Of a stretch of DNA of 64,000 bases, positions 1-64,000 are shown piece after piece. How positions within the stretch are numbered: position 1 is the stretch's first letter; the number at the start of each line of letters is the position of its first letter. A program made the position numbers and the translations under genes. The DNA lies in the IMG/VR virus record IMGVR_UViG_3300021976_000010, positions 12,975-76,974 of that record. The stretch is one strand, 5' to 3'. This stretch comes from a virus. A model generated the notes under the pieces. That model did not search any database. It had not been told where the DNA came from and worked only from the letters and a program-made list of their open reading frames with translations.

Positions 1-2
1 TC

Positions 3-269
3 ACTGGCACGGGCTACACGGCAGGAGGCGCGGCCGCGACCGTGACAGTCGCTGCGATCGACGCGACGAATGACCGAATCGAGGTCACGCTTGGTGGCGT
101 GTCGTGGGTCACGTCGACGATCACCGCACGATACGGTGTCTACTACAAGTCGCGAGGTGGTCTGTCGTCGGCTGACGAACTCATCGCGCTGGTAGACTTC
201 GGCTCCGACATTGCATCCGCGGGCGGCACCTTCTCGCTGTCGGCGTCGATCATCAGGTATCAAAACTGA
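3..269 (+). CDS. Small phage structural/tail-associated protein, 5'-truncated by the window
   Basis: The frame is open from the window start (TGTGYTAGG...TITARYGVYYKSRGG...ELIALVDFGSD...GGTFSL). The GTGYTAGG and DFGSD motifs are typical of small beta-rich virion proteins. Confidence 0.55.
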   Translation, partial: TGTGYTAGGAAATVTVAAIDATNDRIEVTLGGVSWVTSTITARYGVYYKSRGGLSSADELIALVDFGSDIASAGGTFSLSASIIRYQN

Positions 270-270
270 G

Positions 271-417
271 ATGAACACCTTCTACGTCATCACAGGTCTG
301 GCCGTTGTGTCGGGTGCAGCGTGGTTCCACGATGCCTTCTCAGGTACTGTCGTGACGATGGTCTGCTTCGTCATCGGGACCGCGTGGATTATGTGTGGGG
401 AGAAGAGCAAGTGCTGA
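271..417 (+). CDS. Small membrane protein (two hydrophobic segments)
   Basis: ATG at 271 directly follows the previous stop; MNTFYVITGLAVV...VVTMVCFVIGTAWIM. Confidence 0.45.
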   Translation: MNTFYVITGLAVVSGAAWFHDAFSGTVVTMVCFVIGTAWIMCGEKSKC

Positions 418-1403
418 AATTTCACGGTCACCAGTTCGCGGCCGACAGCATCTGTTCGTGTTGCACCGGCGATGCGCGCGTGGTGTCGATCGATCCCACG
501 GGCACGCGCCCGTTGCGCACCACGTTCAACTCGACGCTGGCAATCAAGTGGCGCGGACTACGGGTGCTCACGCGCACCATGATAGTGGATCAGGATATCC
601 TGTCGATGGGGAGCAAGGGCTTGATGGCCATTGCCAATCCCTCGATACAGGGCGGGTCGACGAAGATACAGATGTTCCAGCGGTGGTTCGACCACATCGC
701 GCAGGCACAGGTGCTCGCGGGCGACGGTTCGTGGATGCGCACCTTCATCGAGAGGGGATACAATGCGGGGCAGTCATTCGCGCAGGCGCAAGTCGGCGCA
801 GCACATGTCTCCAGATATGCGGGTGACAGGCAAGAAGCCCTATTCCAGCTTGCCGTGGTGGAACTCCAAGGGATCATCGAGGCAGTCAGTCAGCAGGCCG
901 TTCGAGCCGTGGCGGCTGGGATACTCAATGGGCAGCGACCCTCCGCTATCGTTCGGTCAGTGTACCGCGTTATTGATCGTACTGGCGTCAGTCGCTCTGC
1001 TGCGTTGGTTGAGCTGATCGTCGTCAAGGCATTCAGCGAGGCGACACTCGACGTGTACGAGGCGGCGGGTGTGCGCAAGGTTGGTCTGCTGCCAGAACGC
1101 TTGCGTGCCCCCGCGCGCGTGGGAGACGCGAAGCGCAAGAAGAAACTGGACCCGAGCGGCCCGGGCACGTCGCGCAGGTCGCGCAACAATCCCGAGGGGC
1201 CGAGTGGTCGCACGGTGCAGCGCATTCGGCGGTTCGAGCGCAATCTTGAGCGCAATCCGCTTGTCGCAGTGCAGACGGCGGGCGACGACGATGTCTGCAA
1301 GGTGTGCAACGGCATATCTGAGGACGGTCCGTACAAGATCAACACGGCACGAGCACTCATACCCGCGCATCCGCGCTGTCGGTGTGTCTTCGTTCCAGAG
1401 TAA
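411..1403 (+). CDS. Head morphogenesis / minor capsid protein (Mu gpF / SPP1 gp7-like)
   Basis: C-terminal TAGDDDVCKVC...IPAHPRCRCVFVP motif; GTG at 411 with GGAG upstream; lies upstream of protease and capsid genes. Confidence 0.85.
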   Translation: MLKFHGHQFAADSICSCCTGDARVVSIDPTGTRPLRTTFNSTLAIKWRGLRVLTRTMIVDQDILSMGSKGLMAIANPSIQGGSTKIQMFQRWFDHIAQAQVLAGDGSWMRTFIERGYNAGQSFAQAQVGAAHVSRYAGDRQEALFQLAVVELQGIIEAVSQQAVRAVAAGILNGQRPSAIVRSVYRVIDRTGVSRSAALVELIVVKAFSEATLDVYEAAGVRKVGLLPERLRAPARVGDAKRKKKLDPSGPGTSRRSRNNPEGPSGRTVQRIRRFERNLERNPLVAVQTAGDDDVCKVCNGISEDGPYKINTARALIPAHPRCRCVFVPE

Positions 1404-1461
1404 CGCGACGGCAGGCCCCGCACCGTCCAGCATCACGCGAGGGGAACAGACACTGGAGAAG

Positions 1462-1971
1462 ATGACGATGTCCAAGACACCACATCCAACAGCTCATCCG
1501 GCACCTCACGGTGAATCGGATGCCGCCAACCTTGCCCGCACTGGCCACGCGTCAGGCGGGTATGTCGGCAGCGGAAAGCCTGAAGGCGAGACCGTCTCCG
1601 ATCTCGGCAGGTCGCACGGTGAGAACGAGGACGACCGTTCGCGCTATGCGCACGACGGCGATCGCCGCCCTCGCAGCGAAGGCCAGCGCGATCTGGGACT
1701 CAACGCACCGGAGGCTCGCGTCGAGGAAGCCCGTGACGCGGTGAAGCAGCGACAGGACAAGCTGTCTGCACAGAACGAGGAAGGCCACGCGCGCAACATG
1801 GCGCGCGAGGAAGAGCGACTCAAGGATCGCAAGACCGTTGACGCTGAAGACGGCGAGATCGGCGCACCTGATCCGAAGCTGGGTCGCGAAGACAACGGCA
1901 ACACTCCGCGTATCGCGGCCGACGGAACCAAGTCCTGGCATCCCCCGGGCGTCGCCGGCGCAATTCGCTAA
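1462..1971 (+). CDS. Hydrophilic, probably disordered hypothetical protein (possible head-internal protein)
   Basis: GGAG RBS at 1455, ATG at 1462 or 1468; highly charged, Gly/Asp/Glu/Arg-rich; in the head operon. Confidence 0.6.
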   Translation: MTMSKTPHPTAHPAPHGESDAANLARTGHASGGYVGSGKPEGETVSDLGRSHGENEDDRSRYAHDGDRRPRSEGQRDLGLNAPEARVEEARDAVKQRQDKLSAQNEEGHARNMAREEERLKDRKTVDAEDGEIGAPDPKLGREDNGNTPRIAADGTKSWHPPGVAGAIR

Positions 1972-1987
1972 CTGAAGAAAGCGCGTC

Positions 1988-2869
1988 ATGAAACTCTGGG
2001 CCTTCAACGACTCTCACGACTGGGGAACCCAACTCGCGAGAGCTGCGCAGGCCCGGGGCCATGACGCGCACCTCTTCGAGAACCCGCGCGAACCAGACAC
2101 TGGCAACGTGTTCATGCACATGCACCATCAACCGCAGGTGCGTCTGCTTCACAAGCGGTGCATGGCCATCATGGCGATGCGCCCCGAGCTGAACCTGATA
2201 CCGTCGTACCGTGCGTCGTGTCTGTTTGACGACAAGCTGGAACAGGCAAGGCAGCTCGCTCGATGGATGCCACGTACTCACGTGTTCTATTCACCGGGCG
2301 CGGCCAAGCGGTGGCTCGACCGTGGAATGACGATACCGTTCGTGTCCAAGAGCTCAGAGGGAGAGAACTCGCACAATGTCCGGATCATCGCCAACCTCGA
2401 AGACGCGTACAAGGAAGTCCGATACGCCTTCAGCGACATCGGCATCAAGTGCCGTCACCAGCAAACGCAGCGCGGTTATCTGCTCTGGCAATCACACGTT
2501 GACAGCGAAGCTGAATACCGCGTTATCGCTGTTGGACGTCAGCGTCTTATCCTCAGGCGAGAAGGTGGCGACGATCGGTCTGTGGCACAAGGTCAAGGGC
2601 AGCTTAGACCTGTCCTGAGGCTCGACGTCGACGATCACACCGTCGAGCTGTACGCTCTCGCGAACCGCTTCTTCACCGAGGAGGGCATCAAGTGGGGTGC
2701 CGTCGACATGGTGCGCGGACCAGACGGCGGTTGGTTCGTGACCGGCTTCACGGTGCGATGGACGATGCACCACTACTACGAGTGTCCGTTTCTGTTCGAC
2801 GAGCAGAAGCGGTGCGGCAACGATATCTGGAATGTCCTACTGGACGAAATCGAAGCAGGAGCTATCTGA
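1988..2869 (+). CDS. RimK-like ATP-grasp fold protein
   Basis: DDK...MPRT, PFVSK..G..S.NV, LLWQ, EYRV..VG and WGAVDM motifs occur in ATP-grasp order; the terminal ExN motif is degenerate (TGFT). Confidence 0.7.
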   Translation: MKLWAFNDSHDWGTQLARAAQARGHDAHLFENPREPDTGNVFMHMHHQPQVRLLHKRCMAIMAMRPELNLIPSYRASCLFDDKLEQARQLARWMPRTHVFYSPGAAKRWLDRGMTIPFVSKSSEGENSHNVRIIANLEDAYKEVRYAFSDIGIKCRHQQTQRGYLLWQSHVDSEAEYRVIAVGRQRLILRREGGDDRSVAQGQGQLRPVLRLDVDDHTVELYALANRFFTEEGIKWGAVDMVRGPDGGWFVTGFTVRWTMHHYYECPFLFDEQKRCGNDIWNVLLDEIEAGAI

Positions 2870-3459
2870 TGGACCACTTCTACACGACGATACCGGGCTG
2901 GGCGGCGTTCAAGCAGACGTATATCGACGTCGTGCGTGCGGCCCGGGGCGGCGAGCACTTCGTCGAGATCGGATCGTGGGCGGGCCGCAGTGCTGCGCTG
3001 ATGGGCGTGGAAATCCACAATAGCGGCAAGCACATCACGTTCGACTGCATCGATCCATGGCTTGACGGCGGTGTGGACCTGCGCGACACTCAGCATCAAA
3101 AGCTGCTCAACACCGAGCAGGTGCCGCTGTTCGAGCAGTTCAAGCGCAACGTCGCGCCTGTGCTGCATCTGATCAATCCGATCCAGATGATGTCGCTGAA
3201 CGCGGTCCAACTTTACTCCCCCGCTTCAATCGACTTCATCATGATCGACGGTGACCACACCTACGAAGCCGTGCGCGATGACATCGCGGCCTTCCTGCCA
3301 AAGATGAAGAAGGGCGGCATCATGGCAGGCGACGACTATGGATGGCCGGGGGTGCAGCGGGCCGTTCACGAGGTATTCGGCCCGCGCGTGCAGGTATTCG
3401 GTAAGGGTCATCCGAAGAACTACCGTCTGGGATCGCAGCATTGGCTGGTGAAGTTATGA
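2869..3459 (+). CDS. Class I SAM-dependent methyltransferase (Methyltransf_24-like)
   Basis: FVEIGSWAGRS, IDFIMIDGDHTYEAV.DD and GGIMAGDDY motifs; TGATG coupling to the upstream gene. Confidence 0.88.
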   Translation: MDHFYTTIPGWAAFKQTYIDVVRAARGGEHFVEIGSWAGRSAALMGVEIHNSGKHITFDCIDPWLDGGVDLRDTQHQKLLNTEQVPLFEQFKRNVAPVLHLINPIQMMSLNAVQLYSPASIDFIMIDGDHTYEAVRDDIAAFLPKMKKGGIMAGDDYGWPGVQRAVHEVFGPRVQVFGKGHPKNYRLGSQHWLVKL

Positions 3460-4154
3460 TCGCGACAGCTATCATCACGGCACCGCGCCCGCGCAATACG
3501 CTGTACGAGTCCATTCAGTCGTGGCGTCACGACGGCGGCTTCACGGGACCGTTGCTCGTGTGCTCAGACGCGATGCCCGGTATTCGCGGCACGCTGCTGA
3601 GCGTGCACGAGAACGTTCCGGCGCTCGGCAACATGCGAAACTGGAAACTCGCTCTCAGTATGTTGGTCTCGCAGGGAGACGACGAGTGGCTGATGGTGTG
3701 CGAAGATGACATAGTCTGGGCCAAGGGCGCACGTGATGCTCTCGATCGGGAGTTGCCCGCACTCAAGGAGAGCGTGACATTCTCGAGGGCAGGCGGCCTG
3801 TCGTTGTATCTGCCTCGTCGCCACACGAAGAAGATGATGAGACTGCGCCCGGGCTGGCATGGCAGCGGGCTTCAGCAGGCTCACAAGACATGGGGCGCGC
3901 AGTGCATGGTGTTCTCGCGCGGGCAGGCGCTGGAGTTGCTCGGTGACCTGAAGTTCGGAGAGCTCACGAGCGATCTCACTCGCGACAAGAACATCGACGC
4001 GGTGTTCGGGCGCTGTATCAACGCGCGCGGCAAGGAAATCCTGTATCGGGTCCCCTGCCTCGTGAACCACACGCTGGGCGACGGCAACTCGTCGCTGGGC
4101 TACAGTGCGGACAGGCCGGACCTGCGCACTGACTACTGGACGGGGCGCGCATGA
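3456..4154 (+). CDS. GT-A fold glycosyltransferase
   Basis: LMVCEDD (DxD-like), WGAQCMVF, NID and PCLVNH..G.SSLG motifs; ATGA overlap. Confidence 0.7.
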   Translation: MIATAIITAPRPRNTLYESIQSWRHDGGFTGPLLVCSDAMPGIRGTLLSVHENVPALGNMRNWKLALSMLVSQGDDEWLMVCEDDIVWAKGARDALDRELPALKESVTFSRAGGLSLYLPRRHTKKMMRLRPGWHGSGLQQAHKTWGAQCMVFSRGQALELLGDLKFGELTSDLTRDKNIDAVFGRCINARGKEILYRVPCLVNHTLGDGNSSLGYSADRPDLRTDYWTGRA

Positions 4155-4879
4155 AACAGGTAACGCTGGTCTACGCCTTCTACGACAATGAAGAGATGCT
4201 TCTCCGTCATCTGGCGGAGTGGCATGAGTATTCATCGTTTGTGAAGACGCTCATCAAGATCATCATCGTGGATGACGCCAGTCCCAACGTGGTCGCGTCG
4301 GAGGTGGTCAACTTCTTTGGCTACACGGGCGTCGATATTGCGGTGTATCGCGTGCAGAAGGACATCCCGTGGAATCAGGACGGGGCGCGCAATCTGGCGA
4401 TGCAGGAGGCGCAGACTGAGTGGGTATACATGACCGACATGGACCATCTTGTTCCAAGTGATCAGGTTGGTCGCATGCTGGGCTTCGTCGAGTACTGTGC
4501 GGTGACTGGTCACTACTACATGCCGGATCAGCGCCTGACCAGCGGCGAGAGTGTGCACAGGCCACACCCGAATTCGTTCTTGATGCGAGTCGATGATTTC
4601 TGGGCGATGGGTGGGTATGACGAAGACTTCGCAGGCTGGTACGGCTCAGACGGTAACTTCCGCAAGTGTGCGCGTGGCGCTGGCCTTGTCGAGCTGCCCA
4701 TCGACGCATTCTACACCACGGTCTTCCGTTCGGAGGACATATTCGACGCGAACACCAAGCTCTCTCGCAAGGAGGGCTCGTTCTACGCGCCGCTGAACCA
4801 GAAGCTGAACGCCAAGCGCAAGGGGCCGCCGTACAAGGCGGTCAATCCTGTTCGCTTCGAATGGAAGAGGGAGCTATGA
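4151..4879 (+). CDS. GT2-like glycosyltransferase with galactosyltransferase-type C-terminus
   Basis: IIIVDDAS, WNQDGARNLA, TDMDH and FW.MGGYDEDFAGWYGSD motifs. Confidence 0.85.
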   Translation: MKQVTLVYAFYDNEEMLLRHLAEWHEYSSFVKTLIKIIIVDDASPNVVASEVVNFFGYTGVDIAVYRVQKDIPWNQDGARNLAMQEAQTEWVYMTDMDHLVPSDQVGRMLGFVEYCAVTGHYYMPDQRLTSGESVHRPHPNSFLMRVDDFWAMGGYDEDFAGWYGSDGNFRKCARGAGLVELPIDAFYTTVFRSEDIFDANTKLSRKEGSFYAPLNQKLNAKRKGPPYKAVNPVRFEWKREL

Positions 4880-5619
4880 GAACGCACATCGTCCTGTGGA
4901 AGTGGGGACAGGACAATATGATCGGTGACAGGCGCTACACGTACGAGCACGTCAACGTCATGAACGCCATGCTCCTTCGCAACACCGCGACGATGCAGCG
5001 CTCCCCCGTTCGTGTGGTCTGCGTGACCGATGAACCGGGCGGTATCGACTGTGATACCTTCAGACTTTGGAGGGACGGCGATAATCTGGTGAACGCGACG
5101 AAGCCGACACTACCCTCGTGCTATCGCCGGCTGAAGCTCTACGACAGGGCCACTCAGCGGGACATGGGCATTGAAGCGGGGGACCGTGTCGTCAGTCTGG
5201 ACCTCGACACTATCGTGTGCGGGGACATGCGCAGGATACTCGAGACGCAGGGCAGGTTCGTCGGGTGGAAGCTCGCAGGCACCTACCATCCCGAGGTTTA
5301 CAACGGTTCGTTCCAGATGTTTACCGCTGGTGACCTCCAGCACATCTGGTCGAGCTTCGATCCGCAGACGTCGCCGCTCGCGGCGAAGCAGGATGGATGG
5401 CTGGGTTCTGATCAGGCGTGGCTCTCCATGAATCTGGTGGGCAAGGAGGGGAGCGTCGACGTGCCCTTTCCCGAGTTCGCGTCATACCCGCTGCATCTAC
5501 GGATCAGCAGGGCTTTCACCGGCAAGCATCGGCTTGTCTTCTTTCACGGCCGCGTCAAGCCGTGGTCCACGCAGGCACAGGCTGACTCATCGTGGGTTCA
5601 GCGATATTGGAGACAGTGA
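4876..5619 (+). CDS. GT8-like glycosyltransferase
   Basis: WKWG, VCVTD, SLDLD, YNGS, SDQAWL and VFFHGRVKPW motifs; ATGA overlap. Confidence 0.8.
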   Translation: MRTHIVLWKWGQDNMIGDRRYTYEHVNVMNAMLLRNTATMQRSPVRVVCVTDEPGGIDCDTFRLWRDGDNLVNATKPTLPSCYRRLKLYDRATQRDMGIEAGDRVVSLDLDTIVCGDMRRILETQGRFVGWKLAGTYHPEVYNGSFQMFTAGDLQHIWSSFDPQTSPLAAKQDGWLGSDQAWLSMNLVGKEGSVDVPFPEFASYPLHLRISRAFTGKHRLVFFHGRVKPWSTQAQADSSWVQRYWRQ

Positions 5620-7034
5620 TGTTCCACTTTACAGACATGGTCATGGAGCTCGACGACGGGGCCAAGGTGCGCAAGACACAGGACGGGTATCTCGCGGCAA
5701 TGCCGCGCGTTGCCCGCACCGGCATCCAGCTCTATCGCGGCTCCGAGCTCGGCATCAAGGACAAGGACATTGTCCGTATCTACCGCGCCCCGGAGGAGGT
5801 GTTCAAGGCTGATGCGATGAAGTCGTTCGCGGGCAAGCCTTTCACCGACGACCATCCGAAGAAGCCCGTGGACTCGAAGAGCTGGAAGGATGTCAGTCGC
5901 GGCATTGCTGGCGAAGACGTGCTTCGAGATGGTGAGTACGTGCGAGTTCCCATGGTTCTCATGGACGCTGGCATGGTGCGCAAGGTCGAGGGCGGCAAGA
6001 TCCAGCTCTCGGCGGGCTACACTTGCGACATCGCGTGGGGCGAGGGCACCACGCCGACGGGCGAGACCTATGACGGCCGTCAGATCGACATTCGCGTGAA
6101 TCACATCGCGGTCGTGGATCAGGCGCGCGGGGGCAGGGTACTGTCCATCGGTGACGCAGCAAAAGTTTCCAACGCCATCATGCTTGGCGTGAAAGCAATT
6201 CGGGCGGGAGAGGTCAACGACCTTGACCCTCTCGACGGAGGGGCGGGCGCGGTGTGCCTGCTCGACACGGACTACCCGTTCTTGAAGGATGGGAAAGTGC
6301 ATACTCGCGCTCTGCGGGATGCGAGGACGGCAGCACTAGCAGCGGATGACACGAGCGGCCTGCTCGCCATCGACATGCTGTTGGAGTTGATTTCTGACAA
6401 TGGCAACCAACGGAGAAAACCTGCCATGAAGACGATGATTGTTGACGGTATCACCTGCGAAATGTCCGACACCGCCGTCGAGGTGGTGACCCGGGCACTC
6501 GCCAAGGCCGCCGACGCCTTCAACTTCGAAAAGAAGAAGGGCGAGGAGGAGGAAGAGAAAAAGAAGAAGGTCGAAAAGGACAGCGGCGAGGCGATCGCCA
6601 AGCTGACCACCGAGAATGCGACCAAGGATGCGGAGATCGCAACCCTGAAGTCGCAGCTCAAGGATTCGGCCCTCACGCCGGACAAGCTGGACGCGATGGT
6701 CAAGGATCGTCAGATCGTGGCCGACAAGGCGAAGGCCCTGCTTTCGACCGTTGTGGTCGATGGCAAGACCGTCGACGAGGTGATGCGTCAGGTGGTCGAC
6801 GCCAAGCTCGGCGCCGTTGCCAAGGACTGGAAGCCGGAGCAGGTGAAGGTGTCGTTCGACACCCTGACCGCTGGCGTGCAGGCCAAGGACAGCTCGGGCT
6901 TTGACGCTACCGCCCGCGCGTTCTCCACGCCGCCGATCGGTGATGCGGCTGCGCAGTCCGAAAAGCGGTACGACAGCTATGACGCCAAGATCTCCAACGC
7001 TTGGAAGACCCCCGAGCCGGCGACTCGTCAGTAA
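5619..7034 (+). CDS. DUF2213-family prohead protease / scaffold fusion
   Basis: ARTGIQLY, YRAPEEVF, PFTDDHP, QLSAGY and NHIAVVDQARGG motifs, followed by a coiled-coil tail; TGATG start. Confidence 0.88.
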   Translation: MFHFTDMVMELDDGAKVRKTQDGYLAAMPRVARTGIQLYRGSELGIKDKDIVRIYRAPEEVFKADAMKSFAGKPFTDDHPKKPVDSKSWKDVSRGIAGEDVLRDGEYVRVPMVLMDAGMVRKVEGGKIQLSAGYTCDIAWGEGTTPTGETYDGRQIDIRVNHIAVVDQARGGRVLSIGDAAKVSNAIMLGVKAIRAGEVNDLDPLDGGAGAVCLLDTDYPFLKDGKVHTRALRDARTAALAADDTSGLLAIDMLLELISDNGNQRRKPAMKTMIVDGITCEMSDTAVEVVTRALAKAADAFNFEKKKGEEEEEKKKKVEKDSGEAIAKLTTENATKDAEIATLKSQLKDSALTPDKLDAMVKDRQIVADKAKALLSTVVVDGKTVDEVMRQVVDAKLGAVAKDWKPEQVKVSFDTLTAGVQAKDSSGFDATARAFSTPPIGDAAAQSEKRYDSYDAKISNAWKTPEPATRQ

Positions 7035-7128
7035 CACCCGGGCGCGCGGGCAGGCCCCGCGCGTTCGACCATCGTTTGCCTAACGGCACAGACTATCATC
7101 TTCAACATAGCCACAAGGGAAAACTTCA

Positions 7129-7587
7129 ATGGCTGTTCAGACTTCCTACTCCGAGCGCATGTCGCCTCCCGGTCCGGGCACGATCAGCGGCTCGGATTTC
7201 GACACTGTCACCGGTCTCTGCGAAACCGCTTCCCCGGGCATTCCGTTCGGTCGCGCTGTCTCGCAGGGCACGCTGTCCGACAAGGGCGTCGTGCTCGGTG
7301 GCACCGCAGCCGCGTTCCGTGGCGTCTCCGTGCGTGACATCACGCTCGGTGCCGAACAGGACGCGTATCTGCCGCCGAACAACGTCGGCATTCTGAAGAA
7401 GGGTGAAGTTTGGCTGGAGCCGTCTGTCGCGGTTGCCGCCAACGACATCGTTCACTTTGACACTGCGACCGGTATCTTCAAGATCTCGGGCGGCATTCTT
7501 GTCAAGGGCGCGCGGTGGGTCACCTCGTGCGGCGTCGGCGGGCGCGCAATCGCCTACTTCGCCGGCTACGACCGCAACGCTACCTAA
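7129..7587 (+). CDS. Capsid decoration / cement protein
   Basis: Lies between scaffold and capsid genes; IPFGRAV...GV and GEVW pattern of small head decoration proteins. Confidence 0.75.
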   Translation: MAVQTSYSERMSPPGPGTISGSDFDTVTGLCETASPGIPFGRAVSQGTLSDKGVVLGGTAAAFRGVSVRDITLGAEQDAYLPPNNVGILKKGEVWLEPSVAVAANDIVHFDTATGIFKISGGILVKGARWVTSCGVGGRAIAYFAGYDRNAT

Positions 7588-7667
7588 CACCTGACGCGGT
7601 CCCACGGGGCCGCGCCAGTCTACCGCGTTTCCCCTTCAACTCCAACCTCACATGAGGAAGACAAACT

Positions 7668-8627
7668 ATGCGACGTCATATGGTCACTGACCAGCAGGCC
7701 ATGGGATTTCTCGTTTCCCAGACTGCTCACATCGAGAGTCAGGTCGTCGAGATCCAGTATCCCGACATCCAGTACCCTGCTCTCATCCCGGTGGATACCT
7801 CCGCCAACGAGTGGGCCAAGTCCGTCTCTTACTACTCGCTGGACAAGGTCGGCAAGGCGAACTGGTTCCACCACACCGCCAAGGACATCCACATCGCCGA
7901 CGTCGAGCGTGCACAGCACGAAGTCGGCGTCGAGATGGCCGACATCGGCTATCGCTGGACGCTCGAAGAGCTGGGTCAGGCGATGATGATCCCGGGTATG
8001 AACCTGTCCGCCGATCGGGCAGGTGCGGCCCGCCGTGCCTACGAAGAGTTCGTCGATGACGTGGCTCTTCGCGGCAAGGCGGAGAAGTCGATCTACGGGA
8101 TCATGAACTATCCCGGGATCACCGCTGTCCTTGCGTCCAACGTCGGTGGCAACACCACGTGGGATGCCAAGACCGCGGACGAGATCCTCAAGGATGTCAA
8201 CGATGCACTGACTGGCATGTACGTCAGCTCGCTCACGGTCGAGATCGCGGATACGATCTTGCTGCCCGTCGGCGCAATGACCATCATCGCCACGAAGCGC
8301 ATTCCCGACACCACGATGACCGTTCTCCAGTTCTTGCTGGCGAACAACGTCTACTCGCACCAGACCGGTCGTCCGCTCACCATCCGCACTCTTCGCGGCT
8401 TGGAGACGGCAGGCCAGAACGGTTCGGGCCGCATGATCGCGTATCGTCGGGACCCGCAGGTCCTGAAGATGCACATCCCGATGACTCACAGGTTCCTGCC
8501 CGTCTGGCAGACCGGCCCGTTGGTCTTCGACGTTCCCGGCATCTTCCGTCTCGCTGGACTGGAAGTTCGGCGCCCGGGTGCGGTACGCTACGTCGACGGC
8601 ATCCTCACTTCGGATGAGCTGTCGTAA
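7668..8627 (+). CDS. Major capsid protein (DUF2184 family)
   Basis: GFLVSQ..HIE...YPDI.Y..LIPV, WTLEEL and terminal G.EVRRPGAVRYVDGI motifs; strong GAGGA RBS. Confidence 0.92.
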   Translation: MRRHMVTDQQAMGFLVSQTAHIESQVVEIQYPDIQYPALIPVDTSANEWAKSVSYYSLDKVGKANWFHHTAKDIHIADVERAQHEVGVEMADIGYRWTLEELGQAMMIPGMNLSADRAGAARRAYEEFVDDVALRGKAEKSIYGIMNYPGITAVLASNVGGNTTWDAKTADEILKDVNDALTGMYVSSLTVEIADTILLPVGAMTIIATKRIPDTTMTVLQFLLANNVYSHQTGRPLTIRTLRGLETAGQNGSGRMIAYRRDPQVLKMHIPMTHRFLPVWQTGPLVFDVPGIFRLAGLEVRRPGAVRYVDGILTSDELS

Positions 8628-8652
8628 AGCGTCCCTCGTAGCGTAACGCGGG

Positions 8653-8691
8653 CAGGCCGCTGGAGTGACACCCTCCGGCGGCCTGTTTCTT
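8653..8691 (+). terminator. Intrinsic terminator after the capsid gene
   Basis: Stem CAGGCCGCTGGAG / CTCCGGCGGCCTG followed by TTTCTT. Confidence 0.75.
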
Positions 8692-8713
8692 CAATGGTGT
8701 CTGGGATAGGACA

Positions 8714-9322
8714 ATGGAAACCATGCGAGTAGACCTTATCAATCTCGGCAACGGCCCGCGCGTATTCTATGATCGCAGGAACCTGCCCGTGCTTGTCGGC
8801 ATTGGCAAGATCGTGGCGGCAGACATGGGCGACGAGGTACTCAAGTCACTTCGTGCACCCGGCGAGACTGTCATGGTCGCGGGAGCCGGCGAAGGCAAGA
8901 TTCCGCAGCCCGTTCAGGAGGTCGTCAATCTCTTGGCAGTGCTGGCCTTCGAAGAGTACGACACGCTCCTGCGCAGGTTCCTCGCCATCGTGCCGACAAA
9001 CGATAGCACAAAGATACGGCCCCATCGTCAGCAGATGCGCGTCGCTCTCACCAATTATGTTGAAGACTTCGTGCGACACGCCGCGCGCAAGGAAGTCCGC
9101 GACGACGTCGATCCGGCTCAGCTCGAGCGAGAGCAGGCTGAAGAAAAGGCGCGTCAGACTCCTCCTCCGCCCGTGCACGAGCCGGCTCCCCCGCCTCCTC
9201 CTCAGCACGCGCTGAAGGTGGCGCAGGCGGCACGCCAGCCCGTGGCCGCGCCCGCGACCGCGCCTGTGCCTGCACGCGCGCCCGCGCGCACGAAGACCGC
9301 CCGCAACAAGTCCCGCCGATAA
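8714..9322 (+). CDS. Hypothetical protein with Pro/Ala-rich C-terminus
   Basis: ORF with RBS between the capsid and head-tail adaptor genes. Confidence 0.6.
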   Translation: METMRVDLINLGNGPRVFYDRRNLPVLVGIGKIVAADMGDEVLKSLRAPGETVMVAGAGEGKIPQPVQEVVNLLAVLAFEEYDTLLRRFLAIVPTNDSTKIRPHRQQMRVALTNYVEDFVRHAARKEVRDDVDPAQLEREQAEEKARQTPPPPVHEPAPPPPPQHALKVAQAARQPVAAPATAPVPARAPARTKTARNKSRR

Positions 9323-9333
9323 GGACTCGATCC

Positions 9334-9720
9334 ATGGCATATGTCGTTCCAACGCTCGAGATATTCCGGGCGAGATTCCCCATCTTCGCCGACAAGGAAG
9401 ACGCGGTGATCCAGATGATCATCGCTGAAGCCGCGAGCCGGATCGGTGAGACATGGATCGAGGCCGACTATCAGCCGGCGATTCTGTACCTGTCTGCACA
9501 CATGCTGGCCACGGACAACAGTGGGGCGGGGGAGGCGGTGAACGTCGGTGACGGTGCCAACGGTGTCACGGCTGAGTCATTTGGTGGTATGTCCATCACG
9601 TATGGCAAGGCGTCATCTTCATCGTCGAGCGAGCTGGAAGCCGAGTACGGGCGAACCAGCTATGGTCGGCGGTTTCTCGGTCTACTCCGGGCCAACTTCC
9701 CCGCAATCGTGAGCATCTAG
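9334..9720 (+). CDS. Head-tail adaptor (DUF4054-like)
   Basis: FRARFP.F, YLSAHML, SFGGMSITY and TSYGRRFL motifs. Confidence 0.85.
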   Translation: MAYVVPTLEIFRARFPIFADKEDAVIQMIIAEAASRIGETWIEADYQPAILYLSAHMLATDNSGAGEAVNVGDGANGVTAESFGGMSITYGKASSSSSSELEAEYGRTSYGRRFLGLLRANFPAIVSI

Positions 9721-9722
9721 CC

Positions 9723-10067
9723 ATGGACTACAATCGATCGCGGCAGGTGTGGCACGGTCACATCGCCAAGTGGGGCAGGGGCGTCAACAACGGACTCCTC
9801 GTTCGCAACGGAACTCCGCGCCCCGCGACGATGGCGATGCTGGAGTACACGCCGAAAGAGCGCGGCCTGTTCGCAGACGGTGCCGTTCGCTTCTGGGTAT
9901 CCGCACTGCACATCTACAATGTCGAGGCCAATTGGCCGGACAACGAGCTCGACGTTGTTGAATTCAGGCAGCGTCGATATCGCATTCTGCGCCCGCCGTC
10001 GGGACAGCAGCCAGACGGCTCGTGGATCGCGTTCGATCTGTCCTGTATGTTCTACGAGAGGGTGTGA
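9723..10067 (+). CDS. Putative head closure / stopper protein
   Basis: Position after the adaptor and 114 aa size; synteny-based call. Confidence 0.5.
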   Translation: MDYNRSRQVWHGHIAKWGRGVNNGLLVRNGTPRPATMAMLEYTPKERGLFADGAVRFWVSALHIYNVEANWPDNELDVVEFRQRRYRILRPPSGQQPDGSWIAFDLSCMFYERV

Positions 10068-10792
10068 TGGCCTTCGCACCGAATATGGACATGCGGGTTA
10101 CGGGTGTGAAGTGGACAAAGAACAAAGACATTCTGTTTCTTCGCGCCACGTGGGATATCAGTTCTAGGGATCCGCTTGCGCCCAAAGGCATCGCCAAGAT
10201 TGCGGGCCTGCCATCCGTGTTCATGTCTGGTCTCGGCCCCCCAAATGCCACTCGTGGCAACATGTTTCTGGGGCCGTATCAAAAGGGCGACCCAGATAGT
10301 TCCACCATCGTGGCGAATACCACCGAACCGATCAGCGACAAAGCCATGCAGAAGTTTCTGTACTGGACGAAGGCCCCTCCGTTCTTTTCCCGGGCTTACT
10401 CCACTGTCAATCACCACTCGGTGTTGACAATCAACATAGGGAAGCTGAGGAAGTACGTGGTGAAGGAGGCACTGGACGCTAATCCAAATGCCACACCTCC
10501 GACGAGCGCCACGTTCGTGGTCACCGGCCTCGCGTATTTCAACATCGAGCCGTTCTCGGTCTCGGGATGGGAGCTTGCGGCTTGGGTCACTGGACGCAGG
10601 ACGTTCCCGATCAATGAGTACACGCTCTATCCTAAGTGGGACTGGGTAGAGCCGCCCCCGGGGCCGCAGCAGTCTCCGGGCACGACACCTGATGCCGTCC
10701 AGTTCTTCTTTAATCCGACGTCGATCGTTCCGAAGGTTCAGGTCAAGTTGGTATTTGACCCCGTCAAGGTCACTATCACCAAAATCGGTTAG
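10067..10792 (+). CDS. Hypothetical virion-module protein
   Basis: TGATG coupling to the upstream gene; about 240 aa. Confidence 0.6.
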   Translation: MAFAPNMDMRVTGVKWTKNKDILFLRATWDISSRDPLAPKGIAKIAGLPSVFMSGLGPPNATRGNMFLGPYQKGDPDSSTIVANTTEPISDKAMQKFLYWTKAPPFFSRAYSTVNHHSVLTINIGKLRKYVVKEALDANPNATPPTSATFVVTGLAYFNIEPFSVSGWELAAWVTGRRTFPINEYTLYPKWDWVEPPPGPQQSPGTTPDAVQFFFNPTSIVPKVQVKLVFDPVKVTITKIG

Positions 10793-10802
10793 GAAACGCA
10801 AC

Positions 10803-11207
10803 GTGCCCAAGTTCGTGTGGATTCTGGTGGCGCTGGCAATGACGATGGTTATCGCAGCGTCTGCCGTTCTCATCTGGCGTCACACTGTTGAAGTGGTCCC
10901 GCACGCAGCGCCCGCGCCAAAGCCGGAGCCGATGTCATCTCCAGTTCCAAAGGGTCCGGTGATATCGTACGTCCCGATCGGTTCACCGGCCCAACTGGTT
11001 CCCCCGCCTGTCCCCTCACCGGTCACGGCGGCTCCCGAGCCTGTACCAGCGCACGCGCCCGCGAAGAAGCGGGCAAAGCCGAAGCCGAAGCCGAAGTCTA
11101 CCGCCCGTGCAGTACTCCAAAAACAATGGGGAGCTAAGCCGGGGGTCGCACCCGCACCTAGTCCGGGATTCTTGGAGGGAATAAGATGGCCGACACTAGG
11201 GAACTGA
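10803..11207 (+). CDS. Pro-rich protein with N-terminal membrane anchor or signal
   Basis: GTG start with AGGA RBS; FVWILVALAMTMVIAASAVLIW followed by a P/K-rich linker. Confidence 0.55.
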   Translation: MPKFVWILVALAMTMVIAASAVLIWRHTVEVVPHAAPAPKPEPMSSPVPKGPVISYVPIGSPAQLVPPPVPSPVTAAPEPVPAHAPAKKRAKPKPKPKSTARAVLQKQWGAKPGVAPAPSPGFLEGIRWPTLGN

Positions 11208-11656
11208 TTCTGGTTCGCATCGCCGCTATCTGCGTGGCAGAGAAGACGAACGCGGGTATTGTGACAGCCGTGCGCAATCGGGGGCTGCTCAAGACGGAGG
11301 CCCGTCCCGCTTGTGTGTTGCTGGATGGTGACGAGACGCCGAAGCTCGTGCACAACAATCGACGGCAGGGCCGCGCCATGCTTATGACTCCTCAGGTCAT
11401 GATCATGCGACCCGAGTTGTACATCCTACTCGAAGAGAAGTCGCCCCTGCCCGATGATGTGGGGCCGCAGCTCAATGCGAAACGAATTGCCTTGGTCGCG
11501 GCTATCGCCGGGGACATGGCTCTGGCGACCCTGCTCGGGTCGAACGGCGGAATGGTCTACAACGGATGCGTGACCGACTTGAAGTCCGGGTCTTCGCTCA
11601 CCGGCCAAATGCGATTGGACTTCGCATACACCTACACGTTCTTCCCAACTGAATAG
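11186..11656 (+). CDS. Putative tail terminator protein
   Basis: MADTRELIL.RI start, PACVLLDGDE and F.YTY terminus; immediately upstream of the tail tube gene. Confidence 0.6.
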   Translation: MADTRELILVRIAAICVAEKTNAGIVTAVRNRGLLKTEARPACVLLDGDETPKLVHNNRRQGRAMLMTPQVMIMRPELYILLEEKSPLPDDVGPQLNAKRIALVAAIAGDMALATLLGSNGGMVYNGCVTDLKSGSSLTGQMRLDFAYTYTFFPTE

Positions 11657-11668
11657 GAGCTATTCCTA

Positions 11669-12217
11669 ATGCCCACTCCCACAATGGAATCCCCGAACGT
11701 CGGCAACCTTCAGGTCGGCAAGGGGATTGTCACGTTTCACAAGACCGGCGACGCAGGCTTTCGCGACCTCGGCAACGTCACATCGCTTGTCGTCACGCCC
11801 GCGATTGAGACCCTTGAGCACTTCAGCTCGCGCGAGGGTGTTCGCAAGAAGGACCTTGTCATCACTCTCGAGCAGGGCGGCACAGTGACGATGGTGATGG
11901 AGGAATTCACCGCGTACAATCTCTCTATCATGACGCTTGGTTCGATGGATGAGGCGGCTGTCGGTGGCCCGGAGGTAGAGATCTTTGCTGCCACGGCAAT
12001 CACCGGCCACCTGCGTTTCGTCGGCACCAATGACGTTGGTCCGAAGATCACGCTCGATCTTTGGAACGTGTCGTTTACTCCGACCGGCGATCTCCAGATG
12101 ATCTCCGATGAGTGGAACAACATGGAAGTCGAGGGCGAGGTGCTCGTCGCTGCCGATGGTGCCAATGTTGGCAAGTTCGGCCTCGCCAAGTTTACGAACG
12201 TCACCGACGTCTCCTAA
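11669..12217 (+). CDS. Major tail tube protein
   Basis: GKG...RDLGNV..L......ETLEHFSSREG and ISDEW...EGEVL motifs typical of siphovirus tube proteins. Confidence 0.8.
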   Translation: MPTPTMESPNVGNLQVGKGIVTFHKTGDAGFRDLGNVTSLVVTPAIETLEHFSSREGVRKKDLVITLEQGGTVTMVMEEFTAYNLSIMTLGSMDEAAVGGPEVEIFAATAITGHLRFVGTNDVGPKITLDLWNVSFTPTGDLQMISDEWNNMEVEGEVLVAADGANVGKFGLAKFTNVTDVS

Positions 12218-12277
12218 GACGCCGGCTCACCCAACTCATGCGGCTCAGCCCGCCAAGGTAACAGGAACACCATTCCA

Positions 12278-12760
12278 ATGGTCAGTCTAGTCGATATTGC
12301 AAACGTCAAGCTTCCCACGGTGCCCGTTCGCGGGCAAGACGTGGACGTCAATGGTCTCACCGCAGACCATATCGCGGCCATCATGTTCGAAATGCCGGAG
12401 ATCCGCAAGATCATGTCCATGAAAGTGGCTGATCATGAGATTGTGGTCGCTCTCGTGGCTCGATTGCCCGAGGCCGTCGCCTTGATCATTGCGGCGGGCA
12501 CTGGTCACGCTGGTGAAAAGCCGCACATCGACGCCGCAAGAGGCCTCGGGATCGGCGAGCAGTACTCGCTGCTCGAGGGCATTCTCAGTGCGACATTCCC
12601 CCAAGGTGTAAAGTCTTTCATGGACGGGGTCGCCGCGCTCGTCAACCAGTCCGGCGCGCGTGGATGGGTTCCGGGTATGAAATCGCCCGAGCCATCCAGC
12701 GGTGCGTCGCCGCAGGCCGCTCAGAGCGAGACTGTTGGAACAGTACACCCCGACAGCTGA
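12278..12760 (+). CDS. Tail assembly chaperone (G-like)
   Basis: Lies between tube and tape measure genes; a -1 frame ORF overlaps its 3' end. Confidence 0.7.
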   Translation: MVSLVDIANVKLPTVPVRGQDVDVNGLTADHIAAIMFEMPEIRKIMSMKVADHEIVVALVARLPEAVALIIAAGTGHAGEKPHIDAARGLGIGEQYSLLEGILSATFPQGVKSFMDGVAALVNQSGARGWVPGMKSPEPSSGASPQAAQSETVGTVHPDS

Positions 12761-12897
12761 GTGCGTGGATGGAGCTCATCGCGCGTGAAGAATCCCGTCG
12801 AAACGCTGTGATGCTCGATCTCATGCGAGCGGCAGAGCATGGCAGTTCCCGGGGCTTCAAGGAGTTTAGCAAGAAACTCACGGAGATGGGCGCGTGA
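12664..12897 (+). CDS. Tail assembly chaperone C-terminal part (T-like), possibly reached by -1 frameshift
   Basis: The -1 frame is open from 12517 to 12897; carries a W..TPRQ motif. Confidence 0.55.
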   Translation: MGSGYEIARAIQRCVAAGRSERDCWNSTPRQLSAWMELIAREESRRNAVMLDLMRAAEHGSSRGFKEFSKKLTEMGA

Positions 12898-13439
12898 CAA
12901 TCACTCTGAAGTACACAGACGGCAAGCAAATCGGACGCCGGTTCAAGACGAAAGTCAAGGTGTTCGACGAGTCGCGTATTCTGGCGGTGCAGGCCGCCGC
13001 GAAGCGTGCGTCTGAAGAAATGGTTGACGAGGGGCGGGCGGATATCAGGGCCGGAGGAAACTTCGGCTCTGCCCGCTGGCAAGACGGTCTCGAGGCCCGG
13101 GTATCTTACGAGAGCCGGCAGGACATCAACATCCGCATTACTCACGCGGTGTTTTATTGGCGTGTCTTCGAGGAGGGGGCTGTCATACACGGCAAGCCCC
13201 TCCTCTGGATTCCACTGTCGTTTGGAGATTCCGACGGTGTTCGCGCACGCGACTACCCGGGGCAATTGTTCCGCGTCGATCGCGCGGGCAAGGCTCCACT
13301 CTTGATGAGCGACAGCGGCCCGCAGTATTTCGGCAAGGAGTCGGTCACGATTCCGAAGAAGTGGCACTTGCGTGATGTCGTAGCGAAGGTTAGCCGCAGA
13401 CTCGGCAGATACTACAGAGAGGCGTTTCGAAATGGCTGA
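12894..13439 (+). CDS. Putative tail completion protein (HK97 gp10-like)
   Basis: YWRVFEEGAVI.GKP.LWIP and SVTIPK..HL motifs; basic protein. Confidence 0.6.
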   Translation: MTITLKYTDGKQIGRRFKTKVKVFDESRILAVQAAAKRASEEMVDEGRADIRAGGNFGSARWQDGLEARVSYESRQDINIRITHAVFYWRVFEEGAVIHGKPLLWIPLSFGDSDGVRARDYPGQLFRVDRAGKAPLLMSDSGPQYFGKESVTIPKKWHLRDVVAKVSRRLGRYYREAFRNG

Positions 13440-15456
13440 CGAAGACAAAGACCTTGTATCAGAAGTCAAGATCGAGGGCATCGAGGTCACTACTGACCAG
13501 CTCAAGAAGATGGGCGACGATGGTGCGGACGCTTTCGAGAAGATTGGTGATGCGGCTGATAATGCTGGCAAGAAGATCGCACCGGCCGCGAAGGAAGTTG
13601 ACAAGTTCACCGACTCATCCGAGAAGGCGGGCAGGGCTGCCAAGGACATGTCGAAGGATATCAGCGCGGGGCTGACGAACTTCGACCTCCTGAAGATTGC
13701 CGCGACTGCCACGGGCAGCGCGCTCGCCACGTTCGCAACTCGCTCAGCCGCTCTGGGTGCGGCCTTGGCTGCGAGCGTCGTTGGTATTGCCAAGTTTGCC
13801 AGTTCCACGACTCACGCGTACCGTGAACTCTTCGAGCAACAGAACCGCAACGTTCAGCAGGTCGCGGCACAGGGCAAGGCTCAGGTAAAGGCTGTCGGCG
13901 AGACCAATCAGTACAACGACGCTCTTGATGACCTGACGAAGCAGCTCGCGCAGGGCAAGATTGGATACGCCGAGTACGGTCACGCGCTCACCGCGCTGAA
14001 TGAGGACTTCAAGCGTCAAGAGGCCAACATCAGGCGTGTCCAGCAGGCACAGGAAGAAGCCGCGAAGAAGAATGAGCTAGCTCAAAGGGCCGAGCAACAG
14101 CGCGTCGCGCTGAAGGCGCTGACCGACATGTACGGCGTCGAACTGACGGGCAGCCTCATCAAGCTGGGGGGAGCTTACAAAGACGTAGCCGACGAAGCGA
14201 AAGAGGCATTCGGCCCGGGCCTCTCTAAGCTCGTCGACCTGATCAGTGGGGCTATCGACAAAAACAGCGAGGCCATCTCCTCGTTTCTTGACGACGCAGG
14301 TGAGGCACTGACAAAGTTCGTCGAGCAGAACGGCCCGAGCATTGAGAAGTTCTTCACAAAGATGATCGAGGTGGTGCGCGGTCTCGGTATCGTGATCACG
14401 CAGTACATTCTTCCGAAGCTCGAGCTGATAGTCGACATTGCGGACCAAATCGCGATCGAGATCAACAAGGCGTTCGGCACTGAACTGACAGGCGGTATTC
14501 TGCTGGCCTATGTGGCAATCACAAAGCTGACCGGTGGACTAAACCTGTTCATGACGATCGGGCGCGTGCTCGTATTGTTGGTCGGCTCGCTCATCACTAC
14601 GTTCGGCATTCTTCCGGTGCTGATCGGTGCCGTTGCGATAGCTCTCGCGGCGTGGCTCTATACCGTAGACTGGGCCAAGCTGGGAGCGGACATCTCGGCC
14701 GCGTTCGCCGCGTTCATCAAGTTCTTCACTGACATGCCAGCCAAGATCGGAGCGGGATTCACCAAGCTCTGGGAGAACATCCAGGCTGGCGTGGATGTGG
14801 CCACGACTTGGGTCACCGAGAAGTGGACCGCTGTCGTCGAGTTCTTCTCTACCATTGTCGGGCAAATCGGGCAGTTCTTCATCGACCTGTGGGAGGGAGT
14901 CAAGCAGAAGGCGCAGGACGCGTTCGACTATGTCGCTGGCATTGTGCAGGGCTGGGTGAACAAGGTGCTGGGATGGCTCAAGCCTATTCTTGATCTTATC
15001 GACAAGATCAAGAAGGGAATGGCCGATGTTCCGGCTGGTGGAGGCGGCGGCGACACGGTGACGGCAGCGGGCGGCGGTCACATACGCGGGGCAGGCACCT
15101 CAACGTCGGACTCGATTCTGGCGCGGCTGTCCAACAACGAGTACGTCATTCGCGCGCGTGCGGTGGCAAAGTATGGTGTCGGCTTCATGAACGCGGTCAA
15201 CAGTGGTCGGTTCAAGATGCCTCAGTTCGCCATGGGTGGTTTGAACATGATCGCACCATCGCCGTCTGCTAGGTTCAGTGGTGAAGAGCGACCAAGCGCG
15301 AGCAACATGCGTCCGCTGGATCTGACTCTGTTCGGCGAGACGTTCGAGGGGCTGATGATGCCCGACGATGTCGCCGGGCGCATGACCAAGTTTGCTATCT
15401 CTAGACAGACACGCTCGGCGGGCCGCAAGCCCTCTTGGGTCGGAGGAACACGCTAA
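13432..15456 (+). CDS. Tape measure protein
   Basis: Long helical Ala-rich protein with Trp/Phe periodicity, a central hydrophobic segment and C-terminal AGGGHIRGAGTSTSDSILARLSNNEYV motif. Confidence 0.9.
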   Translation: MADEDKDLVSEVKIEGIEVTTDQLKKMGDDGADAFEKIGDAADNAGKKIAPAAKEVDKFTDSSEKAGRAAKDMSKDISAGLTNFDLLKIAATATGSALATFATRSAALGAALAASVVGIAKFASSTTHAYRELFEQQNRNVQQVAAQGKAQVKAVGETNQYNDALDDLTKQLAQGKIGYAEYGHALTALNEDFKRQEANIRRVQQAQEEAAKKNELAQRAEQQRVALKALTDMYGVELTGSLIKLGGAYKDVADEAKEAFGPGLSKLVDLISGAIDKNSEAISSFLDDAGEALTKFVEQNGPSIEKFFTKMIEVVRGLGIVITQYILPKLELIVDIADQIAIEINKAFGTELTGGILLAYVAITKLTGGLNLFMTIGRVLVLLVGSLITTFGILPVLIGAVAIALAAWLYTVDWAKLGADISAAFAAFIKFFTDMPAKIGAGFTKLWENIQAGVDVATTWVTEKWTAVVEFFSTIVGQIGQFFIDLWEGVKQKAQDAFDYVAGIVQGWVNKVLGWLKPILDLIDKIKKGMADVPAGGGGGDTVTAAGGGHIRGAGTSTSDSILARLSNNEYVIRARAVAKYGVGFMNAVNSGRFKMPQFAMGGLNMIAPSPSARFSGEERPSASNMRPLDLTLFGETFEGLMMPDDVAGRMTKFAISRQTRSAGRKPSWVGGTR

Positions 15457-15917
15457 TGGATCCGAGCTATGACGACATTGACCAGCCGAACTCGCACACG
15501 CTGCTTCGCCTGTCCGGGTTCGGCGTTCCACCATACTCGGCGCGCGGGTTATCACAGTCCTATGCGCCGATAGCACAGGCCGCGCAGAACAAGCGAACGG
15601 TGAACGGCGCACTCAAGGACATCTCGTTTCCGGGCTTTCGCAAGTACGCGTCCAGCATCTCGGGGTCCGACCAACTTCCCCCGGCTGTTGATGGTGTCTG
15701 GCCGGGGCTCGAGGTCACCGTTCACTGCCTGTTCGAGCTGCAATACCTGACAGTCGGGGGATCACCCGCGCGCCCGGTGGTGCCCGGTAGCTCGCGTGTC
15801 GAGGGCAGCTTCACGCTGTACCGCCCCATCCTCGTTTGTCGTATCAACAACTTCAGTGTGAATACTGACGAGTACGGCGCTCGGATCAGCTGGTCCATGG
15901 AACTGGAAGAAATCTGA
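15456..15917 (+). CDS. Distal tail protein (putative)
   Basis: Follows the tape measure gene (TAATG overlap); RTVNG.L and terminal W...LEEI. Confidence 0.7.
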   Translation: MDPSYDDIDQPNSHTLLRLSGFGVPPYSARGLSQSYAPIAQAAQNKRTVNGALKDISFPGFRKYASSISGSDQLPPAVDGVWPGLEVTVHCLFELQYLTVGGSPARPVVPGSSRVEGSFTLYRPILVCRINNFSVNTDEYGARISWSMELEEI

Positions 15918-17785
15918 TGGCAAAGAATTTCTACTTCGCATGGGTGGACCCGGGCACGGCGTTCAATCCAGCGGTGCACAATGTCGAGGATGAGGACGTG
16001 TTCTCGCACGAGTTCTCTCATGAGGAGGGCAGCATTGCCGGGCTGAACCTTGTCATCAGGAATCCGCGCATCGGCCTGTTGAACCCGGGCCGCAAGCTCT
16101 GGTGTTACTACTCGTTCAATCGTGCGGGCGGTGGTGAGCCAGATGATATCGTGCCGCTGTTCTACGGTCGGCTCATGGGCGTACCGCAGAACGTGTTCAG
16201 CACGCTTGTCACGCTGACGTTCACCGCGCGTCCGACTGACTTCGTAGCGCAGAAGATCGCGCTGGCGAACACGCTCAAGGTTCTTCCGTACTGGGACCCC
16301 ATCTTCGTCAGTCCCGACGCGTGGGAAGATCCCGATACGGTTCTGGAGTCGAGGTCGGCACTGTGGCACATTGATCCGGTGACACACGTCGTCACGTTGT
16401 CCGACATTCTCACGGCGGAGGATGGCGTCGTTGACCTGCCCGCCGCAGATATGGACTATGATTCATTGGAGTTGACGCTCGAGACCGTGCCTCTGCGCTC
16501 GATCACAATGCAGGTCACGATCCCGTGGACGCAGAGTGCGCAGGGTTCGATAGATCTTTCTTATCGCATTCTCAACGCCTTCGGTGGAGGATATGGAAAA
16601 CAGCTAGTCACATCGTTCACTATGTCTGGATTGGTGTCGTCGTGGCCGAAGGACGGCGCAAACATCGGCAATGGCTGGCAGGTTGTAACCGGCAGTCTGG
16701 TCGATGTGTCGTTTCTATCTGTCAAGCATCTGACCATTCATCCGATCTTCAATCAGGGCTCGATTCCCGTGCTCGCAGAAGGGTCCATCCTTTTCCCGGT
16801 CAAGACGACAGGAAAAATATGGGGTGGCATTGATGGTGCGGGCTACGATCTTCAGTACGAAATCGTGGGCGTGGCGCTGGGCTACGCGGTGCCCACGCTG
16901 ACCGTGACCTACACAGCGGGCCGCGAGTTTGCACAGATCGTGAACTTCACGCTCTATACGGATCAACAGCCAATTGCCACGGACGCCGGTGAAGATGAGA
17001 CCATGGTGGTCGCGATGACAGCGAACATGGTGTCAGATCAAACGTTTGGTGGTTCTGTCCCAATTGTTGATGTTCGGCGCCGCTCGTACCTACACACACC
17101 GCGCGGAATGCAGAGCATCGAGCACCTGATACTCATCGCACGCGCGCACCTAGTCGGGCGCTCGCGCGCGGTGCGCATAACATTCCAGACTGACTTCGAG
17201 ACGGCGCTTCAGTATTCGCTGCGCAAGGCGGGCACCGTGCACGACGAACGTCTACCGGGCGGCGAGGCGACAGGCAAGGTGGTGGTCATCACGCACTCAC
17301 TCGACGGTAGCGCAGGCGACCCGACGTCATCCATCACCATTGCCTGTGCCATTGGATACGGCGGCGCTTACGAGCCAGAGTCCGGTGTTCCCATGTACGT
17401 CGACGAGGGATACGTCGATCGAGAGTATCAAGAGTATTCAGGCGACAAGGCAGTGCTGGAGACCAATGATGTCCAGTGGTTCATGCCGCCGTTTGCTGCG
17501 TTCGACGACAACCTCGACTTCATCAAGGGGTTGACACCGATCAATGCAATCACGTATCTCTCTGTCACCAACAAAGAGGCTGACCAGCGCGTGGCCATCA
17601 TGGCCGCGAGTGCGGGCGAACTCACGGATCAAGCCGCCATTTCTTCGGTTCTGCAGGCAATACCTACTCAGGTGACGTTGCAGCTCGTACCAATGGACGG
17701 CGGCCCATTCACTCAGGTGGTCAACATCGCGGTGTCTGACCTCGTCATTCCACAGCAGATAGACTTGGAGGCTCCCAGTGTCTAA
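15917..17785 (+). CDS. Tail tip / baseplate hub protein (putative)
   Basis: 622 aa after the distal tail gene; synteny and beta-rich composition. Confidence 0.65.
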   Translation: MAKNFYFAWVDPGTAFNPAVHNVEDEDVFSHEFSHEEGSIAGLNLVIRNPRIGLLNPGRKLWCYYSFNRAGGGEPDDIVPLFYGRLMGVPQNVFSTLVTLTFTARPTDFVAQKIALANTLKVLPYWDPIFVSPDAWEDPDTVLESRSALWHIDPVTHVVTLSDILTAEDGVVDLPAADMDYDSLELTLETVPLRSITMQVTIPWTQSAQGSIDLSYRILNAFGGGYGKQLVTSFTMSGLVSSWPKDGANIGNGWQVVTGSLVDVSFLSVKHLTIHPIFNQGSIPVLAEGSILFPVKTTGKIWGGIDGAGYDLQYEIVGVALGYAVPTLTVTYTAGREFAQIVNFTLYTDQQPIATDAGEDETMVVAMTANMVSDQTFGGSVPIVDVRRRSYLHTPRGMQSIEHLILIARAHLVGRSRAVRITFQTDFETALQYSLRKAGTVHDERLPGGEATGKVVVITHSLDGSAGDPTSSITIACAIGYGGAYEPESGVPMYVDEGYVDREYQEYSGDKAVLETNDVQWFMPPFAAFDDNLDFIKGLTPINAITYLSVTNKEADQRVAIMAASAGELTDQAAISSVLQAIPTQVTLQLVPMDGGPFTQVVNIAVSDLVIPQQIDLEAPSV

Positions 17786-18164
17786 CCATCTCGAGCAAAT
17801 CGTTCGTCCGTCGCAGGCTCCAACCATTCGGCCGGGGCCTGCGGTCCAGATCTACGCCACACCAAAGATTGTCGAGAATGAGCCTATCACGTGGGGCAGT
17901 GCTGGCAACTCTGTCTTCCAGCTCAGTGCATCTGCCAGCGGTGAGGCACCTGAGGCCACGTGGCCGGAGTCCGATCGCACCTACGACGTCGTCAAGGTCT
18001 ACAATAAGGACGACCGTGAACAGTTCATCGAGACCGAGGTGATGACCGAGTATCAGGGTCGAAACAAGATCTCGCAGGACCGAATCACTATCAGGTTCGC
18101 GGCGACCAAGGATTCTCCGAACGTCGAGGTCGTCTCGCGTGGTAACAAGCGCACGAACAAATAG
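17778..18164 (+). CDS. Hypothetical tail protein
   Basis: Overlapping ORF in the tail tip cluster. Confidence 0.55.
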   Translation: MSNHLEQIVRPSQAPTIRPGPAVQIYATPKIVENEPITWGSAGNSVFQLSASASGEAPEATWPESDRTYDVVKVYNKDDREQFIETEVMTEYQGRNKISQDRITIRFAATKDSPNVEVVSRGNKRTNK

Positions 18165-18176
18165 GGATAACGGACC

Positions 18177-18971
18177 ATGGACGGCATTGACTACAAAACA
18201 ACGGACGTCACCAAGTGGGGCGCGGGCTCGGGCGCGGGCACCGCTGGCAATCTCTCGCCACTTCAGCTCGACCTCAACTTCTGGGAGCTCTACTCTCGCC
18301 TGAAGAATCTCGAGGACAATCCGCCGACCGCCATCAACATAACCGGAATGACGGTTGTCGGGTCGCAGTGGGAAGTGAATATGTCAGACGGCTCCAGCTT
18401 CGGGCCGTTCACGCTGCCCATTGCCACGTTCGAGCTCAAGGGCGACTGGGTCAACGACATGACCTACTACGAACTGGACATGGTGTCGGCTCCAGGCTTC
18501 GGCCTGTACCTCGTTCGCATCCAGCACGTTACTCCCCCGGCTCCTGCGACGTTCGATCCGGCGGCGACCGATGACGACGATAACCCGCTGTACCTCTTGC
18601 TGTACGGTGAGAATACCTATATCTACGATCTAGGATTCTTCTTTCCGGGCAGGCCGGGTATCGGCATCGAGGACGGGGCCGCTATCGCAGGCCACGTGCT
18701 AGTTCATCCAGTGACAGCACTCACTGGTCTACCGGGTTCGATTGCGAAGCTCAAGGTTGCACCCGCGTCCGATCTGTCATTTTCGATTGAACACGACGAC
18801 GTTGAAATCGGGTCTGTAGACTTTGAAGCGGGGGATGCGGATGGCACCTTCACGTTCCTCGCTGACATCGATCTGCCGGTCGATGCCGTGTTGACTCTCA
18901 TGAAACCGGCGGCAGTCGACGTTGATGCTCGCGAGCTCAAGGTTACATTCAAGATGACAAGGGTCATATAA
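18177..18971 (+). CDS. Tail fibre / adaptor protein (putative)
   Basis: L+..+LD.NF N-terminal motif and a W....YY.LD.V carbohydrate-binding-like segment. Confidence 0.6.
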   Translation: MDGIDYKTTDVTKWGAGSGAGTAGNLSPLQLDLNFWELYSRLKNLEDNPPTAINITGMTVVGSQWEVNMSDGSSFGPFTLPIATFELKGDWVNDMTYYELDMVSAPGFGLYLVRIQHVTPPAPATFDPAATDDDDNPLYLLLYGENTYIYDLGFFFPGRPGIGIEDGAAIAGHVLVHPVTALTGLPGSIAKLKVAPASDLSFSIEHDDVEIGSVDFEAGDADGTFTFLADIDLPVDAVLTLMKPAAVDVDARELKVTFKMTRVI

Positions 18972-20119
18972 TGCCGACTGTCAAGCAATTCGGCTTCGCA
19001 CCGGGAGCCGGCGCACTGGCCAATCTTGTCGATGGAAACGACGCGACGTCGTGGACTCCTCTCGCCACGAACTTCAGCGCCTACCCAGCGCAGTTCATGA
19101 CTCCAGACGGCGCGTCGCTGAACTATGGGTCGTCGTTCCCGGCGATTGAATGGGACTTTGGCGAGCCGACACGAGCGGTTTCGCTTAACATCCTTGTCGA
19201 ATCACCACTGACATTGGGGCCTGCGGTCTTGATCGGTTCGGACAATCCCGCAACGTCTACTGCGAACACGTTGCAGTCAGGTGACGTACTCCTCGCAACG
19301 TACAATGCGCAAGAGATTGTCAGTAACAATGTGTTGACCATCGCGTTGACGACCAACTCAGATGTGAGGTTTCGCTACTATCGGTTGCTACAGCGATCGG
19401 CGCTGCCCTCGGTGGCTGTACCCGCCCCAACGAACTCGAAGCCTTATGAGTCAGGGGCTGGCAGTCATGAGGTCGGTCCATATACCGACAAGTTCATCAT
19501 TGAGTTGTGGGGCGCAGGAGCATCGGGTGGTGTATCGGACAATGCGCAGGATGGCGGGAATTCAACGTGCTCGACATACTCGCTAACGGCCGAGGGTGGT
19601 AACAAGGCGACAGCGACGGTTCCGAACGCGGGCACGGGCGCGGGCACAGGTGGCGCAGCATCTGGTGGGAATACTGCCAACATACCGGGCGGTGATGGAT
19701 CACCTCCGTCTCCTGTGAGTCCTTTGCCGGGGTTCTCTGGTAAGGGAGGTGACTGCCCGAACGGGAGTCCCGGCGGGGCGGGGGTCGGCAACAACGGTCA
19801 CCTGAAATACGGCGACAGCCCGTGGGGCTCGAAGGCCAGTAGCGTGGTTATCGGAGGGAGTGATCTGCCCGGCGGCACTGTGACGGGCGCACCGGGCGGC
19901 GGTGGTTCAGGAATGAACCTTTTCAGCGACACCGTACTGCCATCTTGGTACAAGTACCCGGGCGGTGGCGCGGGCGGCTATGTCAAGCATGTCTTGACGA
20001 AAGGCATCGACGGTCCCGACGAAGGCGACTTGATCGCGTTCACGGTCGGAGTTGGTGGTGTCTCTACACAACCTGACGGCGGTGGCGCGAATGGTCGCGC
20101 CCGTTTTAGCTGGACATAA
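18971..20119 (+). CDS. Glycine-rich tail protein
   Basis: ELWGAGASGG, GGGAGGY, VGVGG and GANG.ARFSW Gly-rich motifs; the N-terminus (NLVDGN..TSW, FRYYRL) resembles an F5/8-type domain. Confidence 0.7.
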   Translation: MPTVKQFGFAPGAGALANLVDGNDATSWTPLATNFSAYPAQFMTPDGASLNYGSSFPAIEWDFGEPTRAVSLNILVESPLTLGPAVLIGSDNPATSTANTLQSGDVLLATYNAQEIVSNNVLTIALTTNSDVRFRYYRLLQRSALPSVAVPAPTNSKPYESGAGSHEVGPYTDKFIIELWGAGASGGVSDNAQDGGNSTCSTYSLTAEGGNKATATVPNAGTGAGTGGAASGGNTANIPGGDGSPPSPVSPLPGFSGKGGDCPNGSPGGAGVGNNGHLKYGDSPWGSKASSVVIGGSDLPGGTVTGAPGGGGSGMNLFSDTVLPSWYKYPGGGAGGYVKHVLTKGIDGPDEGDLIAFTVGVGGVSTQPDGGGANGRARFSWT

Positions 20120-20122
20120 AGC

Positions 20123-22303
20123 ATGGCGACGGTCTGGACTACGATTAGCGGCGGGCTCACGCTATCCGACTCTGATCACATAGCAACATCCACGTCGGGC
20201 ATTCAAGGGGCGATCGCAGGACCCGTCAAGTTAGTCGCGGGTGGCGGCAAGTGGTACTTGGAGTTCCAGGTTGAGTTCGCCACTGACACCTGCGTTCTCG
20301 CCATTGCTGACGCGCGATACACGACGGCGGCCGTTGGGCCGCCCGTCGCCGAGACCTATCTGTTCGTGAACAACGGCTTCACCGCGTGCTTTGGTACAAC
20401 TGCTACGAACGGAGCGGTGACAACGGCTCAAGTCGATTTCGCGGTTGATCTTTCTGTGACTCCCAACAGATTTTATCACCGCATCAACAATGGAGCTTGG
20501 CAGTTCGCCGGTAATCCCGCCGCTGGCACTGGAGGCATGACACCGGGCGGCGGCGGTCCGCCGCAGACGCATCTAAAGCCTGTCGTCTATCTGGGCGCGA
20601 CGGGGCGTGACTGCACGATCAATTGCGGTGATCGTCCTTTCGTCAACACGCCACCAGTCGGCTTTTCTGCATGGGACTCGGTGTCACCCGATGGAAACGC
20701 GGTAGGCACCACTCAGACCGTGACGGCCTCGCTGATCGCGGGAAGCGCATCGATCGACGGCGTGATCCCCGGAGCGGTGTTGACTGTGACCGTCAGCTTC
20801 GTGGACGGCGGCACGGGTGCAAGCATTCTAGGCGCGACGCTGACAACGACGGTCTCCCTCATTGCGGGCGAGACCAAAACGCAAGCGATCGACGGCACTC
20901 CAATCTACGAGACTACTTTTGGTGTTGCTGTTATCAACCGATACCAAGAAGCAGACTACGATTCGATGTTCTCGAAGGGTCGTCGTCTGCAAAGCGGTCT
21001 CATCACGGCTGGAGATTACGGTTGGACCCTTGGGTCTGGTTCAGGTGTATCTGCGTTCGACAATAATCTGGGCGCAGCCGCAGGCAACGGTCCGGCATGG
21101 GGAGGTCCATACGGCGGTACACTTTGGTTCCACGCGATCGTGCCTCTTGACATTCAAGGGTTCAGGCTCATTGGTACAGAAGATATCGCCGCCGAGTCGA
21201 CGGGCATATGGGAGTTCAAGGGTGCGTTTGGTGTAGGCAATGCCGCCCCGGAGTCATTCGCTGAAGAGTTTGACGCCTTTGTCGCGCAACAGGGGCCGGA
21301 CGTAACGTCATCAGGAATGTCTTTCACTGAATTCTTGATGACCCCACGATCGCCGGTCCTGTACGAATACTGGGAGATGACCTATGTTGCGGGCACGCGA
21401 AGCGGTGCACGCTTCTGCAATGAAATCGAACTCAAGATCAGCCACTCGAACCTTGATGGTGGCGACCGGCGGTCAACGAACGGCAGACCAGAGAAGCGTT
21501 GCGTCTTCACGATGTCGACGGATTGGGCGTACTCTACTGCCTCTCTCATCATCAATCCACAAGATGCGCTGTTCGATGGACGGCACTTCTACGATAACGC
21601 AGGCGACTCATCGAAGGTTGGTCACCAAGCTGCGATTGGTAGAGCGGTCGGTGTGCCAATCGGTAATCCCTTGTCAGTCGTCGGTGCGTGGCTCCAGTTC
21701 GTGTTCCCACGGCCCGTGATCATGCAGCGACTCATGTTCGTGACGTTCAACACGGATGGTGAAGTCTATGACTCCGGAGACGAGCCGACAATGTTCGGCA
21801 GATGGCATTGGGAGATCTCGAAGAACGAGGGTACGACATGGGCACAGGTCGGCTCGTCGTGGTCGTTTTGCGAGGGTGCCGACATGGTGGCCCCGCGCGA
21901 TCTGTCGCCGTTCGATATCGACCGGTCAGACGCGGGCACAGGAGCGGACGGTGTGTCGCACTGGCGCATGGTCCTCGAGGAGGGGCCAGCGTTCGGGTTC
22001 AGCGAGATACTGGATCAAATCGTGTTCGATCTGTACGACGCCACGGGGCTCGCACCTCTCTACACTGTCGACTTCACGGATGACGTTGATGGGGAGCCAG
22101 TCGTATTTATCCCGGGTGCCGCCGGCTCAGAATATGAAGTCGCATTCTCCGATGGGTCCGATGACAAGTTGACGTTCGTGTTTGAGAACACACCTAATCC
22201 CGTGTTGACCGTTCACTTTGACGACGGAGCAACATTCGACACGTGGTCTGACCTGTATCCATCGGTGGTGGTGCAGACAATCTTGGTAACGACAGGAAGA
22301 TGA
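20123..22303 (+). CDS. Putative receptor-binding / tail fibre protein (SPRY-like N-terminus)
   Basis: GKWYLEF...AVDL...INCG..PF..TPP.GFSAW SPRY-like pattern; last large tail gene. Confidence 0.65.
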   Translation: MATVWTTISGGLTLSDSDHIATSTSGIQGAIAGPVKLVAGGGKWYLEFQVEFATDTCVLAIADARYTTAAVGPPVAETYLFVNNGFTACFGTTATNGAVTTAQVDFAVDLSVTPNRFYHRINNGAWQFAGNPAAGTGGMTPGGGGPPQTHLKPVVYLGATGRDCTINCGDRPFVNTPPVGFSAWDSVSPDGNAVGTTQTVTASLIAGSASIDGVIPGAVLTVTVSFVDGGTGASILGATLTTTVSLIAGETKTQAIDGTPIYETTFGVAVINRYQEADYDSMFSKGRRLQSGLITAGDYGWTLGSGSGVSAFDNNLGAAAGNGPAWGGPYGGTLWFHAIVPLDIQGFRLIGTEDIAAESTGIWEFKGAFGVGNAAPESFAEEFDAFVAQQGPDVTSSGMSFTEFLMTPRSPVLYEYWEMTYVAGTRSGARFCNEIELKISHSNLDGGDRRSTNGRPEKRCVFTMSTDWAYSTASLIINPQDALFDGRHFYDNAGDSSKVGHQAAIGRAVGVPIGNPLSVVGAWLQFVFPRPVIMQRLMFVTFNTDGEVYDSGDEPTMFGRWHWEISKNEGTTWAQVGSSWSFCEGADMVAPRDLSPFDIDRSDAGTGADGVSHWRMVLEEGPAFGFSEILDQIVFDLYDATGLAPLYTVDFTDDVDGEPVVFIPGAAGSEYEVAFSDGSDDKLTFVFENTPNPVLTVHFDDGATFDTWSDLYPSVVVQTILVTTGR

Positions 22304-22304
22304 G

Positions 22305-23324
22305 ATGAAAGAGAACCGACACAAGGCACTGGCCATCGAACTGAAGTTCGAGGGCGGCAAGGATGACGATCCGATCGATCCCGGTGGACGCACCAATCAG
22401 GGCGTTATCCAGCGAGTCTATGCGGCGTGGCGCAGGAAGAAGGGTCTGCCAGCGCGCGACGTGTTCTTGATGGAGAACGCCGAGCGTGACGAGATCTACT
22501 TCGACAACTACTTCGCCAAGGTCCGGTTCGACGAGCTACCGCCCGGTGTTGACGTAGTCGTCGTCGACGGTGCGATCAACAGCGGACCGGCTCAGTCGAT
22601 CAAGTGGGTTCAGCGCGCGCTGGGCATTCAGGCAGACGGTGTTCTCGGTGATGTCACCATGGAGCGCATTCTGTCGCACGAGAACCACGACGCGCTCATC
22701 GCTGGTATTCTCGAGCGGCGCATGGCGTTTCTCCGCGCACTCAAGACGTTCTATCACTTCGGCAAGGGCTGGACATCGCGTGTCAACCAGCTCAGGCAGG
22801 TTGGTCAGTCTTGGGCCATGGGCAACGTCGGGCCTCCGGTCGTGTTCGTCGCGAACGGTAACAAGAAGGCGACCATCGTGGACGCCAAGAAGATCCCGTC
22901 CACGGCACCGGCCGATGCGACGGCAGCGGGCGGCACCGTCTCGACGGGCCTGTCCACTGCGCAGTCCGTGTTCGAGCCGCTGTCTGGCCGGTCCGACACT
23001 ATCGACACCATTCTCATGGTGCTGATCGTAGTGGGTATCGCACTGACCGCGTTCGGTCTCGCGTATGGATATTGGGTCCGCAGCAAGCGCAGCGAGCTCA
23101 ACGACGTTCTCGATCTGCAGCCCATGAACCCGGGCGTGGCAGACAACGACAACCTGCCCGCGGAAGTTCTCCGCGAGTACAAGGACCCATACGCGCGGGG
23201 CAGCGAGACCGGCAACATGGCACCGGGCACTGTCACCGCGTCTGGTCGCACTGAAGGCGACACGGAAGTTCGTGTCAACGCTCCACAGCCTGTTCCCGAG
23301 ATCAAGCAGGACAAGGCCGCGTAA
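22305..23324 (+). CDS. Endolysin, glycoside hydrolase family 108, with peptidoglycan-binding domain and C-terminal membrane segment
   Basis: EGG..D.P.DPGG.TN.G, D.AINSG, Q.DG.LG and FGKGW..RV motifs; TM segment ILMVLIVVGIALTAFGLAYGYW. Confidence 0.9.
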   Translation: MKENRHKALAIELKFEGGKDDDPIDPGGRTNQGVIQRVYAAWRRKKGLPARDVFLMENAERDEIYFDNYFAKVRFDELPPGVDVVVVDGAINSGPAQSIKWVQRALGIQADGVLGDVTMERILSHENHDALIAGILERRMAFLRALKTFYHFGKGWTSRVNQLRQVGQSWAMGNVGPPVVFVANGNKKATIVDAKKIPSTAPADATAAGGTVSTGLSTAQSVFEPLSGRSDTIDTILMVLIVVGIALTAFGLAYGYWVRSKRSELNDVLDLQPMNPGVADNDNLPAEVLREYKDPYARGSETGNMAPGTVTASGRTEGDTEVRVNAPQPVPEIKQDKAA

Positions 23325-23390
23325 CGCAGTCGCAATCGCGAGGGGCTCGGCTTCAACTCCGAGTCCCCCGCTTCACCGGAGGATATCACG

Positions 23391-23732
23391 ATGGACTGGT
23401 TCGGCCTGTTTCTGGGATGGGTGCCGTTATGGGTGTGGATCACGCTCACTGTTCTAGCTGCTATCCCCACTCTATATTTCTTTGGACCGATTCTTCTACC
23501 GATATGGCGCATGCTGCCGACGTGGCTTCAGGCGTTGCTACTTGGCATTGGAGCCGCGCTGCTCGCATGGGCCGGGGGACGCTACACGGGCGCGAAGACT
23601 GAGCGAGACGAGCAGAAGCGGCGCGACGCCAACGCGCTGCGCAACAGAGCAGAGGTGGATCGAGATGTCGGGAACTTATCGAACAAGGATCTTCGCGATC
23701 GGCTTAATCGTTGGAATCGCCCTGATGACTAG
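23391..23732 (+). CDS. Inner-membrane spanin-like protein
   Basis: GGAGG RBS; N-terminal TM segments then a charged helix; overlapped at its 3' end by a lipoprotein gene. Confidence 0.6.
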   Translation: MDWFGLFLGWVPLWVWITLTVLAAIPTLYFFGPILLPIWRMLPTWLQALLLGIGAALLAWAGGRYTGAKTERDEQKRRDANALRNRAEVDRDVGNLSNKDLRDRLNRWNRPDD

Positions 23733-23871
23733 CGGGTGCGGTCACTTCTCGTGCGCGGGTTTCCATGAATTTCGTCCGTCACCAAAAGACGTACTCACCG
23801 ACGGCACAGCACAGCAGATGCTTGCTCACAATGAGTACGGTGCAAAGCAGGGATGCTGGAAGGCTAGATAG
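23665..23871 (+). CDS. Outer-membrane spanin-like lipoprotein
   Basis: ATG at 23665 with GAGGTGG upstream; MSGTYRTRIFAIGLIVGIALMTSG-C lipobox; HNE.G...GCW C-terminus. Confidence 0.7.
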   Translation: MSGTYRTRIFAIGLIVGIALMTSGCGHFSCAGFHEFRPSPKDVLTDGTAQQMLAHNEYGAKQGCWKAR

Positions 23872-23873
23872 AA

Positions 23874-24443
23874 ATGCCAGAGTGGATCACTCACCTCCTG
23901 AAAGAGATGGGAGTGCCCGGTGGAATCATATTCGTACTGATGAGCGTCGTGGGCATAGAGTCGGAGATCATTCGTCGACTCATTGCGCACGCGAGCAAGG
24001 TGTACGGCTATCGACTGACTGAGCGCGATACGCTGAACAAGGCCCTGACCGACACCGCTAAGGTGCTGGCTGACATGCTGGAGGCGACGAAGGATCGCAA
24101 CGACCTGACCGAAGATCAGGCCGAGCTCATCGCGAAGCAGAGCGCGGCGTTTGAATTATTGAAAGTTACGATTCTCGCTCAGTATGAGAACATCAAGGAT
24201 AATAACCACGTGGTCGCGCAGTCTGTTTCTGCAATGGCCGAAGCGATTCGGTCACTCAGCGCCATGGTGGTGGACAACCGAAACACGACAGCTCACCAAG
24301 TCACAGAGCTGAAGGCGGCGGTTGCTAATGCCACGGCTGAGATTCGCGAGGCTGTCCGCGTGGCCAATCAGGCACAGATCGTCGAGATACGCACTATTCT
24401 CGGGGCTGAAATAACAGTAGTCAGGAGAGTGCCTCGCAAATGA
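23874..24443 (+). CDS. Membrane-anchored coiled-coil protein (lysis region)
   Basis: N-terminal hydrophobic segment GVPGGIIFVLMSVVGI followed by a long helix. Confidence 0.55.
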   Translation: MPEWITHLLKEMGVPGGIIFVLMSVVGIESEIIRRLIAHASKVYGYRLTERDTLNKALTDTAKVLADMLEATKDRNDLTEDQAELIAKQSAAFELLKVTILAQYENIKDNNHVVAQSVSAMAEAIRSLSAMVVDNRNTTAHQVTELKAAVANATAEIREAVRVANQAQIVEIRTILGAEITVVRRVPRK

Positions 24444-24709
24444 TATGGATGGACAAGATCCTCAAGAAACTCGGCTTCATGCCCAAGTTCACCGAGGATG
24501 ACATAATCAACGCGTCGACAGAGGACGCGGCCCGTGTGCACGAGACGGCGGTGAGCCGGCTGCACGAGGCAACGCAGCGACGGATGAAGGGCAATGATGC
24601 CCTCCGTCAATCTTTGATAATCGCGAAGATTCGGACAAATTCGTTCGAAGACTTTGAGCGGCAGGTGCAGCAGAGGGAACCAAAACGAAATGTACGACGC
24701 AGTGACTAA
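24440..24709 (+). CDS. Hypothetical protein
   Basis: ATGA overlap with GGAG RBS. Confidence 0.5.
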   Translation: MIWMDKILKKLGFMPKFTEDDIINASTEDAARVHETAVSRLHEATQRRMKGNDALRQSLIIAKIRTNSFEDFERQVQQREPKRNVRRSD

Positions 24710-25133
24710 CAATCTACTCATACGAGAATGGTTGAATGGTTCGCTGTTTCCGTTGTGTGGAAATCTGGCATTCATCATTCTTGTGTTTTTGGTGCACAGT
24801 TTCCGCTATCGAGATCAGAGATCGTGGTGGAAAATGCCGGGTGTTCCGACGGGGTGTGCTCTGTTCTGGGTCTTCGCAATGGAGACAGTCCGGGCGGGCT
24901 GGATCTGGTGGATACTCCGCGAGACCAATGACGGCAATCAGGTCGCACAGTGGGTTCGCGAGTTCTCCAACTATTCATTCGTCGCTGCGGCGACGGTGCT
25001 GGCCGCGACGATCTTGCGGTGCACCTATCTCTGGTCGCCGCCCAAGTGGCAGCGCGGTTTCTGGATCTACTCTGCCGCGTCTACGATCATCTTTCTTTTC
25101 ATCTCGCACTACTCACCTCAGACAGGAAACTAA
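24690..25133 (+). CDS. Multi-pass membrane protein (holin candidate)
   Basis: About four hydrophobic segments; in the lysis region. Confidence 0.5.
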   Translation: MYDAVTNNLLIREWLNGSLFPLCGNLAFIILVFLVHSFRYRDQRSWWKMPGVPTGCALFWVFAMETVRAGWIWWILRETNDGNQVAQWVREFSNYSFVAAATVLAATILRCTYLWSPPKWQRGFWIYSAASTIIFLFISHYSPQTGN

Positions 25134-25136
25134 AAG

Positions 25137-25547
25137 ATGGCTTCTGATCTCTCTGCCTACTTCGGCAACAAAATCACACGGTGGTTGAACGGCAATGCCA
25201 TGCCGACCGCCCCGACAAACCTCTACATCGCGTTGTTCAACGGCAACCCAAAGACGTCTGGGGTAGAAGTTGGAGGCACGGTCAATTCTGGTTCGCCACG
25301 TATCGAGGTCACGTTTGCTGACGTGGCCTTGGGTGCCGCGCATCTGCTGACGTCGGACATTGCTGTCGACTTCGGCAACGCCGAGGCAGCTGCGACGTTC
25401 TCCCACATCGCGCTGATGGACGATGATACGGCGGGGAATCTACTGGCCTCGAAGCCGACGTCGGGCGGCCCCGTCAGCGTGCTCATCAACTCGCTCGTGA
25501 AGTTTCAGGCGGGCGGTATCACGTTCAACGTGGGCTCCGACGCCTAG
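25137..25547 (+). CDS. Small tail-associated structural protein
   Basis: MP.APT.LYIALF..NP...G.EV.G and R..VTF motif family found in phage tail modules. Confidence 0.65.
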   Translation: MASDLSAYFGNKITRWLNGNAMPTAPTNLYIALFNGNPKTSGVEVGGTVNSGSPRIEVTFADVALGAAHLLTSDIAVDFGNAEAAATFSHIALMDDDTAGNLLASKPTSGGPVSVLINSLVKFQAGGITFNVGSDA

Positions 25548-25850
25548 CGCGCTCACCGGCGCGCGGCGGGCAGGCGCGCACCCGCACGCGTAGCGCCCGC
25601 GCGTGCGCGAGGGCTGGGGGCGGCCTGCCAGCCCGGGGCACCTTGCCCCGGGGCCGCCCGGGCGGGCTAGGGGCGGGGCTGGCAGGGCCGCCAGAGCCCG
25701 TTTCCGGGGCGCGTGGTGCGCGCAATTGGCCCGGGGGCTGGCCTAGTACCGGGCATTCCCAGCACTGAATCCCTTGCCAGCCTAATGTGATCCTAGAAGG
25801 GTGCGGCAAACCGCCACACTTGGCCGCCCGGGGCCGCCCGGGCGCAACCT
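25548..25850. repeat. Extremely GC-rich convergent intergenic region with CCCGGGGCCG copies
   Basis: CCCGGGGCCG at 25647-25656 and 25827-25836; GCCTAGTACC at 25741-25750. Confidence 0.7.
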
Positions 25851-25854
25851 AACG

Positions 25855-27375
25855 TTATATCCAAGCCCGCATACGCTCACCCGTTACCTGCGTCGCCAAG
25901 TCATACTTATTGCGCAGGGCCGTCACGAAACGATAGTCGATAGTTCCCTCTGTCATCAGGTCCATGTACGTGACTCGATGAAGCTGCCCCTTGCGATGAG
26001 TGCGGTCCTCAGATTGTTGCCGCTGCTCCAAGTCGTAAGTGTTTGAGTCGTAGATGTTGAGGTTCGCGTTGACCCAAGTGTTGCCACGCATGCCCGCACC
26101 CTGCGACGCTATCATTATCACGCACTCGGGATCACCGAGGAACCGCGCCTCTTCCAGATGGCGCGTCGACCGATTCTGGCCGTAGAATTTTGCTACCGCC
26201 TTCGGTCCATACTCCTTCTTCAACTTCTTTTCCAGCATCTCTATCCGGTGAATGAACGGGCTCCAGATAATCACCTTGCCCGTGTGCTCGTCGATGATAT
26301 TGATGATCTCCTGCGTGCGGTTCTCCGGCAGGTCACGTATGACGCCCTCGTCGTCCATGACGTAGCCCAGATTGATCTGATGCAGTCGTATCATCATCTG
26401 GAGCATCATGTCAACGGAGACGTAGTGACCGCGCGCAATCTCTGTCGTCGCATTCTCCTTCAGCTCCTTGTACGCCCGAGCCTGCTCCTTGGTGTGCTGC
26501 ACGTCGCGCGTCATGAACATCTTCGGCTCGAGGTCGAGGCACTCCTCCTTGAGCACGCGATAACTGTACGGCGCGATGCGCTCGTGTATCTCCTCGATGT
26601 TCTTGTAGCCGACGATCACCTCGATCTTGCGCCCGGTGCCCTCGACCTGCTCGCCGCCGTCGTCATAGTCCGCATCGACGATCATCTTCTTCGTGATGGC
26701 GTATTTCTTCTTGAAGCCGAAGAACGAGGGGCTACCTAAAATTTTCCAATCCAAAAAGTTGAATTGACCCCACGCGTCGAGTGGTGATCGAGGGGTGAGC
26801 AGCCCGGTGAGAATTCGTCGGCACGCCGCGCGCTTCCCAACGTTGGTGATGTAGCGCCCGCGCAGACTGTCGCCGTTCTTGATCGTGGTGCTCTCGTCGA
26901 CAGCCATGTAGACGTCGCCGCTCTCGAGATACGCCTCCACTAGGTCCTGCGCCTTCTCGACGGTGGACAGTGCCTCGACATTGACGAACAGCGCCCGGGG
27001 CCTGTCGCGTACGCGCAGGAACTCCGAGAGGCTGTCGCGGTGCGCAACACCCGCACCGCTTCGCCAGTGATTGACGAGCATGCGCTCGCGCAGCTCGTCG
27101 GGCAGGTGCACGTCCAGCTCCGAGTTTGCCAGTCCATTCTTGCCCGCGAACCAGTTACGATACGAGCCGGCAGGCGCTATCACCAGCAGATTTGGCAGCT
27201 CGGCATTCACAGCCCCCGCTCCCCACTCATCCAGAACGACCTTCGACTTGCCGGTGCCCATGTCCATGAGATACGCGAAGTTGTCGTCTCGTGACGGCTT
27301 CGATGGTGCGTTGTACGCCGCGAGTCGAGCCTTCACCTGATGTGCCATCGGCACGGTCTTGGGAACGTAGAGCAT
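25855..27375 (-). CDS. SNF2-family (SF2) helicase
   Basis: MDMGTGKS, VDEST.IKN, LTG.L.P, G.RGNT and QSEDRTHRKGQ motifs. Confidence 0.93.
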   Translation of the reverse strand: MLYVPKTVPMAHQVKARLAAYNAPSKPSRDDNFAYLMDMGTGKSKVVLDEWGAGAVNAELPNLLVIAPAGSYRNWFAGKNGLANSELDVHLPDELRERMLVNHWRSGAGVAHRDSLSEFLRVRDRPRALFVNVEALSTVEKAQDLVEAYLESGDVYMAVDESTTIKNGDSLRGRYITNVGKRAACRRILTGLLTPRSPLDAWGQFNFLDWKILGSPSFFGFKKKYAITKKMIVDADYDDGGEQVEGTGRKIEVIVGYKNIEEIHERIAPYSYRVLKEECLDLEPKMFMTRDVQHTKEQARAYKELKENATTEIARGHYVSVDMMLQMMIRLHQINLGYVMDDEGVIRDLPENRTQEIINIIDEHTGKVIIWSPFIHRIEMLEKKLKKEYGPKAVAKFYGQNRSTRHLEEARFLGDPECVIMIASQGAGMRGNTWVNANLNIYDSNTYDLEQRQQSEDRTHRKGQLHRVTYMDLMTEGTIDYRFVTALRNKYDLATQVTGERMRAWI

Positions 27376-27410
27376 TTGAAACTCGCAGTGAGCGGGGGGA
27401 CTGGCTGCAC

Positions 27411-27439
27411 AGCATGCCAGCCTTCCGGGGCCAGAACAA
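27411..27439 (-). promoter_or_regulatory. Conserved phage promoter motif upstream of the SNF2 gene
   Basis: TTGTTC-TGGCCCCGGAAGGCTGG-CATGCT on the minus strand. Confidence 0.6.
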
Positions 27440-27558
27440 GGGTAGCGGTTTGAAAACCCCTAACGCGGGCGCGCGCCCTCTATGCGCGTGTGCAACGTAC
27501 ACGGATACGCACCGACGAGCGCGCGTATAGGCCCCCGTTGTTCTGTTTTGCTGGGGGC

Positions 27559-27587
27559 TTGTTCTGGCGCGCGGTGCGTGGCACATT
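27559..27587 (+). promoter_or_regulatory. Conserved phage promoter motif
   Basis: TTGTTC-TGGCGCGCGGTGCGTGG-CACATT. Confidence 0.55.
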
Positions 27588-27728
27588 GGTTTCGCGGCAT
27601 TGGGTTGAGCGCCAATGTGGTAGCGAGCAGGGGTCGCACGGCATGTTTCCACAGGTGCCGCTGCGGCCCCTGTTTTATTGGGCCGCCCGCACCGCTGCGT
27701 CTGTTATGCACAGGGCAAACACTCCAGG

Positions 27729-27757
27729 TTTTTCTGGTGCGTGTCTTGTGGCATACT
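27729..27757 (+). promoter_or_regulatory. Conserved phage promoter motif upstream of the replication operon
   Basis: TTTTTC-TGGTGCGTGTCTTGTGG-CATACT. Confidence 0.6.
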
Positions 27758-27803
27758 ATGCGCCCGGTTTGCATTGGCACCCGGCGCTCACTGTGGAGAT
27801 CAA

Positions 27804-28460
27804 ATGGCAAAGGCAGGCGAAGACGTACTCGCGTTGATGCGCGCGAGCGCTACGAAACCGGCATCAGCTGACAAACTCGACAAGCTCCGTATCAAGATAG
27901 CCGAGCTGCGCGAAATTGAGGTGGAGCGCGTGTCGCTCGCCGAGCGGAGTGCGGAGTTAGGCAAGCGTGTCTTCGAGATTCAGACCAAGGAGCTGGTCGA
28001 TCTGTTCGACGCGGCGAAGGTCGATAACGTCGGCATCCCAGAGGAGGGCAACCTGCCCGCCTACAACATGGAGGTCGGCTGGAACTACAAGGCGAACATC
28101 GGCACGCCAGCCGATCCAAAGGTGGATGACTTCAACAAGGCCATCGCCTACATAAAGAAACACGAACCGGACATGGTGAAGACCACGTATGTCATCGAGT
28201 TCGGTCTTGGTGAGGAGGACAAGCGCAAGAAGTTTGAAGACCTGCTCAAGAAGCAGAAATACGAGTACTCGTCAAGTTTCGGCGTGCCGTGGAACACCCT
28301 CACGGCATGGGTGAGAGAGCAGATTGAGGTTCACAAGAAATCACCGCCCCTCAAGCTGCTCGGTGCGACGGTCGAGCGTACAGCGCGACTGATCAAGCCA
28401 AAGGCCACTAGGGCCAAGAAGGCGGTTTCAGACGCAAGATCAACCCCGAAGAAAGGCTAG
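27804..28460 (+). CDS. Conserved phage replication-module protein
   Basis: GGAG RBS; V.WNTL.AWVRE motif; precedes the SSB-like gene. Confidence 0.65.
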   Translation: MAKAGEDVLALMRASATKPASADKLDKLRIKIAELREIEVERVSLAERSAELGKRVFEIQTKELVDLFDAAKVDNVGIPEEGNLPAYNMEVGWNYKANIGTPADPKVDDFNKAIAYIKKHEPDMVKTTYVIEFGLGEEDKRKKFEDLLKKQKYEYSSSFGVPWNTLTAWVREQIEVHKKSPPLKLLGATVERTARLIKPKATRAKKAVSDARSTPKKG

Positions 28461-28464
28461 TAAG

Positions 28465-29358
28465 ATGGCGAAGGCAAGTGTGCAGACAGGCAAGAAGACC
28501 GCAGCTCCACCGCCGAAAGGCAAGGCGGTAGCCGTGGCGGACAAGAAGAAAGCGGGCGCTGTCACCGAGGCCGCCAGCGACGACGTTCTTGCTCTTATGC
28601 GGAAGAACGCTGGCAAGGGTGTTTCGACGGCGATGGAAGACAACGTCGTACCGCTCGTATACATCTTGCAGGCTCTGTCGCCGCAGGTGCAGCGGAAAAA
28701 GGAGGAGTACATCGACGGCGCCGAAGCGGGCATGATCTGGTTCCGCGGCACCAAAGACGTGGTCGCCGGCGAGGAAGGCATTCCGGTGGTCCTGTGCCAC
28801 TGGAACAAGTGCTGGATCGAGTGGCTCCCTGATCGCGGTGGTTATGTTGGCCGTCATGCCGAGCGTCCCGAGGCCGCAACGCTGGTCACTGACGCGCAGA
28901 ACCCGAAGAAAAAGTTCTGGCGCATGCCCAACGGCAACACCGTCGTCGAGACACGCGAGCACGTTGTTCTCGTTCTCGATGTCTTCGATCGACCAACTCC
29001 GTTCGTCATCCCGATGAGCGGCAGCAACCATCAGTCGTCCAAGGAGTGGATGACTGCGGCCAATCGCAAGATCATCCCGGGCACGGACCTCAAGGCACCG
29101 CTGTACGGCTACATCTACCGCATGAAGCTGAAGTTCCGCACCAATGATCAAGGTGACTGGTTCATGTGGGACATCCAGGACGAGAACGGTGAACCCACTA
29201 TCCTCACCGATTTCGCCACCATGCAGCTCGCCAATCAGATGTCGGATGACTTCGAGAAGGGCGCGTTGCGGGCGGACAACATGACGAGCGATCAGGTTGA
29301 CGACACCGCGAACGCTGGCGGTGGAAAGGGCGGCGCGAAGGCGAAAGAGCACATCTAG
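28465..29358 (+). CDS. Putative ssDNA-binding / annealing protein
   Basis: P..YILQALSPQV.....YIDGAEAG and N.QG.WF.W motifs with an acidic tail; function inferred from context. Confidence 0.6.
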   Translation: MAKASVQTGKKTAAPPPKGKAVAVADKKKAGAVTEAASDDVLALMRKNAGKGVSTAMEDNVVPLVYILQALSPQVQRKKEEYIDGAEAGMIWFRGTKDVVAGEEGIPVVLCHWNKCWIEWLPDRGGYVGRHAERPEAATLVTDAQNPKKKFWRMPNGNTVVETREHVVLVLDVFDRPTPFVIPMSGSNHQSSKEWMTAANRKIIPGTDLKAPLYGYIYRMKLKFRTNDQGDWFMWDIQDENGEPTILTDFATMQLANQMSDDFEKGALRADNMTSDQVDDTANAGGGKGGAKAKEHI

Positions 29359-29377
29359 GCACTTTCGCTCGCTCCAC

Positions 29378-29412
29378 GGGGCCGCTGTAACAGGCGGCCC
29401 CTCCTCTTTCTC
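29378..29412 (+). terminator. Probable terminator hairpin
   Basis: GGGGCCGC...GCGGCCCC followed by a pyrimidine run. Confidence 0.5.
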
Positions 29413-29420
29413 ACTGTGGA

Positions 29421-31049
29421 ATGCCAATGACACCGCTTAAACGACTAATGGCGCTGTTCGAGGGCAACGATACTCACTACGGGACGCATGGCCAGCCGAG
29501 TCGCGATCCGACAGGCGAGTCTCTCAAGTGGGTCATCAAGCCGACAGCCAAGACCCTCAAGGGGCCGACGACGGAGTCAATGTGGACGGCACATATCGAG
29601 GGAAAGAAACCGCTCGGCGTGGTGCCAATTCGCACTGACGACACCACCATATGGGGCAGCATTGACTACGACGTCTATGGGCAGGACCTCACCGATCTCA
29701 TCAAGAAGGTGGAGGCCGCAAAGTTTCCGCTCGTGCCCGGGCGCTCGAAGTCCGGCGGCCTGCATCTGTTCTGCTTCACGACCGAGCCGGTGCCAGCCAA
29801 GCAGATGCAGGAGGTTCTTCGCGATCTGGCCGCCGCGCTGGGCATTGCGGGCAGCGAGATATTCCCGAAGCAGAGCACGCTGCTCACCGATCGAGGCGAT
29901 CAGGGCTCGTGGATGATCATGCCGTATTTCGGCGACACCTACGACGGCAAGCTGGAGCGACAGGTTGGTCTGCGCAAGAACGGCAGCGAGATCGGCCTTC
30001 CCGAGTTCGTGCGCATCGCGGAGAAAATGCGCGTCTCGGCAGCTCAACTCGACGAGATCAAGATTCGCAACATCGCGGCTTCCCCCGGCTCCAAGCTCAA
30101 CGGGAAGGCCAAGGGTGGCAAGAAGCGGGGGAGCGCTGATGATCCGAGCATACCGTTCGGCGACGGACCGCCGTGTCTCGTGCACCTAATCGCAGACGGC
30201 GGCATCAAGCAGGGCGGCCAGAACAACACTCTCTTTCACATGGGCGTGTACTTCAAGAAGAAATTTCCCGAGGGATGGGAGGCTGAACTTGAGCGAGCGA
30301 ACGTGCTGTACTGCAATCCTCCTCATCCTGAGCAGGGCATGTCGTCCATCATCAAGAGCCTGCGCAAGAAGGACTACGAGTACAAGTGCAAGGACGAGCC
30401 GATGCGTTCGCACTGCGACAGCATACTGTGTCGTCGCAAGAAGCACGGGGTTACGGGCGGCAGCGGCGCAATCATGCCGACGATAACGTCGATAAAGAAG
30501 ATGAACTCTGATCCGCCGGTGTGGTTTCTGGACGTGGAGGGTGTCAAGATCGAGTGTTCGACGGATGACCTGCAAGACTGGCGTCGCTTTCAGAAGCTGC
30601 TCATCAACAACCTTCACAACCCGTTCGGAGTAATACCGCAAGCCGAGTGGCTGTTCACCATTCAGGAGGCCCTGTCGCGTATGACCGAGACGATCGAGGT
30701 CGGCGAGGACGCGGGTGCCAAGGGTGAGTTTCACGAGCTTCTCGAGACGTACCTCACCAACCGACAGCGCGGGCTCAAGGAGGAAGATCTCCTGTCTGGG
30801 CGGCCATGGGAGAATCCTGAGGACGGCAGGTATTATTTCTCGCTAGGCAGGTTGTCGCGCTTTCTCGAGCGAGAGGGGCTGAAGGGACTGAACAAGCCAC
30901 AGATCGTGTCGCGTATTCACGATCTCGGCGGCAACCATGCAACGCGGGTGATAAAGAACAAGAAGCTAAATCTACACTGGATTCCGGCGAACGTGGTGCA
31001 GGCCACGCCGTCGGTTAGCACGCCGACTCTCAATGAGCGGCCCATCTGA
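29421..31049 (+). CDS. Archaeo-eukaryotic-type primase with PriCT-like domain
   Basis: WGSIDYD, RSKSGGLHL, EIFPKQ, PYF and PPCL...GGQNN.LF motifs. Confidence 0.8.
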   Translation: MPMTPLKRLMALFEGNDTHYGTHGQPSRDPTGESLKWVIKPTAKTLKGPTTESMWTAHIEGKKPLGVVPIRTDDTTIWGSIDYDVYGQDLTDLIKKVEAAKFPLVPGRSKSGGLHLFCFTTEPVPAKQMQEVLRDLAAALGIAGSEIFPKQSTLLTDRGDQGSWMIMPYFGDTYDGKLERQVGLRKNGSEIGLPEFVRIAEKMRVSAAQLDEIKIRNIAASPGSKLNGKAKGGKKRGSADDPSIPFGDGPPCLVHLIADGGIKQGGQNNTLFHMGVYFKKKFPEGWEAELERANVLYCNPPHPEQGMSSIIKSLRKKDYEYKCKDEPMRSHCDSILCRRKKHGVTGGSGAIMPTITSIKKMNSDPPVWFLDVEGVKIECSTDDLQDWRRFQKLLINNLHNPFGVIPQAEWLFTIQEALSRMTETIEVGEDAGAKGEFHELLETYLTNRQRGLKEEDLLSGRPWENPEDGRYYFSLGRLSRFLEREGLKGLNKPQIVSRIHDLGGNHATRVIKNKKLNLHWIPANVVQATPSVSTPTLNERPI

Positions 31050-31064
31050 GGAAAGGACTGTGGA

Positions 31065-31649
31065 ATGTCTAGAGAATATCTGGGTGACGAGGTGCACATG
31101 CTCACCTCGGACATCGCGATACTGCGCAACGAGAATGAGTTGCTCAAGATGGTCAGTGAGCGCAAAGCGGAGGAGAACCGCATTCTACGCGAAGAGCTCA
31201 TGAGTCTTCGCGTCGCATATGAGGAGAGGGTCACCGAAGTCGCAGCGATCCGAACCTGCCTCGAGAGCGTCGGTCTCAATATCACGAGTACGCTCCAGCG
31301 GTACATGGAACGTCGCGCACTAAAGAAAGAGACCTTGGCCACAAACACAGAGCCACCACCCAAGGAGCGAGAGTTCAGGCACCACGCAGCGGTCACGTTC
31401 AAGGAACCAGAGCTCACCGCGCCACGCTCGCGACCGCTGGCGGACGAGGTCACGCGCACCTTACCGCCCGCCGCCCGCGTGCCCGTGGCGCGCACCGATG
31501 AACCGGTTCCGCCCGCGCCCGCATTCCTGCGCGCGGGCGGCATGCGCAACGACATTGTTGACAGTCGGCTGCCGAAAGCCGATATCGTCAGTGACGACGA
31601 TGAGATGCGCAACATGCACGAGAGTCTTGATAGCAGGAGGAAGGCATGA
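31065..31649 (+). CDS. Coiled-coil hypothetical protein
   Basis: ORF with AAGGA RBS, coupled to the NUDIX gene. Confidence 0.55.
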   Translation: MSREYLGDEVHMLTSDIAILRNENELLKMVSERKAEENRILREELMSLRVAYEERVTEVAAIRTCLESVGLNITSTLQRYMERRALKKETLATNTEPPPKEREFRHHAAVTFKEPELTAPRSRPLADEVTRTLPPAARVPVARTDEPVPPAPAFLRAGGMRNDIVDSRLPKADIVSDDDEMRNMHESLDSRRKA

Positions 31650-32095
31650 GCGAGGAGCACCGGAAGTATGTCGCCGGTTTCCTGTTTCTCAGGGGTCGGG
31701 TCTTGCTCGTGCGCAAGACTCACCCTAAGTGGCAGGCCGGTATGATGAACGCCGTCGGCGGTGAGATCGAGGGAATCGAAAGCCCACGCGACGCGATGGT
31801 GCGTGAGTTCAATGAGGAGGCGAGGCTGCTCACCACCGACTGGTTTCAGTTCGCGTCTGAACACGGCCCGGGCTACGAGGTGCACTTCTTCAGACACGCG
31901 CTTTCAAACGACTCGTCATACAGGCCGCCGAGAGAAAATGACAAGGGTGAGGAGCTAGAGTGGTGCGACCCGAACGGTGTCAAGTATCCCGTCATCGGCA
32001 ATCTGCACTGGCTCCTTCCACTGGCAGAGGATCCGCGCCCGATCCACTGCATGGTTGAAACAACGGGCGACATAAGGAAACTGGTAACATGGTAA
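31646..32095 (+). CDS. NUDIX hydrolase
   Basis: Nudix box GG.IE..ES...AMVREF.EE. Confidence 0.88.
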   Translation: MSEEHRKYVAGFLFLRGRVLLVRKTHPKWQAGMMNAVGGEIEGIESPRDAMVREFNEEARLLTTDWFQFASEHGPGYEVHFFRHALSNDSSYRPPRENDKGEELEWCDPNGVKYPVIGNLHWLLPLAEDPRPIHCMVETTGDIRKLVTW

Positions 32096-32550
32096 AGACG
32101 CAGGGACCGCAGGGCTGGATCGCGGTCGATTGGGACGGGACGGTCGTGGAGTACCACGGCTGGACCAAGTGGAACGAGTTCGGTCCACCTATCATACCGA
32201 TGGTGGACCGTATCAAGCAGTGGCTCGCCGAGGGCAAGGACGTGCGCATTTTCACGGCGCGCGTTGGCCTGCCTCACGAGGACACCAAGGAGGAGACGTG
32301 CTTCAAGACCGGCGAGAAATTCACGAGCGTCATGATGAAGCACGCCATCGCGTCGCACTGTGAGAAGATCATCGGTCAGCGCCTGCGGGTGCAGTGCTAC
32401 AAGGACCTCCACACGATCGAGATATGGGATGATCGGGCGGTCGGCGTGGTCGCGAACACCGGGCGGACGCTGGTTGAGGCGGGTATCGCCGAAGCCGTTG
32501 CGCGACACGGCAAGACGTGGCTCGCAGATGAAACCGACGGGAGAGACTGA
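32089..32550 (+). CDS. HAD-superfamily phosphatase
   Basis: IAVDWDGT, IFTAR and WDDRA motifs. Confidence 0.85.
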   Translation: MVKTQGPQGWIAVDWDGTVVEYHGWTKWNEFGPPIIPMVDRIKQWLAEGKDVRIFTARVGLPHEDTKEETCFKTGEKFTSVMMKHAIASHCEKIIGQRLRVQCYKDLHTIEIWDDRAVGVVANTGRTLVEAGIAEAVARHGKTWLADETDGRD

Positions 32551-32834
32551 TGGGCTGGAAATACATAATGATCCAGAGCAAGCACGGCGACGTGACGTAC
32601 AACTGGCCAATCATCTTTCCGGACAAGATGATTCACAGCGAAGTGGCAGGTTGCGCGCGCATGATGGTGCCTGTCAAGGGTTCTGTCACGGGCATCGTGT
32701 CGGCTGGCAAGATCGAGCATCTCGAGGTCAACGGGCTGGGCGGCGACAGCGAGACACTCAGTCTTGACTCGCGGCCCGAGCAGGACAGTGCAATCATCGA
32801 GATGTACAGCTATCTGCATGGGATCGAAACATGA
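32550..32834 (+). CDS. Hypothetical phage protein
   Basis: TGATG coupling; PIIFP...H...A, VSAG and G.SETL motifs. Confidence 0.6.
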   Translation: MGWKYIMIQSKHGDVTYNWPIIFPDKMIHSEVAGCARMMVPVKGSVTGIVSAGKIEHLEVNGLGGDSETLSLDSRPEQDSAIIEMYSYLHGIET

Positions 32835-34393
32835 GCTTCTACCCAGACATCATGCTCGGTCCACCGGGCACCGGCAAGACGACCACGCTCCTCAATATCC
32901 TTGATGAGGAGCTGACGAAGGGGACGAAGCCGAATCGTATCGGCTACGTCTCGTTCACGCAGCGGGCCGCCGACGAGGCACGCACGCGCGCCATGAAACG
33001 GTTCAACCTCGAGAAGGACGACCTGCCGTACTTCCAGACCATCCACAGTCTGTGCTTTCGTCAGCTCGGCCTTCGCAGCGCCATGGTGCTCGCAGGCACC
33101 AAGCTGAACGAGTTTGCGGACTGGTGCGGCATACGCGTGACCGGGCGCGCGTGGTCGAGCGACGGGACCATGTCGCAGTTCGAGGCTGGTGACCGCATAC
33201 TATTCATGGAGAACCTGTCTAGGGTGCGAGGTGTCGAACTACGAACGCTCTTTAATGAGGACGACGATGAACAGTCGTGGGAAGAAGTGGACCGCGTTGC
33301 CCGGGCGCTGGCCAAGTACAAAAAGGAGCATCACCTCGTAGACTACACCGACATGCTCTCGCAGTTCGTCAGGAGCGGCATCAAGCTCAACCTCGACGTA
33401 CTGCTCGTCGACGAGGCGCAGGATCTCAGCTTTCTTCAGTGGCGCGTGGTGTTCCAGCTTGCCAATGACTGTCGCCGCGTTGTCGTAGCAGGTGACGACG
33501 ATCAGGCCATCTACCGCTGGGCAGGGGCTGACGTCGAGCAGTTCATCAATCTCGAGGGCAATGTGTCGGTGCTCGGGCAGTCGTGGCGCTGCCCGCCGCA
33601 AATTCAGGACGTCAGCGCGGGCGTCATAGGTGGCGTGGTGCACAGGCGTACGAAAAAGTGGGAGCCGCGCAAGGGCAAGGGCGTGGTGGACAGGGTCGTG
33701 GACTTCGATGAAGCTGACGTCAACGACAAGTGGCGCGAAGATTCTGCCACGTCCCCCGTTCTCGTGCTCGCGAGGAACCAGTACATTCTTCAGGAGCACG
33801 TTGAACCGCTCCTGCGCGAGCGGGGGATTGTGTATGAGATGAACGGCAGATCGTCGATCCCGATGAAGGCGCTACAGGCGGCAGAGGCGTGGGAGTTGCT
33901 GAAGAAGGGCAAGAAGGTGTCGCTCGGTGACTGCCGGCTCATGTACGATATGATGAATCCGAAGAACAACGCGGGGCAGGCCGCTGTCAAGCACGGGTTC
34001 AAGGGTCTGCGGGGCTTCGGCGAGGATACCGAGTTGGCTCTCAGCATGCGCGACCTGATTCAGCACGGCGGGCTTCTCGTGAACACGAAGCTGTTATGGC
34101 ACGAAGCACTCGATCGCATGCCAGCCGATGATCTATCCTACATGCTGGCGGCACGGCGCAGGGGCGAGAAGCTGCGCAGTGCTCCGCGCGTGCGACTGAG
34201 CACTATTCACAGCGCCAAGGGTGCAGAGGCGGACCACGTTGTTCTCATGACCGAGATGGCGTGGCGTACTGCACGCGAGGCTGAACAGAATCCGGATGAT
34301 GAACGGCGTGTTTGGTACGTCGGCGTCACGAGGGCACGGCAGCGACTCACGATCGTGAGTTCGCAAACTCAAAACGAATGTCAATGGGTGTGA
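32831..34393 (+). CDS. UvrD/Rep-family (SF1) DNA helicase
   Basis: GPPGTGKT, TIHS, VDEAQD, GDDDQAIY, TIHSAKG.EAD and YVGVTRAR motifs. Confidence 0.95.
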   Translation: MSFYPDIMLGPPGTGKTTTLLNILDEELTKGTKPNRIGYVSFTQRAADEARTRAMKRFNLEKDDLPYFQTIHSLCFRQLGLRSAMVLAGTKLNEFADWCGIRVTGRAWSSDGTMSQFEAGDRILFMENLSRVRGVELRTLFNEDDDEQSWEEVDRVARALAKYKKEHHLVDYTDMLSQFVRSGIKLNLDVLLVDEAQDLSFLQWRVVFQLANDCRRVVVAGDDDQAIYRWAGADVEQFINLEGNVSVLGQSWRCPPQIQDVSAGVIGGVVHRRTKKWEPRKGKGVVDRVVDFDEADVNDKWREDSATSPVLVLARNQYILQEHVEPLLRERGIVYEMNGRSSIPMKALQAAEAWELLKKGKKVSLGDCRLMYDMMNPKNNAGQAAVKHGFKGLRGFGEDTELALSMRDLIQHGGLLVNTKLLWHEALDRMPADDLSYMLAARRRGEKLRSAPRVRLSTIHSAKGAEADHVVLMTEMAWRTAREAEQNPDDERRVWYVGVTRARQRLTIVSSQTQNECQWV

Positions 34394-34394
34394 T

Positions 34395-34937
34395 ATGCAA
34401 GACGTGATGGTTGATATGGAAACATGGGGTAAGCGCCCGGGCTGCATGATGCGCAGTCTTGGCGCGGTGTTCTTCGATCCCGAGACCGGGGCACTCGGTG
34501 ACGAGTTCTACTGCAACATCAGCGACGCATCGTGCAAGAAGCTGAAGATGCACAAGGACCCGGACACCGTGGAGTGGTGGGGAAAACCAGACATGGCACT
34601 CGCAAACAAGCAACTCGCCGAGGGGCAGGAGCCTATCGACGAGGTCCTGAAGAAGTTCAACGCCTTCTGGCGTGCGGGCAAGGGCATTCACTTCTGGTCG
34701 CAGGGTCTGAACTTCGACGAGCCTCTGCTGAGCTGGGCATATCACGCGGCCGGATGGCAGGATAAACCCTGGAACTTCAGCAAGGCGCAGGACACGCGAA
34801 CAGCGTACAGGTTGGCACAGTTCAACCCGTACAATATCAAGCGCAACGGCACCTATCACAACGCGCTCGACGACGCCAAGCATCAGGTCGTATGTGTTTC
34901 GATGGCAGTGCGCAAGATTCGGGGCAAGCTGGTATGA
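34395..34937 (+). CDS. DEDDh 3'-5' exonuclease
   Basis: VMVDMET, NFD, DTRT and HNALDDA motifs. Confidence 0.9.
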   Translation: MQDVMVDMETWGKRPGCMMRSLGAVFFDPETGALGDEFYCNISDASCKKLKMHKDPDTVEWWGKPDMALANKQLAEGQEPIDEVLKKFNAFWRAGKGIHFWSQGLNFDEPLLSWAYHAAGWQDKPWNFSKAQDTRTAYRLAQFNPYNIKRNGTYHNALDDAKHQVVCVSMAVRKIRGKLV

Positions 34938-35102
34938 GGCGCTCACCTGCAGAAGGTGGAATCATGAACGGCGGCCCATTGTCGGGCCGCCGTATGGCGT
35001 GGGGCGGGCCTGTCATGCCGATGCACGATGATACGGGCCTTGTCATTGGTGCATACTTCTGGATCGAGGATCACTGGGAGTATGAAGCGGAGAGGAGAGG
35101 AA

Positions 35103-35546
35103 ATGAACACCAAGAATGAACAGGACGCCTTGCTCAGCCAGTGTCTGGTGGAATTGGGATTTCGGTTGTTCACCGTTCCATCAATGCTTTCTACGGACAC
35201 GAACATGCAATACTATGTCGTCTATCCTGCTGTCGAATTTTATATGCACACGAACGGTGATGTATTCGTGTACGACCAGAGTAGACCATGGGATAGTCTA
35301 GCCGTGTCTTTCTGGCATAAGACAACGACCCGGCATGTTCACAGCGCAGTGCGCACGTGTCGAATGAGCTATCTAGGCTATCTTGATAGAATGCGGCGAC
35401 GTCGTGCATCTGGGAGCAGTCAGCGTCGAACGCAGGCGATAGCGTATTACAAGTTGGAACGTGAACTAAGAAGATTCACTGGAGAAAAGGCTATGACAAC
35501 CGCAGAGCTGCGCAAGTTTGAAAGGGATGCAGACGATGCCGCGTAA
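35103..35546 (+). CDS. Hypothetical protein (visibly more AT-rich segment)
   Basis: GAGGAGAGG RBS before the ATG at 35103. Confidence 0.5.
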   Translation: MNTKNEQDALLSQCLVELGFRLFTVPSMLSTDTNMQYYVVYPAVEFYMHTNGDVFVYDQSRPWDSLAVSFWHKTTTRHVHSAVRTCRMSYLGYLDRMRRRRASGSSQRRTQAIAYYKLERELRRFTGEKAMTTAELRKFERDADDAA

Positions 35547-35697
35547 CTGCTCAAAGTGCGACGCTCTCATGGAGCAGCAAGAGGACGACCCATCAGTCGG
35601 TATCACTGGCTGCTGGACATGTACCAACTGTGACCACGTCGAGCCTCTCGAGGACGACGATCACTATCTCGACGATTGCTCAAGGGAGGACAGGTGA
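35536..35697 (+). CDS. Small zinc-ribbon protein (53 aa, absent from the ORF track)
   Basis: MPRNCSKC...WTCTNC; ends in a TGATG overlap with the next gene. Confidence 0.55.
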   Translation: MPRNCSKCDALMEQQEDDPSVGITGCWTCTNCDHVEPLEDDDHYLDDCSREDR

Positions 35698-36689
35698 TGT
35701 CTAGACGAGTTACCAAGGCACAGCAGAAGGGACTCGACGCGTTCTTCGAGTACGCGCGCAAGCGTCATCTGTGCTATATCATGAAGAACGCAGACCCAAG
35801 CTGGAAGATCGACGACGATATTCTCAGTCACTTCAGTTTCTGCAACGTGTTTCGCGAGCTCGACAAGACCACCATCTGGTTTGCCGAGAACGTGCGCAAG
35901 CCGCTCGACAAGGAGAAGCACCCGGGCCTGATACTGGCCACGGTGCTGTTTCGCATGTTCAACCGGATCGAGACCGGCGAGGCCATGTTCTGCGATGATA
36001 ATCTGCTTGGCGACGCCAGCGCGTTTCACGAGTTCTACGCGACCGGCAAGACCGCACCGCTGCGCAGGGCCATCATCAACCGGCTCGGCAAGAAGGGACC
36101 ATATGTCACGGGCTCGTACATCATCGCAGGCCCGGGCGGCATGTCGAAGCTCGACGGCATGCTAAAGGTGGTCAAGGACTTCCATGACTCGACGGCCGAG
36201 TTAGACCTTGTCCAGTCCGACTGGACACTCGCCAACGAACGTATGGAGCTACACAAGTTCTCACTCCAGCAGGCGCATTCGTGGCTTCGTCAGTTCAGCT
36301 TCATGGGCACGTTCCACGCATACGAGATAGTCACCGATCTGCGGTGGACACACCTGCTTCGCCGCGCCCCCGATATCCATTCGTGGGCGAATCCAGGCCC
36401 GGGGTGCAGGCGGGGGTTGAACGTGCTCATGGGTCGTGATAAGGACGCGCGGGAGTGGACAAACAACGATGAGCTGCTCAACGAGATGAACATAATTCTT
36501 GAGGAGTCGACGACGAAACGGCAATGGCAGGCGTTCGCCGGGCAGATGAATGCCAAGTATCCAAAGCTGAGTACACCATTCTCATGGGAAATGCGTGACG
36601 TCGAGCACACGCTATGCGAATTCGACAAGTACGAGCGAACGCGGCACGGTGAGGGCAGGCCGCGCGGACGTTATCGGGGACACGAGTAG
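35697..36689 (+). CDS. aGPT-Pplase1-family protein (HhH-glycosylase-like DNA hypermodification enzyme)
   Basis: FCNVFRELDK.T, LFR.FN..ET, G.F.AYE...D, GPGC.RGL and VEH.LCEFDKY motifs. Confidence 0.85.
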   Translation: MSRRVTKAQQKGLDAFFEYARKRHLCYIMKNADPSWKIDDDILSHFSFCNVFRELDKTTIWFAENVRKPLDKEKHPGLILATVLFRMFNRIETGEAMFCDDNLLGDASAFHEFYATGKTAPLRRAIINRLGKKGPYVTGSYIIAGPGGMSKLDGMLKVVKDFHDSTAELDLVQSDWTLANERMELHKFSLQQAHSWLRQFSFMGTFHAYEIVTDLRWTHLLRRAPDIHSWANPGPGCRRGLNVLMGRDKDAREWTNNDELLNEMNIILEESTTKRQWQAFAGQMNAKYPKLSTPFSWEMRDVEHTLCEFDKYERTRHGEGRPRGRYRGHE

Positions 36690-36770
36690 CACAGGGAGTA
36701 GCGTCATGAGTTTCTATGGAGCACTGTTCATGGGTGTAGTCGTGATACACGTGGCCGCGAGGTACATCGC

Positions 36771-37073
36771 ATGAACGACACGCATGACCCGACGAACGCC
36801 ACGTTCTACGCGTTCAAGGGCTATAGCCTCAGCCGCAAATACTACACGCTCGGTCGAGGTCACCTATCGAAGACGGTGTTCGATCCGCGCACGCCTGACA
36901 GGCTCGCACAGATACTTCTCGACAATGACAATTGCTGGCCCGGTCTGTCTGGTCCGGGTGAGAGTTTCTTTCGCATCGTAATAGGTGACGAGTCTATCGA
37001 CCATGGGTATCCACTCATGTTCGACCCTTCACACGGAATGGTGTTTAACACCGAGTCAACCAAGGAGAAGTGA
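36771..37073 (+). CDS. Hypothetical protein
   Basis: GAGG RBS; overlaps the next gene. Confidence 0.5.
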   Translation: MNDTHDPTNATFYAFKGYSLSRKYYTLGRGHLSKTVFDPRTPDRLAQILLDNDNCWPGLSGPGESFFRIVIGDESIDHGYPLMFDPSHGMVFNTESTKEK

Positions 37074-37921
37074 CCATGCTGCCCATTTTCATACCGAGCA
37101 TGGACAGGGCGGGTGCCCTGTTCGGCAAGATTTCCACGCTCACGCAGATCAAGAAGGTGAAGAATGACGTTCACCTCGTCGTGCCACCGGATCAGGCCAC
37201 GCGCTACCGCAACGCGCTGTTCAACGCGGGTCGCGAGGACGTCGTGGTTCTCGAGTGTCCCGAGAAGGGCATCGCCAAGACGCGGCACTGGATCGGCATG
37301 CTGTGCAAGAAAAAGAAGTGGGACAAGTTCGCGATGTTCGACGACGATCTCAACTTCGCGGTGCGCAAGGACACCACTGGCAACGGGCTGCGCATTCAGG
37401 AGAACAAGGACGTCGTCGAGATGCTGGCGTGGATCGACAAGGCGCTCGACAAGTATGCGCATGTCGGCATATCGCCGCGTGATGCGGCCAAGACCGAGAG
37501 TGTTCAGACCGGTGACAGGCCGCTCATCCTGCTGAACAAGCGCACGCTGCGAACACTGTGCTACCGCACGGATGATTTCCTGTCGGTGAAGCACGGGCGC
37601 GTCGACGTCATGGAAGACTTCGACGTGAATCTGCAACTCATCGAGAAGGGACTGTGGAATGCTCAGACGTACTGGTGGACCAACGACCAGCGCCAGACGG
37701 GCAGCCCGGGCGGGTGTGCCAGCTATCGCAGTCACGAGGTTCACGAGGCCAGCGCCCGCAAACTGGCCGAGCTGCACGCGCCATTCGTCACGTTGCGCGA
37801 GAAGGTCAACAAGGCTCAGGTCGTTAAGTCCGCAGAGGCATTTCAGAAGCGCACCGAGGTCACCATCTACTGGGAAAAGTGCGCGATGAATGCGGGCTGG
37901 AAGAAGGGAGCGGCGAAGTGA
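37070..37921 (+). CDS. TAGT/GREB1-like GT-A glycosyltransferase (DNA-base glycosylating type)
   Basis: IFIPS..R, R..I, FDDDL, EDFDV.LQL...G and GGC motifs. Confidence 0.8.
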   Translation: MTMLPIFIPSMDRAGALFGKISTLTQIKKVKNDVHLVVPPDQATRYRNALFNAGREDVVVLECPEKGIAKTRHWIGMLCKKKKWDKFAMFDDDLNFAVRKDTTGNGLRIQENKDVVEMLAWIDKALDKYAHVGISPRDAAKTESVQTGDRPLILLNKRTLRTLCYRTDDFLSVKHGRVDVMEDFDVNLQLIEKGLWNAQTYWWTNDQRQTGSPGGCASYRSHEVHEASARKLAELHAPFVTLREKVNKAQVVKSAEAFQKRTEVTIYWEKCAMNAGWKKGAAK

Positions 37922-38937
37922 GCACCATCGCACTGTTCTTCTTTCGACCGACGCTAGGCGGCGGCTCGACCACGTTCACGGCACACCTGTACGAAGCGTT
38001 GAAGGCGGTTGGCGAAGACCCCATCATTCTGCGCGTCGGCAGGACGAGCAGCGGCAAGCGCAAGACGTTCGGCGAATATGCTGGCGTCGAGTACATGAAG
38101 GTGGACGTTGCCACGGCAAAGGAGTATGTCAAGAGCATGCCCACGCTGATGACAGCGCCTATCGGGGCCAAGGACCTGCCCGAGCCGGATCTCATTCAGC
38201 AGCTCATCGCGTTGGGAATGCGGGTGGTCATCCACGACCCCAACGAGTTTGACATCTTCGACTATCTCGAGGGCGGCAAGTTCAAGTTCAAGAGGCCGCC
38301 GTTCTGCATACGACCGACGATGCACCGCTTCTACCCAGAGGCGGTGTTCATCCATCACCCGTACAAGCCGGTGACTGCTGACATGAGAATCCAGCGCTCG
38401 AAGCTGGCCTGCTCAACAGCCCGCATCGCGTCGGTGAAGCGGTCGCGAATGCTGCTCGACGCGAACATGGAGGTGCCCAAGGTGCGTCGCATCGAGCTTC
38501 GCGGTGCGGAGTACAGGATGTACACCTACAATCTCATGAAGAAGTATCCACCGGAAATCTTCAAGCAGTCCGGCGGTGAGTTCCAGTTTCCAAAGTCATT
38601 CGAGGCACCTGTGCTCGTGGCCGCGGAATACGAACTCAACTTCGACATGACGCGCTTCCCTGACGACGGCGGCGGAACGCAGTACGCTCAGATGGAGGCG
38701 ATGAACGCGGGCACCGTCAACGTCATGCACGAAGATTGGTGGCGATTCGGCAAGGGCGAGATGGTCCCGGGCAAGCATGTCTTGACGGTCGATGGAATTT
38801 CTGCTATCATCGCTCTGCTGAAGAACCCACCGTCCAACCATAGGCGCGACGAAATCAACGCCAACTGCGCCACGCTGCTCAAGCGACACGCGCCGAAGCT
38901 CATCGGCGGTGCATACCTACAGGAGTTGAAGCGATGA
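37918..38937 (+). CDS. GT-B fold glycosyltransferase, paralog 1
   Basis: GG.TTFT, VIHDP.E, HPY, STAR...KR and DGGGTQY..MEA..AG motifs. Confidence 0.75.
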   Translation: MSTIALFFFRPTLGGGSTTFTAHLYEALKAVGEDPIILRVGRTSSGKRKTFGEYAGVEYMKVDVATAKEYVKSMPTLMTAPIGAKDLPEPDLIQQLIALGMRVVIHDPNEFDIFDYLEGGKFKFKRPPFCIRPTMHRFYPEAVFIHHPYKPVTADMRIQRSKLACSTARIASVKRSRMLLDANMEVPKVRRIELRGAEYRMYTYNLMKKYPPEIFKQSGGEFQFPKSFEAPVLVAAEYELNFDMTRFPDDGGGTQYAQMEAMNAGTVNVMHEDWWRFGKGEMVPGKHVLTVDGISAIIALLKNPPSNHRRDEINANCATLLKRHAPKLIGGAYLQELKR

Positions 38938-39908
38938 AAGAGGTCGCGCTGTTCTCGTGCAATTGGCCGGCTCAGTCAGGGCCTGCCACCTATACCGCCG
39001 AGCTGTATCGCGGGCTCAAGCTCGCTGGGTATACACCCGTCATCTATCGCGTGCGGGATCACGACGAGCAGAAGTTCCGCGCGTATGGTCACTATCGCGA
39101 CGTCACGTACAAAATTGTGTCCCCCGCTTCTGCCTTCGGAATTATCAAGCGCATGCCATCGCTTCTCGTGTCGTCTTGCAATCCGAAGGACTTCAACAAG
39201 GAGGTTCTGCGCGAGATGCTCAAGCGGGGGATGCGCGTGGTGATACATGACCCACGCGAGGAGGAGAACTTTGCCTATGGGGTGCCCGAGCGGCCCATCA
39301 TCATACGACCAGCGGTGAAGAAGCACTTCAAGGACGCGGTGTTCATCCCGCACCCGTACACGCCGCGGAACGTGCAGAACGAGGGCAAGCATATCGCCAC
39401 CTCCACTGCTCGCACCACGTTCATCAAGCGTACCACGATGATTCTCGAGGCTAATCGCGTTCTCAAGCGCGCGCGGCTTGGCACCGTACAGATCATGGGA
39501 GCCGAGAATCGCATGTACGTTCACCACGTGCTGCGAGTCAAGTTTCCAGAGTACAAGTCGCCGCCGTTTCAGTGGTTCGACAAGGGAGCCGAGGTCGCCG
39601 CGCTAGGTCGCTTCAACGTCGACTTCACGGGTGTGAAGGCGGACGGCGGTGGAACGCAGTACACAACGCTTGAGGCCTGGGATGCCGGCTCTATTCCCAT
39701 CATCCATGAAGACTGGATGCGCTTCAAGGGCGAAATGGAGCCGGGCAAGAACTGCTATGCCGTGGACGGCGCGAAGGGCTTGGCGGAGTTGCTACAGCAC
39801 GGCGAAAAGAAGTATAATGCAGCGATGGTGAAGCGCGGGCGCGAGGGCCTCACCATTCACGACAGTCGCACCATAGCGCGTAGAACAATGAAAGAGGTCA
39901 CACGATGA
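38934..39908 (+). CDS. GT-B fold glycosyltransferase, paralog 2
   Basis: VIHDP.E, HPY, STAR...KR and DGGGTQY..LEA..AG motifs; colinear with the upstream gene. Confidence 0.75.
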   Translation: MKEVALFSCNWPAQSGPATYTAELYRGLKLAGYTPVIYRVRDHDEQKFRAYGHYRDVTYKIVSPASAFGIIKRMPSLLVSSCNPKDFNKEVLREMLKRGMRVVIHDPREEENFAYGVPERPIIIRPAVKKHFKDAVFIPHPYTPRNVQNEGKHIATSTARTTFIKRTTMILEANRVLKRARLGTVQIMGAENRMYVHHVLRVKFPEYKSPPFQWFDKGAEVAALGRFNVDFTGVKADGGGTQYTTLEAWDAGSIPIIHEDWMRFKGEMEPGKNCYAVDGAKGLAELLQHGEKKYNAAMVKRGREGLTIHDSRTIARRTMKEVTR

Positions 39909-40942
39909 AGTATCCAAGGCAAGAGCCGCCGAACGCGGTGCAGATCGAGCTCGTCGAGGGCTGCAATCTGCGCTGCGCAGTGTGCGGGCTGAACGGCATT
40001 CGTGGCAAGGCCAACGACTACAAGGCCATGGAAACCGCCACGCTCAAGTCCGCTATCGAGCAGATGGTTGCGCTCGACTGGAATCCACGCATCGAGTTTG
40101 CCATGCACGGCGAGCCCTCGATGCACCCGGATTTCAACGCGATGGTAAGAGTCGCGCGCGAGGTGGGTCCGCGCTTCCAGATCATGATGACATCGAACGG
40201 CGGCGGCTTCTTGAGTAAGCCCGGGCCGCTCGCAAAGGTGAGGGGCTTCTTCGAGGCCGGGGGCAACGTGCTTGCGTTCGACGACTATGAGAACGCCAAT
40301 CTCGTACCAAAGATTCGCAAGGCACTGGAGCCCTACACGGAACAGGCGATAGACTCGGCCTGCGCCGCGATACTCTCGTTCAAGGGTGGTCCGGCTGTTG
40401 ATGTCTACGAATATCCACAGATGAGGGAGGGTAATCCTCACACGCGCGGCCACGTGAGCGAGAGTAGGCTCGTGTTCATCCAAGACCTGATCACCGCCAG
40501 CAAGGGCACACATTCCCACGTGAACAATCACGCGGGCGCGGGCGGGCCGCCGAACGAGAAGGGGCAGGGCAAGCGGTGTGCGAAACCGTTCCGAGAGCTG
40601 AGCATTCGCTGGGACGGCAACGTCGCGGTGTGCTGCAACGATTGGCGCGGCATCTACCAGTGCGGCAACGTAGTCAAGGACGGGCTCGACGCGGTGTGGA
40701 ACGGCAGGGCCATGGGTGCAGCGCGCGTGAAACTGTATCACCGCGAACGCGACTTCGGCCCGTGCGAGGGCTGCGACGCGCTCAGCACGCGAGTTGGCCT
40801 GCTTCCCGACAAGCTGGGGAAAGAGGAAATGCCGAAGCCTGACGCTGGCGTCAAGCGCGATATCGCGGCGGCCTTGGCCAAGGGGCCGTTCACCAAACCC
40901 GTGCTCCGACCGTGGGAGGTGACCAGTGGTAAATCGAAGTGA
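39905..40942 (+). CDS. Radical SAM enzyme with SPASM/twitch-like C-terminal domain
   Basis: CNLRCAVC, HGEP, TSNG and C..PF......DG.V..CC.D...C..C motifs. Confidence 0.92.
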   Translation: MKYPRQEPPNAVQIELVEGCNLRCAVCGLNGIRGKANDYKAMETATLKSAIEQMVALDWNPRIEFAMHGEPSMHPDFNAMVRVAREVGPRFQIMMTSNGGGFLSKPGPLAKVRGFFEAGGNVLAFDDYENANLVPKIRKALEPYTEQAIDSACAAILSFKGGPAVDVYEYPQMREGNPHTRGHVSESRLVFIQDLITASKGTHSHVNNHAGAGGPPNEKGQGKRCAKPFRELSIRWDGNVAVCCNDWRGIYQCGNVVKDGLDAVWNGRAMGAARVKLYHRERDFGPCEGCDALSTRVGLLPDKLGKEEMPKPDAGVKRDIAAALAKGPFTKPVLRPWEVTSGKSK

Positions 40943-41282
40943 GACCAGCGATACCCGAGTGGTCTACGGGTTCTTCTGCTCGTGGTGGGGCGGCATCGAG
41001 GAGATTGGCAGGCACCACACTGCCAAGGAGGGAGATCCACACCCGCTGCCCGGGTGTCCGCACTGTCGCAACGGATTGTTGCAAGTGGACAGCGCCGAGG
41101 TGTGGTGGACCGGCGTCGAGAAGGTGAACGCTAAAACACCGGGCTACAAGGACTTCATCTCGTGGCTCAAGGGCAAGTGCTACCGCGACGAGGGCGGCGT
41201 GTCTGGCTTCAGACGCGCGCTCGCCGCGTATAACGAGAATGAGGCCAATCGGCCCGGTCGCGTGAAGGTGGTGCTGCCATGA
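40926..41282 (+). CDS. Cys-containing hypothetical protein
   Basis: CSWW and LPGCPHC motifs; overlaps both neighbours. Confidence 0.55.
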   Translation: MVNRSETSDTRVVYGFFCSWWGGIEEIGRHHTAKEGDPHPLPGCPHCRNGLLQVDSAEVWWTGVEKVNAKTPGYKDFISWLKGKCYRDEGGVSGFRRALAAYNENEANRPGRVKVVLP

Positions 41283-41533
41283 GTATGAGCTTCTACGAGG
41301 GCAAGGTCGTCGAGTTCATGTACATCAACCATCGCGGCGTCGAGGAGATTCGTCGCGTGGTGCCGCGCTACATATTCCACGGGAACTCCAAGTGGCACCC
41401 GATGGAGCCGAAGCAGTGGTTTCTCGTGGCAACCTGCCTCGACCGGCAGGCTGACCGGCACTTCAAGTTCTCGGCCGACAACATGAAGGGCTGGGATATC
41501 AGCGAAGATCAGACCCTGCCGTGGAGGGCGTGA
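41279..41533 (+). CDS. Stand-alone WYL-like domain protein
   Basis: F.Y.N.RG...RRV.P..I......W....WFL.A.C.DR...R.F pattern. Confidence 0.7.
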   Translation: MSMSFYEGKVVEFMYINHRGVEEIRRVVPRYIFHGNSKWHPMEPKQWFLVATCLDRQADRHFKFSADNMKGWDISEDQTLPWRA

Positions 41534-41536
41534 TGA

Positions 41537-41854
41537 ATGGCAAAGAAGGTAGTCGCAAAGAAGAAATCCGCAGTGTCGGCAAAGAAGGCCGCCCCAAAGG
41601 CCGCCACATCACGCTCTGGGTCCTCGACGACCCAGTCACGACCTACACCACGAGCAGCCGCGTCCTCGCCGGAAAAGATATCTACGAAGAGTTTATCCGC
41701 CGAAACAATGAGCACGTGGCACAAGAGCGTCGCGCGCGCAGCCGGGCAAATCTCCTTGACACTGTCTCGGCGGCGTCGCTCCGCAACATTCGTTGATGAT
41801 CTGCTGGAGCTGCTCGCTCCAGTAGTGGAAGAAATGCGCACGTATCAACAATAG
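41537..41854 (+). CDS. Small basic protein (Lys/Ala-rich N-terminus)
   Basis: MAKKVVAKKK start; GGAGG upstream. Confidence 0.55.
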   Translation: MAKKVVAKKKSAVSAKKAAPKAATSRSGSSTTQSRPTPRAAASSPEKISTKSLSAETMSTWHKSVARAAGQISLTLSRRRRSATFVDDLLELLAPVVEEMRTYQQ

Positions 41855-41864
41855 GGAGGCCATC

Positions 41865-42098
41865 ATGGCTGGAAGCTACGGACATGTTACGAACGCTGAC
41901 GGAACCTATCGCGGAGTTGCTCTGCTCGAGAACATGGGCGACATGCACGAGGCGGTCGAGGAGATGTGGTTCATGATCCATAACCTCGCTGGCGGCGATC
42001 AGACGAAGATCAAGGCAGCGAGCGACGCATATTTCATGTGTCTGCGCGGGGAGACGCCTTGGCCGGTAGCCATGTTGGAGACGAAGAGCAATGAGTAA
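41865..42098 (+). CDS. Hypothetical protein
   Basis: GGGAGG RBS. Confidence 0.6.
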   Translation: MAGSYGHVTNADGTYRGVALLENMGDMHEAVEEMWFMIHNLAGGDQTKIKAASDAYFMCLRGETPWPVAMLETKSNE

Positions 42099-42351
42099 CA
42101 TCGGGCTCACCGAGTGGGAAGTCGAAGAGATACGCAGGGAGGCGGCGGCAAGCGAAATGAACATCATCACGATCTACCTCAAGGGAAACTACGCGCGGCT
42201 CGGGCCGCATAGTGGTGCAGACTGGGACAGGGGCTATCTCGCCAACGAGACCAACGTCGCTGTCACAATAGCCGACAACGAGTACGGGCTCAATCAACGA
42301 TGCTACATGCGCAACGACATCGCACGAATCGAGCACACCGGGCACTGGTGA
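42091..42351 (+). CDS. Hypothetical protein
   Basis: Overlaps the upstream gene. Confidence 0.5.
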   Translation: MSNIGLTEWEVEEIRREAAASEMNIITIYLKGNYARLGPHSGADWDRGYLANETNVAVTIADNEYGLNQRCYMRNDIARIEHTGHW

Positions 42352-42398
42352 CGCTCGCAGTCGGTTATACAAAGTTATACACAGGCGCGCACCGGGGC

Positions 42399-42427
42399 TT
42401 GTTCTGGTGCGGCCTGTGCGGGAGAAT
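42399..42427 (+). promoter_or_regulatory. Conserved phage promoter motif upstream of the UDG-like / hydroxymethylase operon
   Basis: TTGTTC-TGGTGCGGCCTGTGCGG-GAGAAT; shares the 14-mer GGGGCTTGTTCTGG with position 27554. Confidence 0.6.
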
Positions 42428-42456
42428 AGGGCTTCACAAGCGAACAGGGTATATCC

Positions 42457-42903
42457 ATGCGTCCAGTATTGATTGGGATGAACAATCCAGTGAGCAGCGA
42501 GCCGGAGCACGCGCTGTTCCCGTATCCAGAGGGCTGCACCGGGCACCGTCTTCTAGCGATGCTTCAATCGCGCGTTCCGAAGGCCACTCGTCGCGAGTAT
42601 TGCGCGCGGTTCGACCGGCGCAACGTGGTCAGCGCCAAGGTGTTCGACAGCAAGATGGCGCAGAAAGGAGCGGCAGACCTGTTCAATGAGTTCTTCGGCT
42701 CTGGACGCACGGTCGTTCTGCTCGGGGCTGACACCGTGGCGGCATTCGGCATCCCCCGGCTGCTGATTCACCCGCAGATGATCGGGGGAGCCACGTATCG
42801 GCAGATACCACACCCGAGCGGGCGCAATCTTTGGTACAACGTTGACGAGAACAAGGTGCTCGTCTCAATGCTCTTGGAGGATCTCTACAATGGCGCAGTC
42901 TGA
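42457..42903 (+). CDS. Uracil-DNA glycosylase superfamily protein
   Basis: LIG.NNP (motif A-like), TG.RL, RRN, VVLLG..V..AF and PHPSGRN.WYN (motif B). Confidence 0.72.
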   Translation: MRPVLIGMNNPVSSEPEHALFPYPEGCTGHRLLAMLQSRVPKATRREYCARFDRRNVVSAKVFDSKMAQKGAADLFNEFFGSGRTVVLLGADTVAAFGIPRLLIHPQMIGGATYRQIPHPSGRNLWYNVDENKVLVSMLLEDLYNGAV

Positions 42904-43222
42904 TGATGAATGTTCGTGCATCGGTGAACTGGAACAGCTCCATCTTGCTGACCAGTACGCCGAGCAGGTTGCCTGCGAATTCGTAGAGACTTTTGGTGGA
43001 GTGTGCCCATCGATGCTGGACTACGTGACCGAGAGAATCATTGCTCGACTCGTGCACGTGGCCGTCATGAATCGCGACGAGAACCTGATCGTCAGCGAGC
43101 GCAAGACGCTCGATGCGACAGCCGACTATATCTTCAGGCTCAGCAAGACTGCACCGGCTACCCTGAAGATTATCATGGACGATGCAGCACGAAAAGGAGA
43201 ACCGGCGAATGCGAGTAATTGA
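42890..43222 (+). CDS. Hypothetical protein
   Basis: GGAGG RBS; overlaps both neighbours. Confidence 0.55.
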   Translation: MAQSDDECSCIGELEQLHLADQYAEQVACEFVETFGGVCPSMLDYVTERIIARLVHVAVMNRDENLIVSERKTLDATADYIFRLSKTAPATLKIIMDDAARKGEPANASN

Positions 43223-44291
43223 AGTCGAAGACGTGAACGAGGCGTACTGGCGAGGTATGAACATACTGCGCACGGATGGTATCGACGAGGACAGCCGCAA
43301 CGGGCCGGTTCGCGTTATGCCTGAGCCGGTGACCACGGTGTACCGCAAGCCGCGTCAGCGCGTGCTTTTCGACATGAAGCGTGCGGCCAATCCGTTCTTC
43401 CACCTGTTCGAGTCGCTGTGGATGCTGGCCGGTCGTGACGACGTGGGAGCGTTGAACCGCTACATCACCGACTTCGGCACGCGCTTCGCCGAGTCCGACG
43501 GCACTGTTCACGGCGCATACGGGCACCGCTGGCGCAAGGCGTTCGGCTTCGACCAGCTCGACGCCATCGTCGCGCGGTTGCGCGCCAATCCGCGAGACCG
43601 GCAATGTGTTCTGCAGATGTGGGACGCGCGGATGGAGGACGGTTCTGACGCTGGGACTGACTACTTTGGTGAGAACGATCTGCTCGGCGTCTGGAAGGAC
43701 AGGCCGTGCAATACGCAGGTCTACTTCCGCGTTCGCGAGAATGCACCGGAGGAGAAATGGGCGGCGGGCGGCGCAGTGCCAGAGCCAGTACTCGACATGA
43801 TGGTCACGTGTCGCAGCAACGACATTGTCTACGGTGCATACGGCGCGAACGCGGTGCACTTCAGTATCCTTCAGGAGTACATGGCAGGTCGCATCGGCGT
43901 GCGCGTCGGGAACATGGAACAGGTCTCGTTCAACTACCATGCCTATCACGACGTTCTCGCGCGCGTGGGGTGCCCCGCGTATCTCGAGACCTACACCGGG
44001 CATAAGCTGAAGGCGCTCCCGATCGGGAACGCCTGGGAAGCGTGGGACGCTGATCTCATGTATTTCATGTCGTGGCACAAGACCATGACCGAGACCGGCG
44101 TCACCGAGGCTGGCACATATATCAACAAGTGGTTCAAGTTCACAGCTGAGCCGCTGTTCATTGCTCACTACAAGTGGAAGAGCGCCATGCACAAGGAGGC
44201 GAAGACAATGGCGCAGCTCATCGAGTCCGAAGACTGGCGCTTCGCGGCGCTCATGTGGTTCGAGACTCGTACGAATGCGAGGAGCCGATGA
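43209..44291 (+). CDS. Thymidylate synthase-like enzyme, probable dUMP hydroxymethylase
   Basis: GAYG.RWR, RQ.VL.MWD, PCN, RSNDIVYGAYGANAVHFS and NYHAY motifs; Asn at the dUMP-specificity position. Confidence 0.85.
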   Translation: MRVIEVEDVNEAYWRGMNILRTDGIDEDSRNGPVRVMPEPVTTVYRKPRQRVLFDMKRAANPFFHLFESLWMLAGRDDVGALNRYITDFGTRFAESDGTVHGAYGHRWRKAFGFDQLDAIVARLRANPRDRQCVLQMWDARMEDGSDAGTDYFGENDLLGVWKDRPCNTQVYFRVRENAPEEKWAAGGAVPEPVLDMMVTCRSNDIVYGAYGANAVHFSILQEYMAGRIGVRVGNMEQVSFNYHAYHDVLARVGCPAYLETYTGHKLKALPIGNAWEAWDADLMYFMSWHKTMTETGVTEAGTYINKWFKFTAEPLFIAHYKWKSAMHKEAKTMAQLIESEDWRFAALMWFETRTNARSR

Positions 44292-44860
44292 ATCTCGCGG
44301 AAGACCCACGCGCGGCGGGCGAGATCCGTCGCTATCACACATGGGCCGTGCACTCCGACCAGACTGTCGGGCTGCACACGTGGCAGATACTGCGCATTCT
44401 GCTGACGGTGTGGCCGAACTGCCCTCGCAACGTGATAGTGTACGGCATCATTCACGACGCCGGTGAGATGAGTGGTGACATTCAGTATCCATTCAAGATC
44501 CTGTTTCCTGAACTGCGAGCCGGCGCCGACAAGGCCGAGAATCACGTCCGCGACATGCAGAGAAAGGGCATCGGCGCACCACCAGAACCACACCCGCTGT
44601 CAGTCTTCGAGAAAGCGGTGTTCAAGTGCTGTGATAACCTCGACATGTGGGAATATGGCCTGCGCGAAATGAACATGGGCAACCTGTACGCCGGTATCAT
44701 CGTCGAGCGAATGGCGGCGGCGGTTGCCGAGAACGTGTCGTCGATCAGCGGCATGTTCAACTCTAACAATCGTCAGGCCCTCCAGAATCCTGACGTCAAC
44801 GCGAACATCCACAAGTACATGCAAACCCGTTTGAAAATGGAGACTATCGATGGCAAGTGA
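44288..44860 (+). CDS. HD-domain deoxynucleotidase (YfbR-like)
   Basis: RRYHT, TV..H.W, HD..E...GDI.YP.K and K..D..D motifs. Confidence 0.85.
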   Translation: MNLAEDPRAAGEIRRYHTWAVHSDQTVGLHTWQILRILLTVWPNCPRNVIVYGIIHDAGEMSGDIQYPFKILFPELRAGADKAENHVRDMQRKGIGAPPEPHPLSVFEKAVFKCCDNLDMWEYGLREMNMGNLYAGIIVERMAAAVAENVSSISGMFNSNNRQALQNPDVNANIHKYMQTRLKMETIDGK

Positions 44861-46283
44861 CGACATGAACCACATGGAACATCTCGAGAGCGTGGCGCTC
44901 TCAGACTGTGCAGTGCTGCAATCGAAGGAGGCGACCTATCAAGGGTCGTGGAAGCGAGCGGGTGGCGTCAGCGCGTGGTTCATGGCACGGCGCAATCTCG
45001 ATCGGTTGATAACGATGATGGCGCCGAAACAGTTTCCGGATCATATCACGACGCAGCAGAACGTCATGGATACGCTGAGTGCCGTGGACAACATCGTTCA
45101 CTACGCTGGTAACGTGCGCGGCCTGCCCGGTAGCATCGAGGCCACGCGTCAGATCCTCGCGATGCTCGGTGATCGCTTCACTGCCAATGACATCTTCGCC
45201 AAGATCAGAGCGAACCCGGGCGGCGAAGATGGCACCGTGCTCGCCATTGTCCGAGACGCGCGGCGCTACTTCATGCTCGTCGAGGCTGAGATGATCGCCG
45301 AGGGCGTCGTAGAGCCCGAGTCCAAGACGTACGAGCAAGAGGCCAATGTCTACGTCACACCGGAGACGGACATCTACCAACTCATCGCGGACGAGAAGAG
45401 CATACCGCGCGAGGAGGTCAAGCGACTCATCCACGAGCTGTTCTACAATACACCGCCGGCTCCCCCGCCTCCTCTTACCACTCCAATCGACGTCACAATT
45501 TGCGTTGCGGTGGGTAATGACGGTGAGCCTGCTCACGAGTACGTGTTTCAGAAATGTACGAGTGTGAGTCTGGACAGTGAACCGGGCAAGCTTCGTGTCT
45601 CGATCACACCGCAGCGATCGTTAGGCGGGGGATACGCAGTGGAACAGGCCGCGCGTCACAAGGAGGGACCGCCGTGGCTCGATAAGATTGGCGGACGGCT
45701 ACAAATTGGTGACTTGTGCACGTGGATGCGGCCTGAGGATGGTGCCACGTTCGTCGTCGAGCTTCACGCTGTGGAAGGGGGCCTGCCCGTGGTGAAGGGT
45801 GAGCCAGCGGTGCCAGCAGAGGGGCGCAGGCTGTCGAGCTGGTCGCAGCTACGCTATGCGGTAGAGAACAAGCGTCGAAGGTTCTTCGCTGACGGTGGTA
45901 GTCAGCACTCGTCGATGATACCGTGGGAGATCCCGGGGTCTTATCACGAGACGATCAAGGCTCGCATCGGCGACGAGATCGATCTGTGGTGGAGGCAGAT
46001 GACACCCGGCATGTGGCGTCTGTATCCAGTTGTTCTGACGCGAAGCATACCGCGGGAACTACGGGACATCTTCGAACTTGCGCCTGGAATCAGCAGCACT
46101 TGGGTTCTACGTCTCAGCCTTCTACCGCCCGGCTTGCGTGATGAGTTCCCACGCATACAGGTCGAGATGAATGACAAGGAGTATGATCTGTCGCCATCCG
46201 ATTTCAAGTTCATGTATCGGCGCGTCGGTGACAAGTGGGTCGTACGCGACGAGTACCGCGAAGAATGGGGTGTCGAGGCGTGA
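44850..46283 (+). CDS. Nucleotide-modification-associated (MazG-like) domain fused to a long uncharacterised C-terminus
   Basis: N-terminal K...Y..SWK..GG..A.....R..DRL and D.RRY..L.EAE motifs. Confidence 0.6.
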   Translation: MASDDMNHMEHLESVALSDCAVLQSKEATYQGSWKRAGGVSAWFMARRNLDRLITMMAPKQFPDHITTQQNVMDTLSAVDNIVHYAGNVRGLPGSIEATRQILAMLGDRFTANDIFAKIRANPGGEDGTVLAIVRDARRYFMLVEAEMIAEGVVEPESKTYEQEANVYVTPETDIYQLIADEKSIPREEVKRLIHELFYNTPPAPPPPLTTPIDVTICVAVGNDGEPAHEYVFQKCTSVSLDSEPGKLRVSITPQRSLGGGYAVEQAARHKEGPPWLDKIGGRLQIGDLCTWMRPEDGATFVVELHAVEGGLPVVKGEPAVPAEGRRLSSWSQLRYAVENKRRRFFADGGSQHSSMIPWEIPGSYHETIKARIGDEIDLWWRQMTPGMWRLYPVVLTRSIPRELRDIFELAPGISSTWVLRLSLLPPGLRDEFPRIQVEMNDKEYDLSPSDFKFMYRRVGDKWVVRDEYREEWGVEA

Positions 46284-46465
46284 CACAGGTCATATTCGCA
46301 TGGCTCTACTACGGCACGGCGGTCTTTTTCCTGCTCGTCGTGCCGTACTTCGTCTATGAAAAGAACGGGAGCCAGACAGCGGCCTTGCTCTCGTTCTTTG
46401 TTGTTCTTCTGATATCGCTGCAATACTATCAAGCACTGAGAAAGTTGATATGGTCAAGTCTGTAA
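46280..46465 (+). CDS. Small two-TM membrane protein
   Basis: GTGA overlap; two hydrophobic segments. Confidence 0.45.
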   Translation: MTQVIFAWLYYGTAVFFLLVVPYFVYEKNGSQTAALLSFFVVLLISLQYYQALRKLIWSSL

Positions 46466-48594
46466 AACCGCGGCGACAGGTGATGAACCCGGATCAGATA
46501 CCACTCATCACACCAGACAGCGCGTGGACGGTGCCGACGGAGCTCCCGGATCTCAGTCGCATCGACGCCATCGCCATTGACACTGAGGACTACGATCAAG
46601 GGCTGCTCGATGGGCGCGGCCCGGGCTGGGCATTCAAGTCCAAGTCTTCCGGGGGCTACTTGGCAGGCGTGAGCGCGGCGTGGTGGCAGGATGGCGAGGT
46701 GCGCAGCATCTATGTTCCCATCAACCACCCTGATACCAACTGCATCGATCTATCACGGGCGAAGAAGTGGGTCGCGCATCTACTGAACCGCAAGAAGGGA
46801 CAGCGAGCTATCTTCTGCAATGCCGACTTTGATCTTGGCTGGATCGAGAATTCAATCAGCGGCCTTGGCATCGCACTTCCCGACGGCGAATTCATCGACG
46901 ATGTCGGTGCGCAGGCCATGCTCATCGACGAGAATCGCAGGGCCAAGAAGGGGCAGACATCGGCCTATTCCCTCGACGCGATCGCTGAATGGTGCGGCGT
47001 CGAGATGAAGGACGAAGTGGCGCTTCGCGAGGCCGCCGCCGCGTATGGATACAAGGGAAAGGATGTCAAGAGGTTCATCGCGAAGCTGCCCGCGCGCTAC
47101 GTTGGTCCATACGCGGAACAGGACGCCCGCTCCACGCTGCTCGCGCACGAAGTAATGGTGCCAATCATCGATGAACAGGAACTCAACGACGCATACGACC
47201 TCGAGATGGGGCTCGTGCCAGTAGTACACGCCATGCGGAAGCGTGGCATACGTGTCAACGAAGACCGGCTCTGGCAGCTTCACGATAACCTCATGGATCA
47301 GCACCAGAAAGCGTGCGACAAGATATACGACATCACGAAGATGCGTGTATCCATTGATGAAATCAGGCAGAAAGACTGGCTCATCAGGGTCTGTGATATG
47401 CACGGCATCACCGAGTATATCACTGGAGAAAACGCGCTCGGTGAGAACGAGACCGAGTTCACCAAGAACTGGATGCGCGCGTCGCAGCATCCGCTGCCCC
47501 GGGCAATCGCAGAGGCAAAGCAGTGTCACGAGGCCGCCACGAAGTTCGTGAAGACCTACCTCATCGACTCTATCGTGGACGGGCGCATCCACGCGAACAT
47601 CAACCAGTTCAAGACGGAAGACGGCGGCACCAAGACGCACCGTTTCTCCTATTCCGATCCACCATTGCAGCAGATGCCGAGCCGGCCAGACCCTGTCGAG
47701 GGCTGGTTCATCACTGAATTCATCGCGGCGGCAATCCGCACCGCATTCGAGCCCGAGCCGGGGGAGCTATGGTTCGCCCCCGATTATTCGCAGCAGGAAT
47801 ACAGGCTCATCGTTCACTACGCATATCTCATGGAATGTGCCAAGGCCGACGACGCCGTGCGAATGTATCTCGAGGACCCGAACACCGACTTCCACAATCT
47901 GGTGGTCGCTCTCACTGGCCTAACGCGGCGCAGGGCAAAGGACGTGAACTTCGCCAAGGCGTATGGAGCCGGCATTAAGAAGTTTGCGTTGATGACAGGA
48001 ATGTCACTAGAAGAAGCCGAGAAGGTGATGGGGCAGTACGATAGGGAAATGCCGTTCGTCAAGGAGCTCAACGATATTTGCGATCGCAGCGCGGCCGAGC
48101 GTGGTTACATACGCATGATCGACAAGGCGCGTTCGCACTTCGACGAATGGGAGCCGCGTTGGTTGGACCGCTCCGAGCGTCAGCGTGGGTACGCCGAGTA
48201 CTTCGCGATGAACCCGTGTCGCCACGAAGAAGCGCTCGAACGCTGCGAAACGAAGAATCACCCGTGGTTCAAGAAGGCACTGCGCCGCGCAGATACACGC
48301 AAGGCGATGAATCGTCTCATTCAGGGCAGTGCAGCGAGACAGACGAAGCGCGCGATGCTGTCGTGTTGGCGCGCGGGATATCTCGCGATGCTGCAAATGC
48401 ACGATGAACTCGCATTCTCTCTGATGAAAGAGAAAGACGGAAAGATCATCGGTGAAATAATGCGCAACGCTATCAAGATCAGTGTGCCGATGCGCGTCGA
48501 CGAAGAATATGGCGAGACTTGGGGAACGGCAAAATACGCGTTCGCAGACGCGCGCAGGGCGGGCAAGGGTGCCGCGCCCGCGCTGGCGGCCTAG
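46450..48594 (+). CDS. polA: Family A DNA polymerase with 3'-5' exonuclease domain
   Basis: Exonuclease motifs IDTE, NA.FD and YAEQD; polymerase motif A DYSQQEYR, motif B AKDVNFAKAYG and motif C MHDEL. Confidence 0.95.
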   Translation: MVKSVKPRRQVMNPDQIPLITPDSAWTVPTELPDLSRIDAIAIDTEDYDQGLLDGRGPGWAFKSKSSGGYLAGVSAAWWQDGEVRSIYVPINHPDTNCIDLSRAKKWVAHLLNRKKGQRAIFCNADFDLGWIENSISGLGIALPDGEFIDDVGAQAMLIDENRRAKKGQTSAYSLDAIAEWCGVEMKDEVALREAAAAYGYKGKDVKRFIAKLPARYVGPYAEQDARSTLLAHEVMVPIIDEQELNDAYDLEMGLVPVVHAMRKRGIRVNEDRLWQLHDNLMDQHQKACDKIYDITKMRVSIDEIRQKDWLIRVCDMHGITEYITGENALGENETEFTKNWMRASQHPLPRAIAEAKQCHEAATKFVKTYLIDSIVDGRIHANINQFKTEDGGTKTHRFSYSDPPLQQMPSRPDPVEGWFITEFIAAAIRTAFEPEPGELWFAPDYSQQEYRLIVHYAYLMECAKADDAVRMYLEDPNTDFHNLVVALTGLTRRRAKDVNFAKAYGAGIKKFALMTGMSLEEAEKVMGQYDREMPFVKELNDICDRSAAERGYIRMIDKARSHFDEWEPRWLDRSERQRGYAEYFAMNPCRHEEALERCETKNHPWFKKALRRADTRKAMNRLIQGSAARQTKRAMLSCWRAGYLAMLQMHDELAFSLMKEKDGKIIGEIMRNAIKISVPMRVDEEYGETWGTAKYAFADARRAGKGAAPALAA

Positions 48595-48600
48595 CACCTG

Positions 48601-48651
48601 CCCGGGGCCGCCCGGGGCCGCCCGGGGCCGCCCGGGGCCGCCCGGGGGCCG
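48601..48651. repeat. Tandem 10-bp repeat (CCCGGGGCCG) x4 plus one variant
   Basis: Directly visible just after the polA stop codon. Confidence 0.95.
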
Positions 48652-48834
48652 CTCCCAGCTGCCCCGGCACCCCTTGATACCAGTGCGACGACCCTCCGGC
48701 GGCCCATATTTGGCCAGCCATGCGTCCAGCCTCCAGCCTAGTACCCTACAGCCTCCAGTCCACGGACCGGCCCTACGGCCCTCTGGAGGGCTCCATGGAC
48801 TGTTTACTATTTGTTAACCATATTTGGTTGTAGG

Positions 48835-48863
48835 CTGCACAAGCGCGCGTGCGCGTATATAGT
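48835..48863 (+). promoter_or_regulatory. Sigma70-like early promoter candidate
   Basis: CTGCAC-N17-TATAGT, preceded by an AT-rich tract at about 48800-48830. Confidence 0.5.
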
Positions 48864-49204
48864 GTCCATAGGTTACTCCACCGGCCTTGGTTTGCAGCCC
48901 CCTAGTTTTGGGCATGGCCCTAACGGCAACGCCAGCCGCTAGCCTTGTGGCCCCTAGCGGGCTCCACTCAGACGCGGCTCCGCGCATGTGGCAAGGCAAA
49001 ACGGTGGCGCGGCGGGTAGAACGGCTCCCCAACAGTTTATTGCGCAAGCATAACGTTGGCCCCTAGCAAGGGCCACGGCGCATGCAAGGGGCCGCGCTGG
49101 TTTCCCGGGTCGTTAGTAGCAAGCCGCATCCTGTAGGACAGTGGCTTGCCGAAGGCATCACAACATCAAGGCAGCGCCGTCATATACCGCGCTGGCATAT
49201 TGCA

Positions 49205-49255
49205 AGTTCACCACGGAGCGGCCCGGTCATACACCGGGCCGCTTGATGGTGCACT
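49205..49255 (+). other. Conserved long stem-loop (RNase III-like site), copy 1
   Basis: Outer stem AGTTCACCA / TGGTGCACT; 11-bp inner stem AGCGGCCCGGT / ACCGGGCCGCT. Confidence 0.6.
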
Positions 49256-49260
49256 ATCGC

Positions 49261-49288
49261 ACCGCGTCGAAGAGGAGTACACGCAATG
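49261..49288 (+). repeat. 28-nt start-associated repeat ACCGCGTCGAAGAGGAGTACACGCAATG, copy 1
   Basis: Exact copies at 50022 and 50349. Confidence 0.95.
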
Positions 49289-49570
49289 GCCAAGGCTAAA
49301 CGCAAACGAAAAATGCTAATTCGAGATGAACATCACCAATCTATGAAGAACACCGCAATGAGCTTCAAGCAAATCGACAAGCAAATCGCCGACCTCAGCA
49401 AGTCGGTGACGGTCATACGCCGCAAGCTTGACACGCTGTATCGACGCTATGACAACGATCTCGGCGATGTAGCGGTGCTTGAACACGAAATTTGGCTTTA
49501 CGAACGCCGCGTTCACAAGATCGTCGATCTCGGCATGCGGCTCGGCGACTACGGCAGCGACTTTTCGTAG
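49286..49570 (+). CDS. Early hypothetical protein (coiled coil)
   Basis: Starts in the repeat's RBS and ATG. Confidence 0.7.
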   Translation: MAKAKRKRKMLIRDEHHQSMKNTAMSFKQIDKQIADLSKSVTVIRRKLDTLYRRYDNDLGDVAVLEHEIWLYERRVHKIVDLGMRLGDYGSDFS

Positions 49571-49611
49571 TTCATCGACACTGCGCAGTTCGCTGCGCAG
49601 CACGATGCACT
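49569..49611 (+). other. Conserved long stem-loop (RNase III-like site), copy 2
   Basis: Outer stem AGTTCATCG / CGATGCACT; inner CTGCGCAG-TTCG-CTGCGCAG. Confidence 0.6.
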
Positions 49612-49660
49612 CACAGAGGCATCCGACGGCAATCACGCCGTTCGTGTAATGGAGAGTACC

Positions 49661-49963
49661 ATGTCTGCTAAGAAAACCGTTGCCAAGTCCGCCGCCCGCA
49701 CCTCGAAGAAGGTTGCGAAGGTTGCCAAGAAGGCCGCAGCGAAGAAGGCCGCCGCGACCAATGCTCGTCGCCTGATCACCGATGACTTCGCGATCAAGGT
49801 GCTCAGCAAGGTGAACCCCTTCACCGGCGAAGTGCAGAAGAAACATGCCGCCGCTGTGCTGGCGTCAAAGACGGTTGCCGAAGCCAAGAAGAAGGGTGCC
49901 GATTCGTGGACGGTTCGCGAGCTCGTCAACCGCAAGATCATCAGCGTGGCCAAGGCCGCCTGA
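49661..49963 (+). CDS. H1-like basic protein with shared 'IKVL.K.NP' domain
   Basis: AKK repeats; the C-terminus aligns by eye with the 54714 and 61282 products. Confidence 0.7.
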   Translation: MSAKKTVAKSAARTSKKVAKVAKKAAAKKAAATNARRLITDDFAIKVLSKVNPFTGEVQKKHAAAVLASKTVAEAKKKGADSWTVRELVNRKIISVAKAA

Positions 49964-50021
49964 TCACCAAGCGTCTCTATCAACTTGGGCGGCCCGCGAA
50001 TGGGCCGCCCGCGATCTTTCA

Positions 50022-50049
50022 ACCGCGTCGAAGAGGAGTACACGCAATG
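50022..50049 (+). repeat. 28-nt start-associated repeat, copy 2
   Basis: Exact match to 49261-49288; preceded by a hairpin at 49987-50010. Confidence 0.95.
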
Positions 50050-50343
50050 TCTACCAGCTATCCCACACTACAACGCGTTCTCGAGATGATGCTCAATGAT
50101 CAGGGCATGGATACATCGTCTGTCACATTCGACAGTATCGATTGGACCGATGAGCGTGCACCTAGCAACGATTTCGTGCAGCTCGACCGTGTCGAGGCCG
50201 CGCTGGCCACGCTGTCGAACGAAGAACTCGAGACCCTCGCCATCGGCGATCAAGAAGACTGGCCCGTCATCATGGTCAAGTTTCCCGATGAAGCTGAAAT
50301 GGTGCACATCGCCCTCGAGTGCATGTTCGGGGCAACTGCCTAA
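50047..50343 (+). CDS. Acidic early hypothetical protein
   Basis: Starts at the repeat's ATG. Confidence 0.7.
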   Translation: MSTSYPTLQRVLEMMLNDQGMDTSSVTFDSIDWTDERAPSNDFVQLDRVEAALATLSNEELETLAIGDQEDWPVIMVKFPDEAEMVHIALECMFGATA

Positions 50344-50348
50344 TATCA

Positions 50349-50376
50349 ACCGCGTCGAAGAGGAGTACACGCAATG
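50349..50376 (+). repeat. 28-nt start-associated repeat, copy 3
   Basis: Exact match to 49261-49288. Confidence 0.95.
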
Positions 50377-50604
50377 TCTGCATCGCAACACGCCAAGTTC
50401 GAGAATGTCAAGGGTTACGCCACCTACGAAAACGCAATGAAGCGCGGACAGGCTGTCGCCGACGCGCGCAAGGACATCAGCTATCGCTGGGTCGTCATCG
50501 CGCTGCCCAATGGTAGGTTCACACCATGCGTCATCTGCAATAACAACGTGCCCGGCGGCCCGGGCAACTTCATCGGTGAAGTCAACGTCTGCATCATCAA
50601 CTGA
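50374..50604 (+). CDS. Early hypothetical protein
   Basis: Starts at the repeat's ATG. Confidence 0.7.
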   Translation: MSASQHAKFENVKGYATYENAMKRGQAVADARKDISYRWVVIALPNGRFTPCVICNNNVPGGPGNFIGEVNVCIIN

Positions 50605-50613
50605 GGAGGTAGT

Positions 50614-50660
50614 TGAGTTTATCCACGGTGCGGCCTGCGGGCCGCACAAGGATGCACTCA
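50614..50660 (+). other. Conserved long stem-loop (RNase III-like site), copy 3
   Basis: Outer stem TGAGTTTATCC / GGATGCACTCA; inner GTGCGGCC-TGCG-GGCCGCAC. Confidence 0.6.
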
Positions 50661-50689
50661 TGCATCAGCCTCGAAGAGGAGTACAGGCA

Positions 50690-50980
50690 ATGTCAAACCG
50701 TCAAGAGAATCCGCACCACAAGCAGAGCGACGGCGCAGGCTTCAACCGTCTACGCGCCGAACAAGAAAAGCGCGTCGAGTTCACGCGTCTGTGTCAGCAG
50801 TCGCACCCGTCGTGCGCCATTCACATCGATCAGGTGCGTGAATACGCTGGCGTTCAGATCGCGTTCTACCGCGTTGTCAGCACCGGGCAGTTCAAGTTCG
50901 AGCATGCCCGTATCGCCGTGTTCAAGTTCGGCGGTAGCAAGTGGATCAAGGAAACCGATATCATCGCAGCACAAGCCTGA
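50690..50980 (+). CDS. Early hypothetical protein
   Basis: Starts in the variant repeat TCGAAGAGGAGTACAGGCAATG (50671-50692). Confidence 0.7.
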   Translation: MSNRQENPHHKQSDGAGFNRLRAEQEKRVEFTRLCQQSHPSCAIHIDQVREYAGVQIAFYRVVSTGQFKFEHARIAVFKFGGSKWIKETDIIAAQA

Positions 50981-50990
50981 GGAGGGCACC

Positions 50991-51170
50991 ATGTCACGGA
51001 AAAATTCCACCCGCACCAATGCCGTCATCAGTCGTCTCGTTGGCGTGTCAGACAAAGACAGCCCCGTCGAAGCGGCCCGCAAGGCCATTGCACTTATGAA
51101 AAGTGCAGGTCTGCCGACGAAGAAAGCCGAGAAGATGCTCGCTGACGCAATCGCGCGAGGAGTCAAGTAA
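50991..51170 (+). CDS. Small hypothetical protein
   Basis: GGAGG RBS. Confidence 0.55.
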   Translation: MSRKNSTRTNAVISRLVGVSDKDSPVEAARKAIALMKSAGLPTKKAEKMLADAIARGVK

Positions 51171-51331
51171 CATGATTGACACTATCATCGACACGATCAT
51201 CGCGTCCATCAACAAGCTGCACGGCGGCGAGCGCGAGCAGCGCAGTAAGCACGACGACTACATGAACTTCCTGCGCACCCGGTCGGAGTGCCAGCGCAAG
51301 ATCATCCCATCCAAGCCCGGGAGGCAGTCTG

Positions 51332-51595
51332 ATGACCACTAGATCACCGTTCGAGTACAGCAAGACCGAGGGCCTCGAGTGGGCGCGTCTCGATACCAAA
51401 GCAATCGCCGCGCACTACGACCAGAGCGATCCATGGCAATGGCCTCGCTACAATCCCCCCGGTCTTCTGATCGGGCCGCTCCCGCACAAGCGAACGTCAA
51501 GCGGGGGATGGGTTCTGGACTATGACCACCCGGGCGTCGCAGAACGCATGAGGGTTGAAGTTGATTTCATCGAAGACCAAGTGAGGAGAAAATAA
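51332..51595 (+). CDS. Hypothetical protein
   Basis: GGAGG RBS. Confidence 0.55.
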   Translation: MTTRSPFEYSKTEGLEWARLDTKAIAAHYDQSDPWQWPRYNPPGLLIGPLPHKRTSSGGWVLDYDHPGVAERMRVEVDFIEDQVRRK

Positions 51596-51596
51596 C

Positions 51597-52025
51597 ATGG
51601 CTGTCGTTTATCTGCTTCAGTGGAGAAAGGTGCGGAAAACGTGGTATGTGGATATCGAGGGCATCGGTCGCTACTCGGTGAAGCGACACGGCACCGGCCC
51701 GTTTCGCGCCTACCTGAACAACGTTCACATCGAGAGCGTTGATGGCAGCAAGGACGTTGAGATGGTCAAGCGAATCATCGAAGAGCGCATCACTGCGGCG
51801 AAGATCATCGCGGGCAGTGAAAGTGATCTGCCCTTGAAGCCCGACGACTACGACCGCCGCACAGAACTCATCAGTGCGGCGCGCGGCGGCATTGGCCTGT
51901 TCCTCAATTCTACGCGGGGCTGCGCCATGTTCGGCGCGCTGCACGCCATCGTCGAGACCAAGACTGGTTTCTGCGTGGTGTACGGCAACGACAATCGCGT
52001 GTACTTCGACATCACGGAGGTGTGA
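51597..52025 (+). CDS. Hypothetical protein
   Basis: GAGGAG RBS. Confidence 0.6.
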   Translation: MAVVYLLQWRKVRKTWYVDIEGIGRYSVKRHGTGPFRAYLNNVHIESVDGSKDVEMVKRIIEERITAAKIIAGSESDLPLKPDDYDRRTELISAARGGIGLFLNSTRGCAMFGALHAIVETKTGFCVVYGNDNRVYFDITEV

Positions 52026-52217
52026 GATGAACACTGACCAGTTCGTCAAGCGTCACATCGTCTGGCTCGAGGGTCGTGCCTTCATGCTACGCGAAGGTAT
52101 CAAGCACAAGCCGCACGCCAAGGACATTCGCGAGGCCCGCGAAGAATTGCGGTATGTCAACACTATCATTCGTGTCATCAAGAAGGGCATGACCAAGTCC
52201 GCGAAGAGGAAGTCGTC

Positions 52218-53267
52218 ATGAACACCAATCAGAAGGTAGACCCAAAGGTACTGTCGCGCATTCGCAAGCTCATGGCGTTGTCGAAGGACGGTGGTGCAAC
52301 CGAGCATGAGGCTGCGCAGGCCGCCGAGTTTATGCGCAGGCTCATGGCCGAGAACGGCATCAGCAATGCCACTATCGAGGCCAGCGGTGGCGACGGTGAG
52401 GTGCGCACCAAGGACTCGCGTTCAGGGCACACTGGTAAGGCATGGATGCGCGCTATCATGCGCGCACTGGCCGAGCAGGCGTTCGTGGTCGTGGAGTACA
52501 GTCACGGCAGCGCGGGCTATGACTACGAGAGTGGCGGGCGCAAGCGCGTTCCCGGCACGTGGGAACTCTGGGGGCGCGAGAGTTCAGTCGTGACCGTCAA
52601 GCTCATGCACGAATACCTTGTGCGCACGGTGGACCGCGTTGCCAGAGAGCGCGGCACAACGACCGACGAGGTGTTCAAGGAGGCTATGGGCACGCGTATC
52701 GCAGAACGCGTGGAAGAACGCCACGCCAGCGCGATGCATGAACAGGCTCGCGAGGCTCGTGAACGGCAGGCCGCCGCCGCGCACCCGTCGAACACGGGTA
52801 ACGCGCTCGTTGTCGTTCTCGAGGACTACGCTCAGAAGGAGCGTGATCTCAACAACGACCTGCGAAACGAATGGCCGCCCGGTACTACGCTCGCCAAGCG
52901 TCAGAAGGCAGACGATGAACGCGCCGCTGCCATGGTGGAGCGCGAGAACAGGCGTCAGGCGCTACTCAACGAGGGTCTCGCCGTCGAGATCGTTGATCTC
53001 ATGATGAGCGGCATCTCGAGGGAGCGCGCCATCCAACTCAACGCGGAAGAACCCGCGCCAACCAAGCCTGAAGACGAAAAGACCCGGGCTCGTCGCGAGA
53101 AAGAGGACGCGGCGTGGCAGGCTCGCTGGCAGCGTCAACAGGAAAAGCAGTACGCACGTCACAACTCGCCTAGTGCACGGGCGGGCCGCGCGGCGGGCGA
53201 GAATGTCGGCCTCGACACGCAGGTCGGTGGCAAGGTCACACCTAACAAGCAGATTGGAGGAAATTGA
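52218..53267 (+). CDS. DUF2786-domain protein
   Basis: RIRKLMALS...ATEHEA..A......LM..NGI N-terminus and G..AG..V.L..QV C-terminus. Confidence 0.8.
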   Translation: MNTNQKVDPKVLSRIRKLMALSKDGGATEHEAAQAAEFMRRLMAENGISNATIEASGGDGEVRTKDSRSGHTGKAWMRAIMRALAEQAFVVVEYSHGSAGYDYESGGRKRVPGTWELWGRESSVVTVKLMHEYLVRTVDRVARERGTTTDEVFKEAMGTRIAERVEERHASAMHEQAREARERQAAAAHPSNTGNALVVVLEDYAQKERDLNNDLRNEWPPGTTLAKRQKADDERAAAMVERENRRQALLNEGLAVEIVDLMMSGISRERAIQLNAEEPAPTKPEDEKTRARREKEDAAWQARWQRQQEKQYARHNSPSARAGRAAGENVGLDTQVGGKVTPNKQIGGN

Positions 53268-53533
53268 TGGTTGCAATATCTAAGCCGAAGCCGCGCGCCA
53301 AGCACGACCGCACCGCAACGCCGGAGCAGGTCGAGGCTTGGCGCAAGTGCCGAGTCGGTGACGTCATTCGTGTTCGAGTGCGCACCGGCAACGTTCAGCG
53401 CTTCGTCGTGTGCGAGTGGCCGGCTCAGTTCGCACCTGAGCCGGGCAAGGTGCACGCGCAGAAACAGGGGCAGGGTCCCAACTCTGCCATTCGACGCATC
53501 GCAGCCTTTGAACTGGTGATAGGAGGGTAGAAC

Positions 53534-53746
53534 ATGGGTTATCACGACGACTATGACGACGACGACGATCGCATCGACTTTGCGGACCCGGGCGGTAACA
53601 GCGCTCTGCGTGCCGCGAGTGCCCGTAACCCGCGCAACCTGCCCTGTCCAAATTGCGGGGCAGCTAACAGGTTGACACCTGCCGATCAGGCGCGTGGATA
53701 CCAGTGCGACCGGTGCGCGGACAGGGCAGAACGAGGGTGCGATTAA
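53534..53746 (+). CDS. Zinc-ribbon protein
   Basis: CPNC...YQCDRC motifs; GGAGG RBS. Confidence 0.7.
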   Translation: MGYHDDYDDDDDRIDFADPGGNSALRAASARNPRNLPCPNCGAANRLTPADQARGYQCDRCADRAERGCD

Positions 53747-53995
53747 CATGGCAGTCCTCAGCTCAAAGAAGAAAAAGCCCGCCAAGCCCGCGCCCGCTGC
53801 ACCGAAACGCGTGGCGCCGAAGCGCGTGGTGTACGAACCATCGCACTTTGTCTGGCTCAAGAAGCCGCGACAGCCCGCCTTGGTGCTGTACGGCGAGAAG
53901 AACGGCGTGATAGTGGTGTTCGTCACTCCAGTCGAGACAGGCGATACGGGCCGCCGCGAAGTGACCTATGACGCAATCGAGGGAAGAATACTGCC

Positions 53996-54235
53996 ATGAA
54001 CAAGCGAAAGAACGCTGTGAGCAAGGCCGTCTACTGGCATGGTGACGTCGGTAAGGACGACGACTTCAACGATCCTATCACAGACACCATAATCGACGGT
54101 GTCACGGTGCACGGGCCATGGGCACTCATGACGCCCGCGTCACATGCTCGTCATGGTCGTGGTCTTGGCCTTGGTTATGGGCAGAAGTACAAGAAACAGC
54201 CTGATGGCAGGTGGTTGAAAGTGGAGGGTATCTAG
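53996..54235 (+). CDS. Conserved small phage protein
   Basis: DG.T..GPWALM...GLGLG.GQKY motif. Confidence 0.65.
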   Translation: MNKRKNAVSKAVYWHGDVGKDDDFNDPITDTIIDGVTVHGPWALMTPASHARHGRGLGLGYGQKYKKQPDGRWLKVEGI

Positions 54236-54607
54236 ATGAGAACACTAGCCAAGCCAAGCGGCCTCACGCTCATCGAGGCCGTTCTCAAGTATTGCAACGG
54301 TCTGTATCGCATCAAGCGTCTCGGGCCAACCTCGCTCGTGCGCGGGCAGGCCATCACGTATCTCACGCAGAATCTGCGCAGCGACGGCTGGCGATCGATG
54401 ACGTACATGAACCTGACGCAGCTCGCGCGCAACAATTCTGACGTGCTCGGCTTCGACAGGGGCAGGGGCCGCCGCATTGCACACGGCGGACACATGGCGT
54501 GGGGCGTCGAGGCTGACGTGTTCTACCGTGTGCAGTCACTGTCGCAGTGCACTGATGAGCAGATGAAGCGCGAGGAGGCCGACGAGGTCAAGGCCGGTTA
54601 TTTCTAG
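54236..54607 (+). CDS. Hypothetical protein
   Basis: Abuts the upstream stop; GGAGG RBS. Confidence 0.5.
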   Translation: MRTLAKPSGLTLIEAVLKYCNGLYRIKRLGPTSLVRGQAITYLTQNLRSDGWRSMTYMNLTQLARNNSDVLGFDRGRGRRIAHGGHMAWGVEADVFYRVQSLSQCTDEQMKREEADEVKAGYF

Positions 54608-54633
54608 GGAGCAGGGTGCCCGCCGCGCCCGAC

Positions 54634-54662
54634 TTTTTCTGGTGCGGCGGTTGTGTTATCAT
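54634..54662 (+). promoter_or_regulatory. Conserved phage promoter motif
   Basis: TTTTTC-TGGTGCGGCGGTTGTGT-TATCAT. Confidence 0.6.
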
Positions 54663-54713
54663 GGGTGCTGCACGTGCACCACGCGCAATCAACAATTGAC
54701 TGGAGTGCCGACA

Positions 54714-55412
54714 ATGGCAAAGGCTACGCTCAAGAAGACTGTGGATGTCAACAACGAATGGCTGTGGATGCAGAACATGAACGACAAGGACCGGTGGTCC
54801 ACGACTCGCATTCCAGACGGCGACCTTCATGCGCCATACATCAAGCGAATGTCGAAGAACTCGAACGGTACATGGTCGTTCTACGTGTATCGCAATCAGA
54901 AGTGCATTGGTGCTATCATCGACAAGAGCACCGAGAAGGGCCTCGAGCTGGCCAAGGCCAAGGCCAAGCACGGCAAGCCCGATCCCAAGATAGCGGCCGA
55001 CTACAAGAAGCTCACCGAGTACGTCGACGGTAAGACCCGCGACGCCGAGCTGTTCAAGGCGCTCAGCGAGGTCAACCAGCGTACTGTCGCGGACGTTTTC
55101 CCATGGGCCATGCCGACGAGCAGGGCCATGGAGGCCAAGGGTGTGAAGCACGTGCCCACGAAACGCACCGATCTACAGGGTGGTCGCGAGAAGGCCGCCG
55201 CGAAGTCGGGCAAGTTCAACATGGACGCCACGATCAAGCGTGTCAAGAAGGAGCCCAATCCCAAGAAGGCTGGGTCTGTTCAACACGCGCGCTGGGAAGT
55301 GGTGTTCGCCATGGACGGCAAGACCGTTCGCGAGTTCTTCGCCAAGGGCGGTGACAAGTACGGCATCGAGGGCGCGCTCGAGGCGGGCTGGGTTACGCTG
55401 GTTGAGGCGTGA
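54714..55412 (+). CDS. Basic protein with C-terminal 'NPKK.GS...R...GKTV.EF' domain
   Basis: GGAG RBS; the C-terminus aligns by eye with the 49661 and 61282 products. Confidence 0.7.
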   Translation: MAKATLKKTVDVNNEWLWMQNMNDKDRWSTTRIPDGDLHAPYIKRMSKNSNGTWSFYVYRNQKCIGAIIDKSTEKGLELAKAKAKHGKPDPKIAADYKKLTEYVDGKTRDAELFKALSEVNQRTVADVFPWAMPTSRAMEAKGVKHVPTKRTDLQGGREKAAAKSGKFNMDATIKRVKKEPNPKKAGSVQHARWEVVFAMDGKTVREFFAKGGDKYGIEGALEAGWVTLVEA

Positions 55413-55415
55413 CAC

Positions 55416-55622
55416 ATGAGCATGCAGTGGGTCAGGGATCGGTATCGCGTGCCTGCCAAGCGCGGCGGGCGCGTTGAGTACACGGGTGAGGAGAAACCGC
55501 AGCTCGGCACGATACGCAGCGCCAGCGGCGGGCACCTGAACATCCAGCTCGACGGCGTCAAGCACACCATGCCGTTCCATCCGGAGTGGTGTCTGCGCTA
55601 TCTCGAGGTGAAGAAGCCATGA
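55416..55622 (+). CDS. Small SH3-like phage protein
   Basis: Y.VPAKRGGRVEY...G.I......L.I.LDG....PFHP.W motif. Confidence 0.65.
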   Translation: MSMQWVRDRYRVPAKRGGRVEYTGEEKPQLGTIRSASGGHLNIQLDGVKHTMPFHPEWCLRYLEVKKP

Positions 55623-56171
55623 ACTGGTTGGAAATGCAGCCCGGGAAGTTTCAGTGGGAGCCGGCCCCGGGCAAGGTCTACACGTGCACTCGCGTGAGCA
55701 ATCACTATAAGGGTACGCGTCACTTCGCGCGCCTCAACGGCACCACACTAGGCACCACTCAGCAGCCCATGTTCATGGGGTCGCTCGACAAGTGCAAAGA
55801 GTTGTGCGAGAAACATCACCAGATGAACAGCATGGGAGGAGAGGCACCGTGAGGCATCCACCAAACGAAACACCGTTCATGCCTATGACGCGCAAGCGCA
55901 AGGCGAAGCCGGCATACTACACGCGACGCATGGTGACTGGACAGCGCACCCTGCCCGTCACAGTCACGATCGCGGTGCGACCTCTCATCAAGCGGCGCGG
56001 TCCCCCGGCTATCGGCTCGTGCTGTTTCGACGAGCAAGACCGGTTGATCTATGTCACGGCCAATCCCGCCATTCGCACGTTCACGTGGCATCGCGTGCTC
56101 ACCGACGGCACGTTGTCACGCGAGAGCTACACCGGGATGCTCGTCGCCGAACCGACAGGCGGGGGATAGGC

Positions 56172-56522
56172 GTGCCGCGTGGACTAGCACGGGCCAAGCG
56201 CATTCGCGAGAGGATAGCGGCTGCACGCAAGGACCCCAATGTCGTTATCATCGGCAACCGCAATATCTTCATTCGGCACGAGCGCACTGATACGTGTGCT
56301 ACGCCCGGGTGCGGCAAGGAATTCAGTTACGTCATGACCACGCGACGGCATCAGTATTGCCCGGAGTGCAAGGTCGTGCGTGAGTCGGCACGTCGCAAGC
56401 GTGCACACGAAAACGTGAAAAAGAAATTGGCGGCACAACCTGCCGTCGATAAGCCGCGTCTTGTTCGCTTCGCGGGCTATGATCCAAGCGAACGTCCACT
56501 AGAGGAGTACCAAGATGCCTAG
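56172..56522 (+). CDS. Zinc-binding basic protein
   Basis: C...GCGK.F...YCPEC motif. Confidence 0.55.
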   Translation: MPRGLARAKRIRERIAAARKDPNVVIIGNRNIFIRHERTDTCATPGCGKEFSYVMTTRRHQYCPECKVVRESARRKRAHENVKKKLAAQPAVDKPRLVRFAGYDPSERPLEEYQDA

Positions 56523-56883
56523 GTCACCGGAAGAAATCGATCGCGTCATCGGCCTGCGGGTTCGACAGGCGCGGCTCGATATCGACATGTCGCAGCAGAA
56601 GCTTGGCGACGCACTCGGCCTGTCGTTCCAACAGGTGCAGAAGTACGAGAAGGGTATGAACCGCATCGCGACCTCGACACTGGTCACGATCGCGACCGCG
56701 CTTCAGCGGCCCATATCGTACTTCGTCGACGAGCCGAAGTACAAGAAGAACACCAAGGGCGAGGAGGCCGCAGAATTTGCGGCGTCGCGCGTTGGCGTCG
56801 ATCTCATCGCCGCCGCCATGGAGCTCAGGCCAGTCATGCAGAAGCGGCTGGTTGATATGGTCAAGGCAATGCACGCCGCATAA
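56515..56883 (+). CDS. XRE-family HTH transcriptional regulator (alphaproteobacterial type)
   Basis: ID..IG.R.R..R....MSQ.KLG.ALGLSFQQVQKYEKG.NRI. Confidence 0.92.
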   Translation: MPRSPEEIDRVIGLRVRQARLDIDMSQQKLGDALGLSFQQVQKYEKGMNRIATSTLVTIATALQRPISYFVDEPKYKKNTKGEEAAEFAASRVGVDLIAAAMELRPVMQKRLVDMVKAMHAA

Positions 56884-56925
56884 GTGCGGCGAACTGCTCA
56901 ACATCAAACTGTGGAAGGGAATACA

Positions 56926-57309
56926 GTGGTCAAGCCATTGAAGATGATGCTCGAGATTGAGGAGGCCGCCTTCGGGCGCGTGTTCCGAACTCTCGATGGA
57001 ATGCCCGGGGTCGTGTCGCTCATGCCTATCGGCGATGGACCCAAGGCCGCCAAGGGTAAGGCGGGCAAGAAGGGCAAGGGCGGGACAGTCTACTGTCTCG
57101 TGCTCAAGGCGCTGATCGAGGCTGGCAAGCCGGTCAACCGTGATGCGCTGCGCAACGTGCTCGCGGACCATGGCAGGGCGGCAACGTCTCTGCCTGACGC
57201 ACTCTCCAAGATGAAGAAGGCCAAGCACATCACCGTGAAGTCGGCGATGTATTCTATAACCCCGATGGGTCGTAAGCACTACGATACCTCATGTCCTGTG
57301 GAGGATTGA
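56926..57309 (+). CDS. Putative winged-helix DNA-binding protein
   Basis: L..M.K...I......Y.IT..G wHTH-like C-terminus. Confidence 0.5.
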   Translation: MVKPLKMMLEIEEAAFGRVFRTLDGMPGVVSLMPIGDGPKAAKGKAGKKGKGGTVYCLVLKALIEAGKPVNRDALRNVLADHGRAATSLPDALSKMKKAKHITVKSAMYSITPMGRKHYDTSCPVED

Positions 57310-57719
57310 AATTGACTGTCATCAAGCGAACACTGCGCACGTATCGGTTCATGGACAAGGATCCGGTCAAAGACAAGCTGCAGACCGCGCTTCAAGACGC
57401 GGGCTTGTTCTCGAAGAAGGGGCTGCGACAGGCCGCCGTGTTGGCGAACCTGTCGTACGCCACGCTGGACAACCTGTTCTATGGTGATACGCGGCGGCCG
57501 CAGAATGCGACGGTCGATGGGCTGCTCACTGCCATCGGCTACGAGCGTATCATCAGGAAGGTGCGCACTATCAAGGATCTCGACGCCGAACTCGCCGAGG
57601 CCCGGGCTTGGAACAAGAAGGAGGACGCGCGCGTTGCCAAGCTCAACAATAAGCAACCGCGCAAGCGCAAGAAGCGCGCGGCCAAGAAGGGCAGGCCAAA
57701 TCTGCGTCTCGTGGCATAA
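57306..57719 (+). CDS. Putative HTH DNA-binding protein
   Basis: A...NLSYATL.N.FYG.TRRPQ..TV pattern; start codon uncertain. Confidence 0.6.
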   Translation: MKLTVIKRTLRTYRFMDKDPVKDKLQTALQDAGLFSKKGLRQAAVLANLSYATLDNLFYGDTRRPQNATVDGLLTAIGYERIIRKVRTIKDLDAELAEARAWNKKEDARVAKLNNKQPRKRKKRAAKKGRPNLRLVA

Positions 57720-57721
57720 GC

Positions 57722-58105
57722 ATGTCCATGTTCTACGTCGGTCAGCCGGTCATCTGTATCGACGACGAAATCAAGCCTGTGGTGGCACGTCTGTTTCCAC
57801 AGGTGAAGAACTGGCCTGTCAAGGGTCACACGTACACCATTCGGCGCAACATGAGAATTCTCACGCGCACGAAGGGTGGATGGGTGCCCTTGACGTTCGT
57901 TCTTGTGCGGGAGCTGACCAACCCGCGTATCATGTGGATGTCCGGCCGCGTTGCAGAGGCCGGGTTCCACGAGGTTCGGTTCGTGCCCGCCACGAACATC
58001 GGTGACCTCACCAAGGTTGCCAAGCAAGTCACGCTCTACATGGGCAATGACGGCGAGGAAGAGAAACGGCGCAAGGTGCCACAACGCAAGAAGGAGGACG
58101 CATGA
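57722..58105 (+). CDS. Hypothetical phage protein
   Basis: F.VGQ.V.CIDD...G..YTIR motif. Confidence 0.6.
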   Translation: MSMFYVGQPVICIDDEIKPVVARLFPQVKNWPVKGHTYTIRRNMRILTRTKGGWVPLTFVLVRELTNPRIMWMSGRVAEAGFHEVRFVPATNIGDLTKVAKQVTLYMGNDGEEEKRRKVPQRKKEDA

Positions 58106-59229
58106 ACTACGCAGACGTGAACATTGCAAACGATCTGCTTCGCGAGACGTACCGCAGTCCAAGCAAGTCGTACGTCTCGCAGCTATTGAACAGGTCACTG
58201 ACCTCGATTCGCAGTGCGGTGGTCAACGCAAAGCGATTCACGCTCGACGACAGCATGAGTGAGTTCCTCGCCGAACTCTCGCGCGTGCCGTTCACCGTGG
58301 CGCAGGAGAGATTTCCAGACGTTCTCGAATCTCTCCGGCACTCTGCGGTTCCACCGTTTGAGAATATGTTCATACAGGTGAACAACCGCGCGTTTCGGCG
58401 AGGGCTGCGCAAGTCGCCGAGTGTCATCGACTCGTGGCAGCAGGAACTCATTCACGAGGATCACCAGGAACTAATCAGCGAGGTGGGCTGGCTCATTCAG
58501 ACAAAGGAGGGCCAGCCCGAGGTCATGATGACAGAGTTCTTCTACTCCGACGAGGGTGCTCTCATGTGTCCCCCGTTCTCGTGGTGGTATCGAACCAACG
58601 ATGTTGGCTGGAAGGAGGATGAACTCACCAGTGTCGACGGCGGTATGTTCGCACACGGCATTCACGGCTTTCGCGATCCATGTGTTGCCGTGCGCTATTC
58701 GAGGCCGCTGACAGACTTCCCACCAAATCAGGTGCATGAAGTAGGAAGGCCGGGGGATGCGTTCAACTTCAAGATCCATTTCACGGTCGCGGAGTATGGT
58801 AGCACGCTTCGGTATCTGTTTGCATTCTTGGCCACGCTGAACAGCATTCCGAAGATATCGACCGAGATTCGCAGCACCAAGCACTTCATCGGCGGTGGGC
58901 AGCGGCGCAAGTATCTCGACCACACGAACCTGACACTACGACTGCCGGCGAAGCAGTCGTCGACTCAGCTTGCGAAGCGCCTGATAGCGCAGGCCCGTCG
59001 CGGCTGGCACATCGTGCGCCCTCACTGGCGTATATCACACGAGCGGCTCGGCGGCAACTATTGCAAGCGACGAGAGGAGCACATCTGGGGCGTCACCGAC
59101 GATGGTGGTCACGCCACGTGCAAGCAATGCGACGCGCGCCGCGTCTGGATAAGACTGCCGAACGGAAGAGGAGATCCAACACTCTCCGTTCGTACTCACG
59201 AATACAGTGTCACTCACAGGAGAAGGTAA
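58102..59229 (+). CDS. Conserved phage protein with H.VR.HWR motif
   Basis: GGAGG RBS; C-terminal HIVRPHWR...WI....RGD. Confidence 0.7.
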   Translation: MNYADVNIANDLLRETYRSPSKSYVSQLLNRSLTSIRSAVVNAKRFTLDDSMSEFLAELSRVPFTVAQERFPDVLESLRHSAVPPFENMFIQVNNRAFRRGLRKSPSVIDSWQQELIHEDHQELISEVGWLIQTKEGQPEVMMTEFFYSDEGALMCPPFSWWYRTNDVGWKEDELTSVDGGMFAHGIHGFRDPCVAVRYSRPLTDFPPNQVHEVGRPGDAFNFKIHFTVAEYGSTLRYLFAFLATLNSIPKISTEIRSTKHFIGGGQRRKYLDHTNLTLRLPAKQSSTQLAKRLIAQARRGWHIVRPHWRISHERLGGNYCKRREEHIWGVTDDGGHATCKQCDARRVWIRLPNGRGDPTLSVRTHEYSVTHRRR

Positions 59230-59233
59230 GGAA

Positions 59234-59782
59234 ATGACAATACCACAGATGCGTGTCAATCGTATCGACACGATGGATGAACATCGCAGTGCGTTCGAGC
59301 TTGCGAACCATCCTCTCGAGGGCTCCGTCGTCATGCTTTCGGACAATGGCATCACGGTCTCGCCAATCGAGGAGACCTACACGCTGACCGAGAGCCGGCT
59401 CGGCACCGTGCACATCAACATCACCGGCATCAAGCAGGGACTGGGCAGTGGTGCAATACCGTTCACCATGTATCGCGCTGAGGCGACGCAGGAGTGGCAC
59501 GACTACACCATGCAGTCGAGTGGTGTTGAAGAGGAGGGTATCGCGCGGCTAAAGCCTGCCGATCTCAAGAGACCGGCCATCTGCATCGTGTGGCGGCAAG
59601 ACTTCTCGCACACCACGTTCGTCGACGGGAACCACCGTATCTGCAGACGCTGGCGCGATGGCCTCACGACGTTCGACTTTGCCATGGTGATCTATCCGGA
59701 CGTCATGCCGTTCGTACGCAAGGCCAGCCCGCGCGACGAACAGATGTTAAACATCAGCGACTTCGTCAGGAGGTTGCGGTGA
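59234..59782 (+). CDS. ParB/Sulfiredoxin-like domain protein
   Basis: P.I......VDGNHR motif. Confidence 0.55.
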   Translation: MTIPQMRVNRIDTMDEHRSAFELANHPLEGSVVMLSDNGITVSPIEETYTLTESRLGTVHINITGIKQGLGSGAIPFTMYRAEATQEWHDYTMQSSGVEEEGIARLKPADLKRPAICIVWRQDFSHTTFVDGNHRICRRWRDGLTTFDFAMVIYPDVMPFVRKASPRDEQMLNISDFVRRLR

Positions 59783-59997
59783 GCAAAGGTGAATTCAGCG
59801 TGTACGTCTGGGCTGCGGATGGCACGTATTGGTGCGAACAGAAGTTCGTTGATGCCGAGACCGCCGTGAAGACGGCTAAGTCGCAGTCGAGCAACGTGGC
59901 CGCGAGAGCCGGCCTCACGAAGAAGATCATGATCACCGACGGTGGCGACAGCTGCGTCTTCGAGTGGCAGTACGGAAAGGGCGTGGTGCATGGCTAA
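59779..59997 (+). CDS. Small conserved phage protein
   Basis: ITDGGD...FEW..GKG motif; GTGA overlap. Confidence 0.6.
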   Translation: MSKGEFSVYVWAADGTYWCEQKFVDAETAVKTAKSQSSNVAARAGLTKKIMITDGGDSCVFEWQYGKGVVHG

Positions 59998-60420
59998 GAA
60001 GCGCGAACGCGACCCACTCAAGGCCATCAAGGTGGACATGGGCGGTGGCCCCGACCCCATGCACCCGGTCTGGTCTGCCTGCGACAACCTCGTCGAGGCA
60101 TGGGAGAAACTGGAAGGCGGGCGCAATCACTCGGTGAGTGCGATAGAACACTGGCTCGCCGTTCACATGTCACCAGCTATCAACAGAGCGCGCAAGGCGC
60201 TGGGAAGGAAGGCACCAAATGAGTGACAGTATTCTCGAGGCCAACGAGAAGGCCATGGCACGCTATCGACGTGCCGTTGTCATCGAGCTCAATGCCGATG
60301 ACGACCTTCACGTCACGATCGAGGGTGAGCACACCGTCAACGATATCACTACATGGCGGTTGGCTCTCGCTGCCATGCTCGAACGCAGCAAGACACTTCA
60401 CGCCGCAATGGAGGCACTCG

Positions 60421-61182
60421 ATGTCAAGTTTGAAACCCACTGATCTCAACGCATCTATCCGCGCGATACCGCTGCCCGCCAACATGCTGGACCGCCCGGT
60501 CTCGAGGCAGGGCTATCCCGTGCCGTTCTTCGCTGGCAAGGTGGACGGCGAATGGGACTTCCGCGTGGTGCATCCCGAGACGACCATTCGGTGCATCAGG
60601 GAGAAACTGTGCTGGGTCTGCGGGAAACCCATGGGCAGCAAGAAGGCCTTCGTCGTCGGTCCCATGTGTGTTATCACGAGAACTAGCGCCGAGCCGCCGT
60701 CGCACTATTCGTGCGGGGTGTACGCCGCTATCGCGTGCCCGTTTCTCGCCAGTCCGCGTATGAAGCGCAACGCCGCCGACCTGCCGGAAGGGCACACTCC
60801 TCCGGCTGGACAGGCTATCATGCGGAACCCGGGCTGCGCAGCGGTGCTGGTCACGCGGTCGTACAGGCCGTTCAACGACGGGCAGGGTGGTCTACTCATC
60901 GAGATGGGCAGGCCCGAGGCCGTCGAGTGGTACGCCAAGCGCGGCCACGCCACGTTCACCGACGTCATGACGAGCATCGAGTCTGGCATCGGCACGCTCT
61001 GGGATCACTGCGACAAGGAGATTGACACCGCTACTCAAGTAGAAGCACGACACGAACTTGGAATACGGCTCGCGAATACACTGCGATGGCTGCCGGCTCC
61101 CAGTGACGAGGAACTACTCACCGCGTCGCAGAGCATCGCCGACATCGTCAGTCCCCCGCTCACGCCTCCGGTTGCCGAGTAG
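60421..61182 (+). CDS. Zinc-binding conserved phage protein
   Basis: GYPVPFF, LCWVCG, EPP.H..C and ACPFL motifs; GGAGG RBS. Confidence 0.7.
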   Translation: MSSLKPTDLNASIRAIPLPANMLDRPVSRQGYPVPFFAGKVDGEWDFRVVHPETTIRCIREKLCWVCGKPMGSKKAFVVGPMCVITRTSAEPPSHYSCGVYAAIACPFLASPRMKRNAADLPEGHTPPAGQAIMRNPGCAAVLVTRSYRPFNDGQGGLLIEMGRPEAVEWYAKRGHATFTDVMTSIESGIGTLWDHCDKEIDTATQVEARHELGIRLANTLRWLPAPSDEELLTASQSIADIVSPPLTPPVAE

Positions 61183-61208
61183 CCGGGGGAACACGCTGGG
61201 ATACACAA

Positions 61209-61238
61209 TTGCGCGGACATCCCGTCCGTGTATATAAT
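61209..61238 (+). promoter_or_regulatory. Sigma70-like promoter
   Basis: TTGCGC-N18-TATAAT upstream of 61282. Confidence 0.6.
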
Positions 61239-61281
61239 GGCAGTCCCCACAAGGATGGGGCAAAGTAACAGGAACTAACCC

Positions 61282-61995
61282 ATGAAGGACGTCAAGGACT
61301 GGTCTGCGGCTATCACAGGCATTGCCGATCTCGACAATGATGCCACGCTCTCGCTCTACAGCGAGATACTGGCAACCGCGCATGACATCGGTTACAAGGT
61401 GCCTGACCAGCAATTGATCGAGACGGAGGATGCGACGAAGCTCAGGGCTGTCATGCCCGCGCTTCACGAGGGTCTGATCAAGTTCCACGCAGCGGCCAAG
61501 GCCGATGCGGCGAGAAAGGCAGCGGAGGCCGCGAAGGCACCGAAGCCCGTCAAGAAGACGGCCGCGAAGAAGGCCGTGACTACTGCACCGACGAAGCCCG
61601 TCAAGAAGACGGCGCAGAAGGGCGCATCCACAACGGAGAAGACTGCTATGGCTACCGAGAAAGCTGTGAAGGCACCGGCGAAGAAGGCCGTTGCGAAGAA
61701 GGCCGCGAAGGCACCGGCGAAGAAGGCCGTTGCGAAGAAGGGCGCGAAGAAGGCTGCGACCGCCAACGCGCGCACGCCTGTCGTGAAGAACCAGTTCGGC
61801 GAGAAGGCGGTCATCAAGGTGTTGACCAAGGAGAATCCGGCACGTGCCGACACCGAGCGTGGCAAGCGCATCGCGGTCGTGTACAAGTACCACGGCAAGA
61901 AGGTTGCCGACTTCTACGCGAACGAGAAGCCGCCGTACAACCGCACCGACACGCTGCGGTATCTGATCGACAACGAACACATCTCGATCAAGTAA
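61282..61995 (+). CDS. Histone H1-like Lys/Ala-repeat protein with shared C-terminal domain
   Basis: KAPAKKAVAKK and KPVKKTA repeats; C-terminal IKVL.KENP...R.......GK.V..F domain. Confidence 0.8.
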   Translation: MKDVKDWSAAITGIADLDNDATLSLYSEILATAHDIGYKVPDQQLIETEDATKLRAVMPALHEGLIKFHAAAKADAARKAAEAAKAPKPVKKTAAKKAVTTAPTKPVKKTAQKGASTTEKTAMATEKAVKAPAKKAVAKKAAKAPAKKAVAKKGAKKAATANARTPVVKNQFGEKAVIKVLTKENPARADTERGKRIAVVYKYHGKKVADFYANEKPPYNRTDTLRYLIDNEHISIK

Positions 61996-62023
61996 GCCAC
62001 GCCTACCAGTATCATATCACACA

Positions 62024-62054
62024 GGGGACCGGTTCGCGCCGGTCCCCTTCTTTT
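62024..62054 (+). terminator. Intrinsic terminator
   Basis: GGGGACCGG / CCGGTCCCC stem followed by TTCTTTT. Confidence 0.85.
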
Positions 62055-62070
62055 CACAAAGGAGCTCATC

Positions 62071-62358
62071 ATGAGCAAGACGATTTACAAGTTTCATTTG
62101 AACCCGGGCACGAACGTCGTTCCGATGGCGAAAGGTGCCACGCTGCTCAGCGTGCAGATGCAGAACAATCTCATCACGGTCTGGGCACTGGTGGACAACC
62201 CGGCCGCGGAAAGCATGCGTCATATCATGGTTCTCGGTACGGGATGGGAAGTAGAGGACGTGGAGTCCTCGACCATCATCGCATCGAGGTTCCTCGGAAC
62301 GGTGCAGCTAATGGGCGGTGCGCGCGTGTTTCACGTCTTTGACATCGGAGAAGTATGA
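62071..62358 (+). CDS. Conserved small phage protein
   Basis: TIYK..L...P..A.LLSV..Q.....WALV...GTG...GTV......HVF pattern; AAGGAG RBS. Confidence 0.75.
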   Translation: MSKTIYKFHLNPGTNVVPMAKGATLLSVQMQNNLITVWALVDNPAAESMRHIMVLGTGWEVEDVESSTIIASRFLGTVQLMGGARVFHVFDIGEV

Positions 62359-63325
62359 TGTCGTCGAGGGAATCGGAGCTCATACAGCGGGCCGCCATGG
62401 TGATGAAGGTGCTGCGCCTCATCGCCATGCCCGGCATGGACATGACCGCTGTCAAGCTGAACATGCAGCCGACGCACGACGAGCTGCTCACGGCCACGGC
62501 ATGGCGGGCGGCCTTCGACCAGTGCGGACAGGAGCCTCAGCGCAAGGTGCTTGAAATTGCCGAGCAGCTCGACATCTCCGGGAGGATTCGCAGTGTCTCG
62601 TAAGTCAGAACTCGTTACGCCGCTCAAGACGTTCGCAGATCTTCCCAAGGCCAACTTCCAGCCGCCCGTACCAGACTGGGTCGAGTGGAGCGCACGCGAC
62701 CTGAAGAAAGAGATGCTCAATCAGGCCACGACCACGCTGCGAACGTGGCTCGACGCGCGGCTGGCTGATCTCATTCGCGAGCGTGTGCCCCGGGGCAGTA
62801 TCTCGGTTCACCAGATGGGGGCGCGCACCGTGATTCGCGTGCATGGCGTGGACCGCTTCGAGTTCAAGCTCAAGATCTTCATGGAGGGTCGGTAGCATGG
62901 CATTCGACCTAGACACGTTGACGTGGAGGTTGGTCCACGAGAACGTAGACACGGGCGCAAGGTACTTCAAGTGCGCTGAAGTCGCTAACCTAGTCAAGGC
63001 CGAGATGAAGTGCCCATGCTGCGCCGACATCATGAAGGCGTACAAGGTGGGCGACGAGCAGTTCGACGAGGATATCGTCGCGGCGTCCGTGGAGTTCGCG
63101 CTCGGTCCAACTCTGACGAAACAGTGAGGTCACCATGCAGGTACACTCAGGTGAGCTGCTCTACGTCGAGCAGATCGTGAAGGAGGCCCTGCGGCTGGGC
63201 GCACTCTCGCTCATGAAGCAGACCAACGTGCCGCGCAACCTTGGCAAGACACCCGAGCTGGTTCTTGCCGAGAGCATCATCGCGGCGCATCGCATGCACC
63301 AATCAATGGAAGATGGAGAACCAGC

Positions 63326-63592
63326 ATGACGGCACGTATCTCTGTTCCTATCACTGAGGACGGACGACAGCCCTACACCGAACAGGAGCGCAAGGACATG
63401 GCGGTGCGGGCGCTGCACGACGCTATCCACGATCCAACGTTCGTGTCGAATAGGTGCGGCGACATGGTGGTGCAGAAGGACAACTTCCGCGGCATCGTGC
63501 TCTCGACCTTTGCGGCCCGGGCCATCTGGGAGAAGATGAACATCGTGGTCGCAAACGGCACGGTCATGCCGCGAATCAGCGAAGACTTCTGA
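63326..63592 (+). CDS. Hypothetical protein
   Basis: GGAG RBS; part of a run of coupled small ORFs from 62355 to 63592. Confidence 0.5.
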   Translation: MTARISVPITEDGRQPYTEQERKDMAVRALHDAIHDPTFVSNRCGDMVVQKDNFRGIVLSTFAARAIWEKMNIVVANGTVMPRISEDF

Positions 63593-63624
63593 CCATCATC
63601 AACCTCAAAACTGTGGAGACTACC

Positions 63625-64000
63625 ATGAAGAGCTTTCTACTGCACGAAGACGACGGTGAGCCGGCGGCATGCGTCAAGACCGACGAGCTGCACGCCTTTC
63701 TGCATCCGATCTGCGATCAGGGCACGCCTCACGATTTCGATGGCGGCAATCACGGGCTGACCGTCTCGTTCGTCGTTCATGTCGGCGACACCATGATAAT
63801 GCGTGACGACAACAGCTTCCGGGTGCTGCCCAAGGACAAGCCGGTCGCCATCACTCGCCACGCGTTCCCGATGACACACATGGCCATGCTCGTGGTCGAG
63901 CATGACAACGGCGCGCATCACGTGAACCGCATCGCGGCCGCTGTCGGAGACGAGCAGGCCAAGATCAACCTCGAGCAGTTCGACATGCCATACGCATACG
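63625..64000 (+). CDS. Hypothetical protein, 3'-truncated by the window
   Basis: GGAG RBS and ATG at 63625; frame open to the window end. Confidence 0.55.
   Translation, partial: MKSFLLHEDDGEPAACVKTDELHAFLHPICDQGTPHDFDGGNHGLTVSFVVHVGDTMIMRDDNSFRVLPKDKPVAITRHAFPMTHMAMLVVEHDNGAHHVNRIAAAVGDEQAKINLEQFDMPYAY

Follow-up and report, generated by a model that had tools for sequence, protein, structure and literature searches.

A cassette inferred to place a sugar on 5-hydroxymethyluracil and tailor it with a radical SAM enzyme, without a kinase, in an uncultured phage

A putative thymidine hypermodification cassette

We identified, in an uncultured, siphovirus-like phage related to Mesyanzhinovviridae, a gene cassette that probably directs a kinase-independent thymidine hypermodification, in which a sugar is placed on 5-hydroxymethyluracil (5-hmU) and tailored by a radical SAM enzyme; the chemistry is inferred and there are no chemical data. 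The 77-kb genome (IMGVR_UViG_3300021976_000010) is 100% complete according to CheckV, and the window, i.e. the whole stretch of DNA analysed, spans 64,000 nucleotides. All cassette genes lie on the + strand, between a UvrD-like helicase (32831..34393, +; PF00580, E 2e-31) and a family A DNA polymerase (PolA, 714 aa; 46450..48594, +). They comprise an HMUDK_hel homolog (formerly aGPT-Pplase clade 1), a TAGT-family GT-A, two tandem GT-B paralogs, a radical SAM enzyme (rSAM), an M6 gp58-type thymidylate-synthase (TS) homolog and an HD hydrolase. The first-pass annotation had read this array from the DNA, with translational coupling of most genes; the genes were recovered in place, and ATGA/GTGA start/stop overlaps at six junctions (o100/TAGT, TAGT/GT-B1, GT-B1/GT-B2, GT-B2/rSAM, o118/WYL and TS/HD) support the coupling. 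The helicase flank is syntenic in relatives, and among the best 80 of 165 rSAM loci we found the helicase in 37 and PolA in 55. PolA was assigned from its synteny with the polymerases annotated in M6 (gp62) and PhiJL001 (gp28) and from its similarity to the equivalently placed ORF of related loci. A separate GT2/methyltransferase cassette is located in the head module.

The enzyme set recurs: at least 165 viral contigs carry it, and we found no published description of it in the literature; neither the radical SAM nor the GT-B gene was found in any cultured GenBank phage. A 5-hmdU P-loop kinase, an amino-acid:DNA transferase (PF18724) and a PLP enzyme are all absent from the complete 77-kb genome, and the pathway is therefore not of the M6/ViI/PhiW-14 type. 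The paradigm of a kinase plus amine transfer was accordingly set aside as inapplicable to a genome with neither kinase nor amino-acid transferase.

Supply of 5-hydroxymethyluracil

The TS homolog (43182..44291, +; PF00303, 62.9 bits; phrog_5131, E 9e-89) is about 39-40% identical to PhiJL001 gp24 and 39% identical to M6 gp58, with which it has in common the active-site signature KDxPCN and RSND..GAN. In all 25 sequences aligned, the catalytic PC(N), the RSND (Asp kept) and the GAN (Asn) are as in M6 gp58, and the signature is identical in all cassette loci. Asn occupies the position of E. coli N177, in agreement with the earlier reading of Asn at the dUMP-specificity position, and Asp is retained at that of D169; the protein therefore lacks both the cytosine signature and the D169N signature of 5hoC synthases (PMC13326640). 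The M6 thymidine hypermodification derives from 5-hmdU (Lee 2018, PMC5889632), and from sequence we infer that the TS homolog is a dUMP hydroxymethylase, although hydroxymethylase and methylase activity cannot be separated in this way. The protein might still be an ordinary dTMP synthase or be directed at cytosine, the cassette then modifying something besides hmU: sequence does not reveal product specificity, and a sequence comparison with solved structures gave the CMP hydroxymethylase MilA and ThyA as nearest matches, each of them weak. We give this hardly any credence in view of the Asn at the N177 equivalent with Asp169 retained, the signature of M6 gp58 and the co-occurrence with HMUDK_hel, whose family is found in hmU-hypermodifying phages.

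The HD-domain phosphohydrolase-like protein (44288..44860, +; phrog_6047, E 1.6e-21; phrog_7076, dATP triphosphohydrolase, E 5e-5), whose start overlaps the TS stop codon in an ATGA, is the counterpart of M6 gp59 (tblastn, E 2.4e-7) and is inferred to clear nucleotide pools. As a first step, the TS homolog would make 5-hydroxymethyl-dUMP, judging from its homology to M6 gp58, while the HD hydrolase, perhaps with an upstream NUDIX enzyme, would exclude dTTP/dUTP, giving new DNA with 5-hmU in place of T.

Glycosyltransferases

The TAGT-family GT-A (37070..37921, +) matched PF20691 with 66.9 bits (cut-off 27.5 bits) and phrog_842 (E 2e-35), a beta-glucosyl-HMC-alpha-glucosyltransferase group named after the T2/T6 second-glucose transferase. 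It is 35% identical to PhiJL001 gp22 and keeps the R...DDD...EDF motifs defined by Pyle et al. (10.1101/2023.12.21.572611), as SMDR at residue 10, FDDD at 90 and MEDFD at 181. GT-B paralog 1 (37918..38937, +) follows through a GTGA junction; its longest ORF starts at 37879, and the GTG at 37918 overlaps the TAGT stop codon. It was assigned by homology to GT-B paralog 2 (38934..39908, +), the two being 37% identical (E 8e-60). The AlphaFold model of paralog 2 (pLDDT 90.6) has a GT-B, GT4-like fold, and Foldseek retrieved HepE, BshA and MshA at E about 1e-10 to 1e-11 and the T4 alpha-glucosyltransferase at TM 0.67-0.69. With no Pfam match and a motif of its own (DGGGTQY..LEAWDAG), paralog 2 represents a new family of GT4-like fold. 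For the GT-B proteins, which lack Pfam membership, the DNA acceptor is inferred from context only.

Relatives of paralog 2 are scarce, with only 18 among 5.8 billion proteins and 77 viral loci. The family occurs with the TS homolog and HMUDK_hel in 25 of the 77 loci and directly downstream of a Tet/JBP dioxygenase in another 26, with ParB in 20 of those 26, an arrangement that matches the T-dioxygenase class of PMC13229309. It thus adjoins one of two independent 5-hmU sources (TS or Tet/JBP) in 51/77 loci. In the tree, the TS-linked GT-Bs all fall in a single supported clade; nested in it is a subclade of the TAGT-linked members, where paralog 1 is sister to the single-copy glycosyltransferase of locus L007.

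Among the best 80 of 165 related cassettes, TAGT is the sole glycosyltransferase type in 48 loci and GT-B in 9. Since one type alone serves in most of them, the presence of three glycosyltransferases does not by itself imply a trisaccharide: the product could be a disaccharide or a trisaccharide, or the enzymes could each take separate site subsets or anomers. The two T4 glucosyltransferases differ in sites or anomer. Glycosylation of hmU, as proposed in the first-pass annotation, finds support in gene context. In the second step, TAGT and/or the GT-Bs would transfer sugar from a host NDP-sugar to the 5-hydroxymethyl group in DNA, as suggested by fold, family and context.

Lipids or small molecules are the usual substrates of GT4-like enzymes, peptide maturation is common for SPASM/twitch enzymes, and small ORFs flank the genes, so the glycosyltransferases and rSAM could have a non-DNA acceptor (virion protein, host envelope or SPASM-matured peptide), with only the TS working on nucleotides. 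We consider this very improbable. The flanking ORFs are not conserved: the 100-aa ORF (o100; 36771..37073, +), joined to TAGT by a GTGA overlap, has no Pfam or PHROG match and was found in 0/157 related loci and 0/80 rSAM loci, and ORF 40926-41282 in 1/80 (both for the best 80 of 165). Moreover, the GT-B family directly adjoins two different hmU-generating enzymes, the genes are translationally coupled within the replication module, the head module has its own GT2/methyltransferase cassette, and members of the TAGT family (PF20691; Pyle et al., 10.1101/2023.12.21.572611) are DNA glycosyltransferases.

Radical SAM enzyme and HMUDK_hel

The radical SAM/SPASM enzyme of the first-pass annotation (39905..40942, +) was confirmed by its SPASM/twitch domain (PF13186, 43.7 bits), while Radical_SAM PF04055 scored 27.8 bits, slightly below the 29.5 cut-off. 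It has one twitch-type auxiliary cluster and invariant cysteines in a CX3CX2C motif (C20/C24/C27) and at C225, C243, C244, C287 and C290. BtrN was the top PDB match (phmmer, E 1.4e-8) and was also retrieved by Foldseek (E 4e-9), a check suggested in the first pass. VIA-align superposed BtrN with Z 20.4 (rmsd 2.5, 222 of 246 residues, 20% identity), followed by anSME with Z 12.7; SpeY, DesII, AbmM and BlsE, sugar- or cyclitol-acting radical SAM enzymes, were also among the structural matches. The cysteine spacing of the auxiliary cluster also resembles that in the BtrN twitch domain. On the strength of this structural likeness, rSAM would in a third step abstract hydrogen from the DNA-linked sugar, most likely turning a secondary alcohol into a ketone, with epimerisation as an alternative. 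No aminotransferase or reductase able to use a keto-sugar is present.

In the best 80 of 165 viral loci, rSAM neighbours TS in 74, HMUDK_hel in 69, TAGT in 58 and GT-B in 19; 67 have TAGT and/or GT-B and 13 have neither. Several of these 13 are cut at the contig end, two have other weak GT-B-like ORFs and others have unknown ORFs. Because rSAM is linked more closely to TS and HMUDK_hel than to either glycosyltransferase type, it may act with HMUDK_hel on the base, e.g. from 5-hydroxymethyl to 5-formyl-U, or turn some of the hmU into a different product while the glycosyltransferases decorate the rest. The anSME-type dehydrogenases, the second-best structural class, oxidise a Ser CH2OH to the aldehyde, and most Tet/JBP-linked GT-B loci lack a BtrN-like rSAM. 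Action on the base nevertheless seems unlikely to us: BtrN, whose substrate is a cyclitol secondary alcohol, is a much closer match than anSME (Z 20.4 vs 12.7), a glycosyltransferase accompanies rSAM in those 67 of 80 loci, and loci L045 and L076 pair rSAM with Tet/JBP and GT-B without HMUDK_hel.

BtrN, DesII, SpeY and BlsE use free small-molecule sugars or cyclitols, and no sugar-nucleotide enzyme other than rSAM was found among the ORFs scanned in the window; rSAM could thus alter the free NDP-sugar donor, and the glycosyltransferases would put an unusual sugar on hmU. We doubt this strongly, as two unrelated folds (TAGT and GT-B) would need the same unusual donor, and known tailoring in thymidine hypermodification, including that by the M6 radical SAM enzyme, takes place on the DNA polymer (PMC8989533).

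Under the preferred reading, tailoring of a DNA-linked sugar, HMUDK_hel (35697..36689, +) would act in a fourth step, probably flipping the modified base out and acting on it, not as a kinase; no kinase domain was found in it. The earlier aGPT-Pplase1-like call holds (PF18723, 141 bits), and the ATG at 35697 is preceded by a AAGGGAGGA Shine-Dalgarno sequence. The family includes M6 gp55 and PhiJL001 gp19 (33-41% identity to the two), and 20 homologs have invariant C314, E315, K318 and GPGxxRG, with C314 in an E-H-T-L-C-E-x-D-K-Y motif. The aGPT-Pplase clade 1 is described as helix-hairpin-helix and DNA-glycosylase-like (Iyer 2013, cited in Lee 2021, PMC8989533). The E-x-x-L-C resembles the metal-binding Glu/catalytic Cys motif of the paralogous amino-acid:DNA transferases (read against PMC13458397), but hhalign against AADT (M6 gp51, E-T-x-L-C) was statistically weak (probability 1.4%).

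Taken together, the TS signature, the GT-B contexts and the BtrN-like rSAM favour the order first proposed, hmU by the TS homolog, then glycosylation and radical tailoring, with the chemistry unproven. The product would protect phage DNA from host nucleases.

Weakly assigned ORFs

The 148-aa protein (42457..42903, +), which matched phrog_12275 of unknown function (E 5e-18) and is conserved in 6 close relatives, had been called UDG-like and remains only a possible small UDG-superfamily member. An ESM-Atlas structural neighbour (TM 0.86) belongs to a cluster with PF03167 in 12% of its members, which is weak support, and no Pfam UDG HMM matched. GMNNP/HPSG-like motifs were spotted by eye. The 477-aa protein (44850..46283, +), found between HD and PolA in close relatives and with homologs in 7 loci, has a conserved N-terminal domain of ~160 aa and a conserved C-terminal domain. 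A MazG-like identity could not be upheld, with no match in Pfam, PHROG, NCBIfam or PDB and DUF1599 as a sub-threshold lead only.

Comparison with known systems

Among cultured phages, only PhiJL001 (Alphaproteobacteria phage, Keylargovirus, AY576273) was found to share the core: gp19 HMUDK_hel (41%), the gp22 TAGT-type 'glucosyl transferase' (35%) and gp24 TS, then PolA. It has neither a radical SAM gene nor a GT-B and is a reduced version of the cassette; no description of its DNA chemistry was found in the literature searched.

In T-even glucosyl-hmC and TET-linked 5hmC systems (10.1101/2023.12.21.572611), GT-B and TAGT-type GT-A enzymes likewise glycosylate a DNA 5-hydroxymethylpyrimidine. 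In our phage, by contrast, the base is inferred to be uracil-derived (Asn signature) and the GT-B belongs to a separate GT4-like family, and a radical SAM step has not been described in either of those systems.

Base J (beta-D-glucosyl-hydroxymethyluracil, kinetoplastids) is of the inferred product class, glycosyl-5-hmU, and many GT-B relatives adjoin Tet/JBP dioxygenases. Its glucosyltransferase is assigned to the TAGT family. In AlphaFold DB, that enzyme ranks first among the structural homologs of phage TAGT-type GT-As (Pyle et al., 10.1101/2023.12.21.572611). Here, however, hmU would be made before replication by the TS homolog and not by a JBP dioxygenase, the cassette has several glycosyltransferases and a radical SAM enzyme, and the likely purpose is nuclease protection, not gene regulation.

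SP-15, YerA41 and Carin-5 (PMC12686479, PMC13697223) also have sugar-bearing thymidine-derived bases, a TS homolog and an aGPT-Pplase-type gene, and SP-15 glycosyltransferases were among the viral structural matches. Their sugars are attached via a pentyl linker and phosphate, they are large myoviruses with UDG-fused polymerases, and PMC12686479 and PMC13697223 report no BtrN-like rSAM in these phages.

BtrN itself (2-deoxy-scyllo-inosamine dehydrogenase, butirosin, PDB 4m7t) matches the phage enzyme over the whole chain, with the CX3CX2C motif; the latter is ~100 residues longer and lies in a DNA-modification cassette, its substrate presumably being a DNA-linked sugar.

Finally, M6/PaMx11 (PMC5889632, PMC8989533) has the same genomic module in the same order, HMUDK_hel (gp55) ... 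TS (gp58), HD (gp59), PolA, and M6 has the same TS active-site signature and also applies a radical SAM enzyme to a DNA-borne adduct. The M6 enzyme (gp53) is SPL-like and ours BtrN-like, and our phage has no P-loop 5-hmdU DNA kinase, PF18724 protein, PLP enzyme or FAD enzyme; in it, the kinase/transferase pair is replaced by glycosyltransferases.

Genome context and gene content of the cassette

The virus record carrying the cassette is 76,974 bp long (100% complete according to CheckV), and the window corresponds to its bases 12975-76974. The region has a G+C content of about 59%, and its genes run on the + strand. A nucleotide megablast search with the region found no match among 50,697 GenBank phage records; by protein matches and gene order, the phage lies near the Mesyanzhinovviridae (Pseudomonas phage M6 and relatives, Alphaproteobacteria phage PhiJL001). 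In one close relative, a homolog of the cell-cycle regulator GcrA (PF07750, E 4e-13) lies within the modification cassette (L081:6439-6984; L-numbers denote related IMG/VR viral loci), which suggests that the hosts of this phage group are alphaproteobacterial and Caulobacter-like. The AT skew on the + strand was +0.1 to +0.2 between window positions 28000 and 64000, i.e. a steady excess of A over T across early and replication genes. Upstream of the UvrD helicase gene (32831-34393) we also found a protein with an AEP-TOTE-type primase domain (29421-31049) and a NUDIX hydrolase (31646-32095) that may have a role in nucleotide-pool control. The minus strand encodes an SNF2-family helicase (25855-27375).

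The cassette itself (35697-46283) lies between UvrD and PolA (46450-48594). All the enzyme genes named in the first-pass annotation were recovered by Pfam or PHROG matches, folds and motifs, with weaker grounds for the UDG-like and MazG-like labels, and most adjacent genes are indeed translationally coupled, with ATGA or GTGA overlaps at most junctions. Gene neighbourhoods were drawn from IMG/VR loci only, and all functional statements below are based on homology, predicted structure and gene neighbourhood.

The "UDG-like" 148-aa ORF (42457-42903) had no match to the UDG HMM PF03167 or in PDB; what remains of that label is a structural-neighbour cluster from the Atlas, 12% of whose members carry UDG. 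The "MazG-like" label of the 477-aa ORF (44850-46283) was not supported by the searches: no MazG or DUF1599 match was obtained in Pfam, PHROGs or NCBIfam, nor any match in PDB with phmmer or a six-sequence profile. For DUF1599 there was only an Atlas score of 0.78, and a genome scan with PF07659 gave no match.

Thymidylate synthase homolog and HD hydrolase

The thymidylate synthase (TS) homolog (43182-44291) matched PF00303 (62.9 bits, cut-off 24.3) and phrog_5131 (E 9e-89), and is directly followed by an HD-type hydrolase gene whose start lies in an ATGA overlap. Alignment to ThyA and MilA placed the catalytic Cys (E. coli C146) in an RPCN motif and, through a GAN motif, an Asn at the equivalent of E. 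coli N177, in agreement with the first reading of the gene. Asn at this position is the uracil signature, and Asp occupies it in cytosine-directed enzymes. In an alignment of 25 sequences, the KDxPCN and RSND..GAN motifs were common to the TS homolog, M6 gp58, PhiJL001 gp24 and related viral loci. Since the hypermodified base of M6 is built from 5-hmdU (PMC5889632) and these motifs are common with gp58, the TS homolog is best read as a dUMP hydroxymethylase. Its product would thus be 5-hydroxymethyl-dUMP and not dTMP, an inference that rests on the homology with M6 gp58 and on co-occurrence with the HMUDK_hel gene described below. A rival reading is that the product is something other than hmdUMP; a methylase cannot be excluded from sequence. 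The 5-hydroxy-dCMP synthases, TS homologs of RB69 and DLP3, are marked by the substitution D169N (Asn for Asp169; PMC13326640): the enzyme of the cassette keeps Asp169 in its RSND motif, so the mark is absent.

Glycosyltransferases of the cassette

The first of the three glycosyltransferase genes (37070-37921) matched the TAGT family PF20691 with 66.9 bits (cut-off 27.5) over profile positions 2-205 of 205, and its best PHROG is named for the T2/T6 beta-glucosyl-HMC-alpha-glucosyltransferase. The R...DDD...ED[YF] motifs described for DNA GT-A enzymes (Pyle et al., 10.1101/2023.12.21.572611) are kept, with SMDR at residue 10, FDDD at 90 and MEDFD at 181. Sugar transfer to a hydroxymethylpyrimidine in DNA is inferred for this enzyme from gene context only.

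The two following ORFs (37918-38937 and 38934-39908) are paralogs (37% identical, E 8e-60), and neither matched any Pfam (including Glycos_transf_1 and Glyco_transf_4), NCBIfam or PHROG family. An AlphaFold model based on 18 homologs (pLDDT 90.6) showed the two Rossmann domains of a GT-B fold; in Foldseek it was nearest to the retaining GT4 enzymes HepE, BshA and MshA (E ~1e-10 to 1e-11, TM 0.7) and reached a TM of 0.67-0.69 with T4 alpha-glucosyltransferase. Given the lack of family matches, we treated these ORFs as members of a new GT-B-fold family. Relatives are few (18 clusters among 5.8 billion proteins), and a pattern scan of IMG/VR recovered 77 loci. Three glycosyltransferases, as in the window, are unusual: only one other locus of the 77 carries two GT-B copies.

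The gene lies with an M6-type TS homolog in 25 of the 77 loci and with HMUDK_hel in 24; it lies directly downstream of a Tet/JBP dioxygenase in 26 others, 20 of which also carry ParB-N; ParB was present in 23 of the 77 overall. The M6 kinase and the amino-acid:DNA transferase (AADT) were found in none of the 77. In a quick maximum-likelihood tree, all TS-linked GT-Bs formed one clade (SH-aLRT 97), and the TAGT-linked ones a subclade (SH-aLRT 99) that contains both window paralogs. One GT-B family beside two unrelated 5-hmU-making routes is our strongest evidence that 5-hmU in DNA is the acceptor.

The glycosyltransferases could instead modify acceptors other than DNA, but a GT2 glycosyltransferase and a methyltransferase form a cassette of their own in the head module, which speaks against this. 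This second cassette (1988-5619), just before the DUF2213 head protein, comprises a Methyltransf_24 protein (2692-3459), the GT2 enzyme (4151-4879) and three ORFs without family; it probably serves to glycosylate virion proteins and is distinct from the DNA cassette.

Several other arrangements were observed among the GT-B loci. In about 20 viral contigs (L035:8501-10939, L030, L033, L053, L025 and others), ParB-N, the Tet/JBP dioxygenase and GT-B sit close together as a unit of three genes. ParB-dependent phage T-dioxygenases, which make 5-hmU after replication, have this ParB/Tet-JBP architecture (PMC13229309), and the three genes are candidates for a post-replicative, base J-like system that makes glycosyl-5-hmU. 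In 11 of the 77 loci (L069:8699-11047, L044, L047, L075 and L077 among them) GT-B comes after a radical SAM protein of 421 aa that has distant similarity to M6 gp53 (23% over 200 aa, E 7e-6); these loci have ParB nearby in 5 cases and no TS or Tet/JBP gene, and the protein may represent a third route to thymine methyl activation. A radical SAM enzyme of the type found in the window also follows in L077-L080. Finally, L016:8900-16806 combines HMUDK_hel, GT-B, an M6 gp53-like (SPL-like) radical SAM protein, two M6 gp52-like PLP enzymes, TS and HD. Its radical SAM gene is split by an in-frame insert of ~395 aa, possibly an intein, giving an 857-aa ORF. No kinase or AADT was found within the 20 kb available, and the locus resembles a cross between the sugar branch and the amino-acid branch.

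The radical SAM enzyme and related cassettes

The radical SAM ORF (39905-40942) carries a CX3CX2C motif (C20, C24, C27) that is invariant in 16 homologs, as are C225, C243/C244, C287 and C290. It scored just under the cut-off for PF04055 (27.8 bits vs 29.5) and above that for the SPASM domain PF13186 (43.7 bits, cut-off 21.5). The top PDB match in phmmer was BtrN (E 1.4e-8). A model built on the 16 homologs (pLDDT 82) was again matched to BtrN by Foldseek (E 4e-9, TM by target 0.74) and by VIA-align (Z 20.4, rmsd 2.5 over 222 of BtrN's 246 residues), with anSME as the next class (12.7). The match covers the whole chain, auxiliary-cluster domain included, and we take the auxiliary Cys residues to be spaced much as in BtrN, which has one auxiliary "twitch" cluster. 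BtrN acts on an aminocyclitol and turns a secondary alcohol of the ring into a ketone, and sugar-acting radical SAM enzymes (SpeY, DesII, AbmM, BlsE) were also among the structural matches. Two other substrates have to be considered: the base itself, e.g. in a conversion of hmU to formyl-U, or the free sugar donor. The company that the gene keeps bears on this choice.

A scan for the family recovered 165 viral contigs. Among the best 80 of these 165 loci, 74 contained the TS homolog, 69 HMUDK_hel, 58 TAGT and 19 GT-B, and none a kinase, AADT or Tet/JBP gene. By glycosyltransferase type, the same best 80 divided into 48 with TAGT only, 10 with both, 9 with GT-B only and 13 with neither. Several of these 13 end at a contig edge, two have other weak GT-B-like ORFs and the rest have unknown ORFs in that place; those of L082, L092 and L101 showed no similarity to the GT-B profile, and in L087 and L153 the Pfam matches hinted no more than weakly at GT-B. 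The enzyme was also found in Tet/JBP + GT-B loci without HMUDK_hel (L045, L076). Taken together, the recurrent unit consists of an hmU source (TS or Tet/JBP), a glycosyltransferase of either fold and the BtrN-like enzyme, and HMUDK_hel is an addition to it in TS-type phages.

In the close relatives L081-L083, L092 and L101, the gene order is the same: UvrD, exonuclease, HMUDK_hel, variable glycosyltransferase block, radical SAM gene, 148-aa ORF, TS, HD, 477-aa ORF family and PolA. A RiPP reading of the SPASM enzyme and the small ORFs was rejected because the small ORFs are not conserved. With simple ORF calling, we also observed a 608-aa TS homolog followed by a second TS piece (L101:9514-12093) and a 608-aa radical SAM ORF with an unexplained N-terminal extension of 270 aa (L092:7200-9026); these could be inserts, inteins or fusions.

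HMUDK_hel in the absence of a kinase

The ORF at 35697-36689 matched PF18723 with 141 bits (cut-off 25) over profile positions 4-278 of 281. This family, formerly aGPT-Pplase clade 1, is now named HMUDK_hel ("5-hmdU DNA kinase, helical domain") in Pfam and includes M6 gp55 and PhiJL001 gp19. To our knowledge, the role of clade 1 has been unexplained since 2013. In the reactions that Lee et al. reconstituted (PMC5889632; PMC8989533), the M6 gp55-type paralog was dispensable.

The thymidine pathways of M6, PaMx11, ViI, PhiW-14 and SH-Ab 15599 require a P-loop 5-hmdU DNA kinase as well as an amino-acid or diamine:DNA transferase of PF18724 (PMC8989533; PMC13458397). Unlike those phages, the window phage has neither gene in its genome. 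A whole-genome search with PF18724 gave nothing at E <= 1, and tblastn of M6 gp51 (AADT), gp52, gp53 and gp54 (the 5-HMUDK kinase) against the whole genome gave no match. Among the Walker A ORFs of the genome, only two are plausible P-loop proteins: the UvrD helicase, and an unidentified 511-aa ORF that lies upstream of the window and may encode the terminase large subunit. Two others look spurious. HMUDK_hel thus stands here without a kinase.

In 20 homologs, R30, N57, R60, D63, R93, K158, D221 and a GPGxxRG hairpin were invariant, together with C314-E315-x-x-K318 inside D-[IV]-E-H-[ST]-L-C-E-x-D-K-Y. In paralogous transferases, the metal is bound by a Glu and a Thr, and the catalytic nucleophile is a Cys three positions further along (PMC13458397). 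The hhalign comparison with M6 gp51 aligned only 21 columns around the Cys motif, where gp51 reads E-V-E-T-V-L-C, with a probability of 1.4%; it is a motif lead and not a proof of homology. Our inference is that HMUDK_hel works as an enzyme on a base flipped out of the helix and is no passive domain, its reaction being open. A complex prediction with the first GT-B paralog gave no answer (score 0.00) and speaks neither for nor against binding. We found no longer fused forms of HMUDK_hel with a kinase or glycosyltransferase, which is weak evidence only.

Proposed pathway

The gene system is well supported: gene identities, folds, motifs and co-occurrence are shown. The chemistry is unproven. 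The inferred pathway would begin with hmdUMP synthesis and replacement of T. TAGT and/or GT-B would then glycosylate the 5-hydroxymethyl group on DNA; host NDP-sugars are proposed as donors because no sugar-nucleotide gene was present among the ORFs scanned. Either enzyme may start the glycan, given that TAGT alone or GT-B alone is enough in most cassettes, and the three glycosyltransferases of the window may lengthen the chain or share sites out among them. In a third step the BtrN-like enzyme would abstract a hydrogen on the sugar, the simplest outcome being oxidation of an alcohol to a ketone, and a Cys-dependent HMUDK_hel step may follow.

We propose, as a tentative reading that is less likely than not, that the cassette makes an undescribed DNA base: a glycosyl-5-hmU carrying a sugar that the BtrN-like enzyme oxidises or rearranges once it is on the polymer, with HMUDK_hel as a Cys-dependent enzyme without any kinase. 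Under the same proposal, phages would have a widespread analogue of base J, marked by the GT-B family, and its hmU would come from a TS homolog, a Tet/JBP dioxygenase or possibly an SPL-like radical SAM enzyme. If true, this would be the first radical-SAM-tailored DNA glycan.

Comparison with known systems

Hypermodification decides whether phage DNA can be cut by restriction enzymes and CRISPR nucleases; it also limits the sequencing and cloning of phage DNA and is a source of epigenetic mapping tools. The cassette provides clonable candidates for a bacterial-virus 5-hmU DNA glycosyltransferase and for a DNA-glycan-tailoring radical SAM enzyme, and offers a test of the function of the long-unexplained clade 1 protein.

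Glycosylated hydroxymethylpyrimidines are established in T-even phages, in TET-linked 5hmC glycans and in base J, and hmU-derived hypermodifications in M6, ViI, PhiW-14, SP10 and SP-15/YerA41. Metavirome surveys have found that glycosyltransferases often neighbour thymidylate synthase homologs or 5mYOX genes (Pyle et al., 10.1101/2023.12.21.572611; PMC13229309). In the literature searched, we found no description of a radical SAM enzyme in a DNA-glycosylation cluster, of the GT-B family of the cassette or of a kinase-free context for aGPT-Pplase clade 1. Radical SAM and GT-B homologs were absent from the cultured phages of the 50,697 GenBank records; the one match for either gene, a distant radical SAM protein (22% identity), lies in a metagenomic record from human faeces that is without annotation. 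Of the cassette, PhiJL001 has HMUDK_hel, TAGT and TS alone. The thymidine pathways worked out so far combine a 5-hmdU kinase with an amino-acid or polyamine transferase; the cassette represents a second, kinase-free branch, absent from cultured GenBank phages and common in metaviromes (at least 165 contigs), in which glycosyltransferases are joined by a sugar-type radical SAM enzyme.
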